A stretch of 64,000 bases of DNA, taken from positions 32,001 to 96,000 of the forward strand of contig CAVWBU010000031.1 in the NCBI GenBank assembly GCA_963753345.1, written 5' to 3'. Every line of letters begins with the position of its first letter. Position 1 is the stretch's first letter. The position numbers and the translations under genes were made by a program. This DNA comes from an uncultured Fibrobacterota bacterium (GTDB taxonomy: Bacteria > Fibrobacterota > Chitinivibrionia > Chitinivibrionales > FEN-1185). The notes beneath the pieces are model-generated. The model saw nothing but the letters and a program-made list of their open reading frames with translations. It did not search any database and was not told the DNA's origin. Positions 1 through 64,000 of the stretch are shown here, one piece after another.

Positions 1-3000
1 GCCTGGTACAAGAGCGCCCTTTCGCTTCTCACCGCACCGTCCGAAAAGAAGAAGAACCCCTTTACCGCCCTTCAGTGGGAACTTCCGGTCCAGTATCCTG
101 CGTGGGCGCAGCGCATCCTCGGCAAAGACCCTCCCAAGCTGAGCATCAGCGGATTCGAGAAAATAACGGTATCGTACAACTACACCAAGACCGACATTCC
201 CGGCTCCGCGGTTCAGCTGCAGCCCAGCAACGCGGTCGTGTTCGACCAGGACAACCAGTTTTCCATCACCGGGAGCGTGGGCAGGCTCATCGGCATCAAC
301 ATCAAGGGCAGCACCAAGCAGGCCACGAGCATGGACGTGCAGAACAATCCGCTCAAGAACTTCAAGATCGAGTACAAAGGCGAGGGCGACGAACTCGATG
401 ACGAGGTGGTCCAGCAGGTGACGGCTGGTTTTATGGGCTTCGACATGCCGTCCACGGTGCTGTCGGGGTATTCCGAAAGCCATGAGGGGCTCTTCGGCGT
501 CAAGCTGGTGACAAAGATCGGACCGCTTATGCTCACCGGCATCGCCAGCACCGAGCAGGGCGAGTCGCAGAACACCACCCTGCACCCATCGGGTCAGGGC
601 GACGCCGGGACAGTGAGGAGCGAAAAGGATTTTCTCAGGAACAAAATCTTCTTTCTCGACACGGTGTACCGCAATGCGTACATCGTGCATGCGCTCGGCC
701 AGGCCGACGTTGTGCCGAAGGTGGTGACGCTCCAGGTGTGGGTGTCGAAGGACGGCACCCGGGCAGAAGCGGAGTTGTCAAATGCAAACAAACAGACCGC
801 CGAGGTGTATAAGACGATCGGCTCGTCGCTCACCTATTACAAGTACCTCAAGGAAAACCGCGACTACTTCGTTGATAGAGATAACGGGTGGGTACGGTTC
901 GACAGCGTCTCCATTGACGACAACGACGTGCTCGGCATTTATCTGATAACGTCGGACACCTCGAAGACCTCGAAGATACCGAAGAAGGGCACGGCTAACT
1001 TTCTCGACAGCACCACGTCAAGAAGTTCAACCGACTCGCTGTGGACCCTCAAGCCGAAAGACCAGGATTCGCTGCAGGTGAGCACGTTTCCGCTCATGTG
1101 GCGCAACGTGTACCTGATGCCCACCGGGTTCGACCCGCAGAAGTTCCGCCTGCGCATTTCGGAGGTCCGCGACACCTCGAAATACCAGGGCGCGAGCGGC
1201 AGGTTCTTCTCGGAGATCCTTGGGCTTGCAACCACCGCGGGTGACCCCCTTTCGTCCAACAGCCAGCTTTACGACGTCGACCACGGGCTCATCATCCTAC
1301 CCGTGCGATTCAAGACGGGCAAAAACGGGATGGGCATGGAGCCGTTTTCCAACGACACCCTCGGCGACGGCAACACGAACCGCAGCCATTTACCATTTAG
1401 CAACAACGAGCGCCGACTGGCAGAACAACACCCCGATTTTCCAGATAACCATGTCCGGTTCATCGCGGAAAACCACGTTCACGCTCGGGTTCGGCAGCGT
1501 GATGTCGGGCACCGAAGCGCTGTACATGGGCGGCAAGGGCGGCTCGCGTCTCGACCGGAACGTCGATTACACCATCGACTACCAGATGGGACAACTGGAC
1601 CTTATCTCCAAGAAGGCGCAGATGGCCGACCAGATCTACGTGGAATATCAGAGCGAGGCGCAGTTCGTTCCGCAGTCGAAGGTGTTTCTCGGCGCGCGCG
1701 GCGAAGTCCAGCTTCCCTTTGGAGAAAAGTCTTTTATGGGAGCGAGCATCCTGTGGCAGAACGCCTCCACCCGCGATCACGTGCCCAAGATCAATCAGGA
1801 ACCGTTCTCCAAGCTGCTCCTCGATTACAACACGAAGATCAACTTGGAGCCCGAATGGATGACCAAGGCGGTCAATTTGCTTCCCCTGGTCTCGACGGAC
1901 GCGAAATCGTCGGTGAACCTGGAGGTGGAGGTTGCGCAGAGCATCACCAACCCGAACACCGACGGGTCCGCGTACGTCGACGATTTCGAGGGAAGCAAGC
2001 AGACCTTTCCGCTGTCGCTTTCCCAGACCCTGTGGTTCCAGTGTTCGCCGCCGACTCCCTGGCAGTCCTCCGACTCCCTGCTGCACCACCCTCCGGCGTG
2101 GCGTTCATACTGGTATGAGCCGCTGGGCGACAGCCAGGTGAACAAGACCGACATATTTGCAAAGAATCCGGACTCGCTGCAGCAGACGCAGAGCGACAAG
2201 ATCGAGCCGACGTTCAGACTCGTTTGTCAACCTGCCCCTCCCGACGCCAATCCTTATTCCAAGAACTACCAGGATCCCTGGGCCGGCATCATGACCTACT
2301 TTCCTTCCGGGACCTCGGACCGGTCGAAGGACAAGTACCTGGAGTTCTATGCGCGGAACGACGGCGGCGGCAGGCTGTACATAGACATGGGCGACATCAG
2401 CGAGGCCGTGTCGCTCGACGGCGGCCCGCCCGACAATAGCCTCCACACCGAAGACCCCAACAACACCGGAGCTTACAACGATACGCTTGACATAGGGCTC
2501 GACGGCAGGCGCGACCAGGACGAATGGTATTGCATTCCGGATTTGGCCGCCTCCACGCCGGGGCATCCCGTATGGGACACACTCTGGGATTATGTGCGCG
2601 ATAGCGCGGCAACCAAAGCGGCTGGAAGAAACATATGGCTCAAAAAAAACAATGGCAGTGGGGACAGTGCTGAAAATCGCCTCCCGATTCCCGGCGACCC
2701 GAGCAAGGACAATTATGCGCAGTACAGTTGGACCAACACCAGCCAGCGGGGCAACTACGAGTATGCGGACGGGACCTCGGGGAACGGTGTGCTCAACACC
2801 GAAGACCTCAACAGCGACGGGTTCAGGACCTCGGAGAACTTTTTCAGAAGATTCATCGATTTCGACAGCGTCGGCAACGCGTCGTTTATGGCAAGAAACG
2901 CCGGCAACTACCGGGTGAACGATTCCGCTGCAAACGCGAGCAGAACCATCGCCGACACCACGCATCGGTGGCATATGTACAGAATTCCCCTCAACGATAC

Positions 3001-6000
3001 TGCCCAGGGCATTTTCCAGCAGGTGGGTTCGCCGGCCTGGAACCAGATCAAGTACATCAGGGTCTGGTGGGGCAATTTCAAGGGCGCAAACAGGACGAGC
3101 AGGAACGTGGTCCAGTTCGCCCGCTGGCAGTTTGTGGGAAACCAGTGGCTCGAAACGCCGATTGTCAATGCGGATTCCTCGTCGGAAACCAAACTCCAGG
3201 TTTCCACGGTGAACACCGACGATAACCTGGGCTACTACGTTCCTCCGCCGGGCGTGTACCGGCAGCCGGACGACAAGGGAAATCCCGCGCGGGAATCCTC
3301 TCTGGACCTTGCGTACAGGAATATCACGCCCGGCACGGTTGCGCTCGTGCGGCGGAGCCTTGCGTTCCAGCCGCTCAATCTTTCCAATTACAACGACATC
3401 TCGCTCATGGTCCACGGCGACACCGCGCGCGCCGGGTTCTGGTTCTTCTTCCGGTTCGGCGCCGACGACTCCACCTACTACGAGGTGCGCTCGCCGGTTG
3501 ACAAGGGGGGGCCTGGGGTGGATGGGTGGAAGGCCCTTGACGTCCGGCTCAAGGAATTGTCGGACCTGAAGCTCTTGTACCAGATCAACAACGGCGACAC
3601 GGGCGCGATCAACACGAGCGTCCAGTCGGGCAACGAGATCCTGTCGATACGGGCGCCCCGGGGGCGGTTTCCGACGTTTTCCAACGTGACCTTTATGGCG
3701 CTGGGCGTCTCCCGCGATTCGTTCGGGCTTCAGTCAAGCTGGCAGGGCGAACTGTGGGTTGACGAAATGAAAGCGAACGGCGTCAGGCCGCTCGACGGAT
3801 GGGCCGGCCGCGTATATCTCTCCACGAAATGGGCCGATTTTCTTAACCTTTCCGTGGGGCTCGACTACCAGGACGGCGATTTCCGGCGCATGACCGACGC
3901 CACCACGGGACTCGGCAACTCCACGCTGTCGGCGAATTTCAGCATCGACGGAAAGCTGAGCAAGTTCCTGCCCGACCGGTGGACCGTCTCCGTTCCCCTG
4001 GGAATGCGCATCCAGGAATCGATTGCCCGGCCGGAACTCGTGCCGAGCTCCGACATCTACCTGCTGCACAAGAACGGCTCCCCGGACGGCCTCCTCGACA
4101 TGTACAAAGACGCCGTCAACATGTTTCTCGACCGCCGCGTGCTTTCGCCCGACACCACCGCGTCGCGGCACTACCAGACCCTGTCGTCGCAGCGGGACTG
4201 GTGGACCGGGTACGACAAGAAGGGCAATTCGCCGAATCCTTTTGTCAATCTGCTGCTCGAACGGCTTGCCGTGGACTTTTCGGCCTCCCACCGGACCACC
4301 TCAACCGCCCAGGGACAGTCCACGCCGGGCGGCGAGGACAGGCTCGACCTGGACACGCTCGATACGTACCACGGCACGCTCAAGTACAATCTCACCCCGA
4401 CGCTTGAGCCCAAGTATTACAAATTCAAACCGTTCGACAAGAGCAAGATCCTGTGGCTCCCCGAGCAGATAAAGAACTACGAATTCTCCTATCTTCCCAC
4501 GACCCTCACCTTCGATCTGGCCGAGGTGACCTATTCCAAGGAAACCATGATCAAGGCCGACATTCCCGGCGAGACGAAGCTCAAGAAACTCGAACTCGAC
4601 CACCGGATGAACCTCGTGTTCGACCCCATCAACATCCTCGATTTCTCGTACAACCTGGCCATAGGCAGGAAGCTCGACAACCAGTTGACCAACGCGAATG
4701 TGAACTCCTATGCGGGCGCAGTCTCGTTTCTCGATAACTACATCGCCAAGAGGGATTCGGTGTGGAAAAAGTACATGATCCTGTACGACGAGCTTTCGCG
4801 CACCCAGGCCACGGGCATCAGGTTCGACCCGACGTTTCTGGACTGGCTGAGCGACAAGTTCGACTACTCGGCCAACTACCGCCAGAACGCCAACAGCAGG
4901 ACCGGCGACTCCACCCATTATCAGAACCTCGGCGTGGACCGGACGTTCCATTTGTCAAGCACCCTCACGCTTGCGGCACTGTTCAAGAAGCTGGCCGGCG
5001 GGTTCGCCTCGTTCAAGTCGATGGCGGCGGTGTTCAATTCGATTTCGGCGGGGATCACCAAGATAAATTTCAACAGCGTCACCTTCGACTACAGCGCCAA
5101 GTCGTCGCTGCGCAACGACAACATGGAAACGGGCCTGCTGGCGGACAGCGGCATAGGGCTGGGGAAGTTTTATCAGTACCAGGTCGGGCTGTCGGGCGCC
5201 AATGCCTGGGACATTGTCACCGGAAACATGAACGACCGCGCCATGGGCGGCATGAGGTTCCGCAACACCGCCATCGGTCTCGAGCAGAACGACCAGCGGA
5301 CGTCCGACATGAACTACTCGCTGAGCACGAACTTCAACCTTCCGGACCCCGTGGACATCCAGTTCACCGGCATAAGCCTCGGCTGGAGCCGTTCGTACAT
5401 CGTGCGGCCCGACACGTCGTCGAGGGACACCACCTTCACCTGGCCCGACTTCACCGAAAGCGCCCGGTCGGGCATCCTCAACAAAATCACTTTTGTAAAG
5501 CAGTACATGCAGAGCGTGACCCTTTCGAACAAGTACAGCTTTCAGAAGAAGGTGCATAATACCGCCGCTTCGGGGACGATCCAGAAGACCGTGTCGGTCG
5601 CCAACACGTTTTCACCGCTTGTCGGCGTGGAGGGGACCCTCAAGAAGTGGCCCGTGAGCCTCACGTATTCCTGGGACTACGGGATAAAGACCGATTCGAG
5701 CGGAAGCACGGGAACCGACAATCTCTCAAAAACCACCGACAACGGCCATAAAGCGGGCATCAAGTACGAGATCAGCAAGGCGTCCGGAACCAACCAGATC
5801 AAGTTCCTGATGTGGAAAATACCGATTGTGGGCAGGCTTGTCACCGGCGCCGAAGGCGAGTACCATACCACAACGCTCGACTCACGGTCGGGCGGAACAA
5901 GCAACTCCAGCGTCACCTCCTCCTTGACCGTCACCCCGCACGTGTCCTACGATTTTACCGACAATATCACGGGCGAGTTCCACTACAGCGGGTCGCAGAA

Positions 6001-6070
6001 AAAGGCCCCAAACCAAACAACGACATCACATATATTTGCATTGTCGGTCGAAATACGCTTCAACCCCTGA
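1..6070 (+). CDS. sprA: SprA/Sov-like large outer-membrane protein (type IX secretion translocon family), 5'-truncated by the window edge, apparent frameshift near 1380
   Basis: Frame open from base 1 to ~1380, continuing in ORF 1220..6070. SprA-like motifs DYTIDYQMG, AYVDDFEG, WAGIM, TEDLNSDG, GELWVDE; beta-strand-rich C terminus. Confidence 0.7.
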
Positions 6071-6085
6071 TCGCGCCGGAACATC

Positions 6086-7624
6086 ATGCCGAAAAAAATC
6101 CTGTTTACCGCCACGCCCACGGAAAAACGCGCCGCGCTTCTGGAAAACGACCGCGTGGTGGAGCTTGTGGTGGAACGGCCCGACAGCCTCAGGTTCGTGG
6201 GCAATATCTACCGCGGCAAAATCGTCTCGATCCTCCCCGGCATTCAGGCCGCGTTCGTGGACATCGGACTGGAAAAGGCCGCGTTCCTCCATGCTTCCGA
6301 CGTGGACCCTTCGCTGCTCCTCGAAGAGGCCGATTCGCTTGCCGAACGGTACATGGACCAGGGCAAGAGCAGCCGCAGGAAGGTTATAAGAATTCCCATA
6401 GAGAAAGTGCTCGAGGAAGGCCAGGAGATCCTCGTGCAGGTGATGAAGGAGCCCATCGGCACCAAGGGCGCGAAGGTCACCACGCAGATCAGCCTTGCCG
6501 GCCGGTTCCTCGTGCTGGTCCCCGACGCCGACTTCATCGGCGTGTCGAAAAAAACCAGCGACGACAAAAAGCGCCTCAAGCTCAAGAAACTCATCGCCGC
6601 GCTCAAGCCGCGCGGCGTGGGCTTTATCGTGCGCACCATAGGCCTGCAGGTTGCCGAACCGGAATTCGTCAAGGAGATGCAGTCGCTTATTGACAAATGG
6701 CGAAAGGCGCAGGAGGAGGCGCTTTCCGGCTCCGCGCCCAAGCTTGTCTACCGGGAAATGGGCATTACCACCCGGGTAATCCGCGACCTCTTTTCCGACG
6801 AGGTGCCGGAAGTCTACGTCGATCAGGACGACGATTTCACCGAGATCCAGTCGTACCTGCGGTCGGTTTCGCCGGACCTCTGCGGCAGGGTGGTGCATTA
6901 CAAGGACAAAACGCCGCTTTTTGACAAATACAATATCGAGAAGGACCTCGAACTGTCGCTCAAGCGCAAGGTGTGGCTCAGAAACGGCGGCTACATCCTC
7001 TTCGACCATGCCGAGGCGCTCCTGGCCATCGACGTCAACACGGGCCGCAACGTGGGCAAATCGAACCTTGAAGAGACGATATTCAAGACGAACCTCGAAG
7101 CGGCGCACGAGATCGCGCGACAGTTCCGGCTGCGCGACATCGGCGGCATCATCGTCATCGATTTCATCGACATGCAGAAGGCCGACCACCGCAGGAAGAT
7201 CGAGGACGAGATGCGGCGGCTCCTGCGGAACGATCCCTCGGCGACGGCCATCACTACGCTTTCAAAGTTCGGCCTCATGGAAATCACGCGCAAGCGCGTG
7301 AGGCCCGAGCTCCAGGAACTCTACACCGACGTGTGCGGCGTGTGCAACGGGCTGGGATGGGTCTTTTCGCCGGCCACCGTAACGGCCCGCATCGACCGGT
7401 GGCTCAACCGCGCCGATTCCCACGACACCCCGCGCGAGCTCAATCTTGCGGTGAACCCGGCCGTTGCCGCGTACCTCAGGCGCGAAAACAGCCAGATGCA
7501 AAGAAAGCTCGAGCAGGAACACAACTTCAGGCTGAGCGTCATCGAAGACGACGCCCTCGACCAGGACGACTACGATTTCTACCCCAAAGGCGGGACAAAG
7601 CCGATTACCGCCAAATATGTTTAG
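6086..7624 (+). CDS. rng: Rne/Rng family ribonuclease (RNase G-like, 512 aa)
   Basis: GNIYRGK, AAFVDIG, IDVNTG, LRDIGGIIVIDFIDM, CxxCxG motif. Confidence 0.9.
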   Translation: MPKKILFTATPTEKRAALLENDRVVELVVERPDSLRFVGNIYRGKIVSILPGIQAAFVDIGLEKAAFLHASDVDPSLLLEEADSLAERYMDQGKSSRRKVIRIPIEKVLEEGQEILVQVMKEPIGTKGAKVTTQISLAGRFLVLVPDADFIGVSKKTSDDKKRLKLKKLIAALKPRGVGFIVRTIGLQVAEPEFVKEMQSLIDKWRKAQEEALSGSAPKLVYREMGITTRVIRDLFSDEVPEVYVDQDDDFTEIQSYLRSVSPDLCGRVVHYKDKTPLFDKYNIEKDLELSLKRKVWLRNGGYILFDHAEALLAIDVNTGRNVGKSNLEETIFKTNLEAAHEIARQFRLRDIGGIIVIDFIDMQKADHRRKIEDEMRRLLRNDPSATAITTLSKFGLMEITRKRVRPELQELYTDVCGVCNGLGWVFSPATVTARIDRWLNRADSHDTPRELNLAVNPAVAAYLRRENSQMQRKLEQEHNFRLSVIEDDALDQDDYDFYPKGGTKPITAKYV

Positions 7625-7660
7625 CAATTAAATCTCCTTCTTTTCATTAGTCAAGACTTC

Positions 7661-8151
7661 TGGTGGGGGCACCGCTTCGCGTTTCCCCCTGGCCCCAAGC
7701 CTCCTCGCCCTCCGGGCTGCGGGGTCTCGGGGCACACCCCCTCCTGCGAAGGGGCGCGCGATCGCGCTCGACTTGCGCTCGCGCGGCGTCGCCCGTTCAT
7801 GCTTCGCACCCTTCGGGCGCGCTTTGCGCGTGGTCTCCGCGCCTCTGGCGCTCCGGCTCGCAACGCAACCGCAGCGGTATGCCGCTTCGCGGCGATAGTG
7901 CATTCGGGCACAATCATCTTTGTTAATTTTCGTATGTCAATAATCTGCGAACATCCGAGCAAGCGCTTGTCCATTGCGCGTGCGTTAGGCCGGACTGGAG
8001 GCCACGCTGGAGCGCGGTGCTGCCTGACCACGGCCCGCAGGGCCCTCGTGGCAGGCAGCCCGAGGCCGAAGGCCGAGACCGTAAGGAGGGCCGACCCCGG
8101 TTATGTAGGGGCGTAGCGCGCTACACTCCTCCATAACCGGGGAAACGCCCA
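7661..8151 (+). repeat. Composite intergenic element: module A' (7661-~7895, containing module E 7795-7857) + module C (~7975-8151)
   Basis: Starts TGGTGGGGGCACCGCTTCGCGTTTCCCCCT and ends GGGGAAACGCCCA. A' matches the reverse complement of 51365-51522. Confidence 0.85.
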
Positions 8152-8184
8152 TTTTATTTGTTAGCTTGTCTAGCTTATCTAGTA

Positions 8185-8214
8185 TTGACTCGATTTCAGC
8201 TTGGAATGTATATT
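8185..8214 (+). promoter_or_regulatory. Possible sigma70 promoter for rplU-rpmA
   Basis: TTGACT-N18-TATATT upstream of AGGAG and the ATG at 8240. Confidence 0.4.
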
Positions 8215-8239
8215 GAAAGGCCTTCAAAGGAGTCGATTC

Positions 8240-8551
8240 ATGTTTTCGATTGTCGAACAGGACGGTTTTCAGTTCAAGGTGTCGCAGGGGGATACCATTC
8301 TCGTGCCCAGGATGAGCGCGGAAAAGGGGAGCGAAATAGCCCTCGAGAAAGTCCTCATGATCGGCGAGGGCGGCACCGTAAAGATCGGTTCACCCACCGT
8401 GAGCGGCGCAGTTGTCAAGGCAAAGGTCGTGGACCACGTGAAGGGCGAGAAGATTTTCATCATGAAGAAGAAACGCAGAAAGAACTACAAGAAGAGGACC
8501 GGGCACCGGCAGCAGCACACCGCGCTGCAGATTCTTTCGATAACCGCCTGA
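8240..8551 (+). CDS. rplU: 50S ribosomal protein L21
   Basis: [14 protein letters not shown]...[24 protein letters not shown] before the ATG at 8240. Confidence 0.97.
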
Positions 8552-8585
8552 CAAGGCGTCGCATCCGAAGAAAAAGGAACGTATC

Positions 8586-8840
8586 ATGGCACATAAAAAG
8601 GGCGGCGGCAGCAGCGTTAACGGACGGGACAGCAATCCTCAGTATCTCGGCGTCAAGAAATACGGCGGCGAAAAAGCGATCGCCGGAAACATTTTGGTCC
8701 GCCAGAAGGGCACGGTGATTCACCCGGGCCGCAACGTTGGCAAGGGCAAGGACGACACGCTGTTCGCGCTTATCGACGGCGTGGTCCAGTTCACCGTCGG
8801 CGCGAACGACCGCAAGAAAGTGCATATTCTTCCCGCTTAG
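8586..8840 (+). CDS. rpmA: 50S ribosomal protein L27
   Basis: [16 protein letters not shown]...GNILVRQKG; follows rplU. Confidence 0.98.
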
Positions 8841-8882
8841 CACAGCTTCCAAGTAACAGCTTCCCCAAGAATTCCAATGCAC

Positions 8883-9419
8883 GGGGAAAGTTTACCCCCT
8901 CGCTCCGGCAAAGCTCAACAGTTCTCGGGAGCTTCACCCCCGAACCCCGACCTGCTTTCTTTCCGCAGCGAAAGAAAGTAGGCAAAGAACGCCGCGCCTG
9001 CAGCGCCGCCTGATCCCTCGGCCGTCGGGCCGCTCGTGAACTCGCCCGGCAAAAAGCATCCGTCAAGAAATTTGCCCCGTAAATTCAAGTCCATTTGTCA
9101 ATACCAGACCAGCCGGGCTCGGACAGCACGAGCGGCCAAGTAACCCGCCCGTCCTGTTGGGCGGGTTAGCGCCGATGGCCTCAGGGTCGGCGCTGATGGC
9201 GCAGGAAAAAAAAGGCCAGTTCTTCGAACTTGCGCAAGCCGTTATTGACAATTGGGCAATGTCCTTCTGCCCTGCGTTAGGCAGGACTGGAAAAATGGTC
9301 CCGCTTGAGGCGGGATGCCGCCCGGACCCGGCCCTGTGGGCCATAGGGCCGAGGCGGCCCGAGGCCGAAGGCCGAGACCGGAAGGACGGCCGACCCGAGC
9401 ATGGCGAGGGGAACGCCCA
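8883..9419 (+). repeat. Composite element: A head stub (8883-8909) + module D (~8910-9205) + module C (~9266-9419)
   Basis: Similar to 16128-16573 and to the reverse complement of 39738-40200; ends GGGGAACGCCCA. Confidence 0.85.
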
Positions 9420-9426
9420 AATTTAT

Positions 9427-10653
9427 TTATATATTTGTATTTCTATTTCGAAACAATAGCAGGTCTACTAGATACTGTGCCTTTTTGTAAAACGGTGTGT
9501 TGCGCCTTTTCTGGCCCGACATCCACTTGCTCCACGTGATATACGCGGTCATGGCGAAGCAGCCCGCCACGAAGAACATGATGCAGACGATTGAACGCTT
9601 GGGCCTGGTCTTTTTCTGCGGCGGCTGGGCGTACTCGAGCGCCTGGACGGCGGGCACGTCGTTCGATTCGGAGAATTTCGCCTGTTCGAACAGCTGAAGA
9701 ACGAATTCGTACAGCGATTCCTGGATCTTGACGTCCCGCAACAGGTACCCGTACTTCACCGATTTGGCCGGCGCGTCCTTGAGCGCAATGATGAGGTTCC
9801 CGCCGCCGGCAGCCATGTATTTCCCGATTTCCCTCCCGATGACTGCTTTCTGTTTCTGAAGCTCGGCGATCCGCTGGTTGCCGGAGCTGCCGTACTGGCT
9901 CTGCAGCTGGCTTATCTCAAGGTCGAGCGCCATTTTCTGCGCCTCGAACTGGGCGAGCGCCTCGACCGAGGATTTGGTCTGGTGTTCAAGGTCGATATAG
10001 TTGTTTTTGGTCTGGAATTCGGTGAGCCTCTGCGCGGCCGTGTCGAGGTCCTGCCTGATGAGGGCGAGCCGCTCCTCGAAAAAGACCCTCGAATTCCGCG
10101 CGCTCTCCTTTGCCAAGCAGTAGGTTATGGTGTCGAGTTCGAGCAGCATGAAGTTGGCGATGTCGGCGGCCATGCCCGGGCTCGAATCGGTCACCGCGAC
10201 CTCGATGTTGCCATAGTCGTTTTCAACGATTTTCGTGTTCCTGTGGAACGCCTTGAGAAGGTCTTCAATATAGTATTTCTTCATTTTGTTGAACCCGTAA
10301 TGGCGGACAAGGTCGAACCGGCGCAGCACGATCTCCGCCATGCGACGGCTTTCCAGAACGCTCAGAAAGTTGTCCGCATCGCTGCCGCCGCCAAGGTCCA
10401 TTGACTTGAGAATGCCGGAAACCGGAAGCTCCTTGGAAATCAGGGACCCGAGGCCGGGCATTTTCGGCGCAGGTTTCATGATGACGGCGGTCGCGGTGTA
10501 GTACCGGGGCATCAGAAGGCTTATCACAAGACCGGCCACGCAGAAAGCAACGACGCCGGCGACAAAGAGCCATTTCCGCTCAACCAGCACGATGAGCAGG
10601 TCGAGCAGGCCGGGACGGCCGGAATTTTCCATGGATGTGTTCTGCGTTTGCAT
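9427..10653 (-). CDS. Wzz/GumC-type polysaccharide chain-length determinant
   Basis: N- and C-terminal TM segments, central coiled coil, PPQKKTRPKR motif before the last TM. Confidence 0.8.
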   Translation of the reverse strand: MQTQNTSMENSGRPGLLDLLIVLVERKWLFVAGVVAFCVAGLVISLLMPRYYTATAVIMKPAPKMPGLGSLISKELPVSGILKSMDLGGGSDADNFLSVLESRRMAEIVLRRFDLVRHYGFNKMKKYYIEDLLKAFHRNTKIVENDYGNIEVAVTDSSPGMAADIANFMLLELDTITYCLAKESARNSRVFFEERLALIRQDLDTAAQRLTEFQTKNNYIDLEHQTKSSVEALAQFEAQKMALDLEISQLQSQYGSSGNQRIAELQKQKAVIGREIGKYMAAGGGNLIIALKDAPAKSVKYGYLLRDVKIQESLYEFVLQLFEQAKFSESNDVPAVQALEYAQPPQKKTRPKRSIVCIMFFVAGCFAMTAYITWSKWMSGQKRRNTPFYKKAQYLVDLLLFRNRNTNI

Positions 10654-10699
10654 GCTAAAAAAATATGTTATGACCGAAAGCCAATAAAAAATATATAGA

Positions 10700-11110
10700 T
10701 GGGGGAAGCCTCCCCCTCGCTTCAGCCCTCGCCTTCACTCGGTCTTCCGCTACCCCCTCCTGGGTAGCCGCCTTGACAAAGCAGATTCAAGACCATGCAT
10801 TGTTGTGGCGGCACCCACGAAGAGCGGTTGAAAAGTTGAAACGTTGAATAGTTGAACCGTTGAAAAGTGGAAAATGAAAAAAAAGAAATCCAACGGATTT
10901 ATTGCGAATGCTGGTGGCGCGAGAACAAGTAGTTGACAAAACACAATCCCTCTGCCGCGCGTTAGGTGGACCGGAGGGTGAGCGAGAGCGAATTGCCGGC
11001 CGACCCCGGCCGTAGGCCATCGGGGCGGTCCGGCAACGAGGCGAATAGCCGAGCCCGCAGGGAGACCGACCCCAGTGAGAGCCGCATGGCTCTCGCTGGG
11101 GTAACGCCCA
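10700..11110 (+). repeat. Composite element: module A (10700-~10825) + AGTTGAA-type heptamer run (~10828-10875) + module C (~10950-11110)
   Basis: TGGGGGAAGCCTCCCCCTCGC...GGCGGCACCCACG; ends GGGGTAACGCCCA. Confidence 0.9.
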
Positions 11111-11152
11111 ATATTATAAATAGTAGTACTCCATTGAGTATTTTTTATAATA

Positions 11153-12010
11153 ATGAAAATTACCTTCCTCGGCACCGGCACCTCGCACGGCGTGCCGTCC
11201 ATCGATTGCATGCTCCAGGGGTTCCGGTCGTGCCCGAAGGACGTGTGCAGGCGTTCCTTGACCGACGCGAAACACGCCCGCACCCGCTCGTCCATTCTTG
11301 CCGAGTACAACGGGAAGCGCGTGCTGGTCGATGTCTCCCCGGATTTCAGGCAGCAGGCGCTCCGGGAGAAAATTCCCGGCATCGACGCCGTGCTGATCAC
11401 GCACTGCCACGCCGACCATATCGGCGGCGTGCCGGATATTCGCTCCTACACGGCCCGGCGTCCGGAACCGCTCGAGTTCTACGGCTCGGAGGAGAGCATG
11501 GCCGCCATCCGCGCGTTTTTCCCCTATATATTCGACCCGGACGCGTTTTTCGGCGGCGGCATTCCGAAGATCGCGACAAAGGCCGTGACCGGAGCATTCG
11601 GCCTATTCGGAGCAACCGTGACGCCGGTCCCGGTGGAGCATGGCCGCCTGCGCGGCTGCCTGGGCTACCGCATTGACAACATGGCATACATCCCGGACGT
11701 CAAGGCGCTTCCGCGGGAGTCGCGGCCGTCCCTTGCGGGCCTGGACACGCTGGTGCTCAACTGCCTGCGGGAGACGCGGGACCATGCGAGCCACCTGGTG
11801 CTGGCCCAGAGCGTGGCGCTCGCCCGCGAACTCGCGCCGCGGCAATGCTATTTTATCCATATGAGCCACGATATCGACTATGAGACCGACGGAGCCAAGC
11901 TTGATAAGTGGATGGAATTTGCACCGGCACCTCGCACGGCGTGCCGTCCATCGATTGCATGCTCCAGGGGTTCCGGTCGTGCCCGAAGGACGTGTGCAGG
12001 CGTTCCTTGA
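11153..12010 (+). CDS. MBL-fold metallo-hydrolase (PhnP/YycJ-like), copy 1; native C terminus replaced by a frameshifted tail at the duplication junction
   Basis: LGTGTSHGVP, THCHADH zinc motif, HMSH. Confidence 0.85.
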   Translation: MKITFLGTGTSHGVPSIDCMLQGFRSCPKDVCRRSLTDAKHARTRSSILAEYNGKRVLVDVSPDFRQQALREKIPGIDAVLITHCHADHIGGVPDIRSYTARRPEPLEFYGSEESMAAIRAFFPYIFDPDAFFGGGIPKIATKAVTGAFGLFGATVTPVPVEHGRLRGCLGYRIDNMAYIPDVKALPRESRPSLAGLDTLVLNCLRETRDHASHLVLAQSVALARELAPRQCYFIHMSHDIDYETDGAKLDKWMEFAPAPRTACRPSIACSRGSGRARRTCAGVP

Positions 12011-12671
12011 CCGACGCGAAACACGCCCGCACCCGCTCGTCCATTCTTGCCGAGTACAACGGGAAGCGCGTGCTGGTCGATGTCTCCCCGGATTTTAGGC
12101 AGCAGGCGCTCCGGGAGAAAATTCCCGGCATCGACGCCGTGCTGATCACGCACTGCCACGCCGACCATATCGGCGGCGTGCCGGATATTCGCTCCTACAC
12201 GGCCCGGCGTCCGGAACCGCTCGAGTTCTACGGCTCGGAGGAGAGCATGGCCGCCATCCGCGCGTTTTTCCCCTATATATTCGACCCGGACGCGTTTTTC
12301 GGCGGCGGCATTCCGAAGATCGCGACAAAGGCCGTGACCGGAGCATTCGGCCTATTCGGAGCAACCGTGACGCCGGTCCCGGTGGAGCATGGCCGCCTGC
12401 GCGGCTGCCTGGGCTACCGCATTGACAACATGGCATACATCCCGGACGTCAAGGCGCTTCCGCGGGAGTCGCGGCCGTCCCTTGCGGGCCTGGACACGCT
12501 GGTGCTCAACTGCCTGCGGGAGACGCGGGACCATGCGAGCCACCTGGTGCTGGCCCAGAGCGTGGCGCTCGCCCGCGAACTCGCGCCGCGGCAATGCTAT
12601 TTTATCCATATGAGCCACGATATCGACTATGAGACCGACGGAGCCAAGCTTGATAAGTGGATGGAATTTGC
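11172..12671 (+). repeat. 749-bp direct tandem duplication (11172-11922 / 11921-12671)
   Basis: Copies identical by eye except C at 11347 vs T at 12096; GC microhomology at the junction. Confidence 0.95.
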
Positions 12672-12699
12672 GTATGATGGGTTGAAAATAAATATCTAG
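11908..12699 (+). CDS. MBL-fold metallo-hydrolase, copy 2, lacking the native first ~7 residues
   Basis: Identical to copy 1 from TGTSHG onward; carries the native end AYDGLKINI. Confidence 0.6.
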   Translation: MDGICTGTSHGVPSIDCMLQGFRSCPKDVCRRSLTDAKHARTRSSILAEYNGKRVLVDVSPDFRQQALREKIPGIDAVLITHCHADHIGGVPDIRSYTARRPEPLEFYGSEESMAAIRAFFPYIFDPDAFFGGGIPKIATKAVTGAFGLFGATVTPVPVEHGRLRGCLGYRIDNMAYIPDVKALPRESRPSLAGLDTLVLNCLRETRDHASHLVLAQSVALARELAPRQCYFIHMSHDIDYETDGAKLDKWMEFAYDGLKINI

Positions 12700-12711
12700 A
12701 AGAGTTTACAA

Positions 12712-13152
12712 GTGGGGGAAGTTTCCCCCTCGCTCCGGCCCTGCGGTCCTCCGCTACCCCCTCCTGGGTGCACCCCAAGTGGACGCGGCTGCAGAACCTG
12801 ACACATGTGCGGGGGCACCCACGAAAAGCTGTTGAAAAGTTGGACCGTTGAATAATTAAAAAAGTTGAGTGGTTGAAGAGCTGAGAATTCAAAATATAAA
12901 ATTGGCTGATTTGTTTGGGTCACCAATTGGCGCGAGAAGAAGCAATTGACTTAATAGATTCCCTCTGCCGCGCGCCAGGCCGGACTGGAAGGTGCGCTAT
13001 AGCGCATTGCCGGCTGACCGCGGCTCGAAGAGCCTTTGCGGCAGGCGGCAACGAGGCCGAAGGGCCGAGCCTGGAAGGAGGGCCGACGCTGCGAAGCAGC
13101 GGGGCGCCCAAGTGTTTATTTTGGTTTATTGACGAAGGCGGGGGAACGCCCA
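12712..13152 (+). repeat. Composite element: module A + heptamer run + module C (~12960-13110) + second C tail (13134-13152)
   Basis: GTGGGGGAAGTTTCCCCCTCGC start; GGGGCGCCCA end, followed by GAAGGCGGGGGAACGCCCA. Confidence 0.9.
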
Positions 13153-13187
13153 TATTCTTTACTAAGTGTTATGGAGGCTGGATAAGC

Positions 13188-13880
13188 ATGGAAAAGTACA
13201 AGCAGGAATTCATCGAATTCATGGTGCGTTCGAAGGCGTTGACTTTCGGGAGCTTCGTCACCAAGAGCGGCCGCACCACGCCGTACTTTGTCAACACGGG
13301 GAACTACACCACCGGCGGGCAGATGGCCAGGCTCGGCGAGTTCTACGCCGAGGCGATCCGCTCCAAGATCGGGGACGATTTCAACGTTCTGTTCGGTCCG
13401 GCGTACAAGGGGATCCCGCTCGCCGTGACCGCCGCGGCCGCACTGTACCGCCTGCACGGATTCGACGTTCCGGTCTGCTACAACCGGAAGGAGGCCAAGG
13501 ACCACGGCGAGGGGGGAAGCATTATCGGCCACCGGCCCGCCGCGGGCGACCGGGTGGTGATCGTCGACGACGTGATAACCGCCGGCACTTCGGTGAGGGA
13601 GTCCGCGGCGCTCCTTACGGCCGTGCCGGGCGTGGTGCTCCGCGGCCTGGCGGTGTCTGTTGACAGAATGGAAAAAGGCCCGTCCGGCGCAAGCGCGCTT
13701 TTTGAGGCGTCCCGCGCCTACGGCATGGACGCGATCGCCGTTGTTTCCATCGAGGACATTGTGTCGCACCTGCACGGCCGGACCGTTGATGGAACAGTGG
13801 TGATCGACGATGCCATGAAAGCGAAGATAGACGCTTACCGCGCCGAGTACGGCGCGGGGAAAAGAAAGTTGAGAAGTTGA
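13188..13880 (+). CDS. pyrE: Orotate phosphoribosyltransferase
   Basis: KSGRTTPYF, FGPAYKGIP, RKEAKDHGEGG, VVIVDDVITAGTS. Confidence 0.97.
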   Translation: MEKYKQEFIEFMVRSKALTFGSFVTKSGRTTPYFVNTGNYTTGGQMARLGEFYAEAIRSKIGDDFNVLFGPAYKGIPLAVTAAAALYRLHGFDVPVCYNRKEAKDHGEGGSIIGHRPAAGDRVVIVDDVITAGTSVRESAALLTAVPGVVLRGLAVSVDRMEKGPSGASALFEASRAYGMDAIAVVSIEDIVSHLHGRTVDGTVVIDDAMKAKIDAYRAEYGAGKRKLRS

Positions 13881-14040
13881 GTGGTTGAGGAGTTGAGAAG
13901 AAAATCAAGAATAAAAATATGGCCTATGAACCCATGAACCCTCTAATTCATCCACCCATGAACGCATTTACGCATCCACGCACCAACGCCCTAACGCACC
14001 CACGCATCCACGCATCCACGCATTCTCGCATCCAGGCACT
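13865..14040 (+). repeat. AGTTGAG heptamer run (13865-~13900) followed by an ACGCATCC-type octamer run (~13955-14040)
   Basis: Directly visible degenerate tandem units; the octamer run abuts the next ATG. Confidence 0.85.
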
Positions 14041-14622
14041 ATGAAGCGCGTCAACGAAAACCCACCGGCGAGGTTCCCTGAAAGGCCGATAGGCCAGGCC
14101 GGGGCGCCGTGGTGGATCGCAAAGGTGAGGCCGCGCCAGGAAAAAGCGCTCGCGTTCGATCTTGTCCGCAACAACATCGAATACTACCTGCCGATGGTCG
14201 TGCACGTCACGCGGCGCAGGGACAATAACAAACCGCGAAAGTCGGTGCTGCCGCTGTTTCCGGGGTACATCAGTTTTTGCGGCGGCGATCCCGAAGCCAG
14301 GGGCATTTACAGGACCGGAAGGGTCGTTTCCGTTATTCCCATAAAGTACCAGGAACGGTTCGTGCGCGAGCTTACCCAGGTCTATCAGGCGATTGAAACG
14401 GGCGTGGCCCTCGATCCGGTCGCCGCGCAGTATTCTCCCGGCGCCAGGGTCGCTGTTGTGACCGGGCCGCTTCGCGGTCTAACGGGCGTTATTGCAAGGA
14501 TCCAGGACGCAGACCGGCTCGTGCTTTCGGTGACAGGACTTGGCCACGCGTCCATGGTGATAGACGCCGCAATGGTAAAGCCCGTGGATGATCCGCACAA
14601 GCACCAAACCGAAATTCCCTGA
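14041..14622 (+). CDS. NusG-family specialised antiterminator (UpxY/RfaH/LoaP-like)
   Basis: WWIAKVRPRQEK, PLFPGYI NGN motif, C-terminal KOW VAVVTGPLRGLTGVI; upstream of polysaccharide genes. Confidence 0.85.
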   Translation: MKRVNENPPARFPERPIGQAGAPWWIAKVRPRQEKALAFDLVRNNIEYYLPMVVHVTRRRDNNKPRKSVLPLFPGYISFCGGDPEARGIYRTGRVVSVIPIKYQERFVRELTQVYQAIETGVALDPVAAQYSPGARVAVVTGPLRGLTGVIARIQDADRLVLSVTGLGHASMVIDAAMVKPVDDPHKHQTEIP

Positions 14623-14663
14623 CGCAAGGCACTGATTTTACGATTGAATCCCACAGCGAGTGC

Positions 14664-14756
14664 ATTCCCTGGAGCTTGCTCCGGGGTTAGCGAGCGACTA
14701 TAAGTATGTTTTCTTTCCATAGGGATGGAAGATTCCCCGCAGCTTGCTGCGGGGTT
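14664..14756. repeat. Doublet of 25-nt palindromic units ATTCCCNGNAGCTTGCTNCGGGGTT (14664-14688, 14732-14756)
   Basis: Two direct copies 68 nt apart, each a hairpin. Confidence 0.75.
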
Positions 14757-14898
14757 CTTCAAAAGAGACTGGATCGAATGTATTATTTTATATTGGTTGC
14801 GGTAACAGGTTGAGACAAAATGCGGTGATACCGATCTTTGGAAGCGGGCTTTTTTCAAAGTACCGCCGACGGGGGTGAGGTGTACCTGGAGAAATAAT

Positions 14899-15357
14899 AG
14901 TTGAGGAGTTGAGAGGTTGAGAAGTTGAGCAGTTGAAAAAAGAAGTTGAAACGTTGCTGGTTAGAGAAGGTTGTTCATGTGGGGGAAGTATCCCCCTCGC
15001 TTCAGCCCAGCCTTCGGCCGGTCTTCCGCTACCCCCTCTTGGGTGGCCCCCAAGTAAGTTGATTTGCGAGAAAGATGCATCGGTTAGGGGGCACCCATGG
15101 AGAGTAGTGGTATATAAAGAAGTTGAAAAGTTGAGAACCCCAAAAAACCTTGACTGATTTACTGCAGATGCCGGCTGGCGCGAGAAAAAGTAATTCACGG
15201 AATATGATCCTTCTACCGCGCGCCAGGCCGGACTGGAGGTCCCGCCAGAGCGGGATGCCGCCCGGACCCGGCCCTGTGGGCCATAGGGCCGTGGCGGCCC
15301 GAGGCCGGAGGCCGAGACCGGAAGGAGGGCCGCCGCCGCAAAGCGGCGGGGCGCCCA
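14899..15357 (+). repeat. Heptamer run (14899-~14955) + module A (14979-~15100) + module C (~15210-15357)
   Basis: GTGGGGGAAGTATCCCCCTCGC; ends GGGGCGCCCA. Confidence 0.9.
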
Positions 15358-15402
15358 AGTATTATTGATGTTTGTCTAAAATCTTTATCTTTGGATAACC
15401 CC

Positions 15403-16104
15403 ATGATCCTCTCTATTATTATCCCCTGCTACAACGAGAAGGGAACCATCCTCGCGCTGCTTGACAGAGTGCTTAAGGCGCCGCTGCCCGCCGGGGTTGA
15501 CCGCGAGGTGGTCGTGGTGGACGACTTCTCGGTCGACGGCACGCGCGACGCGCTCGCGGCAGTTTCGGACACGCGCGTGCGCGTCCTTTTGCACGACAGA
15601 AACCGCGGCAAGGGCGCCGCGCTGCGCACCGGATTCGCCGCTGCCACGGGCGGCATCGTGGTGGTGCAGGACGCGGACCTCGAGTACAACCCGGAGGAGT
15701 ACGCCAAACTGCTCAAGCCGATTCTGGACGGCAGGGCCGACGTCGTGTACGGCTCGCGGTTCATAACCACCGGCGAGCGCCGCGTGCTGTATTACTTCCA
15801 CTACATGGGAAACAGGTTTCTCACCTTTGCCTCCAACGTCTTCACGAACATGAACCTGAGCGACATGGAGACCTGCTACAAAATGTTCCGGAAGGAGATA
15901 CTTGACAAAATCCGCATCCGTGAAAACCGTTTCGGGTTCGAGCCGGAGATAACGGCCAAAATCGCGAAGCTCAAGTGCCGCGTGTACGAGGTGGGAATTT
16001 CATATTCCGGCCGCACCTATGAGGAGGGCAAGAAGATAGGGTTCCGGGACGGGCTGCGCGCGCTGTGGTGCATTGTGAAGTACAATGTGATTTCTCGGAA
16101 GTAA
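15403..16104 (+). CDS. Glycosyltransferase family 2 (DPM1-like)
   Basis: SIIIPCYNE, VVDDFSVDGT, NRGKG, QDADLEY, DMETCYK. Confidence 0.92.
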   Translation: MILSIIIPCYNEKGTILALLDRVLKAPLPAGVDREVVVVDDFSVDGTRDALAAVSDTRVRVLLHDRNRGKGAALRTGFAAATGGIVVVQDADLEYNPEEYAKLLKPILDGRADVVYGSRFITTGERRVLYYFHYMGNRFLTFASNVFTNMNLSDMETCYKMFRKEILDKIRIRENRFGFEPEITAKIAKLKCRVYEVGISYSGRTYEEGKKIGFRDGLRALWCIVKYNVISRK

Positions 16105-16127
16105 ATAGTATGATGCTTTTCCTTGCA

Positions 16128-16573
16128 CCGACAAAGCTCAACAGTTCTCGGGGGCTTCACCCCCGAACCCCGACCAAGGGGTGGTCAGCAGCAACCACCC
16201 CTTGGAACCCCATGCCGCGCCTGCAGCGCCGCCTGGTCCCTCGGCCTTCGGGCCGCTCGTGAACTCACCCGGCAGGACAAACCTAAAGCTTGATCAAATA
16301 TGCCGGGCTCGGACAGCACGAGCGGCCAATCCTTCGACCTCAGGGGCGTCGCTGATGGCGGCAGATACAAACAATGCAGCTCAAATTCGCGCAAGCGGTT
16401 TTCTACACTTTGGCGATGTTCTTCTGCCCAGCGTTAGGTGGACCGGAGTGGTCCCGCCGTAGCGGGATTGCCGGCCGACCCCTCCCCGAAGGGGACTCGG
16501 GGCGGTCCGGCAACGAGGCCGAACGGCCGAGCCCGTAGGGAGACCGACCCGGCCGGAGGCCGGGGAACGCCCA
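16128..16573 (+). repeat. Composite element: module D + module C (~16421-16573)
   Basis: Similar to 8910-9419. Confidence 0.85.
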
Positions 16574-16592
16574 CTCCATCTTGTAGATCATA

Positions 16593-17240
16593 ATGAAAAC
16601 GAAAATCCGTATAACGTTGGGAATCCTTCTCCTGATTTGCATTACGCTGCTGGTACTAGCCTATCGACACCTCGGCATGTGGCTCGTGGCGTCGGACCCG
16701 CTGCCGCCGTCGCTCGACGCGTACTTTACCTTTGCAAGCGACAACGAGCGCATCATCTACTCCAAGCACCTTTACAAAAGATACCCCGCCGCGCTGTGGG
16801 TGCTGAGCTACCCGCGGAAACGGATACTCGTTCCGCTCCGCAAGGCGGGCCTCGACACGTCGAGGATCGTCGTGATAGACACCTGCGCCAACACATCGTC
16901 GGAGGTGGCCTGCATCGTGAACTGGGCCAACAGCGCGCTGCGCGACAGCGCCTCGGCCCCGGCGCGCAAGCTTGCGGCGAAAACCAAATTTTCTCCCGGG
17001 AGCACGCTCAGGATAGGTCTGGTGAGTTCGCCCTACCACATGCGCCGCATCAAAGTGCTCTTTTCGGGCAGGCGACCGGACACAAGGGCCGAGTTCCTGT
17101 TTCTGCCCGTTCCGTTCTGGCTATGCGGCATGAAGAAGAGCGATTACGAAACGTGGTGGAAAAACAAGGCGCTCGCGCCCGTGGTGTGGGTGGAGGTTGA
17201 GAAGATTGCGTATCTTTTGTGGTGCGGGCTATGGGGGTAA
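16593..17240 (+). CDS. YdcF/DUF218-like membrane-anchored protein
   Basis: N-terminal TM, NTxxE motif, LVSSPYHMRR. Confidence 0.65.
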   Translation: MKTKIRITLGILLLICITLLVLAYRHLGMWLVASDPLPPSLDAYFTFASDNERIIYSKHLYKRYPAALWVLSYPRKRILVPLRKAGLDTSRIVVIDTCANTSSEVACIVNWANSALRDSASAPARKLAAKTKFSPGSTLRIGLVSSPYHMRRIKVLFSGRRPDTRAEFLFLPVPFWLCGMKKSDYETWWKNKALAPVVWVEVEKIAYLLWCGLWG

Positions 17241-17261
17241 GATTTCTAATAATATATGAAT

Positions 17262-17711
17262 CTGGGCGCCCCGCCGCTTCACAAGATAGAAGAGTTTCTT
17301 GTGGGGGAAGTATCCCCCTCGCTCCGGCCGCCTTTGGCGTCCTGCGCTACCCCCTCTTGGGTGACCCCCTTGACGGAGCGGTTGTTGAACCACACACTTG
17401 TGTGGGGGCACCCACGGAGAATAGTTGAGAGGTTGAGAAGTTGAGGGGGTTGAGAAGGCACGGAAAAAATACTGATTGATGTTTAGAGTATTCCGATTGG
17501 CGAGAATAAATAGTTGACTTATAGTATTTCTTCTACCGCGCGTTAGGGGCGACTGGAAAAATGGTCCCGCTTGAGGCGGGATGCCGCCCGGACTCTTAAT
17601 TGTAGATTTTAGATTGATGATTGCAGATTGATAAAAAGACCCGATTGCTTTCTTTGTTTTGCAATCTACATTCTACAATCTGCATTCTACAATTAAGTGG
17701 GGGAACGCCCA
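17262..17711 (+). repeat. Inverted C-tail stub (17262-17280) + module A (17301-~17416) + heptamer run + module C interrupted by an inverted-heptamer insert (17595-17697)
   Basis: C 5' half 17530-17594 matches 9266-9327; C tail GGGGGAACGCCCA at 17699-17711. Confidence 0.85.
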
Positions 17712-17749
17712 ATTTTCTTGTCTTTAACAAGAATTGGAGAAAACCAAAA

Positions 17750-18523
17750 ATGCCCAAGATTTTGAAAAGAAACAGATGTTATGGCTGGAAACCGGATTTT
17801 CCCGACCATCGCGACGTGAAATTCTCCCTTGTGTACCGCGTGCCGGCGAAGCTGCCCGCAAAAACAGACCTGCGCGCAATCTGCCCGCCGGTGGAAGACC
17901 AGGGACAGCTCGGCAGCTGCACGGCCCACGCGCTCACCGGCGCGCTGGAGACGCTCGAAAACAAGGACAGATTACCGCTTGTCCAGATGAGCAGGCTCTT
18001 TGTCTACTACAACGAGCGAAGCCTGGAGCATACCGTTTCGCAGGACGCGGGCGCCATGATCCGCGACGGCATCAAGACCCTTGCGAAACAGGGCTGCTGC
18101 GCGGAAAGCAAGTGGCCCTATGTTATATCGAAATTCGCGTCCAAGCCAGGGGCGGCCTGCTTCAAGGACGGCCTGGAACACCAGATCACGTCGTACCAGC
18201 GCATAGCCACCGTTGACCAGATGCGTGCGTGCCTCGCCGCGGGCTTTCCCTTTGTGTTCGGGTTCACCGTGTACGAGTCGTTCGAATCGCAGGCCGTGGC
18301 GAAAACCGGCACGGTGAACATGCCCAAGAAGACCGAGGCTACGCTCGGCGGCCACGCCGTGCTCGCCGTGGGCTACGACGACAAGGCAAAGCGCTTTACG
18401 GTGAGGAATTCCTGGGGACCGGGGTGGGGAATCAAGGGGTATTTCACTATTCCTTATGCTTACCTTGCGAGTCGGGACCTGGCAGATGATTTCTGGACGA
18501 TAAGAAGAGGAGAGAGAATATAA
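17750..18523 (+). CDS. Papain-like (C1A) cysteine peptidase
   Basis: DQGQLGSCTA (catalytic Cys), GGHAV (His), VRNSWG (Asn). Confidence 0.93.
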   Translation: MPKILKRNRCYGWKPDFPDHRDVKFSLVYRVPAKLPAKTDLRAICPPVEDQGQLGSCTAHALTGALETLENKDRLPLVQMSRLFVYYNERSLEHTVSQDAGAMIRDGIKTLAKQGCCAESKWPYVISKFASKPGAACFKDGLEHQITSYQRIATVDQMRACLAAGFPFVFGFTVYESFESQAVAKTGTVNMPKKTEATLGGHAVLAVGYDDKAKRFTVRNSWGPGWGIKGYFTIPYAYLASRDLADDFWTIRRGERI

Positions 18524-18545
18524 AATTGATAGAAAGTAGATTTGG

Positions 18546-18850
18546 TGGGGGAAGTATCCCCCTCGCTTCAGCCCTCGCTTTTGCTCGGTCTTCCGGCGCT
18601 TTCCGCCCTTGCTGTTGGGCGGGCGCTCCCCCTCCCGGGTGGCCGCCTTGACAATGCAGCTGCAAGACCATACATTGTTGTGGCGGCACCCACGAGGAGC
18701 AGCTGAAAAGTTGAATAGTTGAAAATGAAAAAGTTGAGGAGTTGAGAAGACAAGAGTTGAAGAGTTGAATAGTTTAATAGTTGAAGAGCAAAAAGGTTTA
18801 GAAGTTGAGCAGTTGAGAAGTTGAGAAGAGAAAAAGTTGAAAAGTTCAAG
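18546..18850 (+). repeat. Module A (18546-~18700) + long AGTTGA(A/G) heptamer array (~18700-18850)
   Basis: GTGGGGGAAGTATCCCCCTCGC...GGCGGCACCCACG, then ~20 degenerate heptamers. Confidence 0.9.
18648..18676 (+). promoter_or_regulatory. Sigma70-like promoter inside module A
   Basis: TTGACA-N17-TACATT; related spacing in other A copies. Confidence 0.45.
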
Positions 18851-18889
18851 AAGAAGCCATAACTGATTTACGGAGACCGGTGAAATAAA

Positions 18890-20338
18890 TTGAAATCAAT
18901 TGATCTACGCAAGCTAATTCTTAAAGGCGAAAGTGAAACGCTGGAATTCAAGGTTTCCGGGAATGCTTTGCCGCAGAGCCTTTTCGAAACAGTATGCGCC
19001 ATGCTCAATGGCAACGGCGGAGTTATTCTTCTAGGTGTTTCCGACAAAGGGGAAATCAAAGGCGTTTCTGAAGAATCTGCGGAAACCCTGTGTAAAGATT
19101 TTGCCAATCTAAGCAATAACCCTCAAAAAATAGATCCGTCTTTTCTGATTCATCCCCAGATACTTACCCTTGAAGGTAAGAAGGTGATTCACGCCTTTGT
19201 TCCTGCAAGTTCGCAGGTGCATCGCACCGGAGGAAAAGTTTTTGACCGGAGCGTGGACGGTGATTATGAAGTAAAAAGCAGCGAGCAGATAAAGAACCTG
19301 TACCTGCGGAAAAACGCCTTTTACACCGAGTCCACGATCTTTCCGTATCTCAAAGAAGAGCATTTTGTTCCCGTGCTTGTTGGAAAGATAAGGGAGACGA
19401 TCAAAATCCATTCCCCCAAACATCCATGGAACGATCTTTCTCCAGATGAATTCTACCGTGTTGCCGGTTTGTTTCGTACCGATATTTCCAGGGGTATACA
19501 GGGATTTAGTATGGCTGCCTTGCTATTATTCGGAAAAGAAGAGGTCATACAAAGCGCCCTTCCGCACTACAAAACCGATGCTTTATTGCGCCGGGTGGAC
19601 ACCGAACGCTATGATGATCGGGAAAATATCCGTTGTAATCTCATAGATGCTTATGATATCCTGATGAATTTTATCGCAAAGCATTTGCCTGATAAATTCT
19701 ATCTGGAAAACGATGTTCGTCTCTCCTTGCGGGACACAATATTCAGGGAGATCGTGGTGAACATGTTGATTCACCGGGAATATACCAATGCCAATCCGGC
19801 AACATTGATTATCTATGCCAACCGCGTGGAAACCCAAAATGCCAATAAGCCCCATTTTTACGGTGAACTGCGTCCCGGTTCCTTTGTGCCTTTTCCTAAA
19901 AATCCAACCATTGCCAAGTTTTTTGCACAAATGGGACGGGCGGAGGAACTTGGAACAGGTGTGTATAAGGTATACAAATACATGAAAGTATATTCCGGAT
20001 CAGACAGGATTACATTCTCCGAAAACGACCTGTTTCGTGCGGTCCTTCCACTCAAGCCGCCTTCAACCTCAAAAAACCATCATGGAAAGGTCGGTGAAAG
20101 GGTCGGTGAAAGGGTCGGTGAAAAGGTCGGTGAAAACCTGTCGGAAAACCAGAATAAAATCATCAAAGCCATTATGCAAGAGCCACGAATTACCGCATCG
20201 AAACTGTCAAAAATCCTGCATATTTCGGTGCGAAAAACCGAGGAGAATATTAAAAAGCTGAAGGATATCGGATTGCTTGTCCGCATCGGTCCGGACAAAG
20301 GCGGTCACTGGAAGGTAGTTGAGGAAGTTAGAAGTTGA
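18890..20338 (+). CDS. AlbA_2 (Schlafen-like) domain + HATPase/RecG-C-like domain + C-terminal HTH protein
   Basis: GESETLEFK, CAMLNGNGGVILLGVSD, REIVVNMLIHREY, PKNPTIA, EELGTG, RIGPDKGGHW; four 12-bp repeats at 20089-20136 encoding VGE(R/K/N); lower GC than the flanks. Confidence 0.85.
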   Translation: MKSIDLRKLILKGESETLEFKVSGNALPQSLFETVCAMLNGNGGVILLGVSDKGEIKGVSEESAETLCKDFANLSNNPQKIDPSFLIHPQILTLEGKKVIHAFVPASSQVHRTGGKVFDRSVDGDYEVKSSEQIKNLYLRKNAFYTESTIFPYLKEEHFVPVLVGKIRETIKIHSPKHPWNDLSPDEFYRVAGLFRTDISRGIQGFSMAALLLFGKEEVIQSALPHYKTDALLRRVDTERYDDRENIRCNLIDAYDILMNFIAKHLPDKFYLENDVRLSLRDTIFREIVVNMLIHREYTNANPATLIIYANRVETQNANKPHFYGELRPGSFVPFPKNPTIAKFFAQMGRAEELGTGVYKVYKYMKVYSGSDRITFSENDLFRAVLPLKPPSTSKNHHGKVGERVGERVGEKVGENLSENQNKIIKAIMQEPRITASKLSKILHISVRKTEENIKKLKDIGLLVRIGPDKGGHWKVVEEVRS

Positions 20339-20445
20339 AAGTTGGAAGTTGGAAGTTGAAAGCAGGAAGAAGAAATCCCAACAGTGCTTTGACCGCCCCC
20401 GCAGGGGGCCCGGGGGGCTCACCGACGCGAAGCGGGGAACGCCCA
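20327..20445 (+). repeat. Heptamer run (20327-20362) + module C tail (~20391-20445)
   Basis: AAGTTG(A/G) units; ends CGCGAAGCGGGGAACGCCCA. Confidence 0.7.
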
Positions 20446-20475
20446 AGATGATTACTTCTTTTGCAATGGTATAAT

Positions 20476-21303
20476 ATGACCACCACACCCCAAACCATCA
20501 TCCGCCCGTCGTCGAAGATCGGTTTCTTTGACGTACGGGAAATATGGCGGTATCGCGAGCTGCTGTACATGCTCGCGGTGCGGGACATCCAGCTTCGCTA
20601 CAAGCAGACCGCGTTCGGCGTGGTGTGGGCCGTTCTGCAGCCGCTGCTCCCTGCGATTATCTTTGCCGTTATTTTCGGCATGTTCGCCAAGCTCCCCAGC
20701 AACGGCAGCCCGTACCTGCTCTTTGTCTTTACCGGCACCATGATCTGGAACCTTTTTTCCCAGTCCATTTCCAGGGCGGGCAACAGCCTTGTGGGCAATG
20801 CCGCCCTTATTTCCAAGGTGTATTTCCCGAGAATGGTTGTTCCTCTGTCAAGCATCGGCGCGGTCATCTTCGATTTTCTCATCACCGCGGTCCTCCTGGT
20901 TGCATTCATGGTCCTGTATAAGACGCCTCCCACCATGAACCTGGTTTTCTTTCCGCTTTTCATTCTGCTCGCGCTCGTGACGGCGGTCGGCATAAGCCTG
21001 TGGCTTTCGGCCCTCAATGTAAAGTACCGGGACTTCATGTACGCCATGCCGTTCCTTGTGCAAGTATGGCTCTATGCAACGCCGGTGGTCTACGCGTCGA
21101 GCCTCGTTCCGCAAAAATTCCGATGGATCTACAGCATCAATCCGGCCGTTGGATTTGTTGAAGGGTTCCGCTGGTCGGTGCTGGGCAAAGGCACGCTCAC
21201 CCCCGCAATGCTCATTATTTCGTCAAGCATCGCGATTGTGGCGCTGGTTTCGGGCCTTATTTATTTCAAAAGCACGGAGCGGAATTTTGCGGATGTCATA
21301 TAA
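20476..21303 (+). CDS. wzm: Polysaccharide ABC transporter permease
   Basis: LRYKQTAFGVVWAVLQP, KVYFPR, six TM segments. Confidence 0.92.
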   Translation: MTTTPQTIIRPSSKIGFFDVREIWRYRELLYMLAVRDIQLRYKQTAFGVVWAVLQPLLPAIIFAVIFGMFAKLPSNGSPYLLFVFTGTMIWNLFSQSISRAGNSLVGNAALISKVYFPRMVVPLSSIGAVIFDFLITAVLLVAFMVLYKTPPTMNLVFFPLFILLALVTAVGISLWLSALNVKYRDFMYAMPFLVQVWLYATPVVYASSLVPQKFRWIYSINPAVGFVEGFRWSVLGKGTLTPAMLIISSSIAIVALVSGLIYFKSTERNFADVI

Positions 21304-21304
21304 A

Positions 21305-21416
21305 AAAGTAACAAAGTAACAAAGTGACAAAGTGAAAAAGAGGCAAAGTTACAGAGTGAAAAAGTGACAAAGTGACAAAGTGAAAAAGAGACAAAGTGAC
21401 AGAGTTACAAAGTATA
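21305..21416 (+). repeat. 14 tandem degenerate octamers, consensus AAAGTGAC
   Basis: Exact 8-nt periodicity between wzm and wzt. Confidence 0.92.
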
Positions 21417-21439
21417 AAAACGTGAACGCATAGGACACA

Positions 21440-22724
21440 ATGAACGATTTTGCCATCCGCGCGGAAAAACTGTCCAAATCCTATCAGATCCGGCATGCCG
21501 GCGCCAAGCCTGCGTATCAAACCCTGCAGGAGAGCCTTCTTTCCCTGCCCAAAAGGATCCTTGGCAGAAAGGAAACTGTCGAGACGTTCTGGGCGCTCAA
21601 GGACGTTTCATTTGAAATAAAGCAGGGAGAGCGGGTCGGCATCATCGGCAGGAACGGCGCGGGCAAATCCACCCTGCTCAAATTGCTCAGCAAAATAACC
21701 GAGCCGACCTCGGGCCAGGCGATCATAAATGGGCCGAGTGGCAAGTTTGCTTGAAGTGGGCACCGGCTTTCATCCTGAATTAACAGGCCGCGAAAACATT
21801 TTCATGAATGGCGCAATTCTGGGAATGACAAGGGCGGAAATAAAAAAGAAATTCGATGAAATCGTGGCGTTCGCGGAAGTGGAAAGATTCGTCGACACGC
21901 CGGTAAAACGGTATTCGAGCGGGATGTACGTGCGGCTGGCGTTTGCGGTGGCGGCGCATCTGGAGCCGGAAATATTACTGGTTGACGAGGTGCTGGCAGT
22001 GGGGGATGCGCAGTTTCAGAAGAAATGTTTGGGGAAGATGGAAGACGTAAGCAAGAAGGAAGGAAGAACCGTGCTTTTTGTGAGCCATAATATGGCCGCC
22101 GTGAGCCAGATTTGCACCAAAGGAATAGTTCTGAGCAGCGGGACGGTCCATTTTAGCGGATCTCAGGAACATGCGATCCAAGATTATTCAAAGAGTAACC
22201 AAACCGTAACTGCCAGCCTCAGAAATAGAACGGACCGAAAAGGATCAGGCGAAATACGTATTACCGGGATAGACATACTTGATGAAAATCGAGAGAAAAT
22301 TGACTATATTAAATCGGGCCAGAATATTCAAATCGTTTTTCATTATGAAACATCCGGCAGAAAAACTTTTTCAAACGTACTGATGAGTTTTCTCATAAAA
22401 ACGCCAGTAGGCGTGTCTGTTTTTTTGCAACACAACAGGTTAACAAATTTTGATTTTGGTGAATTACCCGAAAGAGGATCCTTCGTTTGCAGAATTCCGC
22501 ACTTGCCCTTGCCGCCATCGGTATACAATTTGATTTACACCATTCTGCCTGCTTATGGATCGCAGGAGGACTATTATGACTCAATGGACAATGCAATCTC
22601 ACTAAACGTCATTAGTGGGGACTATTTTAAGACGGGAGAAGTTCCTCCAAGCACCCATGGCGTCTGCTTGGTAGACGCAACATGGGAACTCGCAAAAGAT
22701 ATTCAAGAGAAAACCATAGCATGA
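21440..22724 (+). CDS. wzt: Polysaccharide ABC transporter ATP-binding protein with C-terminal Wzt domain; frameshift near 21734
   Basis: Walker A GRNGAGKS in 21440..21754; YSSGM and LLVDEVL in 21729..22724. Confidence 0.9.
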
Positions 22725-23473
22725 ACTCAATGGCCAAAATAGTCAGACGCGCGCTTGTCCGCGCTTTCCGTTTTTTCAACCCTTCTCACTACTGCGACCC
22801 CGGTTATGTCGAGAAGAAAGAATACATTTTCTATGTTAATTTCCTTAAAGACAAGATGACTGTTTTTGACATTGGCGCCAATATTGGGGAGCTTTCGTTA
22901 TTGTTTTCCAAATTTATTTCGCCAAACGGTGTCTTGCACTGCTTTGAGCCGACCCCGCAAACATTTGACAAATTGAAATCCACAGTAACTCTGGCAAACC
23001 GGGCAAACGTTATCCTCAATAACATCGCCGTTTCGAATGAAATAGGCGAAATAACGTTCAATGTTTATGACGACAAGCACAGTACCTTCAATACGATTGC
23101 CAACCGGCCGCTCGAAAAATACGGCATTCAGGATGTGCATTCAAAAAAGACGACAGTAATGGCGACGACTATTGATAATTATTGCGGGAAAAACAAAATC
23201 GACCAGATCGACCTTCTTAAAATAGATGTGGAAGGGGCCGAATATCAGGTCCTGCTTGGTGGAAAGAAGATGTTTTTGGAAAAAAGAATCAAATGCTGCA
23301 TATTTGAGTTTGGACAAACAATTTACGATATGGGAAACAAACCCCAGGACCTCATTCGGTTTTTTGATGAAGTTGGCTATACGCTCAGGAACATAGTCAA
23401 AAATGCTCCATTATTCCCGCACGACAGAAACAAGATCGCCCTATTCTCGATGCTTCATGCAATGCCACAATAA
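22721..23473 (+). CDS. FkbM-family methyltransferase
   Basis: [21 protein letters not shown]. Confidence 0.9.
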
Positions 23474-23475
23474 AA

Positions 23476-24220
23476 ATGTCAAACAATCCATTCGTTAGGC
23501 TAATCAAAGGAATCCGGAGGCGCTACAAGAAGTATGCAAGCGACAGAGAGCGGCTTTCCACCTTTTATAAACAACTCAAACATTACAATTTTATTGCCGA
23601 TGCAGAACACCGTGCCGAGAGGCGGTATCTCTATCCCTGTCTCTATGATTCCACTCAAGAAACCGAAATCGAGCCCATATATTTTTATCAGGACGTATGG
23701 GCCTTTGAGCGCATTTTCAATAATAGACCTGCGACGCACGTTGATATCGGATCACATCACAAGTTTGTTGCATTTTTGTCCAAGATAACAAAACTAACCA
23801 TGATCGATGTCAGGCCACTTTCCCTCAAGTTAGATTCCATTAATTTTACTGAAGGCACCATATTGGATCTTCCTTTTAAAGACAATAGCATTGAATCCAT
23901 CTCAAGTTTATGTGTGATTGAACACATAGGTTTGGGCAGATATGGAGATCCGCTGGATCCGTTAGGCTCAGAGAAGGCTATCTCTGAAATCACGAGAGTT
24001 CTAGGGAAAGATGCTCATCTTTATTTATCTGCACCTGTGAGTGATAAGATTTCCGTTTATTTTAATGCAGGCAGAATATTTGCTTGGAGTACCTTATGAA
24101 GTTGCTAAAGGATTACAAATAGCCAGAAAAGATTTTATCGTCAACAAAAGCCTAACGGATATTTTTGCACCTAATGATTATTTTCAAACAACTATCCTGC
24201 TGGATTTAGTAAAGAATTGA
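23476..24220 (+). CDS. DUF268-like SAM-dependent methyltransferase; apparent frameshift(s) near the 3' end, end approximate
   Basis: YFYQDVWA, HVDIGS, SLCVIEHIGLGRYGDPLDP. Confidence 0.75.
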
Positions 24221-24221
24221 C

Positions 24222-25032
24222 ATGAATGTCGAACTAGAAATACTGTCGAAAATTCCTCTATTACTCCATGCTTATGACCGTAAGAGGAAAGGTGTTGCTA
24301 TTGACATCGGCGTCGGCACGGGAAATTTTCATTGTGAAGCATTTAGACGCGCCGGATACAAGTCATACGCGGTTGAGCCGCTGCCGTCGCAACGATTAAA
24401 AGGCATATGCAAGAAACTGAGGATAAATCTGTATGAATCCTGTATCTGTGATTTTGATGGAACAGTAGATATCTTTTCAGGCCGCTTTAATGGTAATGAT
24501 TGCAGTGACGTGTCTTCGATTAAGAGAGATTGGTGGGGGATTGATGACAAAAGCAGGAAGATCAGCGTAAGGGCCACCACGCTCACAGAATTATTGCACA
24601 GGTTCGAAATCAAGAAAATCACCTACATGAAAATTGATACTGAAGGCTCCGAAAAGGACATTATCAAGCAATTTGTCAACCTACAAAAGAGTGAACTTCC
24701 TGAAATAGTGGAATTTGAATATGGAGGCGGCGCAAGCAAAAAAGAAAACAAGGCGGGCTGGTCGCAGGAATATTTTTCCCAGACGCTGAATGCATAAATA
24801 TTTTGAAATCGCTCGGCTACTCGTATGCCGTTTTGTTCGAAGGGGACTGCCGGGGCCGGTTGAGTTCAATTTGCCAGGGGAAGCGTGCTTGGAATTCAAG
24901 GATGAGTTTGTCTACGGGGATATGGTTTTTTTTAAAGACAAGAAAATTGATATGGCCACGTTGCTAAACTACCAAAAACCTCCAACTATTGGTGAAAGAA
25001 CAAGAACACTGGTCAAACGATTCCTGAAATGA
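24222..25032 (+). CDS. FkbM-like methyltransferase, probably frameshifted near 24795
   Basis: IDIGVG, AVEP, MKIDTEGSE; likely continues in ORF 24790..25032. Confidence 0.7.
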
Positions 25033-25876
25033 TCGCAATAAAATTACAAGGCAGGCTTGGAAATCAAATGTTCCAGTATGCCTTTGCAGAATATGTTTCC
25101 AGCAAATTTTCCGTGTCTTTTTTCTTTGACGCCACGACGTATTCCTTTCTATTGCCCAGGTATTTCAAAGTAAAAAAGCTTCCAACCCTGCTCACCGGAA
25201 TATACAGTAATAAGTTGTTTCGTTATGGGAGAAAATTGGTTAATAGACATTTTATAAGGAATCGGGCTGTGCAGGTGGGAAAAAACGATCCACAGGAATT
25301 ATTGCGCACTTTAAGCAACTGGACACGCTATGAGATTTATTGCCAATCATATGATTGCTTTAGGTCAGTGGAGAATTCAATAAGAAATACATTCCAAATA
25401 AAGAAGGAATATGTAAGACAGTTCAAGGGTAAGTATCAGACTTTGTTTGAGAAGAGTAAAACTATTGTTGCTCATTTTCGAGGAGGTGATTACTTTGATT
25501 GGGGTGACGACAATTTAGGAGGAAAAAACCCTACTTTGCCTTTATCATTCTATGCAAATTGCTTCAATAAGATAGAAAACATCGGACAATATCAAATCAT
25601 CTTTGTGAGCGATTCAATTTCGTATGTTAAAAGGTATTTCGGTGAAAACAATAACTGTCAATACGAATCAAATTCTGAAATAGTAGATTTCCAAATTTTA
25701 CTGAACGCCGATATTGTAATTGCTTCCAACAGCAGTTTTGCCTGGTGGGGGGCCTTCTTGAATCTGAAAAGGGCTCAGGTGTATGCACCTGAATATTGGT
25801 TCAGTCAAAAATAAAGAAGGAATATCCTGTAGGAATTTTAAGGAACCTCAATTGGAATATTATACCGGTTGAATAA
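25029..25876 (+). CDS. GT11 alpha-1,2-fucosyltransferase-like protein; frameshift near 25805
   Basis: GRLGNQMFQYA, HFRGGDY, SNSSFAWWGA. Confidence 0.88.
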
Positions 25877-25903
25877 TCGAATAGCTAAGTTCAGCCAAAC
25901 GGA

Positions 25904-26865
25904 ATGAATACGATGATTGACAATGCACTTGCCCCTATAGTCCTTTTCGTTTACAATCGCCCGCCATTAACCTTACAAACACTTAAAGCGTTAAGTGAAA
26001 ATGAATTTGCAGACAAGTCTGAATTGTTTATATATGCTGATGGCCCCAAACAAGATGCTGACGTAAATGAAATTACAAAAGTCAGAGACGTTAGAGATGT
26101 AATTCGGAAAAAAAATGGTGTAGCAAGGTTTCAATTATTGAAGCTCCAAAGAACAATGGTCTTGCCCGTTCTGTAATAACTGGAGTATCCGAAGTGGTGA
26201 ACCGTTTTGGGAAGGTCATAGTTCTGGAAGATGATCTTGTTACATCAAAATGGTTCTTGAGATATATGAATGAGGCTCTCGATCTTTATGACCAGGAAGA
26301 AGAAGTCATTAGCGTAACGGCATACATTTATCCTGTAAGAAAGCGGTTGCCTGAGACATTCTTTGTCAAGCTTGCTGATTGTTGGGGGTGGGGAACCTGG
26401 AAACGCGGTTGGAATCTATTTAATGAAAATGGACAGTATCTTCTTCAAACAATATTAGGTAACCGTCTCGGGAAGGAATTTGATTTTTCAGGAGCATACC
26501 CTTATACGCAAATGCTGAAAGACCAGATAGCAAGAAGAAATGACTCTTGGGCTATTTTGTGGTACGCATCAGCTTTTGTTCAAAATAGACTTACTTTATA
26601 TCCTGGGACTTCACTAGTGAAAAACATCGGTCTTGATGGATCGGGAGCCAATTGTGGAAAGTCCGACAAGTTTAATGTTTCCCTTGCCCAACGTTCAATT
26701 GAAATAAAGAAAATACCCGTGAGTGAGAACATTGAAGCCAAAGCTAACATAATCCGCTATTTCAGGGATCTAACCAAGCCGCCATCACTGGTAAGAATGG
26801 CTCTTTCGAAACTATTTAAAGCGTTCTGCTCAATTTCCTTAATAAAAAAGATCATCCCATGCTGA
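25904..26865 (+). CDS. Glycosyltransferase (GT-A fold); frameshift in the A-run at ~26107-26115
   Basis: APIVLFVYNRP in 25904..26176; VIVLEDD, CWGWGTW, DSWAI in 26194..26865. Confidence 0.85.
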
Positions 26866-27677
26866 GAAAATTAATATCTACGATCTTGCCTGAAATTATA
26901 AAAAAGCCTTTAAGACAAGTAATGAAAAAGTCAATGTGGAGGAATACCGTTTCAAACAATATTGAATTCGTCGGAAACTACGCAACTTGGGATGAAGCGT
27001 GCGCGAACTCGATCGGTTATGACTCAGAGCTTATACTTAATAAGACAAAAGAAGCCCTGCTTAAAGTAAAGCGAGGTGAAGTGGTCTACGAGCGTGATTC
27101 CGTTATTTTCGATAGAATCGAATATTCATGGCCGCTGCTCGCCGGTTTGCTCTGGGCCGCCTCACGGCATAATAACGTGCTTAATGTCGCCGATTTTGGC
27201 GGATCTCTCGGAAGCACCTATTTTCAATGCAGGGCATTTTTTGACAATATGCGGGAAGTAAAATGGAACATTATCGAACAGGCGCATGTAGTTAAATGTG
27301 GTAAGGAGAATTTTGAAGATGGTGTAATCAAATTTTATTATGACATCGAATCCTGCTGGAAAGAACAGAGGCCTCATACGCTGTTGCTGTCCAGTGTTCT
27401 TCCATATTTAGAGAAACCGTATGAATTTATTGAACAGATCACACGCATAGGCTTTGAAACCATCATTATTGATAGAACACTGTTCAATGCGGGAGCCGGT
27501 GACAGGCTCACGGTGGAAAAAGTGCCTGAACATATCTATCCCGCAAGCTATCCCTGCTGGTTTTTCGATAAGCAGAAGTTCTTGTCAATGTTTGCGGAGA
27601 AGTACATTCTGTTATCTGAATTCCCCGGTTTTTTAGCAGGAAATGGTTTTATCTTCAGAATCAAGGGAACATATTAA
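26859..27677 (+). CDS. Putative methyltransferase (polysaccharide-locus type)
   Basis: YERDSV, VADFGGSLGSTYFQ, IIIDRT, YPASYPCWFF. Confidence 0.8.
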   Translation: MLRKLISTILPEIIKKPLRQVMKKSMWRNTVSNNIEFVGNYATWDEACANSIGYDSELILNKTKEALLKVKRGEVVYERDSVIFDRIEYSWPLLAGLLWAASRHNNVLNVADFGGSLGSTYFQCRAFFDNMREVKWNIIEQAHVVKCGKENFEDGVIKFYYDIESCWKEQRPHTLLLSSVLPYLEKPYEFIEQITRIGFETIIIDRTLFNAGAGDRLTVEKVPEHIYPASYPCWFFDKQKFLSMFAEKYILLSEFPGFLAGNGFIFRIKGTY

Positions 27678-27685
27678 GGAAAAAA

Positions 27686-28447
27686 GTGAACTTTGTTCGC
27701 CCATTACTAAGAAGCTTGCTCAACCCGGTTCTATCAATTGTCCGCAAGAATGACTTTTGTCCGGGCATGATAGGTGTGCTGGTTAACCCCTTTTATTTCG
27801 CAAGAAAAGGACTTTATGAACAGATAAAATCGCTATCACATTATGTGAAGGGTAAAATCCTCGATGTAGGATGCGGCACTAAACCATATAGAAGCCTCTT
27901 TAAAATAAAAGAATATATAGGGTTGGAATTACAGAAAGAGTCGGAAAAAAAATCAATTTGGGCTGACTACGTTTATGACGGAAGCAGGTTCCCTTTCGAT
28001 AATGCTTCATTTGATTCTGTTGTCTTGTTCGAGGTTTTCGAGCACGTTTTCAATCCTATGCGGTTTATTTCCGAGATTAGGAGAGTACTTATTAAGGGAG
28101 GGTATGTTCTCATGACAGTTCCATTCGTGTGGGACGAACATGAACAGCCGTATGATTTTGCCCGCTATTCTTCTTTCGGGTTACGGTCTGTCCTTGTAGA
28201 GAATGGTTTTAGAATAATAGAGCAAAGGAAAAGTGTTAATGATATAAGGGTGATTTTTCAATTGATTAATGCTTACTTGTACAAAATCACAATAACGAAA
28301 AACGCTTATGTAAATATAGTATTGACATTATTCTTGATTGCACCCTGGAACATTTTGGGAACTTTGGTTGGTCGCATTTTGCCAAAAAATAACGATTTAT
28401 TTCTCGATAATGTCGTCGTAGCGCAAAAGGACGATGCTTATGAATGA
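27686..28447 (+). CDS. Class I SAM-dependent methyltransferase
   Basis: ILDVGCGTKPY, EVFEHV, PFVWDEHEQPYDFARY. Confidence 0.88.
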   Translation: MNFVRPLLRSLLNPVLSIVRKNDFCPGMIGVLVNPFYFARKGLYEQIKSLSHYVKGKILDVGCGTKPYRSLFKIKEYIGLELQKESEKKSIWADYVYDGSRFPFDNASFDSVVLFEVFEHVFNPMRFISEIRRVLIKGGYVLMTVPFVWDEHEQPYDFARYSSFGLRSVLVENGFRIIEQRKSVNDIRVIFQLINAYLYKITITKNAYVNIVLTLFLIAPWNILGTLVGRILPKNNDLFLDNVVVAQKDDAYE

Positions 28448-29438
28448 CGAGCTTATTAAAAAGACATTTCAGAACAGAAAATGCCTCATTACCGGTGGCC
28501 TTGGTTTCATCGGTTCAAATTTGGCCAGAAAACTTGTCGAATGGGGAGCGAACGTTACTGTTATAGACAGTCTGATCCCGGAATATGGGGGAAACCTGTA
28601 TAATGTTAATGGCATTGAGAAGAAACTTAAGATTAACATTTCCGATATCCGCGATGAATTCAGCATGAAATATCTAGTGCAGAACCAGGAATACCTTTTC
28701 AGCCTTGCGGGACAGACAAGCCACATGGATTCAATGGCTGATCCGCAGACCGATCTGGAGATCAATGCCAAGGCCCAGTTATTCATTCTTGAAGCGTGCC
28801 GGAAATTTAATCCGACTATAAAGATTGTTTTTGCAAGCACTCGCCAGATTTACGGCAAACCGGATTACCTTCCTGTTGACGAAAAACATCCTGTTCGTCC
28901 CGTGGATATCAACGGTGTCAATAAAGTTGCGGGAGAATGGTACCATTCTCTTTATACCAAGGTTTACGGTTTGAAGACCACGGCTCTCAGATTGACTAAT
29001 ACAATCGGGCCAAGAATGAGGATTAAGGATGCTCGCCAGACATTTCTTGGTGTTTGGATACGGCAGATACTGGAGGGGAAAGAAATTGAAGTCTGGGGCG
29101 GTGATCAATTGCGTGATTATACCTATGTCGAGGACGCCGTTGACGCTTTTATATTGGCAGCAGCCAGCGATTCCTCGAATAACAAGGTTTTTAATCTTGG
29201 GGGGAACGGGGCTATTTCATTAAAAGATACCGCGGAACAACTTATCCAGGTTGCCGGGAAGGGCAGGTATAGTATTAAAGAATATCCTCCTGAAAGGAAA
29301 AAAATTGATATCGGCGATTTCTATTCAGACTGTGCCTTGATTGAAAAAGAGCTTGGCTGGAAACCTGTAACTTCTATAAGAACCGCCTTGAGAAAAACCA
29401 TTGAATATTTCGCTGAGAATTTCAAGCATTATTTATAA
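28434..29438 (+). CDS. NAD-dependent epimerase/dehydratase
   Basis: ITGGLGFIGS, ASTRQIYG, LRLTNTIGP. Confidence 0.9.
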   Translation: MLMNDELIKKTFQNRKCLITGGLGFIGSNLARKLVEWGANVTVIDSLIPEYGGNLYNVNGIEKKLKINISDIRDEFSMKYLVQNQEYLFSLAGQTSHMDSMADPQTDLEINAKAQLFILEACRKFNPTIKIVFASTRQIYGKPDYLPVDEKHPVRPVDINGVNKVAGEWYHSLYTKVYGLKTTALRLTNTIGPRMRIKDARQTFLGVWIRQILEGKEIEVWGGDQLRDYTYVEDAVDAFILAAASDSSNNKVFNLGGNGAISLKDTAEQLIQVAGKGRYSIKEYPPERKKIDIGDFYSDCALIEKELGWKPVTSIRTALRKTIEYFAENFKHYL

Positions 29439-29450
29439 TTGGAGATTTTG

Positions 29451-30551
29451 GTGAAGATTCCCCAGTGCAATCCTCTTGCAAGCTATTTAAGCCAAAAGGA
29501 AGATATTAATGAAGCAATTTCAAATGTCTTCAATAAGGGTATTTTTATTTTAGGAGAAGAGGTCGCAAATTTTGAAAATGAATTCGCTCATTATACAGGC
29601 GTAAAATATGGAGTGGGAGTAGGAAGCGGCACCGAAGCCCTACATATTGCATTGCGGGCCTGCGGGATCGGCCCTGGTGACGAGGTAATTACGGTTTCGC
29701 ATACTGCGGTGGCAACTATTGCAGCTATTGAACTCTCTGGTGCCATACCTGTTCTTGTTGACATCAGACTAGATAGTTATACAATTGATACGGACCAACT
29801 AACAAAAGCAATTACCAAGAAGACAAAAGCAATAATACCGGTGCACCTGTACGGACTTCCGGCGGATATTGAAGAAATAATGAGCATAGCAAATCGGTTC
29901 GGTTTACATGTAATAGAAGACTGCGCCCAGGCGCATGGGGCAATGTATAAAGACATTCGAGCGGGTGCGTGGGGCCATATCGGAGCGTTCAGCTTTTATC
30001 CGACTAAAAATCTCGGCGCCTTTGGTGACGGAGGCGCCATAGTGACGAACGATGAAAAAATGGCTCAAAAATGCCGCTCATTGAGAGAGTATGGGTGGCA
30101 TGAAAGGTACATAAGTTCAGAAAAGGGCTGGAACACACGTCTTGACGAATTGCAGGCGGCGATATTACGGGTAAAACTTCAATCACTTGATAACGGAAAT
30201 AATAGAAGACGTGAAATCGCAAATAAATACAACCAGAACCTACGAAATACCGGAACTATTATTCCAACTGAAAATCAAGATAAGTACCATGTTTATCATC
30301 AGTACGTTATACGTCACACAGAACGTGATCGTCTTCGACGGCATTTGATTAGCAAAGATATTGGAACATTAATTCATTATCCGGTCCCTATACATATGCA
30401 GCCTGCATATATAAATAAAATTAAATGCCCGTTTCCTCTTACCGTGACGGAAATCGTTAAGAATGAAATTCTCAGTTTGCCGATGTTCCCTGATCTTACT
30501 TTCGCGCAGGTCGATTACATAGTGTCTGCTATTTTGGAATTCAAGGAATAG
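29451..30551 (+). CDS. DegT/DnrJ/EryC1/StrS sugar aminotransferase
   Basis: IEDCAQAHG, FSFYPTKNLGAFGDGG; GTG start at 29451 after GGAG. Confidence 0.93.
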   Translation: MKIPQCNPLASYLSQKEDINEAISNVFNKGIFILGEEVANFENEFAHYTGVKYGVGVGSGTEALHIALRACGIGPGDEVITVSHTAVATIAAIELSGAIPVLVDIRLDSYTIDTDQLTKAITKKTKAIIPVHLYGLPADIEEIMSIANRFGLHVIEDCAQAHGAMYKDIRAGAWGHIGAFSFYPTKNLGAFGDGGAIVTNDEKMAQKCRSLREYGWHERYISSEKGWNTRLDELQAAILRVKLQSLDNGNNRRREIANKYNQNLRNTGTIIPTENQDKYHVYHQYVIRHTERDRLRRHLISKDIGTLIHYPVPIHMQPAYINKIKCPFPLTVTEIVKNEILSLPMFPDLTFAQVDYIVSAILEFKE

Positions 30552-30557
30552 AACAAG

Positions 30558-31541
30558 ATGTATTATTTCTGTACCTATTTTGATTCAAACTATTTAACTA
30601 GGGGCTTGGCGCTGCACGAGTCACTGTGCAAGCATGCTAACCCGTTTCATCTATGGATACTTTGTCTCGATGACGTATCATTTGATTTCCTTTCAAAGCG
30701 CAAGTTATTGAATGTAAGCCTCATTCAGCTTTCTGATATAGAGAATTGGGATGCCCGCCTCCGTGACGCTAAGAATAATAGGTCCAAGATTGAATATTAC
30801 TTTACCTTAAGTCCATTTTTCCCCTCATACGTTCTTAAGACCAATTCGCAGGTTGATCTTGTCACCTATCTGGATGCTGATCTTTATTTTTATTCTGATG
30901 TAGGTCCTATATTCAAAGAATTGGGCAACAATTCAATTCTAATAATCGGGCACAAATTTTCAGCAAAGAATTTATATCATGAAAAATATGGGTCATATAA
31001 TGTTGGTTTTCTTTCTTTCAGGCGAGATGTGCAAGGAGAACAATGTCTGGCGTCGTGGCAGGGAAAATGTTTGGAATGGTGTTCAAATCGTTCGGAAGGA
31101 GACAGGTTTGCAGACCAGAAATATTTAGACAAATGGCCCCAGCAATTCAAGAATGTAATCGTGTTGCAAAACAAGGGAGCAAACGTTGCTCCGTGGAATC
31201 TTGACAATTATAAGGTCCGGCATATAAATGGCAAAATATACATTGATGATTCGCCATTGATTTTTTACCATTTTCACGATCTTTACCGCCTTCACGCCTC
31301 GTTTTATCTTACAGGGTTGCAGAAATATTACACGCGTTTGAACAAAACCGTAGCTAACTTTCTATACATTCCGTACATTAAAAAAATAAACGGATTCGGA
31401 ATTGAAACGCCGGTAAGAGAAATTAAAATCGCAAAAACAGCAAACATTATTAAATATGCCATGCAAAACCTTAGGATTTATAAGTTTCTAAGGAATATTA
31501 GATGGTATTTAAAAGGTCAAGGTATGTTTGTGAAACGATAA
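30558..31541 (+). CDS. Putative glycosyltransferase
   Basis: FCTYFDSNY, YLDADLYF (DxD), FADQKYLD. Confidence 0.7.
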   Translation: MYYFCTYFDSNYLTRGLALHESLCKHANPFHLWILCLDDVSFDFLSKRKLLNVSLIQLSDIENWDARLRDAKNNRSKIEYYFTLSPFFPSYVLKTNSQVDLVTYLDADLYFYSDVGPIFKELGNNSILIIGHKFSAKNLYHEKYGSYNVGFLSFRRDVQGEQCLASWQGKCLEWCSNRSEGDRFADQKYLDKWPQQFKNVIVLQNKGANVAPWNLDNYKVRHINGKIYIDDSPLIFYHFHDLYRLHASFYLTGLQKYYTRLNKTVANFLYIPYIKKINGFGIETPVREIKIAKTANIIKYAMQNLRIYKFLRNIRWYLKGQGMFVKR

Positions 31542-31629
31542 TATTCATCAATCTCATTGAAATCCCTTGCGGCAGTTGAACAAGTCGAGGCGAGAGTCGC
31601 ACACTTGGGATAACGTGCTACGGAGCAAA

Positions 31630-31893
31630 ATGCCAATGATAAAGCAATTTCTTATAAGACATATTATTAAGGCACAGGACTTGAAGGGATTCGCACTTGT
31701 GAAGAAACTGAATAACAGCACCATGGAAAGTGCATTCTCTCGGATCACAGCAAGAAGACATGCAATCAATACCGCAATCGATGTCGGGGCATCGGATGGA
31801 AGTTGGACTCATTCCGGCAAGCAGATCTCGTATTTATCAAGGAAGACAGGCCCGAATTTGCTTATTCTAATTACAAATACCTGGGAAAGATGA
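31630..31893 (+). pseudogene. Truncated FkbM-like methyltransferase fragment
   Basis: IDVGASDGSW SAM motif followed by an early stop. Confidence 0.45.
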
Positions 31894-31909
31894 ATCCTTA
31901 AGGAGGGCT

Positions 31910-32719
31910 GTGAGATTCAGGATTATAACACCTTGTTTCAACGCCGAACGCTTTATCCAGGACACGCTCGATAGCGTCCTTGGGCAGAAAGGCGATTTCT
32001 TTATCGACTACGTCGTTGTAGATGGCGGGTCGACGGACAAGACCGTTGAGATATTAACTAGAACTAAGCACCGCGCGGACAAAGAAGCTGACCCGAGGAT
32101 AAGCTTCAGGTTTATCTCAGAAAAAGACCAAGGCATGTATCATGCCATTTATAAAGGTCTTAATTTAACAACCGGAGATATTTGTGCATATATAAATGCA
32201 GACGACCTGTACATGCCAAATGCCTTTTCTGCAGTAGCCGATGTATTCGTAAACTATCCGCAGGTGAAATGGCTTACAGGGATACCAACATACCTCAACG
32301 AACCGGGGCAGAACTATGTTCCACATGTTCCATTCAAATATTCACGGTCATTCCTCATAAAAGGTTTTTACGGAACAACGGTAGAGGGCGTGTACCAGCA
32401 ATCTAATTTCTGGCGTAGCGATCTATTGTCATGTGTAAACATGAAAGCCTTTTGCGGACTTAAATATGCCGGTGATTTTTTTCTCTGGAGATACTTTGCA
32501 GAACACGAAAATCTATATATTATGGTAAGCGTTTTGGCAGGTTTCAGGATACATGGAACCAATCTCTCGATTACTGCGCGTAAAGAATACATGCTTGAAT
32601 TTAAGTCCATTCCAAAGCCTCCGACGATAATAGACAAGCAGGTGTTTCTATTATTTCTTTTGTGCCATTATCTTCCTAATAGATTTAAAAAATTGTTCAA
32701 CAGACGATTAATAATTTAA
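31910..32719 (+). CDS. Glycosyltransferase family 2
   Basis: IITPCFN, VVDGGSTDKT, YINADD. Confidence 0.9.
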   Translation: MRFRIITPCFNAERFIQDTLDSVLGQKGDFFIDYVVVDGGSTDKTVEILTRTKHRADKEADPRISFRFISEKDQGMYHAIYKGLNLTTGDICAYINADDLYMPNAFSAVADVFVNYPQVKWLTGIPTYLNEPGQNYVPHVPFKYSRSFLIKGFYGTTVEGVYQQSNFWRSDLLSCVNMKAFCGLKYAGDFFLWRYFAEHENLYIMVSVLAGFRIHGTNLSITARKEYMLEFKSIPKPPTIIDKQVFLLFLLCHYLPNRFKKLFNRRLII

Positions 32720-33055
32720 GAGAATGGGAAATGGGTTATTCAATAAAAACCAGCTCATACGGTACTCTGCCGTTGAATTCTGCTTTTGCAATCGCCGCGG
32801 AAAAGGCAAAATTCAACACCCTCCGCTGTGTGAATGCCGGGATCTGCTGAAAAGCCAGTGACAAATAACGGGTGGATTGGCAAGAGCCTCTGCTCCATGA
32901 GTGCCGTATGCGGTCAAAGCCGCGGTCCCGCGTCCGCGGGAATGACACCAAATACGGCAATTCTTAGAGATCCCCTAAAGAAGGCCCTGCATGAAACAGA
33001 CACTGCCACAGGTAGTTTATCAACGTAACTGGAAATAATTTAAGAGGCATCTCCG

Positions 33056-34190
33056 ATGCGAATCCTGTATGACGCCCCAGATGTTCACCTGGCAGAATTT
33101 CGGCGGGGCGACGCGCTATTTCTACGAATTGATGTCCCGTTTCTGCAATGACCCCGAATTACAGGTGAGCTTTCCCATTCTTTTGTCCGACAACTATTAC
33201 ATAAGGAATTGCTCATTTGCAAAGCACTGGCGCGGCGGCCGGAATGTGTCGTTCAAGGGGAAAATGTCCGCATACCGGCTGATCAACCAAGCGTACAACC
33301 GTCATGCGATACCAAACATGCGGTTCGATATTCTCCACCCGACCTATTACAACCCGTATTTTCTCAAATGCCTCAAGGGCAAACCATACGTCATAACGGT
33401 GTTTGACCTCATCCACGAACTGTTTCCGGACACCCTGGAGCCAAACCAGAAGACCGTGAGGAAATGGAAACAGGCGTCGATTTCAAAGGCTGATCTTCTC
33501 ATTGCAATCTCCGAATCGACAAAAAGAGATCTTATCAGAATCTACGGTCTATCGCCTTCAAGAGTCTTTGTGGTTCCCCTGGCAGCTTCGCTTTCCCAAG
33601 GTTCATCCAGCCGGACAGACGACATGCAGTTGCCCTCCAGGTATGTCGTATACGTGGGAGCGAGATCGGCGGGTTACAAAAATTTTGGCACCTTGGCGCA
33701 AGCGTTCCAGATTGCCGGCAAAAAGGACAAAGGCCTCTCTCTGGTTTGCGTCGGCGGCGGTCCGTTTACGACTTACGAAACCCGCCTTTTCGGCCGGCTT
33801 GGGATTTCAGGGAGAGTAATGCAAATGTCAATAAGCGATGGGGAAATGTTTGCGCTGTATTGCCGCGCCCGCGGCCTGGTCTATCCTTCGCATTACGAAG
33901 GGTTCGGCATTCCCCTGCTTGAGGCGTTTTCCTGCGGGTGTCCTGTGGCTGCTTCAAACTCGAGTTCCCTTCCGGAAGTCGGCGGCAATGCTTGTCTTTA
34001 TTTTAATCCGAATAGTATTGATGAAATGGCGGAAAAAATCGGCGCGCTTGTTGATGACCGAAGCCTCAGGGACGGCCTCGTTGAAAAAGGGCGTCTGCAG
34101 GCAAGAAGATTCTCATGGGACAGCACCGCGGCAACGACCAAACAAATATATTCAAAATTGATTTCCGGCAATTCGGTGGCGGCGCCATGA
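33056..34190 (+). CDS. Glycosyltransferase family 4; frameshift a few codons after the ATG
   Basis: MRILYD at 33056 joins ORF 33069..34190; YEGFGIPLLEA. Confidence 0.88.
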
Positions 34191-34978
34191 CACCAAAGGA
34201 CAAAACCGGCCAGGGCGCGCCGCTCGTGGGCGTGGTAACCATCGTCAAGAACGGCGCGGATGTTCTTGAGCGCACCATACAAAGCGTTGCGGGCCAGCGC
34301 TATCCTGACTTTGATTATGTCGTTATTGACGGAGGTTCGTCGGACAGTTCCCTGGACATTATAAAGCGTCACGAAAAATCGATTGCATCGTGGATAAGCG
34401 AACCGGACCGCGGGATAGGAGACGCCTTTAACAAAGGCGTTGCGCGGTCGCGCGGCAAATGGATCATCTTCATGAACGCCGGTGATTATTTTGTCGACTC
34501 GCACGTCCTTTTAAAATTCTCGGAAGTGCTTCGTGAATCAGGCAGGTTTGACATAGTGCACGGTCGTGTTCTGCAGGTCGACAAGACGGGAAAATGCTAC
34601 AGGACCGTTGGCGGACCTCTTAATCAACGGAAATTCAAATTTCACATGTCTGTTCCGCATCAGGCGATTTTTCACAACAGGGCGTTCTTCGACTGCTATG
34701 GGCTATTCGACACGAGCCTCAAAATGGCAATGGATTATGAGCTCCTGACAAGGAAAAAAGACCTCCAGGCATTGTATGTTGCGGCCCCGGTCGCGGCCAC
34801 CCTGGTTGGCGGTGTGAGCCAGCAGAATTACCGCAAATTGATTCTAGAAATGAGAAACGTCAGGGAAAGAAACATCGGCCCCTCCACGCTGCTGTCGGAC
34901 GGCAGATATTTCTTGACATATGCAAAGGTTTCCGTTTACTTGCTTTTAAGAAGAGCGTTCGGGGAACAGTTTATATGA
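34187..34978 (+). CDS. Glycosyltransferase family 2
   Basis: VIDGGSSD, SEPDRGIGDAFNKG, FMNAGD. Confidence 0.9.
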   Translation: MTPKDKTGQGAPLVGVVTIVKNGADVLERTIQSVAGQRYPDFDYVVIDGGSSDSSLDIIKRHEKSIASWISEPDRGIGDAFNKGVARSRGKWIIFMNAGDYFVDSHVLLKFSEVLRESGRFDIVHGRVLQVDKTGKCYRTVGGPLNQRKFKFHMSVPHQAIFHNRAFFDCYGLFDTSLKMAMDYELLTRKKDLQALYVAAPVAATLVGGVSQQNYRKLILEMRNVRERNIGPSTLLSDGRYFLTYAKVSVYLLLRRAFGEQFI

Positions 34979-35030
34979 GCCGTGTTTTCGCTCGTTAGTG
35001 CGCAGCGGCATTTGTGGAAAAAGCAATATC

Positions 35031-36106
35031 ATGAAAATCCTCCAGGTTGTCAATAGCCTTCAGCCAGGGGGGGCCGAAGTCCTGGCTTTCTGTTGTTGCG
35101 CCAGCCATCAAAAACATGGGTATCGATATCGAGGTCGTCACGCTGTACAAATATCCCAAAGGGAACTCTACGCGATACCCTTGCACGAAGCGGCGTTGTC
35201 ATTCATTCCCTGAGATGTTTCATTTCGCTACGATTTGAGGATTTTGTGGGCATTAAAAAAATTAATGGACCGCGGCGGCTATGATATCGTGCATGCCCAT
35301 CTATTTCCCGCTATGTACTGGACCGTGCTTGCGAGACCAATATGCAGGAAACTTATTGTCACCGAGCACAACACGTTCACCCACCGTACCGGGAAAGCAT
35401 TTCTTCAGCCCGTTGAGCGGTTTATGTACGGGCAATATGAATCCATCGTGTGCGTGGGCCGTGACGTTCGCAGGGCACTTTCCTAATGGCTACCGGGGCT
35501 TAGCTCCAAAATGCGCATAATTTACAATGGCAAGACCTGGAACGGTACAGAGACGCGAAACCGGTCGAAAAGGGAGTCCTTTGAATTCCCGAAACCGCGC
35601 CGGTCCGCGGGATGGTCGCGCGGTTCTACAGCCCAAAGGACCACAAAACGGTCATCGATGCGGCAATGCTTGTTCCCGGCCTGCACGTGCTGTTCATCGG
35701 GGACGGCGACTGAAACAAGGCGATACAGGAACATGCCTGCCTAGGCCTTGACAACCGCATCCATTTCCTCGGATACAGAAGCGACGTCGCCTCCCTGCTC
35801 AAGACTTGCGACGTCTATATCCATTCCTCATATAACGAAGGCATTGGGCTTTATCGGTCGCAGAGGCATGGCATGCGGAATACCTGTCATCGCTTCGGAC
35901 GTGATGCGGCTCAACGAAATAGTGCAGGACAAAAAATCAGGCCTGCTCTTCAAATGCGCAGATGCCGAAACCTTGCCGAAAAAATAAAATCGGTCTTTCA
36001 GGACAATGACGTGAAAACGAAATTGAAAGCAGGCGCTTTGACAAGGGCGCTTGATTTTTCGCTGGATACCACGGTAGATAAGCTGGTCGCATTGTATGGT
36101 TTTTGA
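35031..36106 (+). pseudogene. GT4 glycosyltransferase broken by several frameshifts (sequencing error or pseudogene)
   Basis: Fragments MKILQVVNSLQPGGAE, DIVHAHLFP, TEHNT, MACGIPVIASDV in different frames. Confidence 0.7.
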
Positions 36107-37348
36107 TTTTCTGACGTTCCTGTCGGCGTATCTTGTCGTAGGCGAAATCATAATCGTGATTTTCGCCGTGATATACAAGTCGAAAAACAAGGAAGTAATT
36201 GTTTTCAACCTTGCCATGCTGTTCAAGATCCTATGCACCTTTGGTTACTATCAGGTTGCGATAGCAGGTCCTGCCGATGCCTTGGATATTACATGTATGC
36301 AAACCAATCGGAGTTCCAAATTCCATAACCTCCCTGTTTCAGACCAGCACGGGTTTTATCGACGCAGTGGCGGATTATTTTTTCCCGCTTGTCTCGTTTT
36401 TCGACAACCCATATCTCATGCTGTACATCCCTTTTTCGCTTCTCGCGTTTACAGGCTCATTGTTTTTTTTCAAGACCCTGCAGGCCGTTGCGCCCGACAA
36501 ACAGGAAACTGGAGCTGTATGCGGTAAGTTTTTTCCTGCCGAACATGGTGTTCTGGACAAGCAATCTTGGCAAGGATTCCCTGATTTATCTGGGAATCGC
36601 GCTCGTGATGTTCGGGTTTCTGGCAAAGCCAAAGCCTCCGAAAAATTTCATTGCCATGGGCTTGGGAGCATGGCTGGTATTTTCCGTGCGGCCCCACATA
36701 TTCTTGTTCATGTTATTCGGGTTTCTCCTCGGCCTGTTTATTGAAAAACGCGCATTTTCATTCAGGTCGATCCTTTTGTTCTCCGTGATTTTTCTAACCT
36801 TTTTATTGACCCAGCAGAAAATCTTGAATATTGCAGGCATACAGGTGCAAAGCGAAGAGGAAAAACCCGCCTCGATCACCTCCTATTATGATGCAGGCGT
36901 GTCAAGGGTGGAAGCGTTCAAAGAGCATGAATATCGGAGGATCGGCAACAGGCGAAACGCATAAATTCTCCATTTTTATTCCCCGTACTATCTTGTGACG
37001 TTCCTTATAAGCCCGTTTGTATGGCAGGCAAAAAAACCCATCCAGTTTGTTTCAGCCCTGGAAACCGTCATTTATCAGCTCATGATCCTGTATCTCTGCA
37101 TCCACTGGAAAGACGTTGTCAAGATCGGGTTCATACGGTATAAATATTCGTGGCTTCTCTACCTGATCGTCACCAGCATCATCGTCGGCGCCGCGTACAC
37201 CAATTTCGGGCTGATCGTGCGCCAGAGGTGCATGGTCCTTCCCGTGATTTTCCTACTTTTCACCGGCGTGCGCCGCCAACTGTCGATTACAAAAAAGAAA
37301 AAGCCAAATAAAAAAAGCGGATTGAACCGGATCCCTTTTACAAAAAAT
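36096..37348 (+). pseudogene. Multi-TM membrane protein (Wzy-like polymerase candidate), frameshifted
   Basis: Hydrophobic fragments in ORFs 36096, 36277, 36389, 36995; WTSNLGKD, RPH and NFGLIVRQR motifs. Confidence 0.55.
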
Positions 37349-38520
37349 ATGCCCCCAACGCGCAAGCCTAAAATCCTCATCTGCGTCACCGTCGCGGAGA
37401 CGGCCTGGTCCTTTTTCCGGGAGCAGGTCCCGTATCTCAAGGAAAAAGGGTACAGCGTGGAGATCGCCTCGGGCGAAGGGAGCTGGAAAAAGCTTTCCGA
37501 CGTCAGGGAGGCGTTCGGCGTTCCGGTGCACAAGGTCCCGCTTACGCGCGCCATGAACATCGTTGCGGACATCCGCTCGCTTGTGCGGCTCTATTTTCTC
37601 ATGCGTCAAACAAAGCCCGCCATTCTCCATGCGAGCACGCCCAAGGCCGCGGTGCTGTCGCTTGTCGCGGGGTGGCTTGCCGGGTGCCGGTGCGCATCTA
37701 CCTTGTCCGCGGCATTGCCTACTACGAGGCCACGGGCATGGTGCGGACGCTGCTTTCCTTTGTGACCATGTGGGCGTGCAGGCTCGCGAACGTGGTGCTG
37801 TGCGTGAGCACATCAAACAGGGACTTTTTGGTTGCAAACAGGATATGCCCGGCCGAAAAGATTTCCATTCTCTGCAACGGGTCGAGCCACGGCGTTGACG
37901 CACGCGCCAGGTTCAACCGCACCAACGCGAACCCGGCGCGCCTCGCCGCGCTCAGGGCGAAGTACGGCGTCAAGGACAACGACGTGGTGTACGGGTTTAC
38001 GGGCCGCATTGTAAAGGACAAGGGCATCGAAGACCTGTTCGCCGCGTGGAAGCGCTTTGCTGCGGCCGGGAAAAACGCGCACCTGTTTATCGTGGGCCAC
38101 ACGGAGGCGAGGGGAGCGGTCTCGGCCGCGTGCCTTTCGGGCATGGCGCAAGAGCCTTCGGTGCACGTGGTTGACGATGTCAACGACCCTTACGAGTTTT
38201 ACTGTCTTTTTGACGTCTTTGTTTTTCCCTCGCACAGGGAAGGCATGCCCAACGCGGTGCTCGAGGCCGCGCCATGGAACTGCCGGTGATCACCACCAAC
38301 GCGCTCGGCTGCGTGGATTCGGTGCGCGACAGCGAAACGGGCTATGTCGTTCCGGTAAAGGACGTGGCCGCCCTGCTTGATAGAATGGAAAAGCTGTATG
38401 CCGACAGGCCGCTCAGGGCCGCCCTCGGCCGCAGCGGCCGCGCGTTCGTGCTTGACAGGTTCGATCCGGCCGATTTGTGCGCGGCGCTCGAGGAGACGGT
38501 GCGGCTTTGTGCGAAAAAAG
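37349..38520 (+). CDS. GT4 glycosyltransferase, frameshifts near 37685 and 38270; end approximate
   Basis: HASTPKA, GRIVKDKG, SHREGMPNAVLEA, LPVITT. Confidence 0.75.
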
Positions 38521-39718
38521 CAACGTGTTCCCGCGCAGGAGGATTGCGATCGTCACCTCGGTCCCCACCACGCTCTTCCATTTGTTTTCCAACCAGATAG
38601 ACCGCATCCGGCAAGACGGTTTCGAGGTGTTTCTCATTTCCTCGGCCGGCGACGAATGGATTTCCGCAAAGGACGTGGAGAAAAAATACGGCATCAAGGT
38701 GCATCGCGTGCCGTTTCAAAGGACATTCTCCGTATTTTCCGATCTGTATTCGCTCGTGGCCCTGTGCGCGCTTCTGGCCAGGCTGCGTCTCGACGTCATC
38801 TACTATTGCACGCCCAAGGCTTCTCTGCTCACGGCCATGGCCGCTTTTCTCATGAGGGTGCCGTTCAGGATCTATTCGGTTTTCGGCCAGGTGTATTACG
38901 GGAAAAAGGGCGTGACGGAAAAGATTCTGCTTCTCGCGGAACTGCTGTCGTGCGCATGCTCGCACAAGGTGATCCTGATGAGCGAATCCAATCTCAGGTA
39001 CATGTCGGCAAAGAAGCTGTGCCGGCCGGAGAAAATGGGAATGCTGGGCCGCGGCACGAACCAGGGAGTGGACGCCAGGGGACGGTTCAATCCGGAAAGG
39101 ATCGACAAAAACAACGCCCTCACGCTCAGGCAAAAGCTGGACATTCAGGAAGACACGGCGGTGATCGGGTATATGGGAAGGCTCGTGAAAGAGAAGGGGA
39201 TACGTGAGCTTGTAAAGGCGTGGAACGATATCAAGAAAGAGTCGATTCCATGCGTTCTTCTGCTCATCGGTCCCAGAAAGGAGCCGCGCGACCAGCTTCC
39301 TGAGAAGGTGTTCCACGCAATTGAAAACGACCCGACCATACGGCTCATCGAACCCGTGGCAGACCCGGAATCGTATTACGCGATCATGGATATTTTCGTT
39401 CTTCCATCCTACAGGGAAGGGTTTCCCAATGTGGTTCTGGAGGCCGCGGCCATGAGGCTTCCGGTAATTACCACCGACGCCATCGGGTGCGTCGATTCGG
39501 TTTTGGACAACGAAACCGGATTCATCGTGCCGGTGATAAATGTGGAAAAGATGAAGGAGAAAATGAACGTCCTTTTGCACGATCCTGAAATGCGCAGGAA
39601 CATGGGCGCAAAGGCGCGGGAAAGGGTTTTAAGGGATTTCGACGGCGAGGCGATAACCGAAGAACTCATGTACCTTATCAACAACCGGGATTTTGCTTCT
39701 AAAACAAATAATGTGTAA
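38477..39718 (+). CDS. GT4 glycosyltransferase (paralogue of the upstream gene; true start probably ~38526)
   Basis: CTPKA, GRLVKEKG, SYREGFPNVVLEAAAM. Confidence 0.9.
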   Translation: MRGARGDGAALCEKSNVFPRRRIAIVTSVPTTLFHLFSNQIDRIRQDGFEVFLISSAGDEWISAKDVEKKYGIKVHRVPFQRTFSVFSDLYSLVALCALLARLRLDVIYYCTPKASLLTAMAAFLMRVPFRIYSVFGQVYYGKKGVTEKILLLAELLSCACSHKVILMSESNLRYMSAKKLCRPEKMGMLGRGTNQGVDARGRFNPERIDKNNALTLRQKLDIQEDTAVIGYMGRLVKEKGIRELVKAWNDIKKESIPCVLLLIGPRKEPRDQLPEKVFHAIENDPTIRLIEPVADPESYYAIMDIFVLPSYREGFPNVVLEAAAMRLPVITTDAIGCVDSVLDNETGFIVPVINVEKMKEKMNVLLHDPEMRRNMGAKARERVLRDFDGEAITEELMYLINNRDFASKTNNV

Positions 39719-39737
39719 AGAATCCATGCCAAATATG

Positions 39738-40200
39738 TGGGCGTTCCCCTCCCCCTCGACTCCGCTCGGGGTCGGGTCGGTCTCCCTCCGGGCTCGGCCA
39801 TTCGGCCTCGTTGCCGCCTGCCACAAGGGCCCTACGGGCCGTGGTCATGCGGCAATTCGCTTTGGCTCACTCTCCGGTCCACCTAACTCTGGGCAGAGGA
39901 ACATTGCCTAATTGTCAATAACTGCTGCGCAAACACAAATGAAGTTGTCTTGTTTTTTCATGCGCCATCAGCGCCGACCCTGAGGCCATGGCGCTAACCC
40001 GCGCGACAGGAGGGAGGGTTATTTGGCCGCTCGTGCTGTTCGAGCCCGGCATCTATTGACGAATGGGTTTGTCCTGCCGGGTGAGTTCACGAGCGGCCCT
40101 TAGGCCCGAAGACAAGCCGGAGCTGGAGGCGCGGCGTTCTTTGCCTACTTTCTGTCGCTGCAGACAGAAAGTAGGGCGTCGTGCGGGGCCGCAACCCCGC
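39738..40200 (-). repeat. Composite element on the minus strand: module D + module C (39738-~39898)
   Basis: Reverse complement resembles 8910-9419 and 16128-16573. Confidence 0.85.
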
Positions 40201-40256
40201 TATAAGAAATGTACCCTTGTTCGGTCATTAGTTCGCAGTAAGAAAAAGAGCACGTA

Positions 40257-40901
40257 ATGATTCATGTTCCCATTAAGCAACTCTCAAAAAACCACGCCCC
40301 CGCCGTTGCCCTGCTCCATCAACAGGGCATTACCACCGGCTTTCTCTCCAGTTTAGGATCTCGGTTCCTATCTGCATTATATTGCACCATCGCAAATTCA
40401 CCCTGGTCAACGGTATTCACGGCCGTGCCGGAAGGCACAGATAAGCCGGTAGGATTTATTGCCGCGAGCATCGACACGGGCCGCATGTACCGGGACGTTC
40501 TGTTGCGAAGGGGCTTGCGCTTTGCATGGCTGCTTGCGCCACAAATAATTCGGCCGGTTGCGGTAAAAAACATGCTTGAGACGGTTTTATACCCTGTCTT
40601 TCATGCAAAGGACGCCGAGCGAAAGGCGGATGTCTTGTCGCAAGCGTCAAGTGCCGGCGGCGTGCGCGCCGAACTCCTTGCGATTGCGGTTGACAAAGAG
40701 TGGCAGGGAAGGGGAGTAGGCAGGCTTCTGGTGAATGAGATGGAGGGGTATTTTAGAGAAAGCGGGGTTGAACGGTACAAGGTGGTCACTTCGGCGCAGG
40801 ACGAGACAGCCAACGCTTTTTACCGGGCGCTGGGGTTTTGCTTGGAAAAAACGTTTGTTCATCACAGGAGAGAAATGTGCCAATACATAAAGACGGTTTG
40901 A
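40257..40901 (+). CDS. GNAT-family acetyltransferase
   Basis: AIAVDKEWQGRGVGRLL, ANAFY. Confidence 0.85.
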   Translation: MIHVPIKQLSKNHAPAVALLHQQGITTGFLSSLGSRFLSALYCTIANSPWSTVFTAVPEGTDKPVGFIAASIDTGRMYRDVLLRRGLRFAWLLAPQIIRPVAVKNMLETVLYPVFHAKDAERKADVLSQASSAGGVRAELLAIAVDKEWQGRGVGRLLVNEMEGYFRESGVERYKVVTSAQDETANAFYRALGFCLEKTFVHHRREMCQYIKTV

Positions 40902-41533
40902 CGCTTCTGCAGAGGGCGGCAAAGCGGCTGTTCGACATTGTGTTTGCCGGCCTTGGCATGGTTTTTCTGGCGCCGGTGCTCTTTGCAATGGCGGTGTATG
41001 TCAAATTTACGTCGCCGGGCCCGGTGTTCTTCCGGCAGAAGCGCGTGGGAAGGAACGGGAAGCTGTTTTCTGTTGTAAAGTTCCGCACCATGTATGTCGG
41101 CAGCGAGGCGGGCGGCTTTGTGACCGCGGAATTCGACGACCGCATCACGCCTGCGGGCAGGGTTTTGCGGCAGTACAAGCTCGACGAGCTCCCGCAGTTG
41201 TGGAACGTATTCTTCGGCGTAATGTCCTTTGTGGGCCCGCGGCCGGACGTGCCGGGGTATGCGGACAAACTTGAAGGCGACGGCAGGAAAATCCTATCGC
41301 TCCGTCCCGGCATCACGGGCCCGGCATCGCTTTACTTCCGCGACGAGGAGCAGCAGCTCGCATCAAGCAAGGACCCGCACCGCTACAACGACACGGTCCT
41401 GTGGCCCAAGAAAGTCGAGCTGAACCTGGAATACCTCGAGCACTGGAGTTTGTGGAAGGATATCGGCTATATTGTTGTTACGCTGGTTCCGGAGTTTGAT
41501 TCCATGTTTAATCTTGTCAAGAGGGAAATTTGA
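40838..41533 (+). CDS. Initiating phosphoglycosyl (sugar) transferase, PglC-like; start uncertain
   Basis: KRLFDI, KFRTM, KLDELPQLWNV, MSFVGPRP, RPGITG. Confidence 0.92.
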   Translation: MLGKNVCSSQERNVPIHKDGLTLLQRAAKRLFDIVFAGLGMVFLAPVLFAMAVYVKFTSPGPVFFRQKRVGRNGKLFSVVKFRTMYVGSEAGGFVTAEFDDRITPAGRVLRQYKLDELPQLWNVFFGVMSFVGPRPDVPGYADKLEGDGRKILSLRPGITGPASLYFRDEEQQLASSKDPHRYNDTVLWPKKVELNLEYLEHWSLWKDIGYIVVTLVPEFDSMFNLVKREI

Positions 41534-41551
41534 AAAATAATAAAATGAATC

Positions 41552-42002
41552 TGGGCGTTTCCCTCCCCCTCGACTTCGCTCGGGGTCGGGTCGGCCGTCC
41601 TTCCGGTCCACCCCTTCGGGTGCTTCCAAGGGTCGTCGGCCTTCGGCCTCGGGCCGCCACGGCCCTATGGCCCACAGGGCCGGGTCCGGGCGGCATCCCG
41701 CTTGGCGGGACCTCCAGTCCTGCCTAACGCGCAGCAGATGAATTGTATTCGGTCAATTATATTTTCCTGCGCCAATCGGTGACTAGGCAAATCAATCATG
41801 CTTTCCTTTTTAACCATTCAACGTATCAACTATTCAACTCTTTCTTTCAACTTCTCAACCTCTCAACTGCTCTTCGTGGGTGCCCCCGCACAGGTGTTTG
41901 GTTCAGCAACCGCACCATCAAGGGGGACACCCTGGAGGGGGTAGCGCAGGACACCGCAGGCCAAAGGCCGAGGAGGCCGGAGCGAGGGGGAAACTTCCCC
42001 CC
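41552..42002 (-). repeat. Composite element on the minus strand: module A (41875-42002) + heptamer run + module C (41552-~41738)
   Basis: TGGGCGTTTCCC...CCTAACGCGC; TCAACT units; GCGAGGGGGAAACTTCCCCCC. Confidence 0.9.
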
Positions 42003-42042
42003 GTTAAAGCATTTTAACTAATCTTTAATAAAGATCAACATC

Positions 42043-43176
42043 ATGAACCAAACATCGAAGCGCCTCTATCTTTCCCCTCCCCACATGGGCGGAAAAGAAA
42101 TCGAATTTGTCAACGACGCCTTTGCGTCAAACTGGATCGCGCCCATAGGGCCGCAGGTCGACGCGTTTGAAAAGGAGTTCTGCGATGTGACCGGCGCGCG
42201 GCACGCGGCCGCGGTGAGCTCGGGCACTGCCGCGCTCCACCTTGCCATGATCCTTGCGGGCGTCAAGACGGGCGACGAGGTGCTGTGCTCGACGTTTACT
42301 TTTGCGGGAAGCGCATTTCCGATAACGTATCTGGGCGCAACGCCGGTGTTTGTCGACGCGGAGGAACAATCGTGGAACATGGACCCGCAACTTTTGGAGA
42401 AGGCTGTTTTGGACAGGAAGAAAAAAGGAAAAAGAGTAAAGGCCGCCATTGTGGTGCATTTGTACGGCCAGAGCGCGGACCTCGATCCCATTTTGGAAAT
42501 ATGCCGCCGGCATGATATTGCGCTCATCGAAGACGCGGCAGAGTCGCTCGGCGCAACGTATAAGGGGAAAAGCACGGGAACCATGGGCCGTATCGGCATA
42601 TTTTCCTTTAACGGCAACAAGATCGTCACCACATCCGGCGGCGGCATGCTCGTATCGCCGGAAAAAGACCTGGTTGACAAGGCGCGCTTTCTGGCCACGC
42701 AGGCGCGCGACAGCGCGCCGCATTACGAGCATTCGCAGGTCGGCTACAATTACCGGCTGAGCAACGTGTGCGCGGCAATCGGCAGGGGACAGCTCGCTGT
42801 TTTACAGAAGAGAATAGAGCGCAAGAGGGAAATCTTCGCTCGCTACCAAAGCAGTCTTGCCCCGATGCCGGGATTTACGTTCATGCCCGAGGCCGTCTGG
42901 GGCGTTTCCAACCGGTGGCTCGCGTGCCTCACCATAGACCAGAAAAAAGCGGGCATCACTTCCGAGGACGCGAGGCTCACGCTTGAAAAGGAAAACATCG
43001 AGAGCCGGCCGTTGTGGAAACCCATGCATTTGCAGCCCGTGTTTGCAAAGGCTCCCGCATATGTCAATGGCGTGTCGGAGCGGCTGTTTGCGAACGGGCT
43101 GTGTTTGCCTTCCGGTACGGCGATGAGTGATGAGGATATTGAGAGAATGATTGCAATTGTAAAGAGTGCGAAATAA
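42043..43176 (+). CDS. PglE/DegT-type sugar aminotransferase
   Basis: YLSPPHMGG, IEDAAESLG, SFNGNKIVTTSGGG. Confidence 0.93.
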   Translation: MNQTSKRLYLSPPHMGGKEIEFVNDAFASNWIAPIGPQVDAFEKEFCDVTGARHAAAVSSGTAALHLAMILAGVKTGDEVLCSTFTFAGSAFPITYLGATPVFVDAEEQSWNMDPQLLEKAVLDRKKKGKRVKAAIVVHLYGQSADLDPILEICRRHDIALIEDAAESLGATYKGKSTGTMGRIGIFSFNGNKIVTTSGGGMLVSPEKDLVDKARFLATQARDSAPHYEHSQVGYNYRLSNVCAAIGRGQLAVLQKRIERKREIFARYQSSLAPMPGFTFMPEAVWGVSNRWLACLTIDQKKAGITSEDARLTLEKENIESRPLWKPMHLQPVFAKAPAYVNGVSERLFANGLCLPSGTAMSDEDIERMIAIVKSAK

Positions 43177-43190
43177 ATAGATAAAAAATC

Positions 43191-43590
43191 TGGTGGGGGC
43201 ACCGCGAAATTAAAGCAGAAATCTGGGCGTTTCCCTCGCCTTCGCAGGCGCTCAGGCTCGGGTCGGTTCTCCTTCCGGTTTCGGCCTTTGGCCTCTGGCC
43301 GCCTCGGCCCTATGGCCCACAGGGCCGGGTCCGGGCGGCACCGCGTTCCAACGCGGCCTCCAGTCGCCCCTAACGCGCGGCAGAAGAAATCTTGCTCAGT
43401 TGCATGACAAGTTCGCATCTGACTGGCGCCAATCGGTAATCCGGAGCAAGCACGTCCCTGCCTCTGTCGGCGTGCGACTGTTTACCTGTTCAAGAAAACT
43501 GGGTAGTTTTTTGCCACTAGGCTCTTCTCGGTGCCCCCGCCAACGCGAGGCAACTTTCTTGCAGATCAACTTTCTGGCAGGCATACCGCA
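43191..43590 (-). repeat. Plus-strand A' head stub (43191-43205) + minus-strand module C (43224-~43385) + partial minus-strand module A (~43530-43590)
   Basis: C begins TGGGCGTTTCCC; reverse complement of 43530-43590 resembles 15041-15097. Confidence 0.8.
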
Positions 43591-43793
43591 CGAGCGGCGT
43601 ATGGGTGCGGATCAGCCGGCGCCTCCGGATAATGTAATATTCGCAATTGTCTAAGGCAGGCGTTCCTTAATTCCTGATTTTACTAATGAGACAACCTCAA
43701 CTCCCCCCATAGATGCTCTCTTATATTAACCTGTGCAGATTCTATTTTAGACAAGCAGACCCGAATATACAAATAGAGACCTAAAACATAATT

Positions 43794-45677
43794 ATGAAAG
43801 TCCCGTTTCCCAATCTTATCATCCGGTACCGGCTGGTGATCATCATTCTGATGCACGCGGCTTTTGCCGCCGCGGCATTGCTCATTGCGTTTCTGCTGCG
43901 GTTCGATTTCACGCTCGGCTGGAACAAGTACCCGCAGATGTTCTATCATTCCCTTCCCGTCAACATCGCGGTCTTTCTCATATTTTCCGGCATCTTCAAC
44001 CTGTATCAGGGCATCTGGCGCTACGTGAGCGTGGACGATCTCGAAGACATCGTGAAGACCTCGGCCGTTTCGTCGCTTGTCTTCATGTGCGTCATTGTTT
44101 TCAGCGAACATTTCCACGGGTATCCGCGCTCGATTTACGTCATGAATTTCGTGCTCTTTATTCTTCTCAACGGCGGCACCCGTTTCGCCATCCGTATCTT
44201 CCGCGAGACGTTTGTGCCGGAGAGCGAAATTGCGCGCAACGTTCTCATCGTGGGCGCGGGGACCGCGGGCAACGAACTTGCCAAGACCCTCAAATCCGCA
44301 AAGAACAAGGAATATATCCCGGTGGGCTTCATCGACAAGGACAAATGCACGCACGGCCAGCGCCTGCAGGGCCTCAAGGTGCTCGGCGACCTTTCGTCCA
44401 TGAAAAAGCACATCAAGAAATTCCGCGTCCACGAAGTATTCATCGCCATTCCCGAAGCCACGAACAAGCTGGTCGAGGAAATCATTGAGGCGTCAAAGAT
44501 CCCCGAATGGGACGTGAAGTTCAAGATCGTGCCTTCCATGCTCGACATCATGAGCGGCAAGTTCCAGCTCAACCAGATCCGCGACGTGTCGATCAACGAC
44601 CTTCTTTCCCGTCCCAACATCACGCTCGACGACACGCATGTGCGCAGGCAGCTGGCGGCCAAGACCGTGCTGATCACGGGCGCGGGCGGGTCCATCGGCT
44701 CGGAACTGTCGTACCAGGTGGCGGCCTACCGGCCCTCGCGGCTCATTCTGCTTGACGCAGGGGAACAGAACGCCTACAACGTCGACCAGGACCTCAAGAA
44801 GCGCCACCAGGACATCGTGATCCACACCGTGGTGGGCAACATGCTCGACACAGGGTTTATGGACCTTCTTATGCGGCGCTACCAGATCGACTGCATCTAC
44901 CATGCCGCGGCATACAAGCACGTGCACCTGATGGAGTGGAACCCGCTCGCGGCGCTCAAGAACAACGTGCTCGGCACTGCCATGCTGGCCTCGCTCGCGG
45001 AAAAGCACGGGGTGAAGCAGTTCGTGATGATTTCCACCGACAAGGCGGTGAACCCACGGGGCGTCATGGGCCTGTCCAAGAGGCTTGCGGAGCGCGTGGT
45101 GCTGGAGCGCCACAAGTCCGGCACGCTCTTTAATATCGTGCGGTTCGGCAACGTGCTCGGGTCGAGCGGCAGCGTGATCCCGCTGTTCCAGAAGCAGATC
45201 CGCGAGGGCGGGCCGGTCACGGTGACCAGCCCGGAAACGCGGCGCTTTTTCATGTCCATTCCCGAGGCGGTGCAGCTCGTGCTGCAGGCGTCGACCCTCA
45301 ACGAATCGAACGCGATCTTCATGCTCGAAATGGGCGAGCCCATAAAGATCGTCGATCTTGCAAAGAACCTTATCGAGCTGTCCGGCCTCAAGGTGGGCGA
45401 GGACATCGAGATCGTCTTTACGGGCATGAGGCCCGGGGAGAAGATCGAAGAGGAGCTCTTGACGGAGTCGGAAAACCTGGAGCGCACGCGGTTCGACAAG
45501 ATCCGGCTCCAGCGCAACGGGAACTTCGACCCGGACCGCATCGAGCGGTTCGTGCACGACCTCAAGTCGAACGTGGAGCTCGGCAACGTGAAGGCCGTGT
45601 ACAACGACATGCGGGAGCTTATCCCGGAAATGGCCGGCCCCTCGTTCGAGGAGATGATGAGGAATATGTTTGCGTGA
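43794..45677 (+). CDS. PglF/CapD-type UDP-GlcNAc 4,6-dehydratase
   Basis: Four N-terminal TMs, ITGAGGSIGSEL, HAAAYKHV, ISTDKAV, VRFGNVLGSSGSV, RPGEK. Confidence 0.95.
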   Translation: MKVPFPNLIIRYRLVIIILMHAAFAAAALLIAFLLRFDFTLGWNKYPQMFYHSLPVNIAVFLIFSGIFNLYQGIWRYVSVDDLEDIVKTSAVSSLVFMCVIVFSEHFHGYPRSIYVMNFVLFILLNGGTRFAIRIFRETFVPESEIARNVLIVGAGTAGNELAKTLKSAKNKEYIPVGFIDKDKCTHGQRLQGLKVLGDLSSMKKHIKKFRVHEVFIAIPEATNKLVEEIIEASKIPEWDVKFKIVPSMLDIMSGKFQLNQIRDVSINDLLSRPNITLDDTHVRRQLAAKTVLITGAGGSIGSELSYQVAAYRPSRLILLDAGEQNAYNVDQDLKKRHQDIVIHTVVGNMLDTGFMDLLMRRYQIDCIYHAAAYKHVHLMEWNPLAALKNNVLGTAMLASLAEKHGVKQFVMISTDKAVNPRGVMGLSKRLAERVVLERHKSGTLFNIVRFGNVLGSSGSVIPLFQKQIREGGPVTVTSPETRRFFMSIPEAVQLVLQASTLNESNAIFMLEMGEPIKIVDLAKNLIELSGLKVGEDIEIVFTGMRPGEKIEEELLTESENLERTRFDKIRLQRNGNFDPDRIERFVHDLKSNVELGNVKAVYNDMRELIPEMAGPSFEEMMRNMFA

Positions 45678-45699
45678 GAAAAAGATAATCAAATAGAAA

Positions 45700-46310
45700 A
45701 AAGTTGAGAAGTTGAGAGTTTAAGTTGAGAGCCGATGACGAAGCGTCGAGGAGTTGAGAGGTTGCCGGGTCGCATGGACGATCTTCGCTTCCATTTGAAA
45801 AACTTACGGGTGTGGCAGAAAGGATCGCTGGCGGTCAGGATTTACAAAGTCACCTCGTCATTCCCTGAGGATGAGAAATTCGGCATCGTTTCCCAAATGC
45901 GGCGCGCCGCAGTGTCAAAAGCTTCGAACATCGCGGAAGGCGCTTCACGATTGAGCAAGAAAGATCAAGCGCATTTTTCTCAGATTGCGTATGGCTCGCT
46001 TACAGAGCTGCTCTGTCAGGTCAGCATTGCAAACGAACTATCGTTTATTTCAAACGAAGGCTACTCGGATCTTCGTGTCGAAATCGAAGAAGTTTCCCGG
46101 ATGCTCAACGCACTGCGAAAATCCCAGATGGGCTAGTTTCAACTGCAGGATTGACGACGAGAAGGGACAGCTTGTAACCATCTAAATGGATTGATTTTTG
46201 TCTTCTCAACTTCTCAGCTTCTCAACCATTCAACTCTCAGCTTTAACGATTGAAGTGGTATCATGTTTTCTCTTCTCAACTTCTCAACATCCTCAACGTT
46301 CTCAACTATT
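45700..46310. repeat. Inverted heptamer arms: AGTTGAG run (~45700-45765) and CTCAACT run (~46200-46310)
   Basis: Mutually complementary degenerate arrays flanking the four-helix-bundle gene. Confidence 0.8.
45735..46136 (+). CDS. Four-helix-bundle protein (23S rRNA IVP/Avd-like family); start may be 45774
   Basis: LRVWQK, FPEDEKFGIVSQMRRAAVS, SNIAEG, IAYGSLTE. Confidence 0.9.
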   Translation: MTKRRGVERLPGRMDDLRFHLKNLRVWQKGSLAVRIYKVTSSFPEDEKFGIVSQMRRAAVSKASNIAEGASRLSKKDQAHFSQIAYGSLTELLCQVSIANELSFISNEGYSDLRVEIEEVSRMLNALRKSQMG

Positions 46311-46367
46311 CCATGAATCCTTTCTCTCCTCGCCAAACTACTCCCTGTTTTTCTGTATCCGGTCGGC

Positions 46368-47096
46368 ATGAGCGGGGCGCTCGGCCTCGCGGCGGCCGTT
46401 GTCGCCCTCAAGAAAAAAACAAGGGCCGCGGCAGTGCTGGCCTTTTGCGCCGTAGGAGTGCTGTGGTTTTTTTCAACCCCGTTCGTTTCATGGGCGCTTG
46501 CGAGGAACCTGGAAGCCAGGTTCGATCCGTCGCCCGTGCTGCCCCGGTGCGGGGCCATCGTGCTTCTGGGCGGGTGCACCAAGCCCGCGGTCCCTCCGCG
46601 GAAGTACGTGGAGGTGAGTTGCGCCGGCGACAGGATAATCCACGCCGCAAGGCTTTACAAACAGGGATACGCGCCCGTCATCATCGCCACGGGCGGCAAG
46701 ATCGCGTATGTCTACGATTTTCCCGGGTCCGAGGGCGCCTGCATGGCGAGCATCCTTGCAAACGACTGCGGCGTGGATTCGTCGGCCATTATCGTGGAGG
46801 ACAGGGCCAAAGTCACCCGCGATCACGCGCCCAACGTCGAGGCCATTCTGCTTGCGCGCGGGATGTCCAAGGAGATAATCCTGGTGACGAGCGCCATGCA
46901 CATGTTCCGTTCCGTCAAGGTGTTCCGCAAGCGCGGCTACGTGGTGCACCCGTCGCCCGCCGATTTCACGGCCGATGCCAGGTTCCAGTGGAACGCGGTC
47001 GCCCTGTTCCCGCGGGGCGAGTGTCTGTTCGGCTCGACCGCCGCGCTGCATGAATATTATGGGATTATTGCGTATAAGATTTTAGGGTGGATTTAG
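46368..47096 (+). CDS. YdcF/ElyC/SanA (DUF218) family protein; true start probably ~46313 with a frameshift
   Basis: IVLLGG, IIATGG, ILVTSAMHMFRS, HEYYG. Confidence 0.85.
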   Translation: MSGALGLAAAVVALKKKTRAAAVLAFCAVGVLWFFSTPFVSWALARNLEARFDPSPVLPRCGAIVLLGGCTKPAVPPRKYVEVSCAGDRIIHAARLYKQGYAPVIIATGGKIAYVYDFPGSEGACMASILANDCGVDSSAIIVEDRAKVTRDHAPNVEAILLARGMSKEIILVTSAMHMFRSVKVFRKRGYVVHPSPADFTADARFQWNAVALFPRGECLFGSTAALHEYYGIIAYKILGWI

Positions 47097-47099
47097 AAT

Positions 47100-47374
47100 T
47101 GGGCGTTCCCCTCCCCCTCGACTTCGCTCGGGGTCGGGTCGGTTCTCCTTCCGGTCTCGGCCTCCGGCCTCGGGCCGCCACGGCCCTATGGCCCAGAGGG
47201 CCGGGTCCGGGCGGCATCCCGCTCTGGCGGGACCTCCAGTCGCCCCTAACGTGCGGCAGAGGAGTTCTTATCAGTCAACTAGCTCTAAATGCGCCACTTC
47301 GTATCCAAGGAAACTGATCGCGGTCTTTTAGCTTCTCAACTCCTCAACTTCTCAACCTCTCAACTTCTTCAACC
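47100..47374 (-). repeat. Module C (47100-~47262) + heptamer run (47333-47374), minus strand
   Basis: Near-identical to the reverse complement of 15215-15330 and to 56058-56206. Confidence 0.9.
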
Positions 47375-47859
47375 ATCCTCTTTATCGCTTCTTCCACCGC
47401 CCGCCTTCTTACCTCCTGCCTGTTTCCCTTGAATAAATATTTAAAGCTTCTCACTATTTTTCCATTCGCGATTCCCACAAAGACAAGCCCCACCGGTTTC
47501 TTTTTTGTCCCGCCGCCCGGACCCGCCACGCCCGTTATCGAGATCGCGCAATCGGAAGAAAACAGCCGCCGGGCGCCGGCCGCCATGGCCTGTGCCGTTT
47601 CCGCGCTCACGGCGCCTTTACGTGCGAGAATAGCGGCCGGAACGCCGAGCACGCTGCGCTTTGCCGCGTTTGCGTAGGAGACGATCCCGCCGGTAAAGTA
47701 GGCCGACGATCCGGGAACGGCGGTGATGGCCGCGCCCAGCATGCCGCCGGTGCAGGACTCGGCCAAAGAAAGCGTGAGCCTGTTTTTGGCGAGCAGGCGG
47801 CCGAGCTTTTTCGAAAGCGCGGCGATGCGGGGGCGATGTGCGGCCGGGTGGGGTTTCAC
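47344..47859 (-). CDS. CinA C-terminal domain protein (PncC-like NMN deamidase)
   Basis: AESCTGG, GSSAYF, GAVS, SITGVAGPGGG, KPVGLV; GTGA overlap with znuB. Confidence 0.92.
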   Translation of the reverse strand: MKPHPAAHRPRIAALSKKLGRLLAKNRLTLSLAESCTGGMLGAAITAVPGSSAYFTGGIVSYANAAKRSVLGVPAAILARKGAVSAETAQAMAAGARRLFSSDCAISITGVAGPGGGTKKKPVGLVFVGIANGKIVRSFKYLFKGNRQEVRRRAVEEAIKRMVEEVERLRS

Positions 47860-48704
47860 GGTTGTGCCTCCCTGACCGGGGCGGCCGCCAAGGTCCGCGG
47901 CCTCGCAATGATCCGCTTGACAAGCAGTGCCGCGAAGTAGCACACGCCGGCGACCAGGATGATGGTCGCGCCCGAAGTGAGGTTGAAATAATAGGAGAGA
48001 AACAGCCCGGTTATGGTGAACACCATGCCGAGCAGGCTCGACACAAGCATGATGCGGCTGAGTTTCCTGGTAAAGAGCTCGGCGATGGATGCGGGTATGG
48101 TGAAGAGCGCGATAACGAGGATGAGCCCCACCACGCGGATGAGCACCACCACACACAGCGCGACAAGGATGAGCACAAGGTAATACAGGGCGCGCACCGG
48201 CACGCCGCTGATGAGCGCGAACTCTTCGTCGTAGGAGAGCGCCACGAGCTCCTTGTATAAAAGCACGGTGCTTATCAGGATGCATACGTCGAGGCCGGCC
48301 ATAAAGAAAATGCTCTGGCCCGGCACGGCGAGGATGCTGCCGAACAGGTAGCTCATCAGGTCGGCAAAATACCCTTTTGTCAAATCGATCATGAGGATGC
48401 CGAACGCCATGCCGATCGCCCACACCACGCCCACGATGGTGTCGGCGCGCTCCTTCTTGCGCACGGTCACCCATCCCATCACGGCCGAGGCCGCGAGCGA
48501 AAACAGCATGGCGCCGGCAAGGAGCGGCCACCGGAAGAACACGGCAAGGCCGAGCCCGCCGTAGGCCGCGTGCGCCACGCCGCCCGACAGCGACGAGAGC
48601 CGGTTCACCACCACCAGGCTGCCCACCACGCCGCAGGCGACGCTCACCAGCACGCCCGCGAGCAGGGCGTTGCGCATGAATTCGTAGTGGAGGATGTCAA
48701 ACAT
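47856..48704 (-). CDS. znuB: Zn/Mn ABC transporter permease
   Basis: AHAAYGG, YLFGSIL, multiple TMs. Confidence 0.88.
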   Translation of the reverse strand: MFDILHYEFMRNALLAGVLVSVACGVVGSLVVVNRLSSLSGGVAHAAYGGLGLAVFFRWPLLAGAMLFSLAASAVMGWVTVRKKERADTIVGVVWAIGMAFGILMIDLTKGYFADLMSYLFGSILAVPGQSIFFMAGLDVCILISTVLLYKELVALSYDEEFALISGVPVRALYYLVLILVALCVVVLIRVVGLILVIALFTIPASIAELFTRKLSRIMLVSSLLGMVFTITGLFLSYYFNLTSGATIILVAGVCYFAALLVKRIIARPRTLAAAPVREAQP

Positions 48705-48719
48705 CGAAGTCCCTGGAAA

Positions 48720-48862
48720 AAGGTTGAAAGTTGGAAGTTGAAAGTTAAAAGTATAACGACCCTTGCATTTTTCTCCGTGTCCTCCATGCCCCTATGGTGA
48801 TTCTTCTTTGATTCCTCTTGCTTTCAACTTTCAACATGAAACTTCCAACTTTAAACTTCCAA
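48720..48862. repeat. Inverted heptamer arms (48720-48751 AAGTTG(A/G); 48820-48862 (T/C)CAACTT)
   Basis: Complementary arrays between znuC and znuB. Confidence 0.75.
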
Positions 48863-49636
48863 CTATCGCTCATGCGAGTGGTACACCCGGTGCGGCAGGC
48901 CGTGCGCGATGAGGTCCACCGGGCAGCCGAACGTGGCGGCGATGGCCTCGTCGTCGAGCACGCCGTCGGGATGGTAGAACAGCTTCCTGTTGACGCATGC
49001 GACCGACCGTATGTACGACGACACCGCGCCCACGTTGTGCGTGACGAGCACGACCGTGGTCCCCGCCTTGTTGATCCGCATCATGTGTTCGTAGATTTCG
49101 TCTTGTCCCCTGGTGTCGATCGAGGCGGTGGGCTCGTCGAGGAACAGGATCTCCGGATCCGACACCAGCGCGCGCGCGAGCAGCACCTTCTGGCGCTGTC
49201 CGCCCGAAAGTTCGCCGATGCTCCGGTTTGCAAGATGCGACAGCTTCAGTTCATTGAGAATGGCGGCGGCCTTCTCCCGGTCGTCGCGGGTGTAGGGGCG
49301 GAACATGCTCCTCCGGGACAAGAGGCCCATGAGCGCAACGTCGATCACGGAAATGGGAAACCGCTTGTTCGACGACGTCTCCTGGGGAATGTAGCCGGCG
49401 CGAATGCGGTTTTTCTCCGGCGGCCCTCCCAGAAGCCGCACAATCCCCTGGGTGGGCGAAAGCACGCCGAGCGCCAGGCGGAGCAAGGTGGTTTTGCCGC
49501 CGCCGTTGGGGCCGATGATGCCCACAAAATCGCCGGTGTTGACCGTAAGAGAAACGTTCTCAAGAACGGTTTCCTCTCCGAACGAGAAAAAGACGCCGGT
49601 CATTTCAACGGCCGGTATTGGCAAGGGAGTACTCAT
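48863..49636 (-). CDS. znuC: Zn/Mn ABC transporter ATP-binding protein
   Basis: GPNGGGKT, LSGGQRQK, FLDEP. Confidence 0.9.
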   Translation of the reverse strand: MSTPLPIPAVEMTGVFFSFGEETVLENVSLTVNTGDFVGIIGPNGGGKTTLLRLALGVLSPTQGIVRLLGGPPEKNRIRAGYIPQETSSNKRFPISVIDVALMGLLSRRSMFRPYTRDDREKAAAILNELKLSHLANRSIGELSGGQRQKVLLARALVSDPEILFLDEPTASIDTRGQDEIYEHMMRINKAGTTVVLVTHNVGAVSSYIRSVACVNRKLFYHPDGVLDDEAIAATFGCPVDLIAHGLPHRVYHSHER

Positions 49637-50520
49637 TGCTCCGCCAGCTTTCCAGCCACATTCAGCAGGTTGTTCTCCCAGTCGTAGGCGAGCGCGTCTG
49701 CCTCGAGCACGCCCGCGCCGAGCTCACGGGCGATCACCTCGGCGCTCTTTCGAGAAAACTCCGGTTGCACAAAAACCGTGTGTATCCGGTAGAACCGAGC
49801 GGTATCGATGATCCTCTTCATCATCCGGGGGCTCGGCTCCTTGCCTTCAGCCTCGATGGAAACCTGCCTGAGGCAATAGTCCTTTGCAAAGTATCCCCAC
49901 GTCGGATGATACACGAGAAACGCCTTGCGCGCTTTGCCGCCGGCGGCCGAATCGCAGGCAACAAGCGCGCGGATCCGCAGGTCGAGCGAATCGATGCCGG
50001 CAAGAAAAGCGTCACGGTTCCTCGCATACGCGGCTGCGTGAGCGGTGTCTATTTCCGCCAGCGCCGCGGCGATGATGCGCGCCTGCTGCTTTACAAGCAC
50101 GGGTGAGAGCCAGATGTGCGGATCGAGTCCCCGGCCACCGGAGGGGGTTCGGTCGTCGGCGTCCTCGGAGGGGATTTTCGCGACCCCGCTGTCGGTATGC
50201 ACGATGCGCATGGCGCGTGAAACAGCGGCAAATTTCGGAAGCCACGGGTTTTCGAACTCCAGCCCGATCGCGAAATAGACTCTGGCATTTGACAGAAGCG
50301 ACATCTGGGCCGGGTGCGGCTCGAAGGTGTGGGGGTCGGCGCCGGGCGGAACCATCACCAGGCATTTGACAAGCCCGCCGCTTATCCTGTCCACAAAGTA
50401 CTTCTGCGGTACGATGCTCACGAACACGGTGAGGGGTGTGCCTTGCGCGGCGGGCCGGTTGTTGCCGCACATGCAGAAGCACGCGAGCGCGGCTGCGAAG
50501 AAAAGAGACGGTAGCTTCAC
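49633..50520 (-). CDS. znuA: Zn ABC transporter substrate-binding lipoprotein
   Basis: DPHTFEP, DPHIWLSP, YHPTWGYF; GTG start overlapping the upstream stop. Confidence 0.88.
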   Translation of the reverse strand: MKLPSLFFAAALACFCMCGNNRPAAQGTPLTVFVSIVPQKYFVDRISGGLVKCLVMVPPGADPHTFEPHPAQMSLLSNARVYFAIGLEFENPWLPKFAAVSRAMRIVHTDSGVAKIPSEDADDRTPSGGRGLDPHIWLSPVLVKQQARIIAAALAEIDTAHAAAYARNRDAFLAGIDSLDLRIRALVACDSAAGGKARKAFLVYHPTWGYFAKDYCLRQVSIEAEGKEPSPRMMKRIIDTARFYRIHTVFVQPEFSRKSAEVIARELGAGVLEADALAYDWENNLLNVAGKLAEQ

Positions 50521-50945
50521 TGCCGCGCCTCCGAACAGCTCCTGCACAGCCCGTGCAAATAGATTTCCTGGTTTTCCACCACGCGGCCGGTGGTCGCGCG
50601 GTCCCATCGCGGGAGCTTCACGCCGGGCAGGCATTCCATCCTGCCGCACTTGCGGCACGAGAAATGCGGGTGACAGTGTTCCGTGTGCCCGCACGGGCAC
50701 ACCGCGAAGCGCCACTGGTGGCCGGTCGTTTCCATACGGTGAGCGATGTTATGGTCAAGCAGCGACGAGAGCACGCGGTACACGGTGACTTTGTCGAGCC
50801 TCGGAATCGCGGTGCTTATATCGTGATGAGAGAGAGGTTTTTTTGATGAGAGCAACAAGTTGAGGACCGAAAGCCTGGGTGAGGTCCTCTTGAGGCCGCG
50901 GTTAGAGAGGAGAAGAGATGCTTTTGTGAAGGATGAAGGTTTCAT
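50517..50945 (-). CDS. zur: Fur-family regulator, probably Zur
   Basis: TSPRLSVL, VTVYRVL, HPHFSCRKCG, CxxC; heads the znuACB operon. Confidence 0.8.
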   Translation of the reverse strand: MKPSSFTKASLLLSNRGLKRTSPRLSVLNLLLSSKKPLSHHDISTAIPRLDKVTVYRVLSSLLDHNIAHRMETTGHQWRFAVCPCGHTEHCHPHFSCRKCGRMECLPGVKLPRWDRATTGRVVENQEIYLHGLCRSCSEARQ

Positions 50946-50975
50946 AATAAATTTGTAAAGAAATAAAACAAATCT

Positions 50976-51567
50976 TGGGCGCCCCGCTGCTTCGCAGCGG
51001 CGGCCCTCGTTCACGCTTCGCGCCCTGCGGGCCGCCTTCGGCGGTGGTCTCCGCGCCTCCGGCGCTCCGGCTCCAGGCTCGGGGCGGCACAAGGCAAGAG
51101 ACACAATAATGAAGCGCAAAGCGCTATTACTATACCTTGGGGAACGAAGTGACAATGCGCTCCAGCGCACCTTCCAGTCCTGCCTGGCGCGGGGCGGAAG
51201 GGGAAACTTAAAGCCCCCCGTGTCTTTGCCCCAAACGGCAACGCCGGGAAATATAGATACAAATGCAAGTCAGTTGCAATAAATTCAGACTGTTTCGTAC
51301 GGAATGTGTATGGTTTTTGATTTCTCCCCCTTAGCAAGGGGGAGATGCCGTAGGCAGAGGGGGATCTTCCGCAGTGGTTGCGTTGCGAAGGTGCGACGAC
51401 GCGCGAGCGTCAAGCGAGCGCCTTTGGCGCGCACCTTCGCAGGAGGGGGTAGCGGAGGACACCGCAGGCCGAAGGCCGAGGAGGCCGGAGCGAGGGGGAA
51501 ACGCGAAGCGGTGCCCCCACCAAGGCAATGTTTCCCGGCCGCGCCTTTACAAAAGGGGGAACGCCCA
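50976..51567 (-). repeat. Minus-strand module C (50976-~51205, containing module E 51009-51071) + module A' (~51365-51522) + plus-strand C-tail stub (51555-51567)
   Basis: C matches the reverse complement of 12965-13110; A' matches 7661-7880. Confidence 0.85.
51250..51279 (-). promoter_or_regulatory. Putative Zur box overlapping a promoter for zur-znuACB
   Basis: Inverted repeat TGCAA-N5-TTGCA at 51264-51278; minus strand reads TTGCAA-N18-TATATT. Confidence 0.55.
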
Positions 51568-51595
51568 ATTTATTATTTAGAGAAAGAAATTGAAA

Positions 51596-52699
51596 CTAGC
51601 TATTACGCTTCCCCGCAATAAACTCTTCCGTCATGCGGTACGCTTCGTCATCTGAAAACTGTTCGGGCGGGTGCTTGCAGAAATACGCGGACGGGGAGCA
51701 AAGGGCGCCGCCGAGGCCGCGCGACAGCGCGAGCTTGCAGCAGCGGACGGCGTCGATGGCCACGCCCGCGGAGTTGGGAGAGTCCTCCACGCTGAGGCGC
51801 AGCTCGAGGTTCATGGGCACGCCGCCGAAGAGCCTGCCCTCCATGCGGAGAAAGCAGACCTTCTGGTCGTTCTGCCAGGCGACGTAGTCGCTGGGGCCGA
51901 TGTGGATGTCTCGTTTGTCAAGACGCTTCGCGGCAACGGACTGCACCGCCTCGGTCTTGGATTCCTTCTTCGAGACGAGGCGGCTGCGGTTGAGCATGTT
52001 GAGGAAGTCGGTGTTGCCGCCGGTGTTGAGCTGGTAGGTGCGTTCGAGCTTCACCCCGCGCTTGCGGAACAGGTCGACGAGCGTGCGGTGCGTGATGGTG
52101 GCGCCGAGTTGCGCCTTGATGTCGTCGCCGATAAGCGGGATGTTCTTGGCGGCGAACCTGCGCGCCCAGGCGGGGTCGCTCGCGATGAACACCGGCATAT
52201 TGTTTACAAAAGCGATTCCCGCCCCGAGGGCGCATTCTGCGTAGAAGTGCGTGGCCTGCTCCGAGCCCACGGGCAGGTAGTTGAGGAGCATCTCGGCGCG
52301 CGTGTCCTTAAGGATGGCGGTCACGTCCTTTGCGGCGGGCTCCCTGCGGCCGGCGGGAACGAACGTGTAGTCGTCGTCGTACTGCCTCATATGGTCGGAG
52401 AGTCCGTCGAGGATTTTCCCCATGGACACCATGACGCCGCTTTTGGGCATGTCGGGACAGAACACGGCGGTGCAGTTGGGCCTCTGGAAGATGGCGGCGC
52501 TCACGTCCCTGCCCACTTTCCTTTTGTCAATGTCGAACGCGGCCACCACCTCGATGTCGGACGGCGCGTACCCGCCGATGCGCCGGTGCATGAGGCCGGC
52601 GGCTTCCTTCCGGTCCGCGCCTGCGTAATAGTGGATTCCCTGAAGAAGAGAGCTGGCGCAATTGCCCACGCCGACGATTGCTATCCTGATCTTCTCCAT
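51596..52699 (-). CDS. ino1: Myo-inositol-1-phosphate synthase
   Basis: IVGVGNCASS, NYLPVGS, IGDDIK, QLNTGGNTDFLNM, EDSPNSAG. Confidence 0.95.
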   Translation of the reverse strand: MEKIRIAIVGVGNCASSLLQGIHYYAGADRKEAAGLMHRRIGGYAPSDIEVVAAFDIDKRKVGRDVSAAIFQRPNCTAVFCPDMPKSGVMVSMGKILDGLSDHMRQYDDDYTFVPAGRREPAAKDVTAILKDTRAEMLLNYLPVGSEQATHFYAECALGAGIAFVNNMPVFIASDPAWARRFAAKNIPLIGDDIKAQLGATITHRTLVDLFRKRGVKLERTYQLNTGGNTDFLNMLNRSRLVSKKESKTEAVQSVAAKRLDKRDIHIGPSDYVAWQNDQKVCFLRMEGRLFGGVPMNLELRLSVEDSPNSAGVAIDAVRCCKLALSRGLGGALCSPSAYFCKHPPEQFSDDEAYRMTEEFIAGKRNS

Positions 52700-52757
52700 A
52701 GAAACGCCGCCTCCGCGTAACAAAAATAGCTCTTTTACCGGCCGGGTGCCATTGCCC

Positions 52758-53732
52758 TTAATAGGGATAGGGGTTGTCGAACTTGAGCACGCCGCGCTCC
52801 ATACCGAACCACAGGTTGTTCTTCTCGTCCTTGTGCATCTGGGTCACCTGTGTGGCGGTGATGCCGACCTTCTGCGGGTCGGAGAGCCATTCTTCGCCAT
52901 TGAATTTCATGAGGCCCGATGCCGTGGCAATCCATATCCTGCTCTGGGAGTCGGCCATGATCGCGACAATGCCGTCGGCAACGTCCATGAACACTTTCCA
53001 GGATTTTCCGTCGAAGGCGTTCATGTCGTGGTCGCCGACCGCGGCCCAGATGGTGTTCTGCCGGCCGTCGTAGGCGAGCGCATGCGTGTCGTTCCAGGAA
53101 AGCCCGTTCTTCATGTTGTACGTGGTCCATTTTGAGCCGTCAAAGCAGGAAACGCCCTTGTTGGTGCCGAACCAGACTGCGCCGCCTTCGCCGACAACGA
53201 TATCGTGGACCTTTTCGCCGGCGAGTCCGCTTGCTACGGTATACGAGGTCCAGGCGCCGCCCGAATAGAGCGAGACGCCGTTGTCGGTCGCGACCCACAA
53301 TTTTCCGCGGGCAGAAAGGATCTTGTTGACCGTGTTATCGGAAAGCCCGCTCTCTTTTGTTGTAAACACCTTGAAGGAGTCCTTGGTTTTCATGGCGAGC
53401 CCTGCCTTGGTGCCCACCCATACGATGCCGGCGTTGTCCACCGCGATGCAGGTGGCGTCGGCGGCGGGGATGCCGCCCAGGTCCTTGTACGTCTGCATAT
53501 CGCTTTTCTTCCCGCTCGCGATGTTAAGCGACGTTATGCCGCCCTCGCTGATTGCCCAGACCACATTGTTGCTTATGGCAAACCCGCGCACCGCGCCGCC
53601 GGTCTGGAATATCTTCCATTCGGTCGTGGTTTCGTAGGACATGGAGTCGACCTTGGTCTCGCGTTTCTGGCTGCCGGCGGGAACGAGCGTTACGGCGAGC
53701 AGCAGCGTTGCGGCGATCGCGGAAAATTTCAT
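52758..53732 (-). CDS. Secreted beta-propeller protein (two-component regulator propeller repeats)
   Basis: Signal peptide; repeats such as SGLSDNTV, VWFGTNKG, IWIAT; AAGGAG RBS. Confidence 0.8.
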   Translation of the reverse strand: MKFSAIAATLLLAVTLVPAGSQKRETKVDSMSYETTTEWKIFQTGGAVRGFAISNNVVWAISEGGITSLNIASGKKSDMQTYKDLGGIPAADATCIAVDNAGIVWVGTKAGLAMKTKDSFKVFTTKESGLSDNTVNKILSARGKLWVATDNGVSLYSGGAWTSYTVASGLAGEKVHDIVVGEGGAVWFGTNKGVSCFDGSKWTTYNMKNGLSWNDTHALAYDGRQNTIWAAVGDHDMNAFDGKSWKVFMDVADGIVAIMADSQSRIWIATASGLMKFNGEEWLSDPQKVGITATQVTQMHKDEKNNLWFGMERGVLKFDNPYPY

Positions 53733-53864
53733 ATATACTCCTTTAACAAGTTGACAGTTGACAGCATATCGATTCTTGCATTCCTTCTTTGGGTCCTCCA
53801 TGCCCCCTGTAATGATTCACTTCGCTCAAACGAAAATACTTCACTCCATCAAAGGGCACGACAC

Positions 53865-56027
53865 TCAGTCGAACGGCCTGCCCGGCGAGAACGCGCGGTA
53901 GGCCCAGTAATTTGCAAGGACCCTTTTCACGTATCCGCGTGTTTCGGTGTACCCGATGTCCTCGATGAAAAGATCGAACGTCTTTCTCCTGTTCTTCGTA
54001 TACCATTCCGACGCCCGGGGCGGCCCGCCGTTGTAGCTTGCGAGGGCGAGCACCGTGCTTCCCTTGAACTGGTCGAGCAGCTGCTTAAGGTAGAACGCGC
54101 CGTACCGAATGTTGACCGCCGGGTTGAGCAGCGAGTCCGCGGAAAAAGCCTCCCCGAGTTTCTGCGCAATGGCCCTTCCCGTAAACGGCATGATCTGCAT
54201 GAGGCCCACGGCGCCGGCTCTCGACAACGCGTCGGCGTCGAACACGCTTTCCTGGCGCATCACCGCGACTACGAGATACGGATCGAGCGAATCTGCGCGC
54301 GCCTCAGAGGCGACGCGGTCCGAAAAAGGCGTCGGATACAAAATCGAAAGAAGCGGCAGCGGCAGGGCGGCGCGGTTGGCCGGCGGGATGCGCCACAAAA
54401 GCCTGCGTCCTGAGCGGAACGAGGCGGTCGGATCGTTTCCGTACCGGTACAGCAGCGCGAGGTCGAACTGCAGCCCGAGGTTCGAGGGGTACCTGCTTTC
54501 CAGTCCGTCAAGGAACCTGCCCGCCTGCGCCGTGAGGCCGCACAGGGCCAGGAGTGTGCCCCGCGCGTACGAGAGGCTGTCCGCTTTGGAAAGCGGCTGG
54601 CGGGGCGGCGGCAGGAGCGTGTCGATCCATGCACGGGTCGCGTCGATGCCGAGCGTGGTGTCGACGCCCGGGAAGCAAACCGTGTCGGCCGAGAGCCTGA
54701 GCGCCTCCCTGGCCCGGAAGGCGTAGAAATCGGTGGGCGATGTCCGCACCACCTCGCAGAGCGCCGAGGCCGCCTCGCCGGTCTTTCCCAGCGAAAGAAG
54801 GCATCTTCCCTTCCAGTACAGCGCGCCGCCGGCAAGCCACGAGTCTTCGAACAGTTTCGGAAGGGACGCGAACGTGGAGCACGCCCGCGCGTATCTGCCG
54901 GCCTTGAACCAGCACAGGCCCTGGCGGAAGAACGCCTCGTCGCACCGAATGGATGTCTTTTTGAGTGAAGACAGCGTGCGGTACAGGGAGACGGCCTTAT
55001 CGTAGTGCTCGTCTTCCTCCTGCTTCCACGCGAGGTGCCAGTACACGTCCGGGGCGCTAGGATGCTTCGGGTATAACTTGACAAAACGGCCATACCATTG
55101 TTCCGCAATCGTGTCGTTGCCGAGCGCCCGGTTCGACCGGGCGCAGGAGAGAACCACCTCGGGCGTGGGCCCGTACGTTCTCACAAAGTCGCGCAGGGCC
55201 TTGTCCGCCGATGTGTACCGGCCGCAGGAAAAGGCGACAAGGCCTTTTATGAGGCCGCGTTCCCTCCCGGGGACGGTCCGGCCAAAGTCTCTTCTGGCCC
55301 CGGCCCTGGCAAGAAAGGTGTCGGCCATTGAAAAGTCCCTGCACGCATACGCGGCCCTGGCAAGCCGGAACAGGAGGGCGGTCGAAAACGCGGAATCCGG
55401 GGGCTTGCGGGAAGCCACCAGGTCCACGATCCTGCAGTTTCTCTTGCATGCGGTTGTGTCGATCGTGCGCGACAGGGCCGAGTCGGCCGCTTTCCATTGC
55501 TCCGCCGTGAGAAGGGAGTCGATTCTCGGCGTGACGGTGTCTGCGTTTTGCTCGAGCAGGAACTTCTTCTCCGCGGCGAGCGCGGCAAGCTCGGGAAACG
55601 AAGCGGAAAGCTCCGGGTGCGCCTTGACAAGACTATACATTTTCTGTGAGATGTCAAGAGCGACGGCGGAGGGGAGCGAGTCGCGCTGCGCAAGAAAGTA
55701 TGCCGTGGCGGCCTCGGACGGACGGCTGCGGGCGGTTTCCACATCGCCGATGAGTTCGAGCGCCACGCCGCGCAGCCGGCACGAATCGGCGACACAGCAT
55801 TTGAGCTGGGTCACGGCCCGCTCGTAGTCCTGACAGTTGAAATACGCGACGCCCTGCTTGAAGCGCCAGAACGCCGAATCCGAGACCGCGGTGTCGCGCG
55901 CAAGCGCCGCGAGCGCCTGCCTGCAGTCGCTTTTGGCAAGCCCGCCGGTGCCGATGGTGTCGATGAGGGGCGAGGAAAAGCAAATTCCTGCGGTACAGAT
56001 GAGTAATGGAAGTATCTTGGGGAGCAT
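53865..56027 (-). CDS. TPR-containing lytic transglycosylase (Slt-like)
   Basis: MRQES, GAVGLMQ, ASYNGG, ETRGYVKRV; TPR-like helices. Confidence 0.92.
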   Translation of the reverse strand: MLPKILPLLICTAGICFSSPLIDTIGTGGLAKSDCRQALAALARDTAVSDSAFWRFKQGVAYFNCQDYERAVTQLKCCVADSCRLRGVALELIGDVETARSRPSEAATAYFLAQRDSLPSAVALDISQKMYSLVKAHPELSASFPELAALAAEKKFLLEQNADTVTPRIDSLLTAEQWKAADSALSRTIDTTACKRNCRIVDLVASRKPPDSAFSTALLFRLARAAYACRDFSMADTFLARAGARRDFGRTVPGRERGLIKGLVAFSCGRYTSADKALRDFVRTYGPTPEVVLSCARSNRALGNDTIAEQWYGRFVKLYPKHPSAPDVYWHLAWKQEEDEHYDKAVSLYRTLSSLKKTSIRCDEAFFRQGLCWFKAGRYARACSTFASLPKLFEDSWLAGGALYWKGRCLLSLGKTGEAASALCEVVRTSPTDFYAFRAREALRLSADTVCFPGVDTTLGIDATRAWIDTLLPPPRQPLSKADSLSYARGTLLALCGLTAQAGRFLDGLESRYPSNLGLQFDLALLYRYGNDPTASFRSGRRLLWRIPPANRAALPLPLLSILYPTPFSDRVASEARADSLDPYLVVAVMRQESVFDADALSRAGAVGLMQIMPFTGRAIAQKLGEAFSADSLLNPAVNIRYGAFYLKQLLDQFKGSTVLALASYNGGPPRASEWYTKNRRKTFDLFIEDIGYTETRGYVKRVLANYWAYRAFSPGRPFD

Positions 56028-56057
56028 ATTGACAAAGTCTTCTTTGCTTAATGATCT

Positions 56058-56396
56058 TGGGCGTTCCCCGGCCTTTGGCCGGGTCGGTTCTCCTTCCGGT
56101 CTCGGCCTCCGGCCTCGGGCCGCCACGGCCCTATGGCCCACAGGGCCGGGTCCGGGCGGCATCCCGCTTTGGCGGGACCTTCAGTCGCCCCTAACGCGCG
56201 GCAGAAGAATGCCTATAAGAAGAGCAATTTCTTTTTGCGCCATTTTAAATGCGAGGAATACAGATGGCTGATTCTCACTTCTCAACTTCTCAACTAATGA
56301 ACTTCTCAACTTTTTACTTTTCAACTATTCAACGCTTCAACGTTTCAACTTCTTCAAGCTTCTCAACTTCTAAACTACTCAACTCCTCAACTCTCT
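56058..56396 (-). repeat. Module C (56058-~56206) + long heptamer array (~56272-56396), minus strand
   Basis: TGGGCGTTCCCC...CCTAACGCGCGG; TCTCAAC units. Confidence 0.9.
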
Positions 56397-56398
56397 TC

Positions 56399-57151
56399 TC
56401 ACATATAAATCCCGCCATTTATCCCTATCACCTGCCCCGTGATGTAGCTCGCGTCGCGGGAGGTGAGGAACGAGACCACGCCCGCCACCTCCTCGGGTTT
56501 TCCCACCCTCGCCATGGGGATGCGCTGGACAAGTTCTTTTTTCGCAAGCGCCTCGGTCATGTCGGTCTCGATGAACCCCGGCGTCACCGCGTTGACCAGC
56601 ACGTTGCGTTTTGCGCATTCGAGGGCCAGGGCCTTTACGGCGCCGATGAGCCCTGCCTTTGCCGCCGCGTAATTTACCTGGCCGGGCAGGCCGCTCTCCC
56701 CGGACGTCGACGAAATCACGATGATGCGGCCGCTGCGGTTAAGCACCATCTGCTTCACCACGGGCTTTACAACTGCGTGGAAACTGAGCAGGTCGGTGGA
56801 AAGAACGCTGTTCCAGTGCTCCTCGGTCATAAAGATAAGCAGCTCGTCGTGGCGGATGCCCGCGCTCAAGACGAGCGCGTGCACGTTCGCGTGGCGCGAC
56901 AGCAGTTCTTCCATTGCCGCGGCCGTTGCCGCCCTGTCCGATACGTCGAAGGGGCACAATTCGGCGGATCCGCCGGCGTTTACAATGGCGTCAAGCGTCC
57001 GCTTCGCTTCCTCGGTGTTTGACCGGTAGTTGATCACAACGTGATAACCGTCGGCAGCCAGCCGCGTTGATATGGCTCTGCCGATGCCCCTGCTCCCGCC
57101 GGTGATAATAGCGGTTTTTTTCTGCGTGACTTCCGTTTTTGTTTCGCTCAT
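56399..57151 (-). CDS. fabG: 3-oxoacyl-ACP reductase
   Basis: TGGSRGIG, YAAAK, NAVTPGFIETDM. Confidence 0.88.
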   Translation of the reverse strand: MSETKTEVTQKKTAIITGGSRGIGRAISTRLAADGYHVVINYRSNTEEAKRTLDAIVNAGGSAELCPFDVSDRAATAAAMEELLSRHANVHALVLSAGIRHDELLIFMTEEHWNSVLSTDLLSFHAVVKPVVKQMVLNRSGRIIVISSTSGESGLPGQVNYAAAKAGLIGAVKALALECAKRNVLVNAVTPGFIETDMTEALAKKELVQRIPMARVGKPEEVAGVVSFLTSRDASYITGQVIGINGGIYM

Positions 57152-57238
57152 ATGATTCTCACTTGCTCCTTATTTAGAAAATACATATTCCCAAGTGTCA
57201 GCATGGGCGGGTGGTAATGTAAAGTATAAGTTCATTTA

Positions 57239-57775
57239 TGGGGGGGGAAGTATCCCCCTCGCTGTGGCCCGGCCGCGCCGCTTTACAAACCAGTAATTTG
57301 AATATGCGCGCCCGGTCCTCCGCTACCCCCTCCTGGGTGCACCCCAAGTGGAGGCATTGACAGAACCAGACACCTGTGTGGGGGCACCCAAGGAGAGCGG
57401 CTGTAGAGGGCACCCTCTTTTGCTTTGTCTCTTTGTTACTTTGTTTTTTTGTGGCTATTTTCTTGCGGGCACCGAGAAAGAGAGTTGAAAGTTGACAGTT
57501 GGCAGTTGACAGCGAGGAGATAGATCCTTTTCGATGTGTCCAGAGATTCCAAATGGCGCAAAGATGCTGCTGGCTGAACGGATTTCCTCTGCCGCGCGCC
57601 AGGCAGGACTGGAGGCCGCGCCAGAGTGCGGTGCCGCCCGGACCCGGCCCTGTGGGCCATAGGGCCGAGGCGGCCCGAGGCCGGAGGCCGAGACCGGAAG
57701 GACGGCCGCCGACGCGAAGCGGCGGGGCGCCCAAGCATTTACTTTCTTGACTTGATGAAGGCCGGGGAACGCCCA
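57239..57775 (+). repeat. Composite element: module A + octamer/heptamer linker + module C (~57585-57733) + second C tail (57757-57775)
   Basis: Same architecture as 12712-13152. Confidence 0.9.
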
Positions 57776-57853
57776 AGTATTTTTTATATCGACACAATAT
57801 ATTTTCCAATTACGCGGAAAGATTCCCTTTCCACGGCGCAAAGGACTCCTGTC

Positions 57854-59174
<1,321 letters not shown>

Positions 59175-59202
59175 TATTCTATAAAAGCAAGAGAATATTA
59201 GT

Positions 59203-59325
59203 GTGGGGGAGGTATCCCCCTGCCTGCGGCCCTGTGGTCCTCCGGCACCCCCTCCTGGGTGGCCGCCTTGACAAAGCAGCTTCGAGAACCAAACATTGTT
59301 GTGGCGGCACCCACGAGCAGCGGTT
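59203..59325 (+). repeat. Solo module A
   Basis: GTGGGGGAGGTATCCCCC...GGCGGCACCCACG. Confidence 0.85.
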
Positions 59326-59536
59326 GCTAAGAAAAATCAGATGACAAATGGCACATTTCTTCCAGGTGAAAAATAGGAAGGAGTGTCATTGCGAGCGCAG
59401 CGAAGCAATCTACCGTTTGAATAGGTCCGTACTCTGTCTGCTGCATTCCGTGTTTCTATTCACTTTGTATCTTTGTCACCCTATACTAATTACAGCTCCT
59501 GTCCCGTGCCCCGTGCTATAGCGTATTTTTTGCATT

Positions 59537-60510
59537 ATGGTTTCCCTCCCCATCACCCTCAACGATTCGCAGACCAGCGGTTCGACCGGTTTCTGCGCAG
59601 GCGCCTGCCGCTGCGCACGCTGTCGGACATTTACCGGATGATCCGCACGGGCTTCGCTCGCGTGAACGGCAAAAAAGTCGAGCAGAGCCGCCGCCTTGCG
59701 GAAGGCGACATCGTGGAGCTGCGCGTGGACCAGGCGGAGCTCCAAACGCTGAAGCCGGCCGGGCCTGACGCAGCAACCGACATTTCCAAAACGGAATTCT
59801 ACAAACGCAACCTGAACATCGTCTACGAGGACGAAAGCATCGTGGCCTGCAACAAGCCGCCATACCTGGTGGTGCACCCGGGCACGGGGCATGCCGGCGG
59901 CGCGACGCTCATCGATCTTGTCAAAAGCTATCTGCTGCACAAGGGAACAAAGGCGGCCGACGCCGATCCGGTCCTGGTGCACCGGCTCGACCGCGACACG
60001 TCGGGAATCATCCTTATTGCCAAGAACAAATGGGTGGTGCGCTCCCTGCATTCGCTTTTCAGGGGAAAGGATTTTGTCAAGAAATACGTCGCCGTCTGCC
60101 ATGGCGCGCCGCCGGCGCAACGCGGCGTCGTGGAGGCTAACCTTGCAAAGACCGTCGAGCGCAACGAGGGCACCAAGATGCGGGTGGACGGATCGGGAAT
60201 GTTCTCGAAGACGGAATATGCGGTCGCGGCGACCGGAAACGGCCTTTCACGGTTGGAACTCACCCTCGTTACCGGCCGCACCCACCAGATCCGCGTGCAC
60301 ATGGCCCACATCGGGTGCCCGGTGGTCGGTGACGTGCGCTACGGCGACCGGGTTGCCGACGACGCACTTTTTGCGCGGACCAAGACGCCGCGGCGGCTCT
60401 ACCTGCATGCCGCGTCGGTCTCGTTTGTCCACCCGGTAACCGGTAAGCAGCTCACGCTTTCCGCACCGGTGCCCGAAGAATTTTCCTACATTCTCAATCC
60501 CTCAAAATAG
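59537..60510 (+). CDS. RluA/RluD-family pseudouridine synthase; probable frameshift ~10 codons after the ATG
   Basis: S4-like N terminus, NKP, VHRLDRDTSG, TGRTHQIRVH, GDVRYG. Confidence 0.9.
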
Positions 60511-60579
60511 CGAGATTTTTTCCTTATTTTTGATTGATGAAGAAAGTGCGTAAGTGGTAATATTAATAAGTGTATACAA

Positions 60580-60960
60580 GGGGGGAGGTATCCCCCTCGC
60601 TCCGGCCTCCTCGGCCTGCGGCCTGCGGTGTCCTGCGCTACCCCCTCCTGGGTGGCCGCCTTGATAAAGCAGCTGCAAGACCATGCATTGTTGTGGCGGC
60701 ACCCATGGAGAGCAGTTTAAAAGTCGTAAGCCAAAGCATTGACTCTAACTTCGAGATTCGGGCTGGCGGAGAAAATAAATTGACAGAATAGAATCCCTCT
60801 GCCGCGCGTTAGGTGGACCGTAGTGGTCCCGCCATAGCGGGATTGCCGGCCGACCCCGGCCCGAAGGGCCCTAGGGGCGGACCGGCAACGAGGCGAATAG
60901 CCGAGCCCGGAGGGAGACCGACCCGAGCCTGAGTTGTAACGAGGGCGAGGGGAACGCCCA
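60580..60960 (+). repeat. Composite element: module A + module C (~60795-60960)
   Basis: Similar to 10700-11110. Confidence 0.9.
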
Positions 60961-60999
60961 GCTTTTGAATTTATTGTATTTAGAAGAATTGTAATTAGC

Positions 61000-63768
61000 A
61001 TGAGTAAACCAGAAACATCGCGATCCCTCCGGAGCTCCCTTGACAAAGGGCGGGTGAAGATCCACAATCTTCTTCCCAACATCGAGCGCACGTTCCTTCC
61101 CCTCGGCTCGGTGCTGGGCAAGTACCGCATCATCGAGGAGATCGACCGGGGCGGCATGGCCGTGGTGTACCGGGCGATGCAGCTCGACCTCGACCGCGAA
61201 GTCGCGCTCAAAGTGCTGCCCGCGAACATCACCATCAACCAGAATTTCGTGGACCGTTTCCTCTCCGAGGCGCACGCGGTCGCCAAGCTCACGCACCCGG
61301 GCATCGTGAACATCCACGAAGTCGCGGTGCAGAACAACGTGTACTACCTCGCCATGGATTACATCCCGGGCGTCAATCTCTACTACCACCTCAACTACCA
61401 GAAGCCCAAGCTCATCGAGGTGCTCGAGATCACCGCGAAGCTCGCCGACGCGCTCGCGTACGCGCACCGGCAGAGGATCGTGCACCGGGACCTCAAGCTC
61501 AACAACGTCATCATGAAGGACAACCTCACGCCCGTGCTCATCGACTTCGGGCTCGCCAAGGCGCTGGAGGGCGACGAACCAAGCAAGACCAAGACGGGCG
61601 AGATCATGGGATCGCCCGCCTACATGGCGCCGGAGCGGCTGTACGGCCGGGGCGGCGACGCGCGCAGCGACATCTGCTCGCTCGGCATCATGCTGTACGA
61701 GATGTTGACATTCAAGAACCCTTATCTCGATCCGCGCAGCATCCACCAGACCACGCTGAACGTGATCGAGGCGAATCCGATCCCGCCGCGCAAGCTCACC
61801 ATGTGGCTGCCGCCGGAAATCGAGGCGATCACGCTCAAGGCCATGCACAAGGACCCGGACAAGCGGTACCAGACCATGGAGGAATTCGCCGAGGACATCC
61901 GGCGGTACCAGCGCGGCGATCCGGTGCTTGCCAATCCGCCGTCGCTGTGGACAAGGGTGAAGCATTTCGCGCGGAGGCGGTGGCCCTTTCTCTCCATCTT
62001 TTTTCTGCTCGCGCTCTTTGCGGCGATCTTCGCGTACCTTGCCTATGTCCAATCGAAGAAGGAACGGCCCTCCTGGCAGATCATGTATCAGAAGCGTTTC
62101 GTCGGTCTTTCCATAGGAGACGAATGGTCGCAGTACCCGGGAGTCTCCGAAAAGAACCAGGGCTGGTCGATCAAAAACAGCGAGCTTCTGTCGCCCTCCG
62201 GCCCGTCCTTCCTCCGCCTCGACCGGCCCATCACGCGCGATGCGCGCGTCGAGTTCGACCTCCGGAGCGTGAGCAACAATTTTTTCAACGTGGGATTCTT
62301 CCTCTACGGCAGCTGCCCGGACTCCGGGTACGGATTCCACCTGTTTCAAGGGCCGGCGGCCGAGTGCGGCATCACGTATCCGGGCAGCGCCTACCTTTTT
62401 TCCGATTACAACCCGCTGGGGCTTGTGCCGGCGAAACGTTTCCACGTGATTGTCGAGCGCAAGGAGAACGTGATCTCGTTCAGGCTCAACGACATTCTCA
62501 TCGGAAGAATATGCGATTTCTTCCCGCCCTACGGCACGGACCATCAGTCAATGGGATTCTTTGTCAACGGGTCGCAGTGCGCGGTCGAGAACATGACCAT
62601 TTACCGCTACGCCATTCCCATGATGCCCAGCCCCACCCTCATCGCCGACCGTTTTGCGGAGCGGGGAGCGGTGGCCACCGCCATCGATGAATACCGCGAG
62701 CTCCTTATGGACTTCTCCACGCAGTCCATTGCGCAGGACATCCTTCTCAAGATTGCGGAATGCTATATCCGCCTGGGACAGTGGGATCGCGCCGCAGAGG
62801 CCCTGGGCAGTCCCCTGCTCAACAGGAGCAGCGAACAGACGGAGAACCGCGTGCTGTATCTCCGGGGCATCATGCATTCGGCGCAGGGCAACCGGGCTCA
62901 GGCCGACAGCGCGTTCATGGCGCTGGGAAACGCGGCCGGGTCGGGCCAGCTGTTTCAGGCGGCGCTGGCCGTGATGGCGCGGGAAGTGCTTGACGAATTA
63001 AACAAAGGCGACGTTGCTTCGGCGGAGGGCAGCGTCACGCTTCTTACCCGGAAATACCCGAAATATTCGCGGCTGCTCGGCAGGCTCCATTGCGCGGTGA
63101 TGGACCGGTATGCCGAACAGGGATCGGTCGATGCCGCCATCGCGACCGGACAGACCATCCTCGCGCTCCATCCCGAAGACGGCGATATCCTTTCCATCGC
63201 GAAAGTGAAGTTGAGCGAATTGTATCTGGTGAAGGGCCGCAAGAGCCAGGCCGTCGACCTGCTTAACCAGTGCATCGCGTCGTACGCTCCCACCGAGGGC
63301 CTGTGGAGGGCATGGATGGACCTTGCCATGATTTACGAATGCGACGGCGATTACGCCGACGCCTTCACCACCTACCGCAAGGTGTACGAGGACTGTCCCA
63401 AGTCGGTCGTTATCGCGTGGTTCGCCAGAATACGAATGGGGGAGCTGGCCGGCCGGACCACGAGCGCCGAATCGCCGAAGGCCATCTTTGAGGACGTGGC
63501 GAGAAGCCCGCACCCGTTTGCGGTGCCGCGCGCCGTCGCCCAGTACTACCGCGGCATCGTTTCGAACGACGATCTTGCCGCGCTCTGGGGCGAGATGTAT
63601 CCCGGCGACAGGGGGTATTTGTTCTGTTTTGTCAAGAAGGCGGTTTTCGACCGCCGGTGGGACGAAGCGCGCGGGTATCTTGAGGAGCTCGAAGAGATGC
63701 TCCCGCAGACATCAGTCCTCCTTCTGCAGGCGGTCGCGCTGCGCAGCCTGGTGCACGCGCACCAGTGA
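61000..63768 (+). CDS. Hanks-type Ser/Thr protein kinase with a TM segment and TPR-like C terminus
   Basis: GGMAVVY, VALK, HRDLKLNN, DFG, YMAPE. Confidence 0.93.
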   Translation: MSKPETSRSLRSSLDKGRVKIHNLLPNIERTFLPLGSVLGKYRIIEEIDRGGMAVVYRAMQLDLDREVALKVLPANITINQNFVDRFLSEAHAVAKLTHPGIVNIHEVAVQNNVYYLAMDYIPGVNLYYHLNYQKPKLIEVLEITAKLADALAYAHRQRIVHRDLKLNNVIMKDNLTPVLIDFGLAKALEGDEPSKTKTGEIMGSPAYMAPERLYGRGGDARSDICSLGIMLYEMLTFKNPYLDPRSIHQTTLNVIEANPIPPRKLTMWLPPEIEAITLKAMHKDPDKRYQTMEEFAEDIRRYQRGDPVLANPPSLWTRVKHFARRRWPFLSIFFLLALFAAIFAYLAYVQSKKERPSWQIMYQKRFVGLSIGDEWSQYPGVSEKNQGWSIKNSELLSPSGPSFLRLDRPITRDARVEFDLRSVSNNFFNVGFFLYGSCPDSGYGFHLFQGPAAECGITYPGSAYLFSDYNPLGLVPAKRFHVIVERKENVISFRLNDILIGRICDFFPPYGTDHQSMGFFVNGSQCAVENMTIYRYAIPMMPSPTLIADRFAERGAVATAIDEYRELLMDFSTQSIAQDILLKIAECYIRLGQWDRAAEALGSPLLNRSSEQTENRVLYLRGIMHSAQGNRAQADSAFMALGNAAGSGQLFQAALAVMAREVLDELNKGDVASAEGSVTLLTRKYPKYSRLLGRLHCAVMDRYAEQGSVDAAIATGQTILALHPEDGDILSIAKVKLSELYLVKGRKSQAVDLLNQCIASYAPTEGLWRAWMDLAMIYECDGDYADAFTTYRKVYEDCPKSVVIAWFARIRMGELAGRTTSAESPKAIFEDVARSPHPFAVPRAVAQYYRGIVSNDDLAALWGEMYPGDRGYLFCFVKKAVFDRRWDEARGYLEELEEMLPQTSVLLLQAVALRSLVHAHQ

Positions 63769-63875
63769 CGGGCGCGCGCTGCGCCGCGCCCGGCGGAAAA
63801 TTAAACGCTTGCCCCTTAAAATCGTATTTGGTTATTTTATACCTCTCCCATAAACCATAAACCCGTATCAGGACA

Positions 63876-64000
63876 ATGTTTCGCGATTTCATTTCAGGCA
63901 AAAAATATGTAGACCTCCACATTCACACGAAATTTTCCGACGGCACGCACCCCGTGGAAGAGATCCTCGCGGCCGCCTCGGCACGGAAGCTGAAGGCCAT
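63876..64000 (+). CDS. PHP-domain protein, truncated by the window end
   Basis: Manual translation MFRDFISGKKYVDLHIHTKFSDG (HxH...SDG motif). Confidence 0.8.
   Translation, partial: MFRDFISGKKYVDLHIHTKFSDGTHPVEEILAAASARKLKA

Follow-up and report, generated by a model that had tools for sequence, protein, structure and literature searches.

A GC-rich interspersed non-coding repeat with a covarying, predicted seven-helix fold in the gene spacers of an uncultured peat bacterium

The composite element at position 10950

The analysed window, a stretch of 64,000 nucleotides from an uncultured Fibrobacterota bacterium, carries at 10950-11118 on the plus strand one copy of a GC-rich interspersed non-coding repeat of about 165 nt that occupies the gene spacers of this peat bacterium and is called module C here. 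The copy, located at 10950-11110 in the preliminary description, was confirmed by a match to covariance model R1, which was built from 13 copies of the window (127.1 bits, model positions 1-170). Its plus strand folds with -94.1 kcal/mol (z = -5.14 versus 200 shuffles), in comparison to -86.2 kcal/mol (z = -3.19) for the opposite strand. In the consensus structure predicted by RNAalifold on a MAFFT alignment of the 13 window copies, P1 closes the whole fold, P2 closes a four-way junction holding P3 to P6, and P7 forms a variable hairpin. The predicted helices of this copy are located as follows:

10959-10963 (+): 5' arm of P1, GCGTT, pairing with 11103-11107 and closing the whole fold (RNAalifold)
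10965-10967 (+): 5' arm of P2, GGT, pairing with ACC at 11065-11067 and closing the four-way junction of P3 to P6
10977-10994 (+): P3 hairpin with a 4-nt loop; here it is degenerate, two inner pairs being G.A/A.G
10995-11034 (+): P4, long three-part hairpin, GCCGG/CCGGC, CCCC/GGGG and GGCC-GTA-GGCC
11040-11050 (+): P5 hairpin, GGC-GAATA-GCC
11054-11062 (+): P6 hairpin, CCC-GCA-GGG
11070-11101 (+): P7, terminal hairpin of variable length
11103-11107 (+): 3' arm of P1, AACGC, partner of GCGTT at 10959-10963

Loop types and lengths were tabulated over 217 copies. The P3 loop comprises 4 nt in 202 of them, C-GGAA-G is the commonest P6 loop across the family (92 copies), and C-GNA-G triloops are common in P4c and P5. 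P7 loops fall into three size classes and measure between 0 and 35 nt, which is in accordance with the free length variation described earlier for the last hairpin, and P7 is lengthened by extra covarying pairs (columns 127:138 and 128:137). The A-rich linker and the T-rich tract on the 3' side could in principle pair as an additional outer helix, P0. This was not supported: over 146 copies the duplex energy was -6.85 with their own flanks and -6.61 ± 0.16 with permuted ones.

Upstream of module C the locus contains three companion features:

10699-10844 (+): module A/B, a second folded repeat (profile family)
10822-10880 (+): tandem 8-mer array, GTTGAAAA-like, i.e. (GTTGAGAA)n, upstream of module C (family D1)
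10915-10958 (+): conserved 5' linker, TGGCGC..AGAA...TTGAC.GAATAGATTTC..CTGCC, preceding most copies (family D11)

The composite of module A/B, array, linker and module C measures about 415 nt. Module A/B has 289 profile matches genome-wide and lies upstream on the same strand in 202 of 377 module C copies, at a distance of 62-233 nt (5th-95th percentile). The linker consensus was derived from 208 copies, 179 profile matches occur genome-wide, and its TTGAC box stands at a fixed distance from module C. Counted over the genome, the array motif GTTGA reaches 1.92 per 200 nt upstream in sense orientation, compared to 0.34 for random intergenic windows; the corresponding counts are 0.13 for the antisense orientation and 0.12 downstream. 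The motif recurs with a period of 8 nt and peaks at -120 to -80. The consensus further shows a pyrimidine-rich tract after the 3' end of module C, and a T-rich tract begins about 5 nt past P1. A promoter of the form TTGAYA-N16-18-TAnnnT was found inside module B in only 7 of 289 copies. Comparison of the linker consensus by eye with the general consensus sequences of sigma-70, sigma-54, ECF-type and Bacteroidetes-type promoters revealed no acceptable spacing, and these assignments were rejected.

The window holds further copies:

7973-8159 (+): module C with long P7, between the RNase G gene and the rplU promoter, 145.7 bits
9265-9427 (+): module C, 162.7 bits
12963-13118 (+): module C, P1 = GCGCC/GGCGC, followed at 13119-13160 by TTGAC and a second 3'-end fragment
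15211-15365 (+): module C, P1 = GCGCC/GGCGC (alignment and R1 match)
16422-16581 (+): module C, 126.7 bits
17531-17719 (+): weak match of 32.8 bits, only the 5' third recognisable (profile positions 2-58 at 17532-17595)
39730-39898 (-): module C immediately following the stop codon of a glycosyltransferase gene on the plus strand (R1 match)
41544-41739 (-): module C with an extra hairpin of about 30 nt within the P6 loop (alignment and R1 match)
43216-43385 (-): module C, 169.1 bits
47092-47261 (-): module C, 168 bits
50968-51199 (-): copy with P1 = GCGCC/GGCGC in which P4-P6 are swapped for a different GC-rich module (family D20), 61.6 bits
56050-56206 (-): module C, 162.5 bits
57587-57741 (+): module C, P1 = GCGCC/GGCGC (alignment and R1 match)
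60797-60968 (+): module C, nearest in sequence to the 10950-11118 copy (R1 match)

In the 4.5-Mb source genome (G000, 94% complete), 411 sequence-profile matches were obtained, 260 of them full length, and copies are spread over 49 of the 55 contigs. The 150 covariance-model candidates scored in the genome all matched. The element is non-coding, with seven predicted helices, a median length of 165 nt and a G+C content of 67-77%. Module C takes up a measurable share of the genome, of which the crudely called genes cover only 80%. None of the Rfam 15 families matched the 64-kb window at the gathering score. At E ≤ 10, the region 10680-11140 yielded mir-3158 once and sR52 twice, all at chance level (12.6-16.3 bits against cut-offs of 50-97). 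Literature searches on Chitinivibrionia repeats and on structured interspersed repeats did not turn up an account of the family.

Covariation and the folding strand

The preliminary description had put a paired double change in the closing helix at the head of its argument, GCGTT...AACGC in most copies being replaced by GCGCC...GGCGC in others. The switch is real: among the 13 aligned window copies both variable pairs are U-A in ten and C-G in three (12963, 15211 and 57587), and the fourth copy named with GCGCC...GGCGC, near 50976, was recovered at 50968-51199 on the minus strand. Motifs were also counted genome-wide without alignment: of 377 copies with a 5' start, 219 had TT with AA only and 88 CC with GG only; in 16 TT copies the 3' end and in nine copies the 5' arm could not be recognised, and small mixed classes such as CC with AA only (three copies) made up the remainder. 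Within the genome, however, this leading example amounts to only one or two events on the tree, and it goes together with a variant of P7. P1 cells are paired to 98.9-99.0% in the two main alignments, A2 and A3. The other helices vary as had been described. The third pair of P2 is C-G in 83, U-A in 63 and G.A in 50 of the 217 copies, corresponding for the first two to GGC/GCC and GGT/ACC, and the variants of the inner helices and tip stems agree with the 13-copy alignment and the 217-copy table.

The two main alignments comprise 217 copies and 41 structure pairs. The cells of the structure are paired to 96.1% and 95.4%; column shuffles gave 82.2% and 80.9%, none of 500 reaching the observed value, and slid partners pair in 33-48% of cells. 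Double changes occur at 31-33 of the 41 pairs. Across the 217 copies the 16 variable pairs occur in 158 combinations, forming a mosaic. The 18 pairs that vary on both sides contribute 36 variable columns; for 24 of these, no column of the whole alignment is more strongly associated than the one with which they pair (Cramer's V 0.67-0.97), in many cases over tens of intervening columns whose association is lower. Column 48, for example, reaches V 0.90 with column 85 and at most 0.40 with any other column. Such partner-specific association cannot be produced by co-inherited patches.

Two tree-based null models, written by us in the manner of R-scape and used at E ≤ 0.05, gave 16 and 14 significant pairs of 41, respectively, or 16 of the 18 that vary on both sides; these figures are to be read with the nulls being our own, the alignments fitted to the model structure and the mosaic family violating the assumption of a tree. 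In P3, pairs 9-11 were significant under both nulls; in P4, pairs 17, 20, 23, 26, 27 and 28 were significant, and their partners rank first with V 0.69-0.93. Many non-structure column pairs also passed, accounting for 39 of 55 with null 1 and for 14 of 28 with null 2. They are mostly neighbours in the same helix arm, and block inheritance is therefore present as well. Twenty-three distant copies from 12 genomes of other families differ in sequence but retain the fold, with 92% pairing and double changes at 36 of the 41 pairs. Their P1 is paired to 100%, one of its pairs occurring as U-A, G-C, C-G and A-U, and at least five P1 versions exist across families. On terminal branches, substitutions amount to 0.031 per site in paired columns and 0.070 in unpaired core columns, and 103 double changes were counted.

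The mosaic, the partner association, the null models, the distant copies and the slower stems support the earlier proposal of selection on a multi-junction fold instead of neutral decay of a repeat. That structural selection is missing, the paired differences stemming from two or a few ancestral subfamilies or from gene-conversion patches, appears highly improbable. The P1 switch with its one or two events fits such an origin, as does its association (V 0.85-0.91) with one pair of P7 and with an adjacent column; block inheritance is visible in the non-structure pairs that pass the nulls, and the double changes on terminal branches resemble an exchange of ready-made helix versions, not new point mutations. 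The covariation results nevertheless contradict this origin: 14-16 of 41 pairs stay significant after tree correction, the haplotypes number 158, the partner is the best-associated column, three separate copy sets pair at 92-96% compared to 33-48% for slid partners, P1 has its multiple versions, stems change half as fast, and G-U exceeds A-C. The conserved feature of module C is its fold and not its sequence: each helix occurs in a few alternative, internally complementary versions that recur in almost free combination from copy to copy. Selection may act on propagation instead of on each resident copy.

Judged from the mismatches in the helices, it is the aligned strand that folds, the ratio of G-U to A-C being about 2:1. 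With two G-U-dominated pairs left out, 112 cells are G-U and 53 A-C; G-U exceeds A-C at 19 pairs and the reverse holds at eight. The distant copies contain 25 G-U and 9 A-C cells, and single changes on terminal branches produced 60 and 38, respectively. Calculated with RNA parameters, the sense strand is the more stable one in 157 of 204 copies; with DNA parameters this holds for 187 of 204. C-GNA-G triloops are very stable in single-stranded DNA too. Given these triloops and an asymmetry that is at least as clear with DNA parameters, a fold at the DNA level would fit the sequence data about equally well. Of the sequencing runs listed as containing window positions 6000-15999, none is recorded as RNA, which has no bearing on expression.

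Gene context, distribution and turnover

Only two of the 260 full copies lie inside a called gene, and, varying with the gene context, the median distance between the 3' end of module C and the neighbouring gene is 17-124 nt. Of 248 copies, 78 (31%) are situated between convergent genes, yet such spacers represent 15% of the total. Between tandem genes, 83 copies have the orientation of the genes and 44 the opposite one, in unidirectional blocks 58 are sense and 26 antisense, and of the 248 copies 122 face the 3' end of a gene and 126 a gene start. About a third of the copies are antisense to both neighbours, and four antisense copies follow each other within a block of polysaccharide genes at 38.4-47.3 kb that appear to function together; for copies placed in this way read-through would not yield the folding strand. 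The neighbouring genes are unrelated to each other (MBL-fold hydrolase, glycosyltransferases, ribosomal proteins, peptidase). Where two copies lie within 500 nt of each other, they are divergent, i.e. head to head, in 23 of 25 cases, with constant gaps of about 100 nt, and the two doublet spacers that were compared lack sequence conservation. Relative to GC skew, 61% of copies are co-oriented, and the value for ordinary genes is 58%. A simple scan of 7500-19000 for intrinsic terminators gave 16 sites versus 15.3 expected, none of them at a module C 3' end.

Module C occurs in four of the five further species of the genus, the matches in each being at least as many as the scoring limit allowed; in one genus member with a 99% complete genome it was not found. 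Within the order, 17 of 81 genomes are carriers, and beyond it a single carrier was seen in a sample of 151 genomes of the phylum. The spacer between RNase G and rplU, which holds the 7973-8159 copy, is occupied only in this genome; the copy is absent in four other species of the genus and one of the family, and one sister species has a classic terminator hairpin at this spot. Where G000, G004 and G005 have copies at a corresponding spot, these are not mutual nearest relatives and can therefore not be treated as orthologues; the G000 copy concerned shares 98% identity over 150 nt with another copy of G000 located elsewhere. Spacer contents turn over quickly between species.

Traces of a transposition mechanism were sought at the ends and among the proteins. 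In 127 composites of module A/B and module C, the longest k-mer shared by the 15-nt flanks was as in shuffled partners, giving no sign of a target-site duplication, and the inverted ends of module C consist only of the 5-bp P1 arms. No protein family exceeds three copies at ≥ 80% identity in the genome, and a multi-copy gene was not seen in this sense. The search for a partner enzyme covered Y1 transposases, reverse transcriptases and TnpB-type domains. The Y1 transposase domain (PF01797) had no match in G000 and is present in three of four other genus species searched and in six of 14 control genomes. Reverse transcriptase gave no match in G000, and a TnpB-type domain was seen in none of five genomes searched. 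IS elements are often missing from metagenome-assembled genomes.

Related elements and possible nature of the repeat

Structured interspersed repeats occur widely among bacteria, and for most of them it is not understood what they do or how they spread. Module C, with strong covariation that holds across families and hundreds of copies per genome, represents an unusually clean case. In RF01731, the TwoAYGGAY family, two hairpins stand on one stem, each with an AYGGAY loop. In their extended form (bioRxiv 10.64898/2026.09.22.753630), TwoAYGGAY elements of Pseudomonadota occur in tens to about 200 copies per genome, carry hairpins on a basal stem, show covariation, are preceded by a short tandem array in fixed orientation and form close pairs that are divergent in 68% of cases. 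Module C shares the upstream array in fixed orientation (here 8-mers, 1.92 versus 0.34 motifs per 200 nt) and the divergence of close pairs (23 of 25), and also the accompanying repeat modules and the large copy-number differences among relatives. It differs in that RF01731 has no match even at E ≤ 10, that the 217 copies contain no AYGGAY loops but loops of the NNRA, GNA and GGAA types, that the phylum and the helix plan (a four-way junction in the closing helix) are others, that about 400 copies are present, and that the array unit has 8 nt instead of the 5-6 nt given there. The array and the divergent doublets are to be regarded as a likeness of architecture and are not evidence of homology. 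This modular make-up is common to two unrelated elements, and a true parallel would imply a common, unrecognised mechanism shaping intergenic DNA in distant phyla.

According to PMC3184786, bcr1, which is one of the group A bcr repeats of the Bacillus cereus group, is a transcribed element of about 155 bp with several stems and compensatory changes that is regarded as mobile and non-autonomous. Both are interspersed between genes at positions that vary between related strains, and compensatory changes are found here also. On the other hand, bcr1 is flanked by 5-bp direct repeats and known to be transcribed, and no target duplication was found for the composites with module C; bcr1 forms two independent stem-loops in AT-rich Firmicutes DNA, compared to a predicted seven-helix junction with 67-77% G+C. 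BOX elements with the order boxA-boxB(n)-boxC are likewise modular and in excess between convergent genes (PMC3049150). Like module C they are composites, with a repeated middle, they are thought to act via secondary structure on co-transcribed genes, and their mobilising enzyme is uncertain. In contrast to module C, they have terminal inverted repeats and target duplications, simple-stem modules of 45-59 nt and about 100 copies, roughly half of the insertions being common to all strains.

A REP is a single imperfect palindrome of about 20-40 nt with a conserved head and an accompanying RAYT gene. Module C is about five times longer and multi-branched, and the Y1 search revealed no RAYT in this genome. 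The resemblance to REP, BIME and REPIN sequences lies in the high G+C content, hundreds of copies at gene ends, exclusion from genes, mosaics with other motifs, inverted doublets and stem complementarity. By analogy, module C probably belongs to the same general kind as BOX, bcr1, REP/BIME and TwoAYGGAY elements.

An assignment to integron attC sites was also considered, prompted by a 5' GTTAGGC and by small, unrelated genes that are each followed by a copy, and was rejected because of arm order and genome-wide scatter. The outer inverted repeats of attC read 5'-RYYYAAC ... GTTRRRY-3', that is AAC...GTT, but module C reads GCGTT...AACGC on either strand, with the order GTT...AAC, and its copies are scattered over 49 of 55 contigs among housekeeping genes and do not form one array.

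The explanation we favour, with doubt and confidence in equal parts, regards module C as a selfish or half-domesticated non-autonomous repeat that folds as RNA by read-through and is spread by recombination or by an enzyme acting in trans. Copies would mostly be read through from a neighbouring gene and fold as RNA, and the folded RNA might provide a compact structured block at transcript ends, serving protection, termination or insulation. Spread and homogenisation would proceed via ectopic recombination or a putative enzyme in trans, and copies with non-pairing stems would be removed or fail to propagate. Counted against this explanation are the antisense copies and the failure to find a conserved promoter, a terminator excess in 7500-19000, a mobilising enzyme of the types searched or a target duplication in the composites.

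Alternatively, RNA could play no role and the fold could form in single-stranded DNA, where a structure-specific recombinase or transposase would act on it, as for REP/REPIN-RAYT, IS200/IS605 ends or attC; we regard this as rather unlikely, and give similarly limited credence to the corollary that the covariation reflects the needs of the enzyme for mobilisation. Folding on one strand only would be sufficient, as in those systems, and the stronger strand asymmetry with DNA parameters (187 of 204 copies), the frequent C-GNA-G triloops, an orientation only loosely tied to transcription and the fast turnover of spacers all agree with it. The head-to-head arrangement of 23 of 25 close pairs is reminiscent of REPIN doublets (PMC3116915). 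Missing are the enzymes, namely a Y1 transposase (PF01797) in G000, a TnpB-type domain in the five genomes and any gene in more than three copies, as well as a target duplication in the 127 composites. An orientation of 61% relative to GC skew, close to the 58% of genes, is unlike replication-coupled single-strand transposition, and the arms GTT...AAC are opposite to the AAC...GTT of attC. We also know of no single-stranded DNA recombination site as elaborate as a four-way junction with conserved purine-rich joints. Each copy or divergent doublet might instead be a small-RNA gene with a promoter in the linker and a discrete structured RNA as product, for which we see little likelihood; equally doubtful is that this RNA is bound by a protein that also reads the 8-mer array, as is perhaps the case for TwoAYGGAY RNAs. 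The conserved linker with its TTGAC box at fixed distance, the pyrimidine-rich tract 3' of the element and the gaps of about 100 nt, corresponding to the layout of a bidirectional promoter, would suit such a gene, which would also account for RNA from copies antisense to their neighbours. TwoAYGGAY, as reported, has the same architecture of array, multi-hairpin element and divergent doublets. In the consensus, however, the TTGAC box lacks a -10 element at usable distance, although the lineage uses promoters of the type TTGACT-N18-TATATT, such as that of rplU, which is conserved in five species. TTGAC moreover resembles the last GTTGA unit of the array, the two doublet spacers read are not conserved in sequence, and no hairpin with a T run stands directly at the 3' end.

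A role as cis-regulatory leader of the downstream gene, in the manner of a riboswitch or attenuator, is contradicted by the genomic context, and its probability is close to nil. The complex junction fold would be appropriate for a leader, and sense copies end at a median of 68 nt before the start codon if the upstream gene is co-oriented and of 124 nt if it is divergent. Yet about 400 copies stand next to unrelated genes and half of them face a stop codon, the 7973-8159 copy lies upstream of the conserved rplU promoter and hence outside the leader, and orthologous spacers of sister species lack the element.

Beyond the selfish or half-domesticated repeat favoured above, a more speculative and on balance unlikely idea is that module C, array, linker and module A/B together are the Fibrobacterota counterpart of a wider class including TwoAYGGAY of Pseudomonadota, in which a multi-branched fold and a short-repeat array upstream of it would together constitute the recognition unit of putative new machinery that copies, exchanges or processes such elements. 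This machinery would differ from RAYT, IS200/IS605, reverse transcriptases and DDE transposases, and it, instead of ordinary gene conversion, would produce the near-free recombination of ready-made complementary helix versions.

Module C is worth adding to RNA and repeat libraries, by which rediscovery or mis-annotation as open reading frames would be avoided. It also breaks short-read assemblies at every copy: the contigs of four DNA runs over 6000-25999 end at repeats, and the apparent joints are repeat-to-repeat artefacts.

Fold and size of the module C family

The module C copy under study is GC-rich (67% G+C) and lies between two genes:

9427-10653, minus strand: Wzz/GNVR chain-length gene
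10950-11118, plus strand: module C copy
from 11153, plus strand: MBL-fold hydrolase gene

The start of the latter gene is duplicated: 300 nt at 11172-11471 and 11921-12220, 749 nt apart, are 100% identical, either by recent tandem duplication or as an assembly artefact.

Iterated nhmmer from this copy against the genome that the window comes from (4.52 Mb, 55 contigs, 56% G+C) returned 411 matches, 260 of them full length, with lengths of 139-237 nt (median 165) and second-round matches on 49 of the 55 contigs. The covariance model R1, built from 13 window copies, matched all 150 of 150 scored genome candidates and 15 places in the window. Rfam 15 gave no family, whether at gathering score in the entire window or at E <= 10 across the composite element. 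Contigs C44, C45, C46 and other small contigs carry several gene blocks in near-identical triplicate, probably as strain variants or redundant assembly, so that a few of the ~400 module C copies may be counted more than once; contamination of the assembly is given as 4.8%.

From the 13 window copies, aligned by sequence alone in MAFFT, RNAalifold derived 41 pairs for module C, including:

P1: closing helix, GCGTT/AACGC
P2: GGY/RCC, closing a four-way junction that holds P3, P4, P5 and P6
P4: long three-part helix inside the four-way junction
P7: terminal hairpin of variable length

The copy at 10950-11118 alone folds with -94.1 kcal/mol (z = -5.14). Among 217 copies the hairpin loops are stereotyped: the P3 loop has 4 nt in 202, P4c and P5 end in C-GNA-G triloops in most, and the P6 loop is C-GGAA-G in 92. 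Some copies carry insertions of ~100 nt in P4c or an extra hairpin of ~30 nt in the P6 loop; the latter, GACGACCCTTGGAAGCACCCGAAGGGGTG-like, was found at 41544-41739 (minus strand) and in at least 10 other genome copies. A further GC-rich repeat module, with 82% identity between its two places, stands upstream of a complete module C copy (7783-7859) and in place of P4-P6 (50997-51073, in the copy at 50968-51199). In at least 14 of 107 copies closed by GCGCC/GGCGC, another 3' end, of the GCGTT/AACGC type, lies 25-45 nt further downstream (13119-13160, 57742-57782 and other genome copies), in several cases after a TTGAC box. This resembles either the leftover of an earlier copy or a nested insertion.

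Covariation and the two-subfamily explanation

From 40 further genome stretches two sets of copies were compiled, A2 (130 copies, window plus 20 loci) and A3 (87 copies, 20 other loci), whose covariation measures agree.

Pairing in A2 and A3, both aligned to R1 and thus fitted to the model structure, which favours that structure
Standard-pair cells: A2 96.1%; A3 95.4%
Standard-pair cells in column shuffles: A2 82.2%; A3 80.9% (observed value reached in 0 of 500 shuffles)
Standard-pair cells, 3' partner slid by 1-3 columns: A2 36-48%; A3 33-44%
Pairs changed on both sides: A2 31/41; A3 33/41

Two counts are independent of the structure-fitted alignment. The 13 sequences aligned by MAFFT only show double changes in 17 of the 41 pairs. 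When the P1 arms of 377 copies were counted without any alignment, 219 were TT/AA and 88 CC/GG, few being discordant. The preliminary description had read the compensatory changes as conservation of structure over sequence, a reading that holds.

The same changes could derive solely from two ancestral subfamilies. Five results contradict this explanation, and the inference drawn beforehand, selection on the fold rather than neutral decay, holds. The copies are mosaics: 16 variable pairs occur in 158 state combinations among 217 copies, each helix having two to four internally complementary versions that are combined almost freely. Cramer's V between all variable columns of a merged alignment (202 distinct copies, 159 columns) identified the pairing partner as the top-associated column for 24 of the 36 variable paired columns, i.e. 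the 18 pairs varying on both sides, with V of 0.67-0.97. For several pairs this association lies far above that of the columns in between:

Columns 48:85: V 0.90, versus at most 0.40 with any other column
Columns 60:70: V 0.92, versus 0.57
Columns 130:135: V 0.91, versus 0.47

Block inheritance cannot yield such a pattern, since a conversion patch with both arms would also carry the intervening columns.

We further applied two tree-based nulls of our own (FastTree tree, Fitch reconstruction, G-test statistic, APC correction, E <= 0.05), one re-dealing the substitutions of each branch onto random columns with the same residue in the manner of R-scape, the other keeping the number of changes per column. 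Significance was reached by 16 and 14 of the 41 pairs, respectively. The first null was passed by 16 of the 18 pairs varying on both sides; most other pairs are uninformative because they are nearly invariant. Column pairs outside the structure were also significant (39 and 14), mostly neighbours in one helix arm and apparent extensions of P7, P2 and P4. This reflects a mode of variation by helix cassettes, which makes our nulls an imperfect model of the family.

The fold also persists beyond the family of the host, in 23 copies of different sequence taken from 12 genomes that belong to other families of the order: pairing reaches 92.4% of cells (35-42% when slid), and double changes affect 36 of 41 pairs. 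Their P1 cells are 100% paired, in versions including GCGCA/TGCGC, GGGTT/AACCC and GCGTG/CACGC, and one P1 pair is U-A in 12, G-C in 5, C-G in 4 and A-U in 2 copies. Finally, terminal-branch change per site is 0.031 in paired columns, 0.070 in the unpaired core and 0.159 in the flanks.

The double change first described for the closing helix, GCGTT to GCGCC with matching 3' arms, is present as paired arms, but within the own genome the TT/AA to CC/GG switch amounts to 1-2 tree events and shows linkage to one P7 pair and to an adjacent column (V 0.85-0.91). P1 covariation is well supported only with the other families added.

Genomic setting and turnover

Our own crude gene finder (3318 calls, 80% coding) places just 2 of the 260 full copies within a called gene. 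The median distance from the 3' end to the next gene is 17-124 nt depending on context; on the 5' side the neighbour is ~290-380 nt away, and this space holds a conserved linker (consensus tgGcgc.agaaaaa..a.TTGACtgAatAgAtTtCctcTGCC) and, upstream of it, a tandem array of 8-nt period. Upstream in sense orientation the motif GTTGA averages 1.92 occurrences per 200 nt, with its peak at -120 to -80; the antisense value is 0.13 and that of random spacers 0.34. A second folded module, A/B (289 matches in total), also precedes 202 of 377 module C copies. No target-site duplication was found flanking the composites.

Convergent spacers hold 78 of 248 copies, versus 15% of all spacers, and divergent spacers 43. 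Among copies in tandem spacers, 83 share the direction of both genes and 44 oppose it; in blocks unidirectional over +/-3 kb, 58 are sense and 26 antisense. Of 25 pairs of copies at most 500 nt apart, 23 are head-to-head, usually separated by ~100 nt. Relative to GC skew, 61% of copies are co-oriented, the same as genes (58%).

Arrays of 8-nt period seem to be a general spacer feature in this genus. Thirteen in-register copies of a different, AAGTGACA-like 8-mer follow a gene ending at 21303 (21291-21434), and a third 8-mer, CACAGAGA, forms inverted arrays in the RNase G-rplU spacer of sister species (loci L053, L054). A 640-nt insert (45678-46316) separates the stop of a Polysacc_synt_2 gene from the start of a DUF218 gene and encodes a 133-aa protein of the 23S_rRNA_IVP family (Pfam E 6.7e-34), with a GTTGAGAA-type 8-mer array at left and its reverse complement at right. 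The closest relative, G001, is without the entire insert, the two genes abutting with TGA then ATG within 4 nt. The insert looks like a small cassette with inverted 8-mer arrays as ends.

The RNase G-rplU spacer contains module C (7973-8159) only in the own genome among the species compared. A textbook terminator hairpin stands there in one sister species; two others have inverted arrays of a different 8-mer, and the element-free species has ~30 nt. The rplU promoter just downstream, TTGACT-N18-TATATT, is kept in all species compared. This promoter-like site (8185-8214, upstream of rplU-rpmA; conserved in five species, L053-L056) indicates that the lineage uses ordinary sigma-70-type promoters.

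Within the polysaccharide gene block at 38.4-47.3 kb, syntenic in five species, the content of one spacer differs among four of them: a minus-strand copy here, a plus-strand copy in the second, A/B alone in the third and no module in the fourth. Copies at the same spot in three species are different versions, and the one of the own genome shares 98% identity over 150 nt with a copy on another contig. Elsewhere, at 14041-14622, a polysaccharide gene region contains a NusG-domain paralogue (193 aa), which recalls the UpxY antiterminators of Bacteroides capsule loci.

Four of the five other species in the genus carry module C, each with scored matches up to the cap; a 99%-complete species of the same genus yielded none, and neither did the family's two other genera. 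Within the order 17 of 81 genomes (6 of 9 families) contain it, and so does one genome outside the order, 151 genomes having been sampled from the phylum. The own genome (94% complete) contains no Y1 transposase, TnpB-type domain or reverse transcriptase, and each of its proteins occurs three times at most. Assemblies of the metagenome type often lack insertion sequences. In sister species the presence of these three enzyme types does not track module C.

Folding strand and known repeats

G-U cells outnumber A-C cells by 397 to 53; without two P3 pairs, which supply 285 G-U cells, the ratio is 112 to 53. G-U exceeds A-C at 19 pairs, with the reverse at 8, and the distant copies give 25 versus 9. 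Single changes on terminal branches created G-U 60 times and A-C 38 times; C>T (96) and G>A (94) are equally frequent at paired sites. By free energy the sense strand is the favoured one in 157 of 204 copies under RNA parameters and in 187 under DNA parameters. The G-U excess and these energies assign the fold to the aligned strand, which by these data may fold as RNA or as single-stranded DNA.

We favour, at about even probability, a fold at the RNA level that would be made by read-through from neighbouring genes, because copies are biased toward co-orientation, the conserved junctions are rich in purines, and G.A pairs and a GGAA loop are present. Folding as single-stranded DNA would fit the sequence data almost as well, and the third of the copies placed antisense counts against RNA read-through.

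On this evidence, module C counts as one of the bacterial structured interspersed repeats. It resembles bcr1 in its compensatory changes (PMC3184786) and BOX in its modular make-up and its excess between convergent genes (PMC3049150). It is not a member of TwoAYGGAY, as there is no Rfam match and the loop types differ, but the closest architectural likeness is to the extended TwoAYGGAY of Pseudomonas. In that element (bioRxiv 10.64898/2026.09.22.753630) the basal stem bears several hairpins, repeats of 5-6 nt form an array upstream, doublets are divergent, and copy numbers range from tens to hundreds; doublets and upstream arrays are common to both.

What the first reader, a model, noticed from the sequence alone, without database searches (positions are those of the whole stretch)
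12712..13152. cGNAg triloop polarity suggests the elements fold as single-stranded DNA, with A and C on opposite strands
Seen: in module C, read toward GAACGCCCA, hairpin caps are mostly C-GNA-G (ggccGAAggcc, ggccGGAggcc, cccGCAggg, cccGTAggg, gcGAAgc). In the adjacent module A/A' on the same strand they read C-TNC-G (gcTTCgc, ggccTTCggcc, cccTCCggg), which is GNA on the other strand. Module E follows the polarity of whichever module hosts it. Established: cGNAg triloops such as d(GCGAAGC) are exceptionally stable in DNA, whereas RNA favours GNRA/UUCG tetraloops. Inference: a protein that recognises folded ssDNA, as with HUH transposase ends, REPs or integron attC sites, acts on both ends.
Basis: partly seen in the sequence, partly recalled or inferred. 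Interest (0 to 1): 0.76.

Follow-up and report, generated by a model that had tools for sequence, protein, structure and literature searches.

The report
Strand-polarised hairpin repeats between genes
The gap between two ordinary genes holds one copy of a two-part folded repeat found hundreds of times in this genome; its small hairpin caps follow the grammar of unusually stable DNA hairpins and sit on opposite strands in the two parts, which hints at, but does not prove, a single-stranded DNA form.

Summary
Window 12712-13152 is one copy of a composite intergenic repeat: module A, then GTTGANNN octamers, then module C. It lies between a metallo-beta-lactamase-fold gene and a pyrE-like gene.

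Genome-wide counts:
- 227 C copies carry 347 C-GNA-G triloop hairpins against 14 C-TNC-G on the strand read toward GGGGAACGCCCA.
- 200 A copies carry 0 against 73 on that strand.
- Hairpins flanked by tandem G.A mismatches are 503 against 8 in C.
- The nested E insert always follows its host's polarity.

- For a DNA-level, strand-specific element: GNRA and UNCG loops are rare, C faces gene starts and gene ends about equally, no promoter is conserved, there are no target-site duplications, and occupancy varies among congeners.
- Against the ssDNA/HUH reading: this genome shows no Y1 transposase, reverse transcriptase or TnpB. There is no clear replication-strand bias. Composition-controlled folding energies do not differ between strands. 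Wobble counts are uninformative. C's closed multi-helix shape looks RNA-like. No RNA data could be obtained.
- The case for A rests on one or two hairpin positions.

The scan had already found this repeat family in other windows of the same genome. I file it as a new variant of REP/BIME-type repeats, mechanism open.

The parts
11908..12699 (+). Upstream flanking gene, metallo-beta-lactamase fold; stop codon TAG at 12697-12699
   Evidence: Pfam Lactamase_B_2, E 1.8e-36; ORF list
12712..12823 (+). Module A. Holds the A5 hairpin GGGGGA-AGTT-TCCCCC (12714-12729), ACCC-CCTCCT-GGGT (12756-12769), and a long hairpin GGGTGCACCCC...GGGGGCACCC (12766-12820). Ends GGCACCCACG (12814-12823). Its GNA-type polarity lies on the minus strand.
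   Evidence: Sequence; repeat families D3, D11, D14; 211 A5 anchors in the genome; folds
12831..12887 (+). Tract of GTTGANNN octamers (GTTGAAAA, GTTGGACC, GTTGAATA, then GTTGAGTG, GTTGAAGA, GCTGAGAA)
   Evidence: Sequence; family D1. The same octamers occupy the otherwise empty orthologous gap in congener G002.
12888..12927 (+). AT-rich spacer. One sigma-70-like match spans 12873-12902 in this copy; such sites are not conserved across copies.
   Evidence: Promoter-like sites point into C in only 28 of 227 copies, with no positional cluster.
12928..12979 (+). Conserved box TGGCGCGAGAAGAAGCAATTGACTTAATAGATTCCCTCTGCCGCGCGCCAGG. TGGCGCG (12928-12934) is complementary to CGCGCCA (12971-12977).
   Evidence: Family D12; consensus of the 60 nt upstream of C
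12972..13110 (+). Module C core. P1 is GCGCC (12972-12976) paired with GGCGC (13103-13107), followed by CCA. P2 is 12993-13006 (loop TATA). P5 is 13022-13034 (triloop GAA). P6 is 13055-13066. P7 is 13070-13078. P8 is GCTGC-GAA-GCAGC (13088-13100).
   Evidence: Sequence; DNA fold, z -2.95; 12 window copies give 27 consensus pairs, 13 with compensatory changes; subfamily alignments
13111..13152 (+). Tail of this C variant, ending in the family's 3' landmark GGGGGAACGCCCA (13140-13152)
   Evidence: Family D18; 267 C3 anchors in the genome
13188..13880 (+). Downstream flanking gene, pyrE-like phosphoribosyltransferase. Its start lies 36 nt after the C3 end.
   Evidence: Pfam Pribosyltran, E 1.2e-12. 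Gene order is conserved in 4 congeners.

Best explanation
The region is one copy of a composite, non-coding interspersed repeat (module A, GTTGANNN octamers, module C). The repeat has colonised gaps between genes in this genus.

Shown. Module C is a strand-specific single-strand fold. The strand that runs from the centre to the outer end GGGGAACGCCCA carries C-G-closed GNA triloops and CGAG/CGAG tandem G.A mismatches. The few triloops of module A, and the E inserts in its terminal loop, have the same grammar on the other strand. So both 'designed' strands run 5' to 3' from the centre outwards.

Inferred. This grammar is kept because the form that is recognised or copied when the element spreads is single-stranded DNA, in the manner of REP/BIME/REPIN-type repeats. 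It is not kept because each copy makes a functional RNA. The enzyme is unknown. Effects of individual copies on mRNA, such as stabilising or insulating hairpins in either orientation, would be secondary.
For: - Polarity: C has 347 GNA against 14 TNC triloops; A has 0 against 73; both far outside shuffles.
- Tandem-G.A-flanked hairpins in C: 503 forward against 8 reverse. P6 has tandem G.A in 168 of 174 cells.
- G and A of the loop are fixed while N takes all four bases.
- The closing pair is C-G in 347 of 372 GNA triloops.
- RNA-type loops are rare: GNRA 30 and UNCG 3 of 1183.
- A review states that the DNA form is far more stable than the RNA form and occurs at ssDNA initiation sites (PMC13037366, passages).
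- C is not tied to transcription: its outer end faces a gene start in 102 copies and a gene end in 108. In the window this is 8 against 6, and eight of the flanking genes involved (counting the two that flank this copy) are confirmed by Pfam.
- There is no conserved promoter: sites point into C in 28 of 227 copies and into A-reverse in 3 of 199.
- Mobile-type behaviour: the orthologous MBL-pyrE gap is about 50 nt with no module in G002 and about 95 nt in G003. It holds a mini-C in G005 and a different arrangement in G004.
- Flanks of 96 composites share no target-site duplication (mean longest shared string 4.61 against 4.47 for unrelated flanks).
- E sits in one orientation relative to host polarity at at least 4 distinct sites.
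Against: - No Y1 (HUH) transposase, no RVT_1 and no TnpB were found in this genome, which is 94% complete; there is one IS110-type gene.
- Y1 genes in congeners are patchy: G002 has 8 matches, G004 has 2, G005 has 2 weak ones, and G001 and G003 have none.
- G002's IS200-like copies have unrelated end hairpins.
- Orientation against local GC skew is weak: C 129:98, A 108:92.
- Composition-controlled z-scores do not differ between strands: DNA, C -3.23 against -3.18; DNA, A -2.75 against -2.91; RNA, A -2.25 against -2.17. The raw energy asymmetry is therefore largely a composition effect.
- G.T against A.C mismatches in consensus helices show no strand preference. Subfamily 4 has 30 against 23 sporadic cases and 12 against 10 at covarying pairs. 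Subfamily 7 has 34 against 66.
- C is a closed 7-8-helix junction of 150-190 nt with purine-rich joints, which is more typical of RNAs than of known ssDNA recognition hairpins.
- Tandem G.A in A is 29 forward against 10 reverse.
- Composites in same-direction gene gaps favour the gene-sense orientation, 34 to 12. That points to some transcription-linked selection.
Confidence: 0.4

Rival explanations
1. The functional form is RNA. C-forward, and possibly A-reverse, is a structured non-coding RNA or mRNA element. The purine-rich loops and tandem G.A pairs would then be RNA tertiary or protein-binding motifs.
For: - C has a closing helix P1 that covaries (GCGTT/AACGC against GCGCC/GGCGC), several nested helices with compensatory changes, and purine-rich junctions.
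- A T-rich tract follows the C3 end.
- In G002 the orthologous gap is about 50 nt with no promoter, so in G000 the element probably sits inside a transcription unit and is transcribed.
- Composites favour gene-sense orientation 34:12.
- From my own recall, tandem G.A pairs are also stable in RNA.
Against: - Half of the C copies are antisense to the neighbouring gene (108 of 210).
- No conserved sigma-70-type promoter: 28 of 227 for C, 3 of 199 for A-reverse.
- Two thirds of A copies (126 of 186) have the 'wrong' strand in gene sense.
- No excess of G.U-type over A.C-type mismatches.
- GNRA and UNCG loops are scarce.
- No Rfam match at gathering score in the window, and none below E = 3 in the region.
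- No terminator-like site in the region.
Confidence: 0.3
2. The polarity is inherited history and does not reflect a present single-strand function. A few ancestral hairpins happened to carry GNA caps, and the copies are young. A's TNC caps come from a P6-like hairpin of C that was captured in inverted orientation.
For: - Copies are close relatives and mismatches in stems are few and symmetric.
- The only A-C similarities are short and all inverted: 8 matches in 5 of 200 A copies, mapping to the P6 region of C.
- A's signal rests on 1-2 hairpin positions.
- Neither strand of this copy's A folds better than shuffles (z -0.56 and 0.03 as DNA, -0.87 and -0.80 as RNA).
Against: - Within one loop position all four middle bases occur while G and A stay fixed in 85 of 87 copies.
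- Stems of P5 and P8 differ in sequence between copies but keep the pairing and the GNA caps.
- The tandem G.A motif recurs at three separate helices on the same strand.
- E keeps one orientation at several independent sites.
- The modules are as well conserved between congeners as the genes are: 80-92% for module matches against 64-86% for gene matches.
Confidence: 0.2
3. The modules act as double-stranded DNA: protein-binding sites, or cruciforms extruded from supercoiled DNA.
For: Both strands fold significantly better than shuffles (z about -2.2 to -3.2 on either strand). From my own recall, REP/BIME elements bind IHF, gyrase and Pol I as duplex DNA.
Against: A duplex or cruciform function gives no reason for all caps and all G.A mismatches of a module to sit on the same strand (347:14 and 503:8). 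Tandem G.A on one strand means T.C/C.T on the other.
Confidence: 0.05

Closest known systems
REP / BIME elements and REPIN-RAYT systems (Enterobacteria, Pseudomonas)
   Same: High-copy, GC-rich, hairpin-forming extragenic repeats. Units sit in opposite orientation around a spacer. They are found between genes and inside operons, and occupancy varies between relatives. Abstracts in the listing (PMC3337134, PMC2817692, PMC3479197) describe REPs as stem-loops cleaved by RAYT Y1 transposases, and REPINs as two inverted REPs with a spacer.
   Different: Here the units are two different modules of about 110 and 150-190 nt with many helices, not 20-40 nt hairpins. A and C are not inverted copies of each other and do not pair. 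No RAYT was found in this genome. An oriented octamer tract sits between the modules.
IS200/IS605 transposon ends and their non-autonomous derivatives
   Same: A strand-specific fold is the inferred recognition feature. There is no target-site duplication. A partly conserved sequence precedes the left end: TGGT in 50 of 200 copies.
   Different: From my own recall, both end hairpins of IS200/IS605 lie on the same strand. Here the polarity is opposite. No TnpA or TnpB was found in the genome. A congener's IS200-like ends are unrelated in sequence.
DNA mini-hairpins d(GCGNAGC) at single-strand initiation signals (phage G4 origin, RSF1010 ssiA, phage N4 promoters)
   Same: C-G-closed GNA caps on short GC stems, including CCGAAGG- and GCGAAGC-type sequences. 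The motif is much more stable as DNA than as RNA (PMC13037366, passages).
   Different: Those are single functional sites on phage or plasmid ssDNA. Here there are several caps per module and hundreds of chromosomal modules, with no known primase or polymerase partner.
BOX elements of Streptococcus pneumoniae (boxA-boxB(n)-boxC), Correia and ERIC-type repeats (recalled, not searched)
   Same: Modular build with two different end modules around a tandemly repeated middle unit. Located between genes and predicted to fold stably.
   Different: No sequence relation was tested. The GNA and tandem-G.A grammar and the nested E insert are, as far as I recall, not described for them.

Membership tests
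REP/BIME | Hundreds of extragenic copies per genome | tested here: met
   211 A5 and 267 C3 anchors. Modules lie next to gene ends, at median distances of 24-118 nt.
REP/BIME | The unit is one short imperfect palindrome (about 20-40 nt) | tested here: not met
   A has a median length of 134 nt and C of 154 nt. C has 27 consensus pairs in several helices.
REPIN-RAYT | Two inverted copies of the same REP that can pair into one long hairpin | tested here: not met
   Only 8 short inverted matches (16-24 nt), in 5 of 200 A copies, against all C copies.
REPIN-RAYT | A cognate Y1 (RAYT) transposase gene in the genome | tested here: not met
   PF01797 gives 0 matches in G000, which is 94% complete. 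The family is patchy in congeners. Absence from a draft genome is not proof.
IS200/IS605-derived element | End hairpins on the same strand | tested here: not met
   The GNA polarity of A is opposite to that of C. The feature itself is recalled from memory.
IS200/IS605-derived element | No target-site duplication; insertion next to a fixed short sequence | tested here: inconclusive
   No duplication was found. The left flank is only partly conserved (TGGT in 50 of 200). No closely related empty site was available to fix the junction.
DDE-type MITE | Terminal inverted repeats plus target-site duplication | tested here: not met
   The longest shared string between flanks is 4.61 observed against 4.47 for the null. 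The ends share only a short TCCCC(C)TCGC-like stretch, judged by eye.
Catalogued structured RNA (Rfam 15) | Match to a family model | tested here: not met
   No match at gathering score in 64 kb. Only one chance-level match (E 3.2) in 12650-13250.
Independent small-RNA gene | Own promoter at a fixed distance, and a terminator | tested here: not met
   Sigma-70-like sites point into C in 28 of 227 copies, with scattered positions. No terminator-like site in the region. Other promoter types were not covered.
Integron attC | Bottom-strand fold with R/L boxes beside gene cassettes and an IntI integrase | not tested
   The context is ordinary housekeeping and polysaccharide genes. No integrase search was run.

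The most novel reading that the evidence does not exclude
A chromosomal repeat family whose working form is folded single-stranded DNA, built from sheared-G.A 'mini-hairpin' grammar. Its two end modules fold on opposite strands, so that each 3' end of the unit is a fold-back structure. It would be copied or cut by an enzyme that is not a Y1 transposase, for example a priming, rolling-hairpin or otherwise unknown strand-specific system. The 27-nt E insert would be a tiny rider that uses the same machinery.
Probability: 0.2. Interest if true: 0.85.

Novelty: new variant of a known kind. Interest (0 to 1): 0.55.

Why it matters
How bacterial interspersed repeats spread and persist is understood only for REP/RAYT-type elements. 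This family has very clear strand-specific sequence rules: C-G-closed GNA caps, CGAG tandem G.A pairs and an oriented nested insert. Those rules predict which strand should be probed and what should be pulled down. If the folded form is DNA, the family would show that complex multi-helix ssDNA structures, not just single hairpins, can serve as recognition units of genomic elements. It would also point to an unidentified enzyme in Fibrobacterota. If the folded form is RNA, the family would be a large uncatalogued RNA with unusual loop usage. Either way the rules give a simple test.

Tried and rejected
- RNA evidence. For window 10600-18600 no RNA holder was listed, so no reads were laid.
- Earlier scan notes looked up by words, by sequence and by nearby place gave nothing further.
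- Strand-neutral hairpin and helix callers that accept G.T and A.C alike picked many spurious helices. Their totals were discarded in favour of hand-checked helices.
- In one search I dropped three columns before the sporadic count. One is a G.T fixed in 79 of 81 copies. Two are columns where two subvariants are misaligned.
- The raw energy difference between strands looked supportive. It vanished against each strand's own shuffles (100 of 200 A copies and 70 of 227 C copies sampled).
- The duplex-energy test of cis A:C pairing timed out and was not repeated. The BLAST comparison answers the same question more coarsely.
- Target-site duplication search: none found.
- Replication-strand bias by local coding GC skew was weak, and the skew signal itself is weak (mean absolute value 0.02).
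- A search for an autonomous master copy (A and C ends 0.7-6 kb apart) found only ordinary genes between them.
- A literature search for Chitinivibrio together with REP, REPIN or intergenic-repeat terms listed no paper on this lineage. I found no description of this family in that library. Supplements were not consulted.
- C-GNA-G hairpins inside coding regions show no sense/antisense bias (364 against 355).

Full report
WHAT IS AT THE COORDINATES

Window 12700-13187 is the gap between a metallo-beta-lactamase-fold gene (11908-12699, +) and a pyrE-like phosphoribosyltransferase gene (13188-13880, +). The finding's span, 12712-13152, matches one copy of a composite repeat:
- Module A, 12712-12823. 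It starts with the hairpin GGGGGA-AGTT-TCCCCC and ends GGCACCCACG.
- A tract of GTTGANNN octamers, 12831-12887.
- An AT-rich spacer.
- A conserved box, TGGCGCG...TTGAC...CCGCGCGCCAGG, 12928-12979.
- Module C, 12972-13152, ending GGGGGAACGCCCA.

The window holds many further copies on both strands. The genome is 4.52 Mb in 55 contigs with 55.9% GC. It holds 211 A5 anchors and 267 C3 anchors. From these I extracted 200 A and 227 C copies. A is followed by C within 700 nt on the same strand in 105 of 180 cases, at a median distance of 432 nt.

Earlier notes of this scan describe the same repeat family in other windows of this genome and place the organism in uncultured Chitinivibrionales (Fibrobacterota). 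I did not test the taxon label.

I counted every 3-nt loop closed by at least 3 Watson-Crick pairs.
- C copies have 347 C-GNA-G and 14 C-TNC-G on the strand read toward GGGGAACGCCCA, among 911 such hairpins.
- A copies have 0 and 73 among 470.
- In 100 dinucleotide shuffles the means were 31 and 8 for C and 6 and 11 for A. No shuffle reached the observed excess.
- Minimum-free-energy folds give the same picture: in C-forward, 183 of 302 triloops are C-GNA-G.
- The closing pair of GNA triloops in C is C-G in 347 cases, G-C in 8 and A/T in 17.
- At one loop position, P7 of subfamily 7 (87 copies), the loop is GGA 39, GAA 21, GCA 19, GTA 6 and other 2. G and A are held while the middle base is free.

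Hairpins flanked by tandem G.A/A.G mismatches in a CGAG...CGAG frame number 503 on C-forward against 8 on C-reverse. In P6 the two mismatches occupy 168 of 174 cells. In P2 they replace two Watson-Crick pairs in 50 of 87 copies.

The nested 27-nt insert E (68 copies) follows its host's polarity. All 33 inside the extracted C copies lie on C-forward. Eight sit in the A5 terminal loop, all on A-reverse. None is reversed. E always follows ...GA and shows no duplication.

Limits of the observation:
- Copies share descent, so the independent units are roughly five hairpin positions in C and one or two in A.
- Some loops are not GNA. P5 is TGT in 26 of 81 copies of subfamily 4, and P6 of subfamily 7 is a pentaloop.
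- In this particular copy, module A shows only a weak C-TGC-G.

MODULE C IS A REAL, CONSERVED FOLD

Two main subfamilies (99 and 91 sequences by clustering) share these features:
- A closing helix P1. GCGTT/AACGC switches to GCGCC/GGCGC in the variant present at 12972-13107.
- Helices P2-P8, with 13 covarying pairs among 39 in subfamily 4.
- In 12 window copies, 13 of 27 pairs carry compensatory changes.

This copy of C folds better than its shuffles on both strands as DNA (z -2.95 and -2.80). This copy of A does not (z -0.56 and 0.03 as DNA, -0.87 and -0.80 as RNA). Across samples, both modules fold better than shuffles on both strands (z -2.2 to -3.2).

WHICH STRAND, AND RNA OR DNA?

Raw folding energies favoured C-forward (199 of 227 as RNA, 204 of 227 as DNA) and A-reverse (124 of 200 as RNA, 157 of 200 as DNA). 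Measured against each strand's own dinucleotide shuffles, the difference disappears:
- DNA, C: -3.23 against -3.18.
- DNA, A: -2.75 against -2.91.
- RNA, A: -2.25 against -2.17.
None of these is significant. The polarity therefore lies in the motif grammar, not in predicted energy.

G.T against A.C mismatches in hand-checked helices give no strand signal:
- Subfamily 4: 30 against 23 sporadic cases, and 12 against 10 at covarying pairs.
- Subfamily 7: 34 against 66.
Mismatches are rare, so this test has little power. It does show none of the G.U tolerance usual in RNA families.

RNA-type loops are scarce in C-forward: GNRA 30, UNCG 3 and CUUG 6 of 1183 candidate tetraloop hairpins. Passages of a 2026 review state that RNA versions of the mini-hairpin melt far lower than the DNA versions. 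The review places the motif at ssDNA initiation sites: the phage G4 origin, RSF1010 ssiA with CCGAAGG, and the N4 promoter (PMC13037366).

RELATION TO GENES

I used my own codon-model gene caller and checked it by Pfam for eight window genes.
- The outer end of C faces a gene start in 102 copies and a gene end in 108.
- The outer end of A faces a gene end in 126 copies and a gene start in 60.
- In the window, four reverse-oriented C copies (39738, 41552, 43224, 47100) sit directly after the stop codons of confirmed plus-strand genes.
- Composites occur in convergent, divergent and same-direction gaps. In same-direction gaps they favour gene sense, 34 to 12.
- Sigma-70-like promoter sites point into C in only 28 of 227 copies and into A-reverse in 3 of 199, at scattered positions.
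- No terminator-like site lies in the region.
- There are no Rfam matches and no tRNA or tmRNA genes.

The modules therefore do not look like RNA genes with their own signals. For two thirds of the A copies, the strand with GNA grammar is the one not expected in mRNA.

MOBILITY-TYPE BEHAVIOUR

The gene order around the finding is kept in four congeners. The MBL-pyrE gap differs among them:
- G002: about 50 nt, holding only octamers and no promoter, so probably one operon.
- G003: about 95 nt with no repeat.
- G005: about 170 nt with a reduced C.
- G004: about 1 kb with a reversed C, what by eye looks like a transposase remnant, and a forward C.

Across six neighbouring gaps the occupancy differs in every genome, and G003 has none.

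Flanks of 96 composites share no direct repeat beyond chance. The left flank tends to AAAAATTTTTTGGT and the right flank is T-rich.

A and C are not inverted copies of each other. There are only 8 short matches, all inverted, in 5 of 200 A copies, and they map to the P6 region of C. A long A:C fold-back of the REPIN type is therefore not supported. The same result raises the possibility that A's TNC caps derive from a captured P6-like hairpin.

THE ENZYME QUESTION

This genome is 94% complete. It has no match to Y1_Tnp, RVT_1 or the TnpB zinc-ribbon domain, and one IS110-type gene. In 30 relatives Y1 genes are common but patchy:
- G002: 8 matches, six of them identical 144-aa copies.
- G004: 2 matches.
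- G005: 2 weak matches.
- G001 and G003: none.

G002's 549-nt IS200-like unit has end hairpins unrelated to A and C. Orientation against local coding GC skew is weak (C 129:98, A 108:92). No RNA run could be listed for this DNA, so expression remains untested.

VERDICT

The polarity is real, strong for C and thinner for A. It shows that the modules are built for a strand-specific single-stranded form, with the two designed strands both running outward from the centre.

Several features fit best with a DNA-level element whose recognised or copied form is single-stranded DNA (confidence 0.4):
- the sheared-G.A grammar,
- the scarcity of RNA-type loops,
- independence from the sense of transcription,
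- the lack of promoters,
- the lack of target duplications,
- the turnover among congeners.

The RNA reading (0.3) keeps weight for three reasons. C's architecture is RNA-like. Many copies must be co-transcribed. No ssDNA-acting enzyme or replication bias was found. Inherited history without a current function (0.2) and duplex or cruciform function (0.05) remain possible.

The HUH analogy as stated is not supported for this genome. The nearest known kind is the REP/BIME/REPIN group, from which this family differs in size, in having two distinct modules, in the oriented octamer tract and in the absence of a RAYT.

Noticed in passing
window 12831-12887, 13868-13899, 14900-14939, 18710-18827 and others; L003 (G002) MBL-pyrE gap: GTTGANNN octamer arrays. 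Each unit holds a TGA, and the 8-nt period puts a stop codon into all three frames after three units. Arrays sit at or over gene ends: the pyrE stop lies inside one, and in G002 the MBL reading frame ends inside one. They are kept at the pyrE-g6 gap in G000, G004 and G002 even where no A or C module is present.
   Followed up: partly
window 11172-11471 and 11921-12220: Two 300-nt stretches are 100% identical and 749 nt apart. One search shows a 751-nt, 100% match just upstream of the MBL gene. This is either a tandem duplication of most of that gene or an assembly artefact.
   Followed up: no
genome-wide; in the window, e.g. the reverse-strand C copy at 41552-41720: A nested insert E of about 27 nt (CGACCCTTGGAAGYACCCGAMGGGGTR), 68 copies. 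It always follows ...GA in a single-stranded joint of a host module, shows no duplication, and sits in one orientation relative to host polarity. It is also found in a third host repeat (CCCTCTCC...GAGAGGGG).
   Followed up: partly
window about 17590-17700 (the C copy ending at 17711); other contigs: An AT-rich long palindrome (TTAATTGTAGATTTTAGATTGATGATTG...CAATCTACATTCTACAAT...) replaces the inner helices of some C copies.
   Followed up: no
window 21291-21434; 13950-14035; L013/L014 g1-g2 gap: Other short tandem units fill gaps in this genus: AGTGACAA-type octamers, CACGCATC-type units upstream of the gene at 14041, and CACAGAGA-type arrays forming long inverted repeats in G004 and G002. 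Congener G003 has plain AT-rich gaps.
   Followed up: no
L013 (G004) MBL-pyrE gap: Between a reversed and a forward C copy lies a stretch that, read by eye, encodes the C-terminal part of an IS4/IS5-type transposase. I did not check this with a search.
   Followed up: no
L017, L018 (G002): A 549-nt IS200-like unit with a 144-aa Y1 transposase, six identical gene copies in that genome. Its end hairpins are CCCCAGACTCCAGTCTGGGG and GCCGCCGACTCCTGTCGGCGG.
   Followed up: yes
window about 21700-33000: A run of plus-strand reading frames has much lower third-position GC (0.38-0.50) than the neighbouring genes (0.7-0.85). This suggests an acquired gene block. My gene model scores most of it poorly.
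   Followed up: no
window 8180-8215 and the orthologous gaps in L013-L016: A promoter-like TTGACT-N17/18-TGTATATT is conserved upstream of the gene at 8240 in all five congeners. This shows that E. coli-type promoters are used in this lineage. The C copy at 7979-8151 lies upstream of this promoter, so it is not in that gene's leader.
   Followed up: partly
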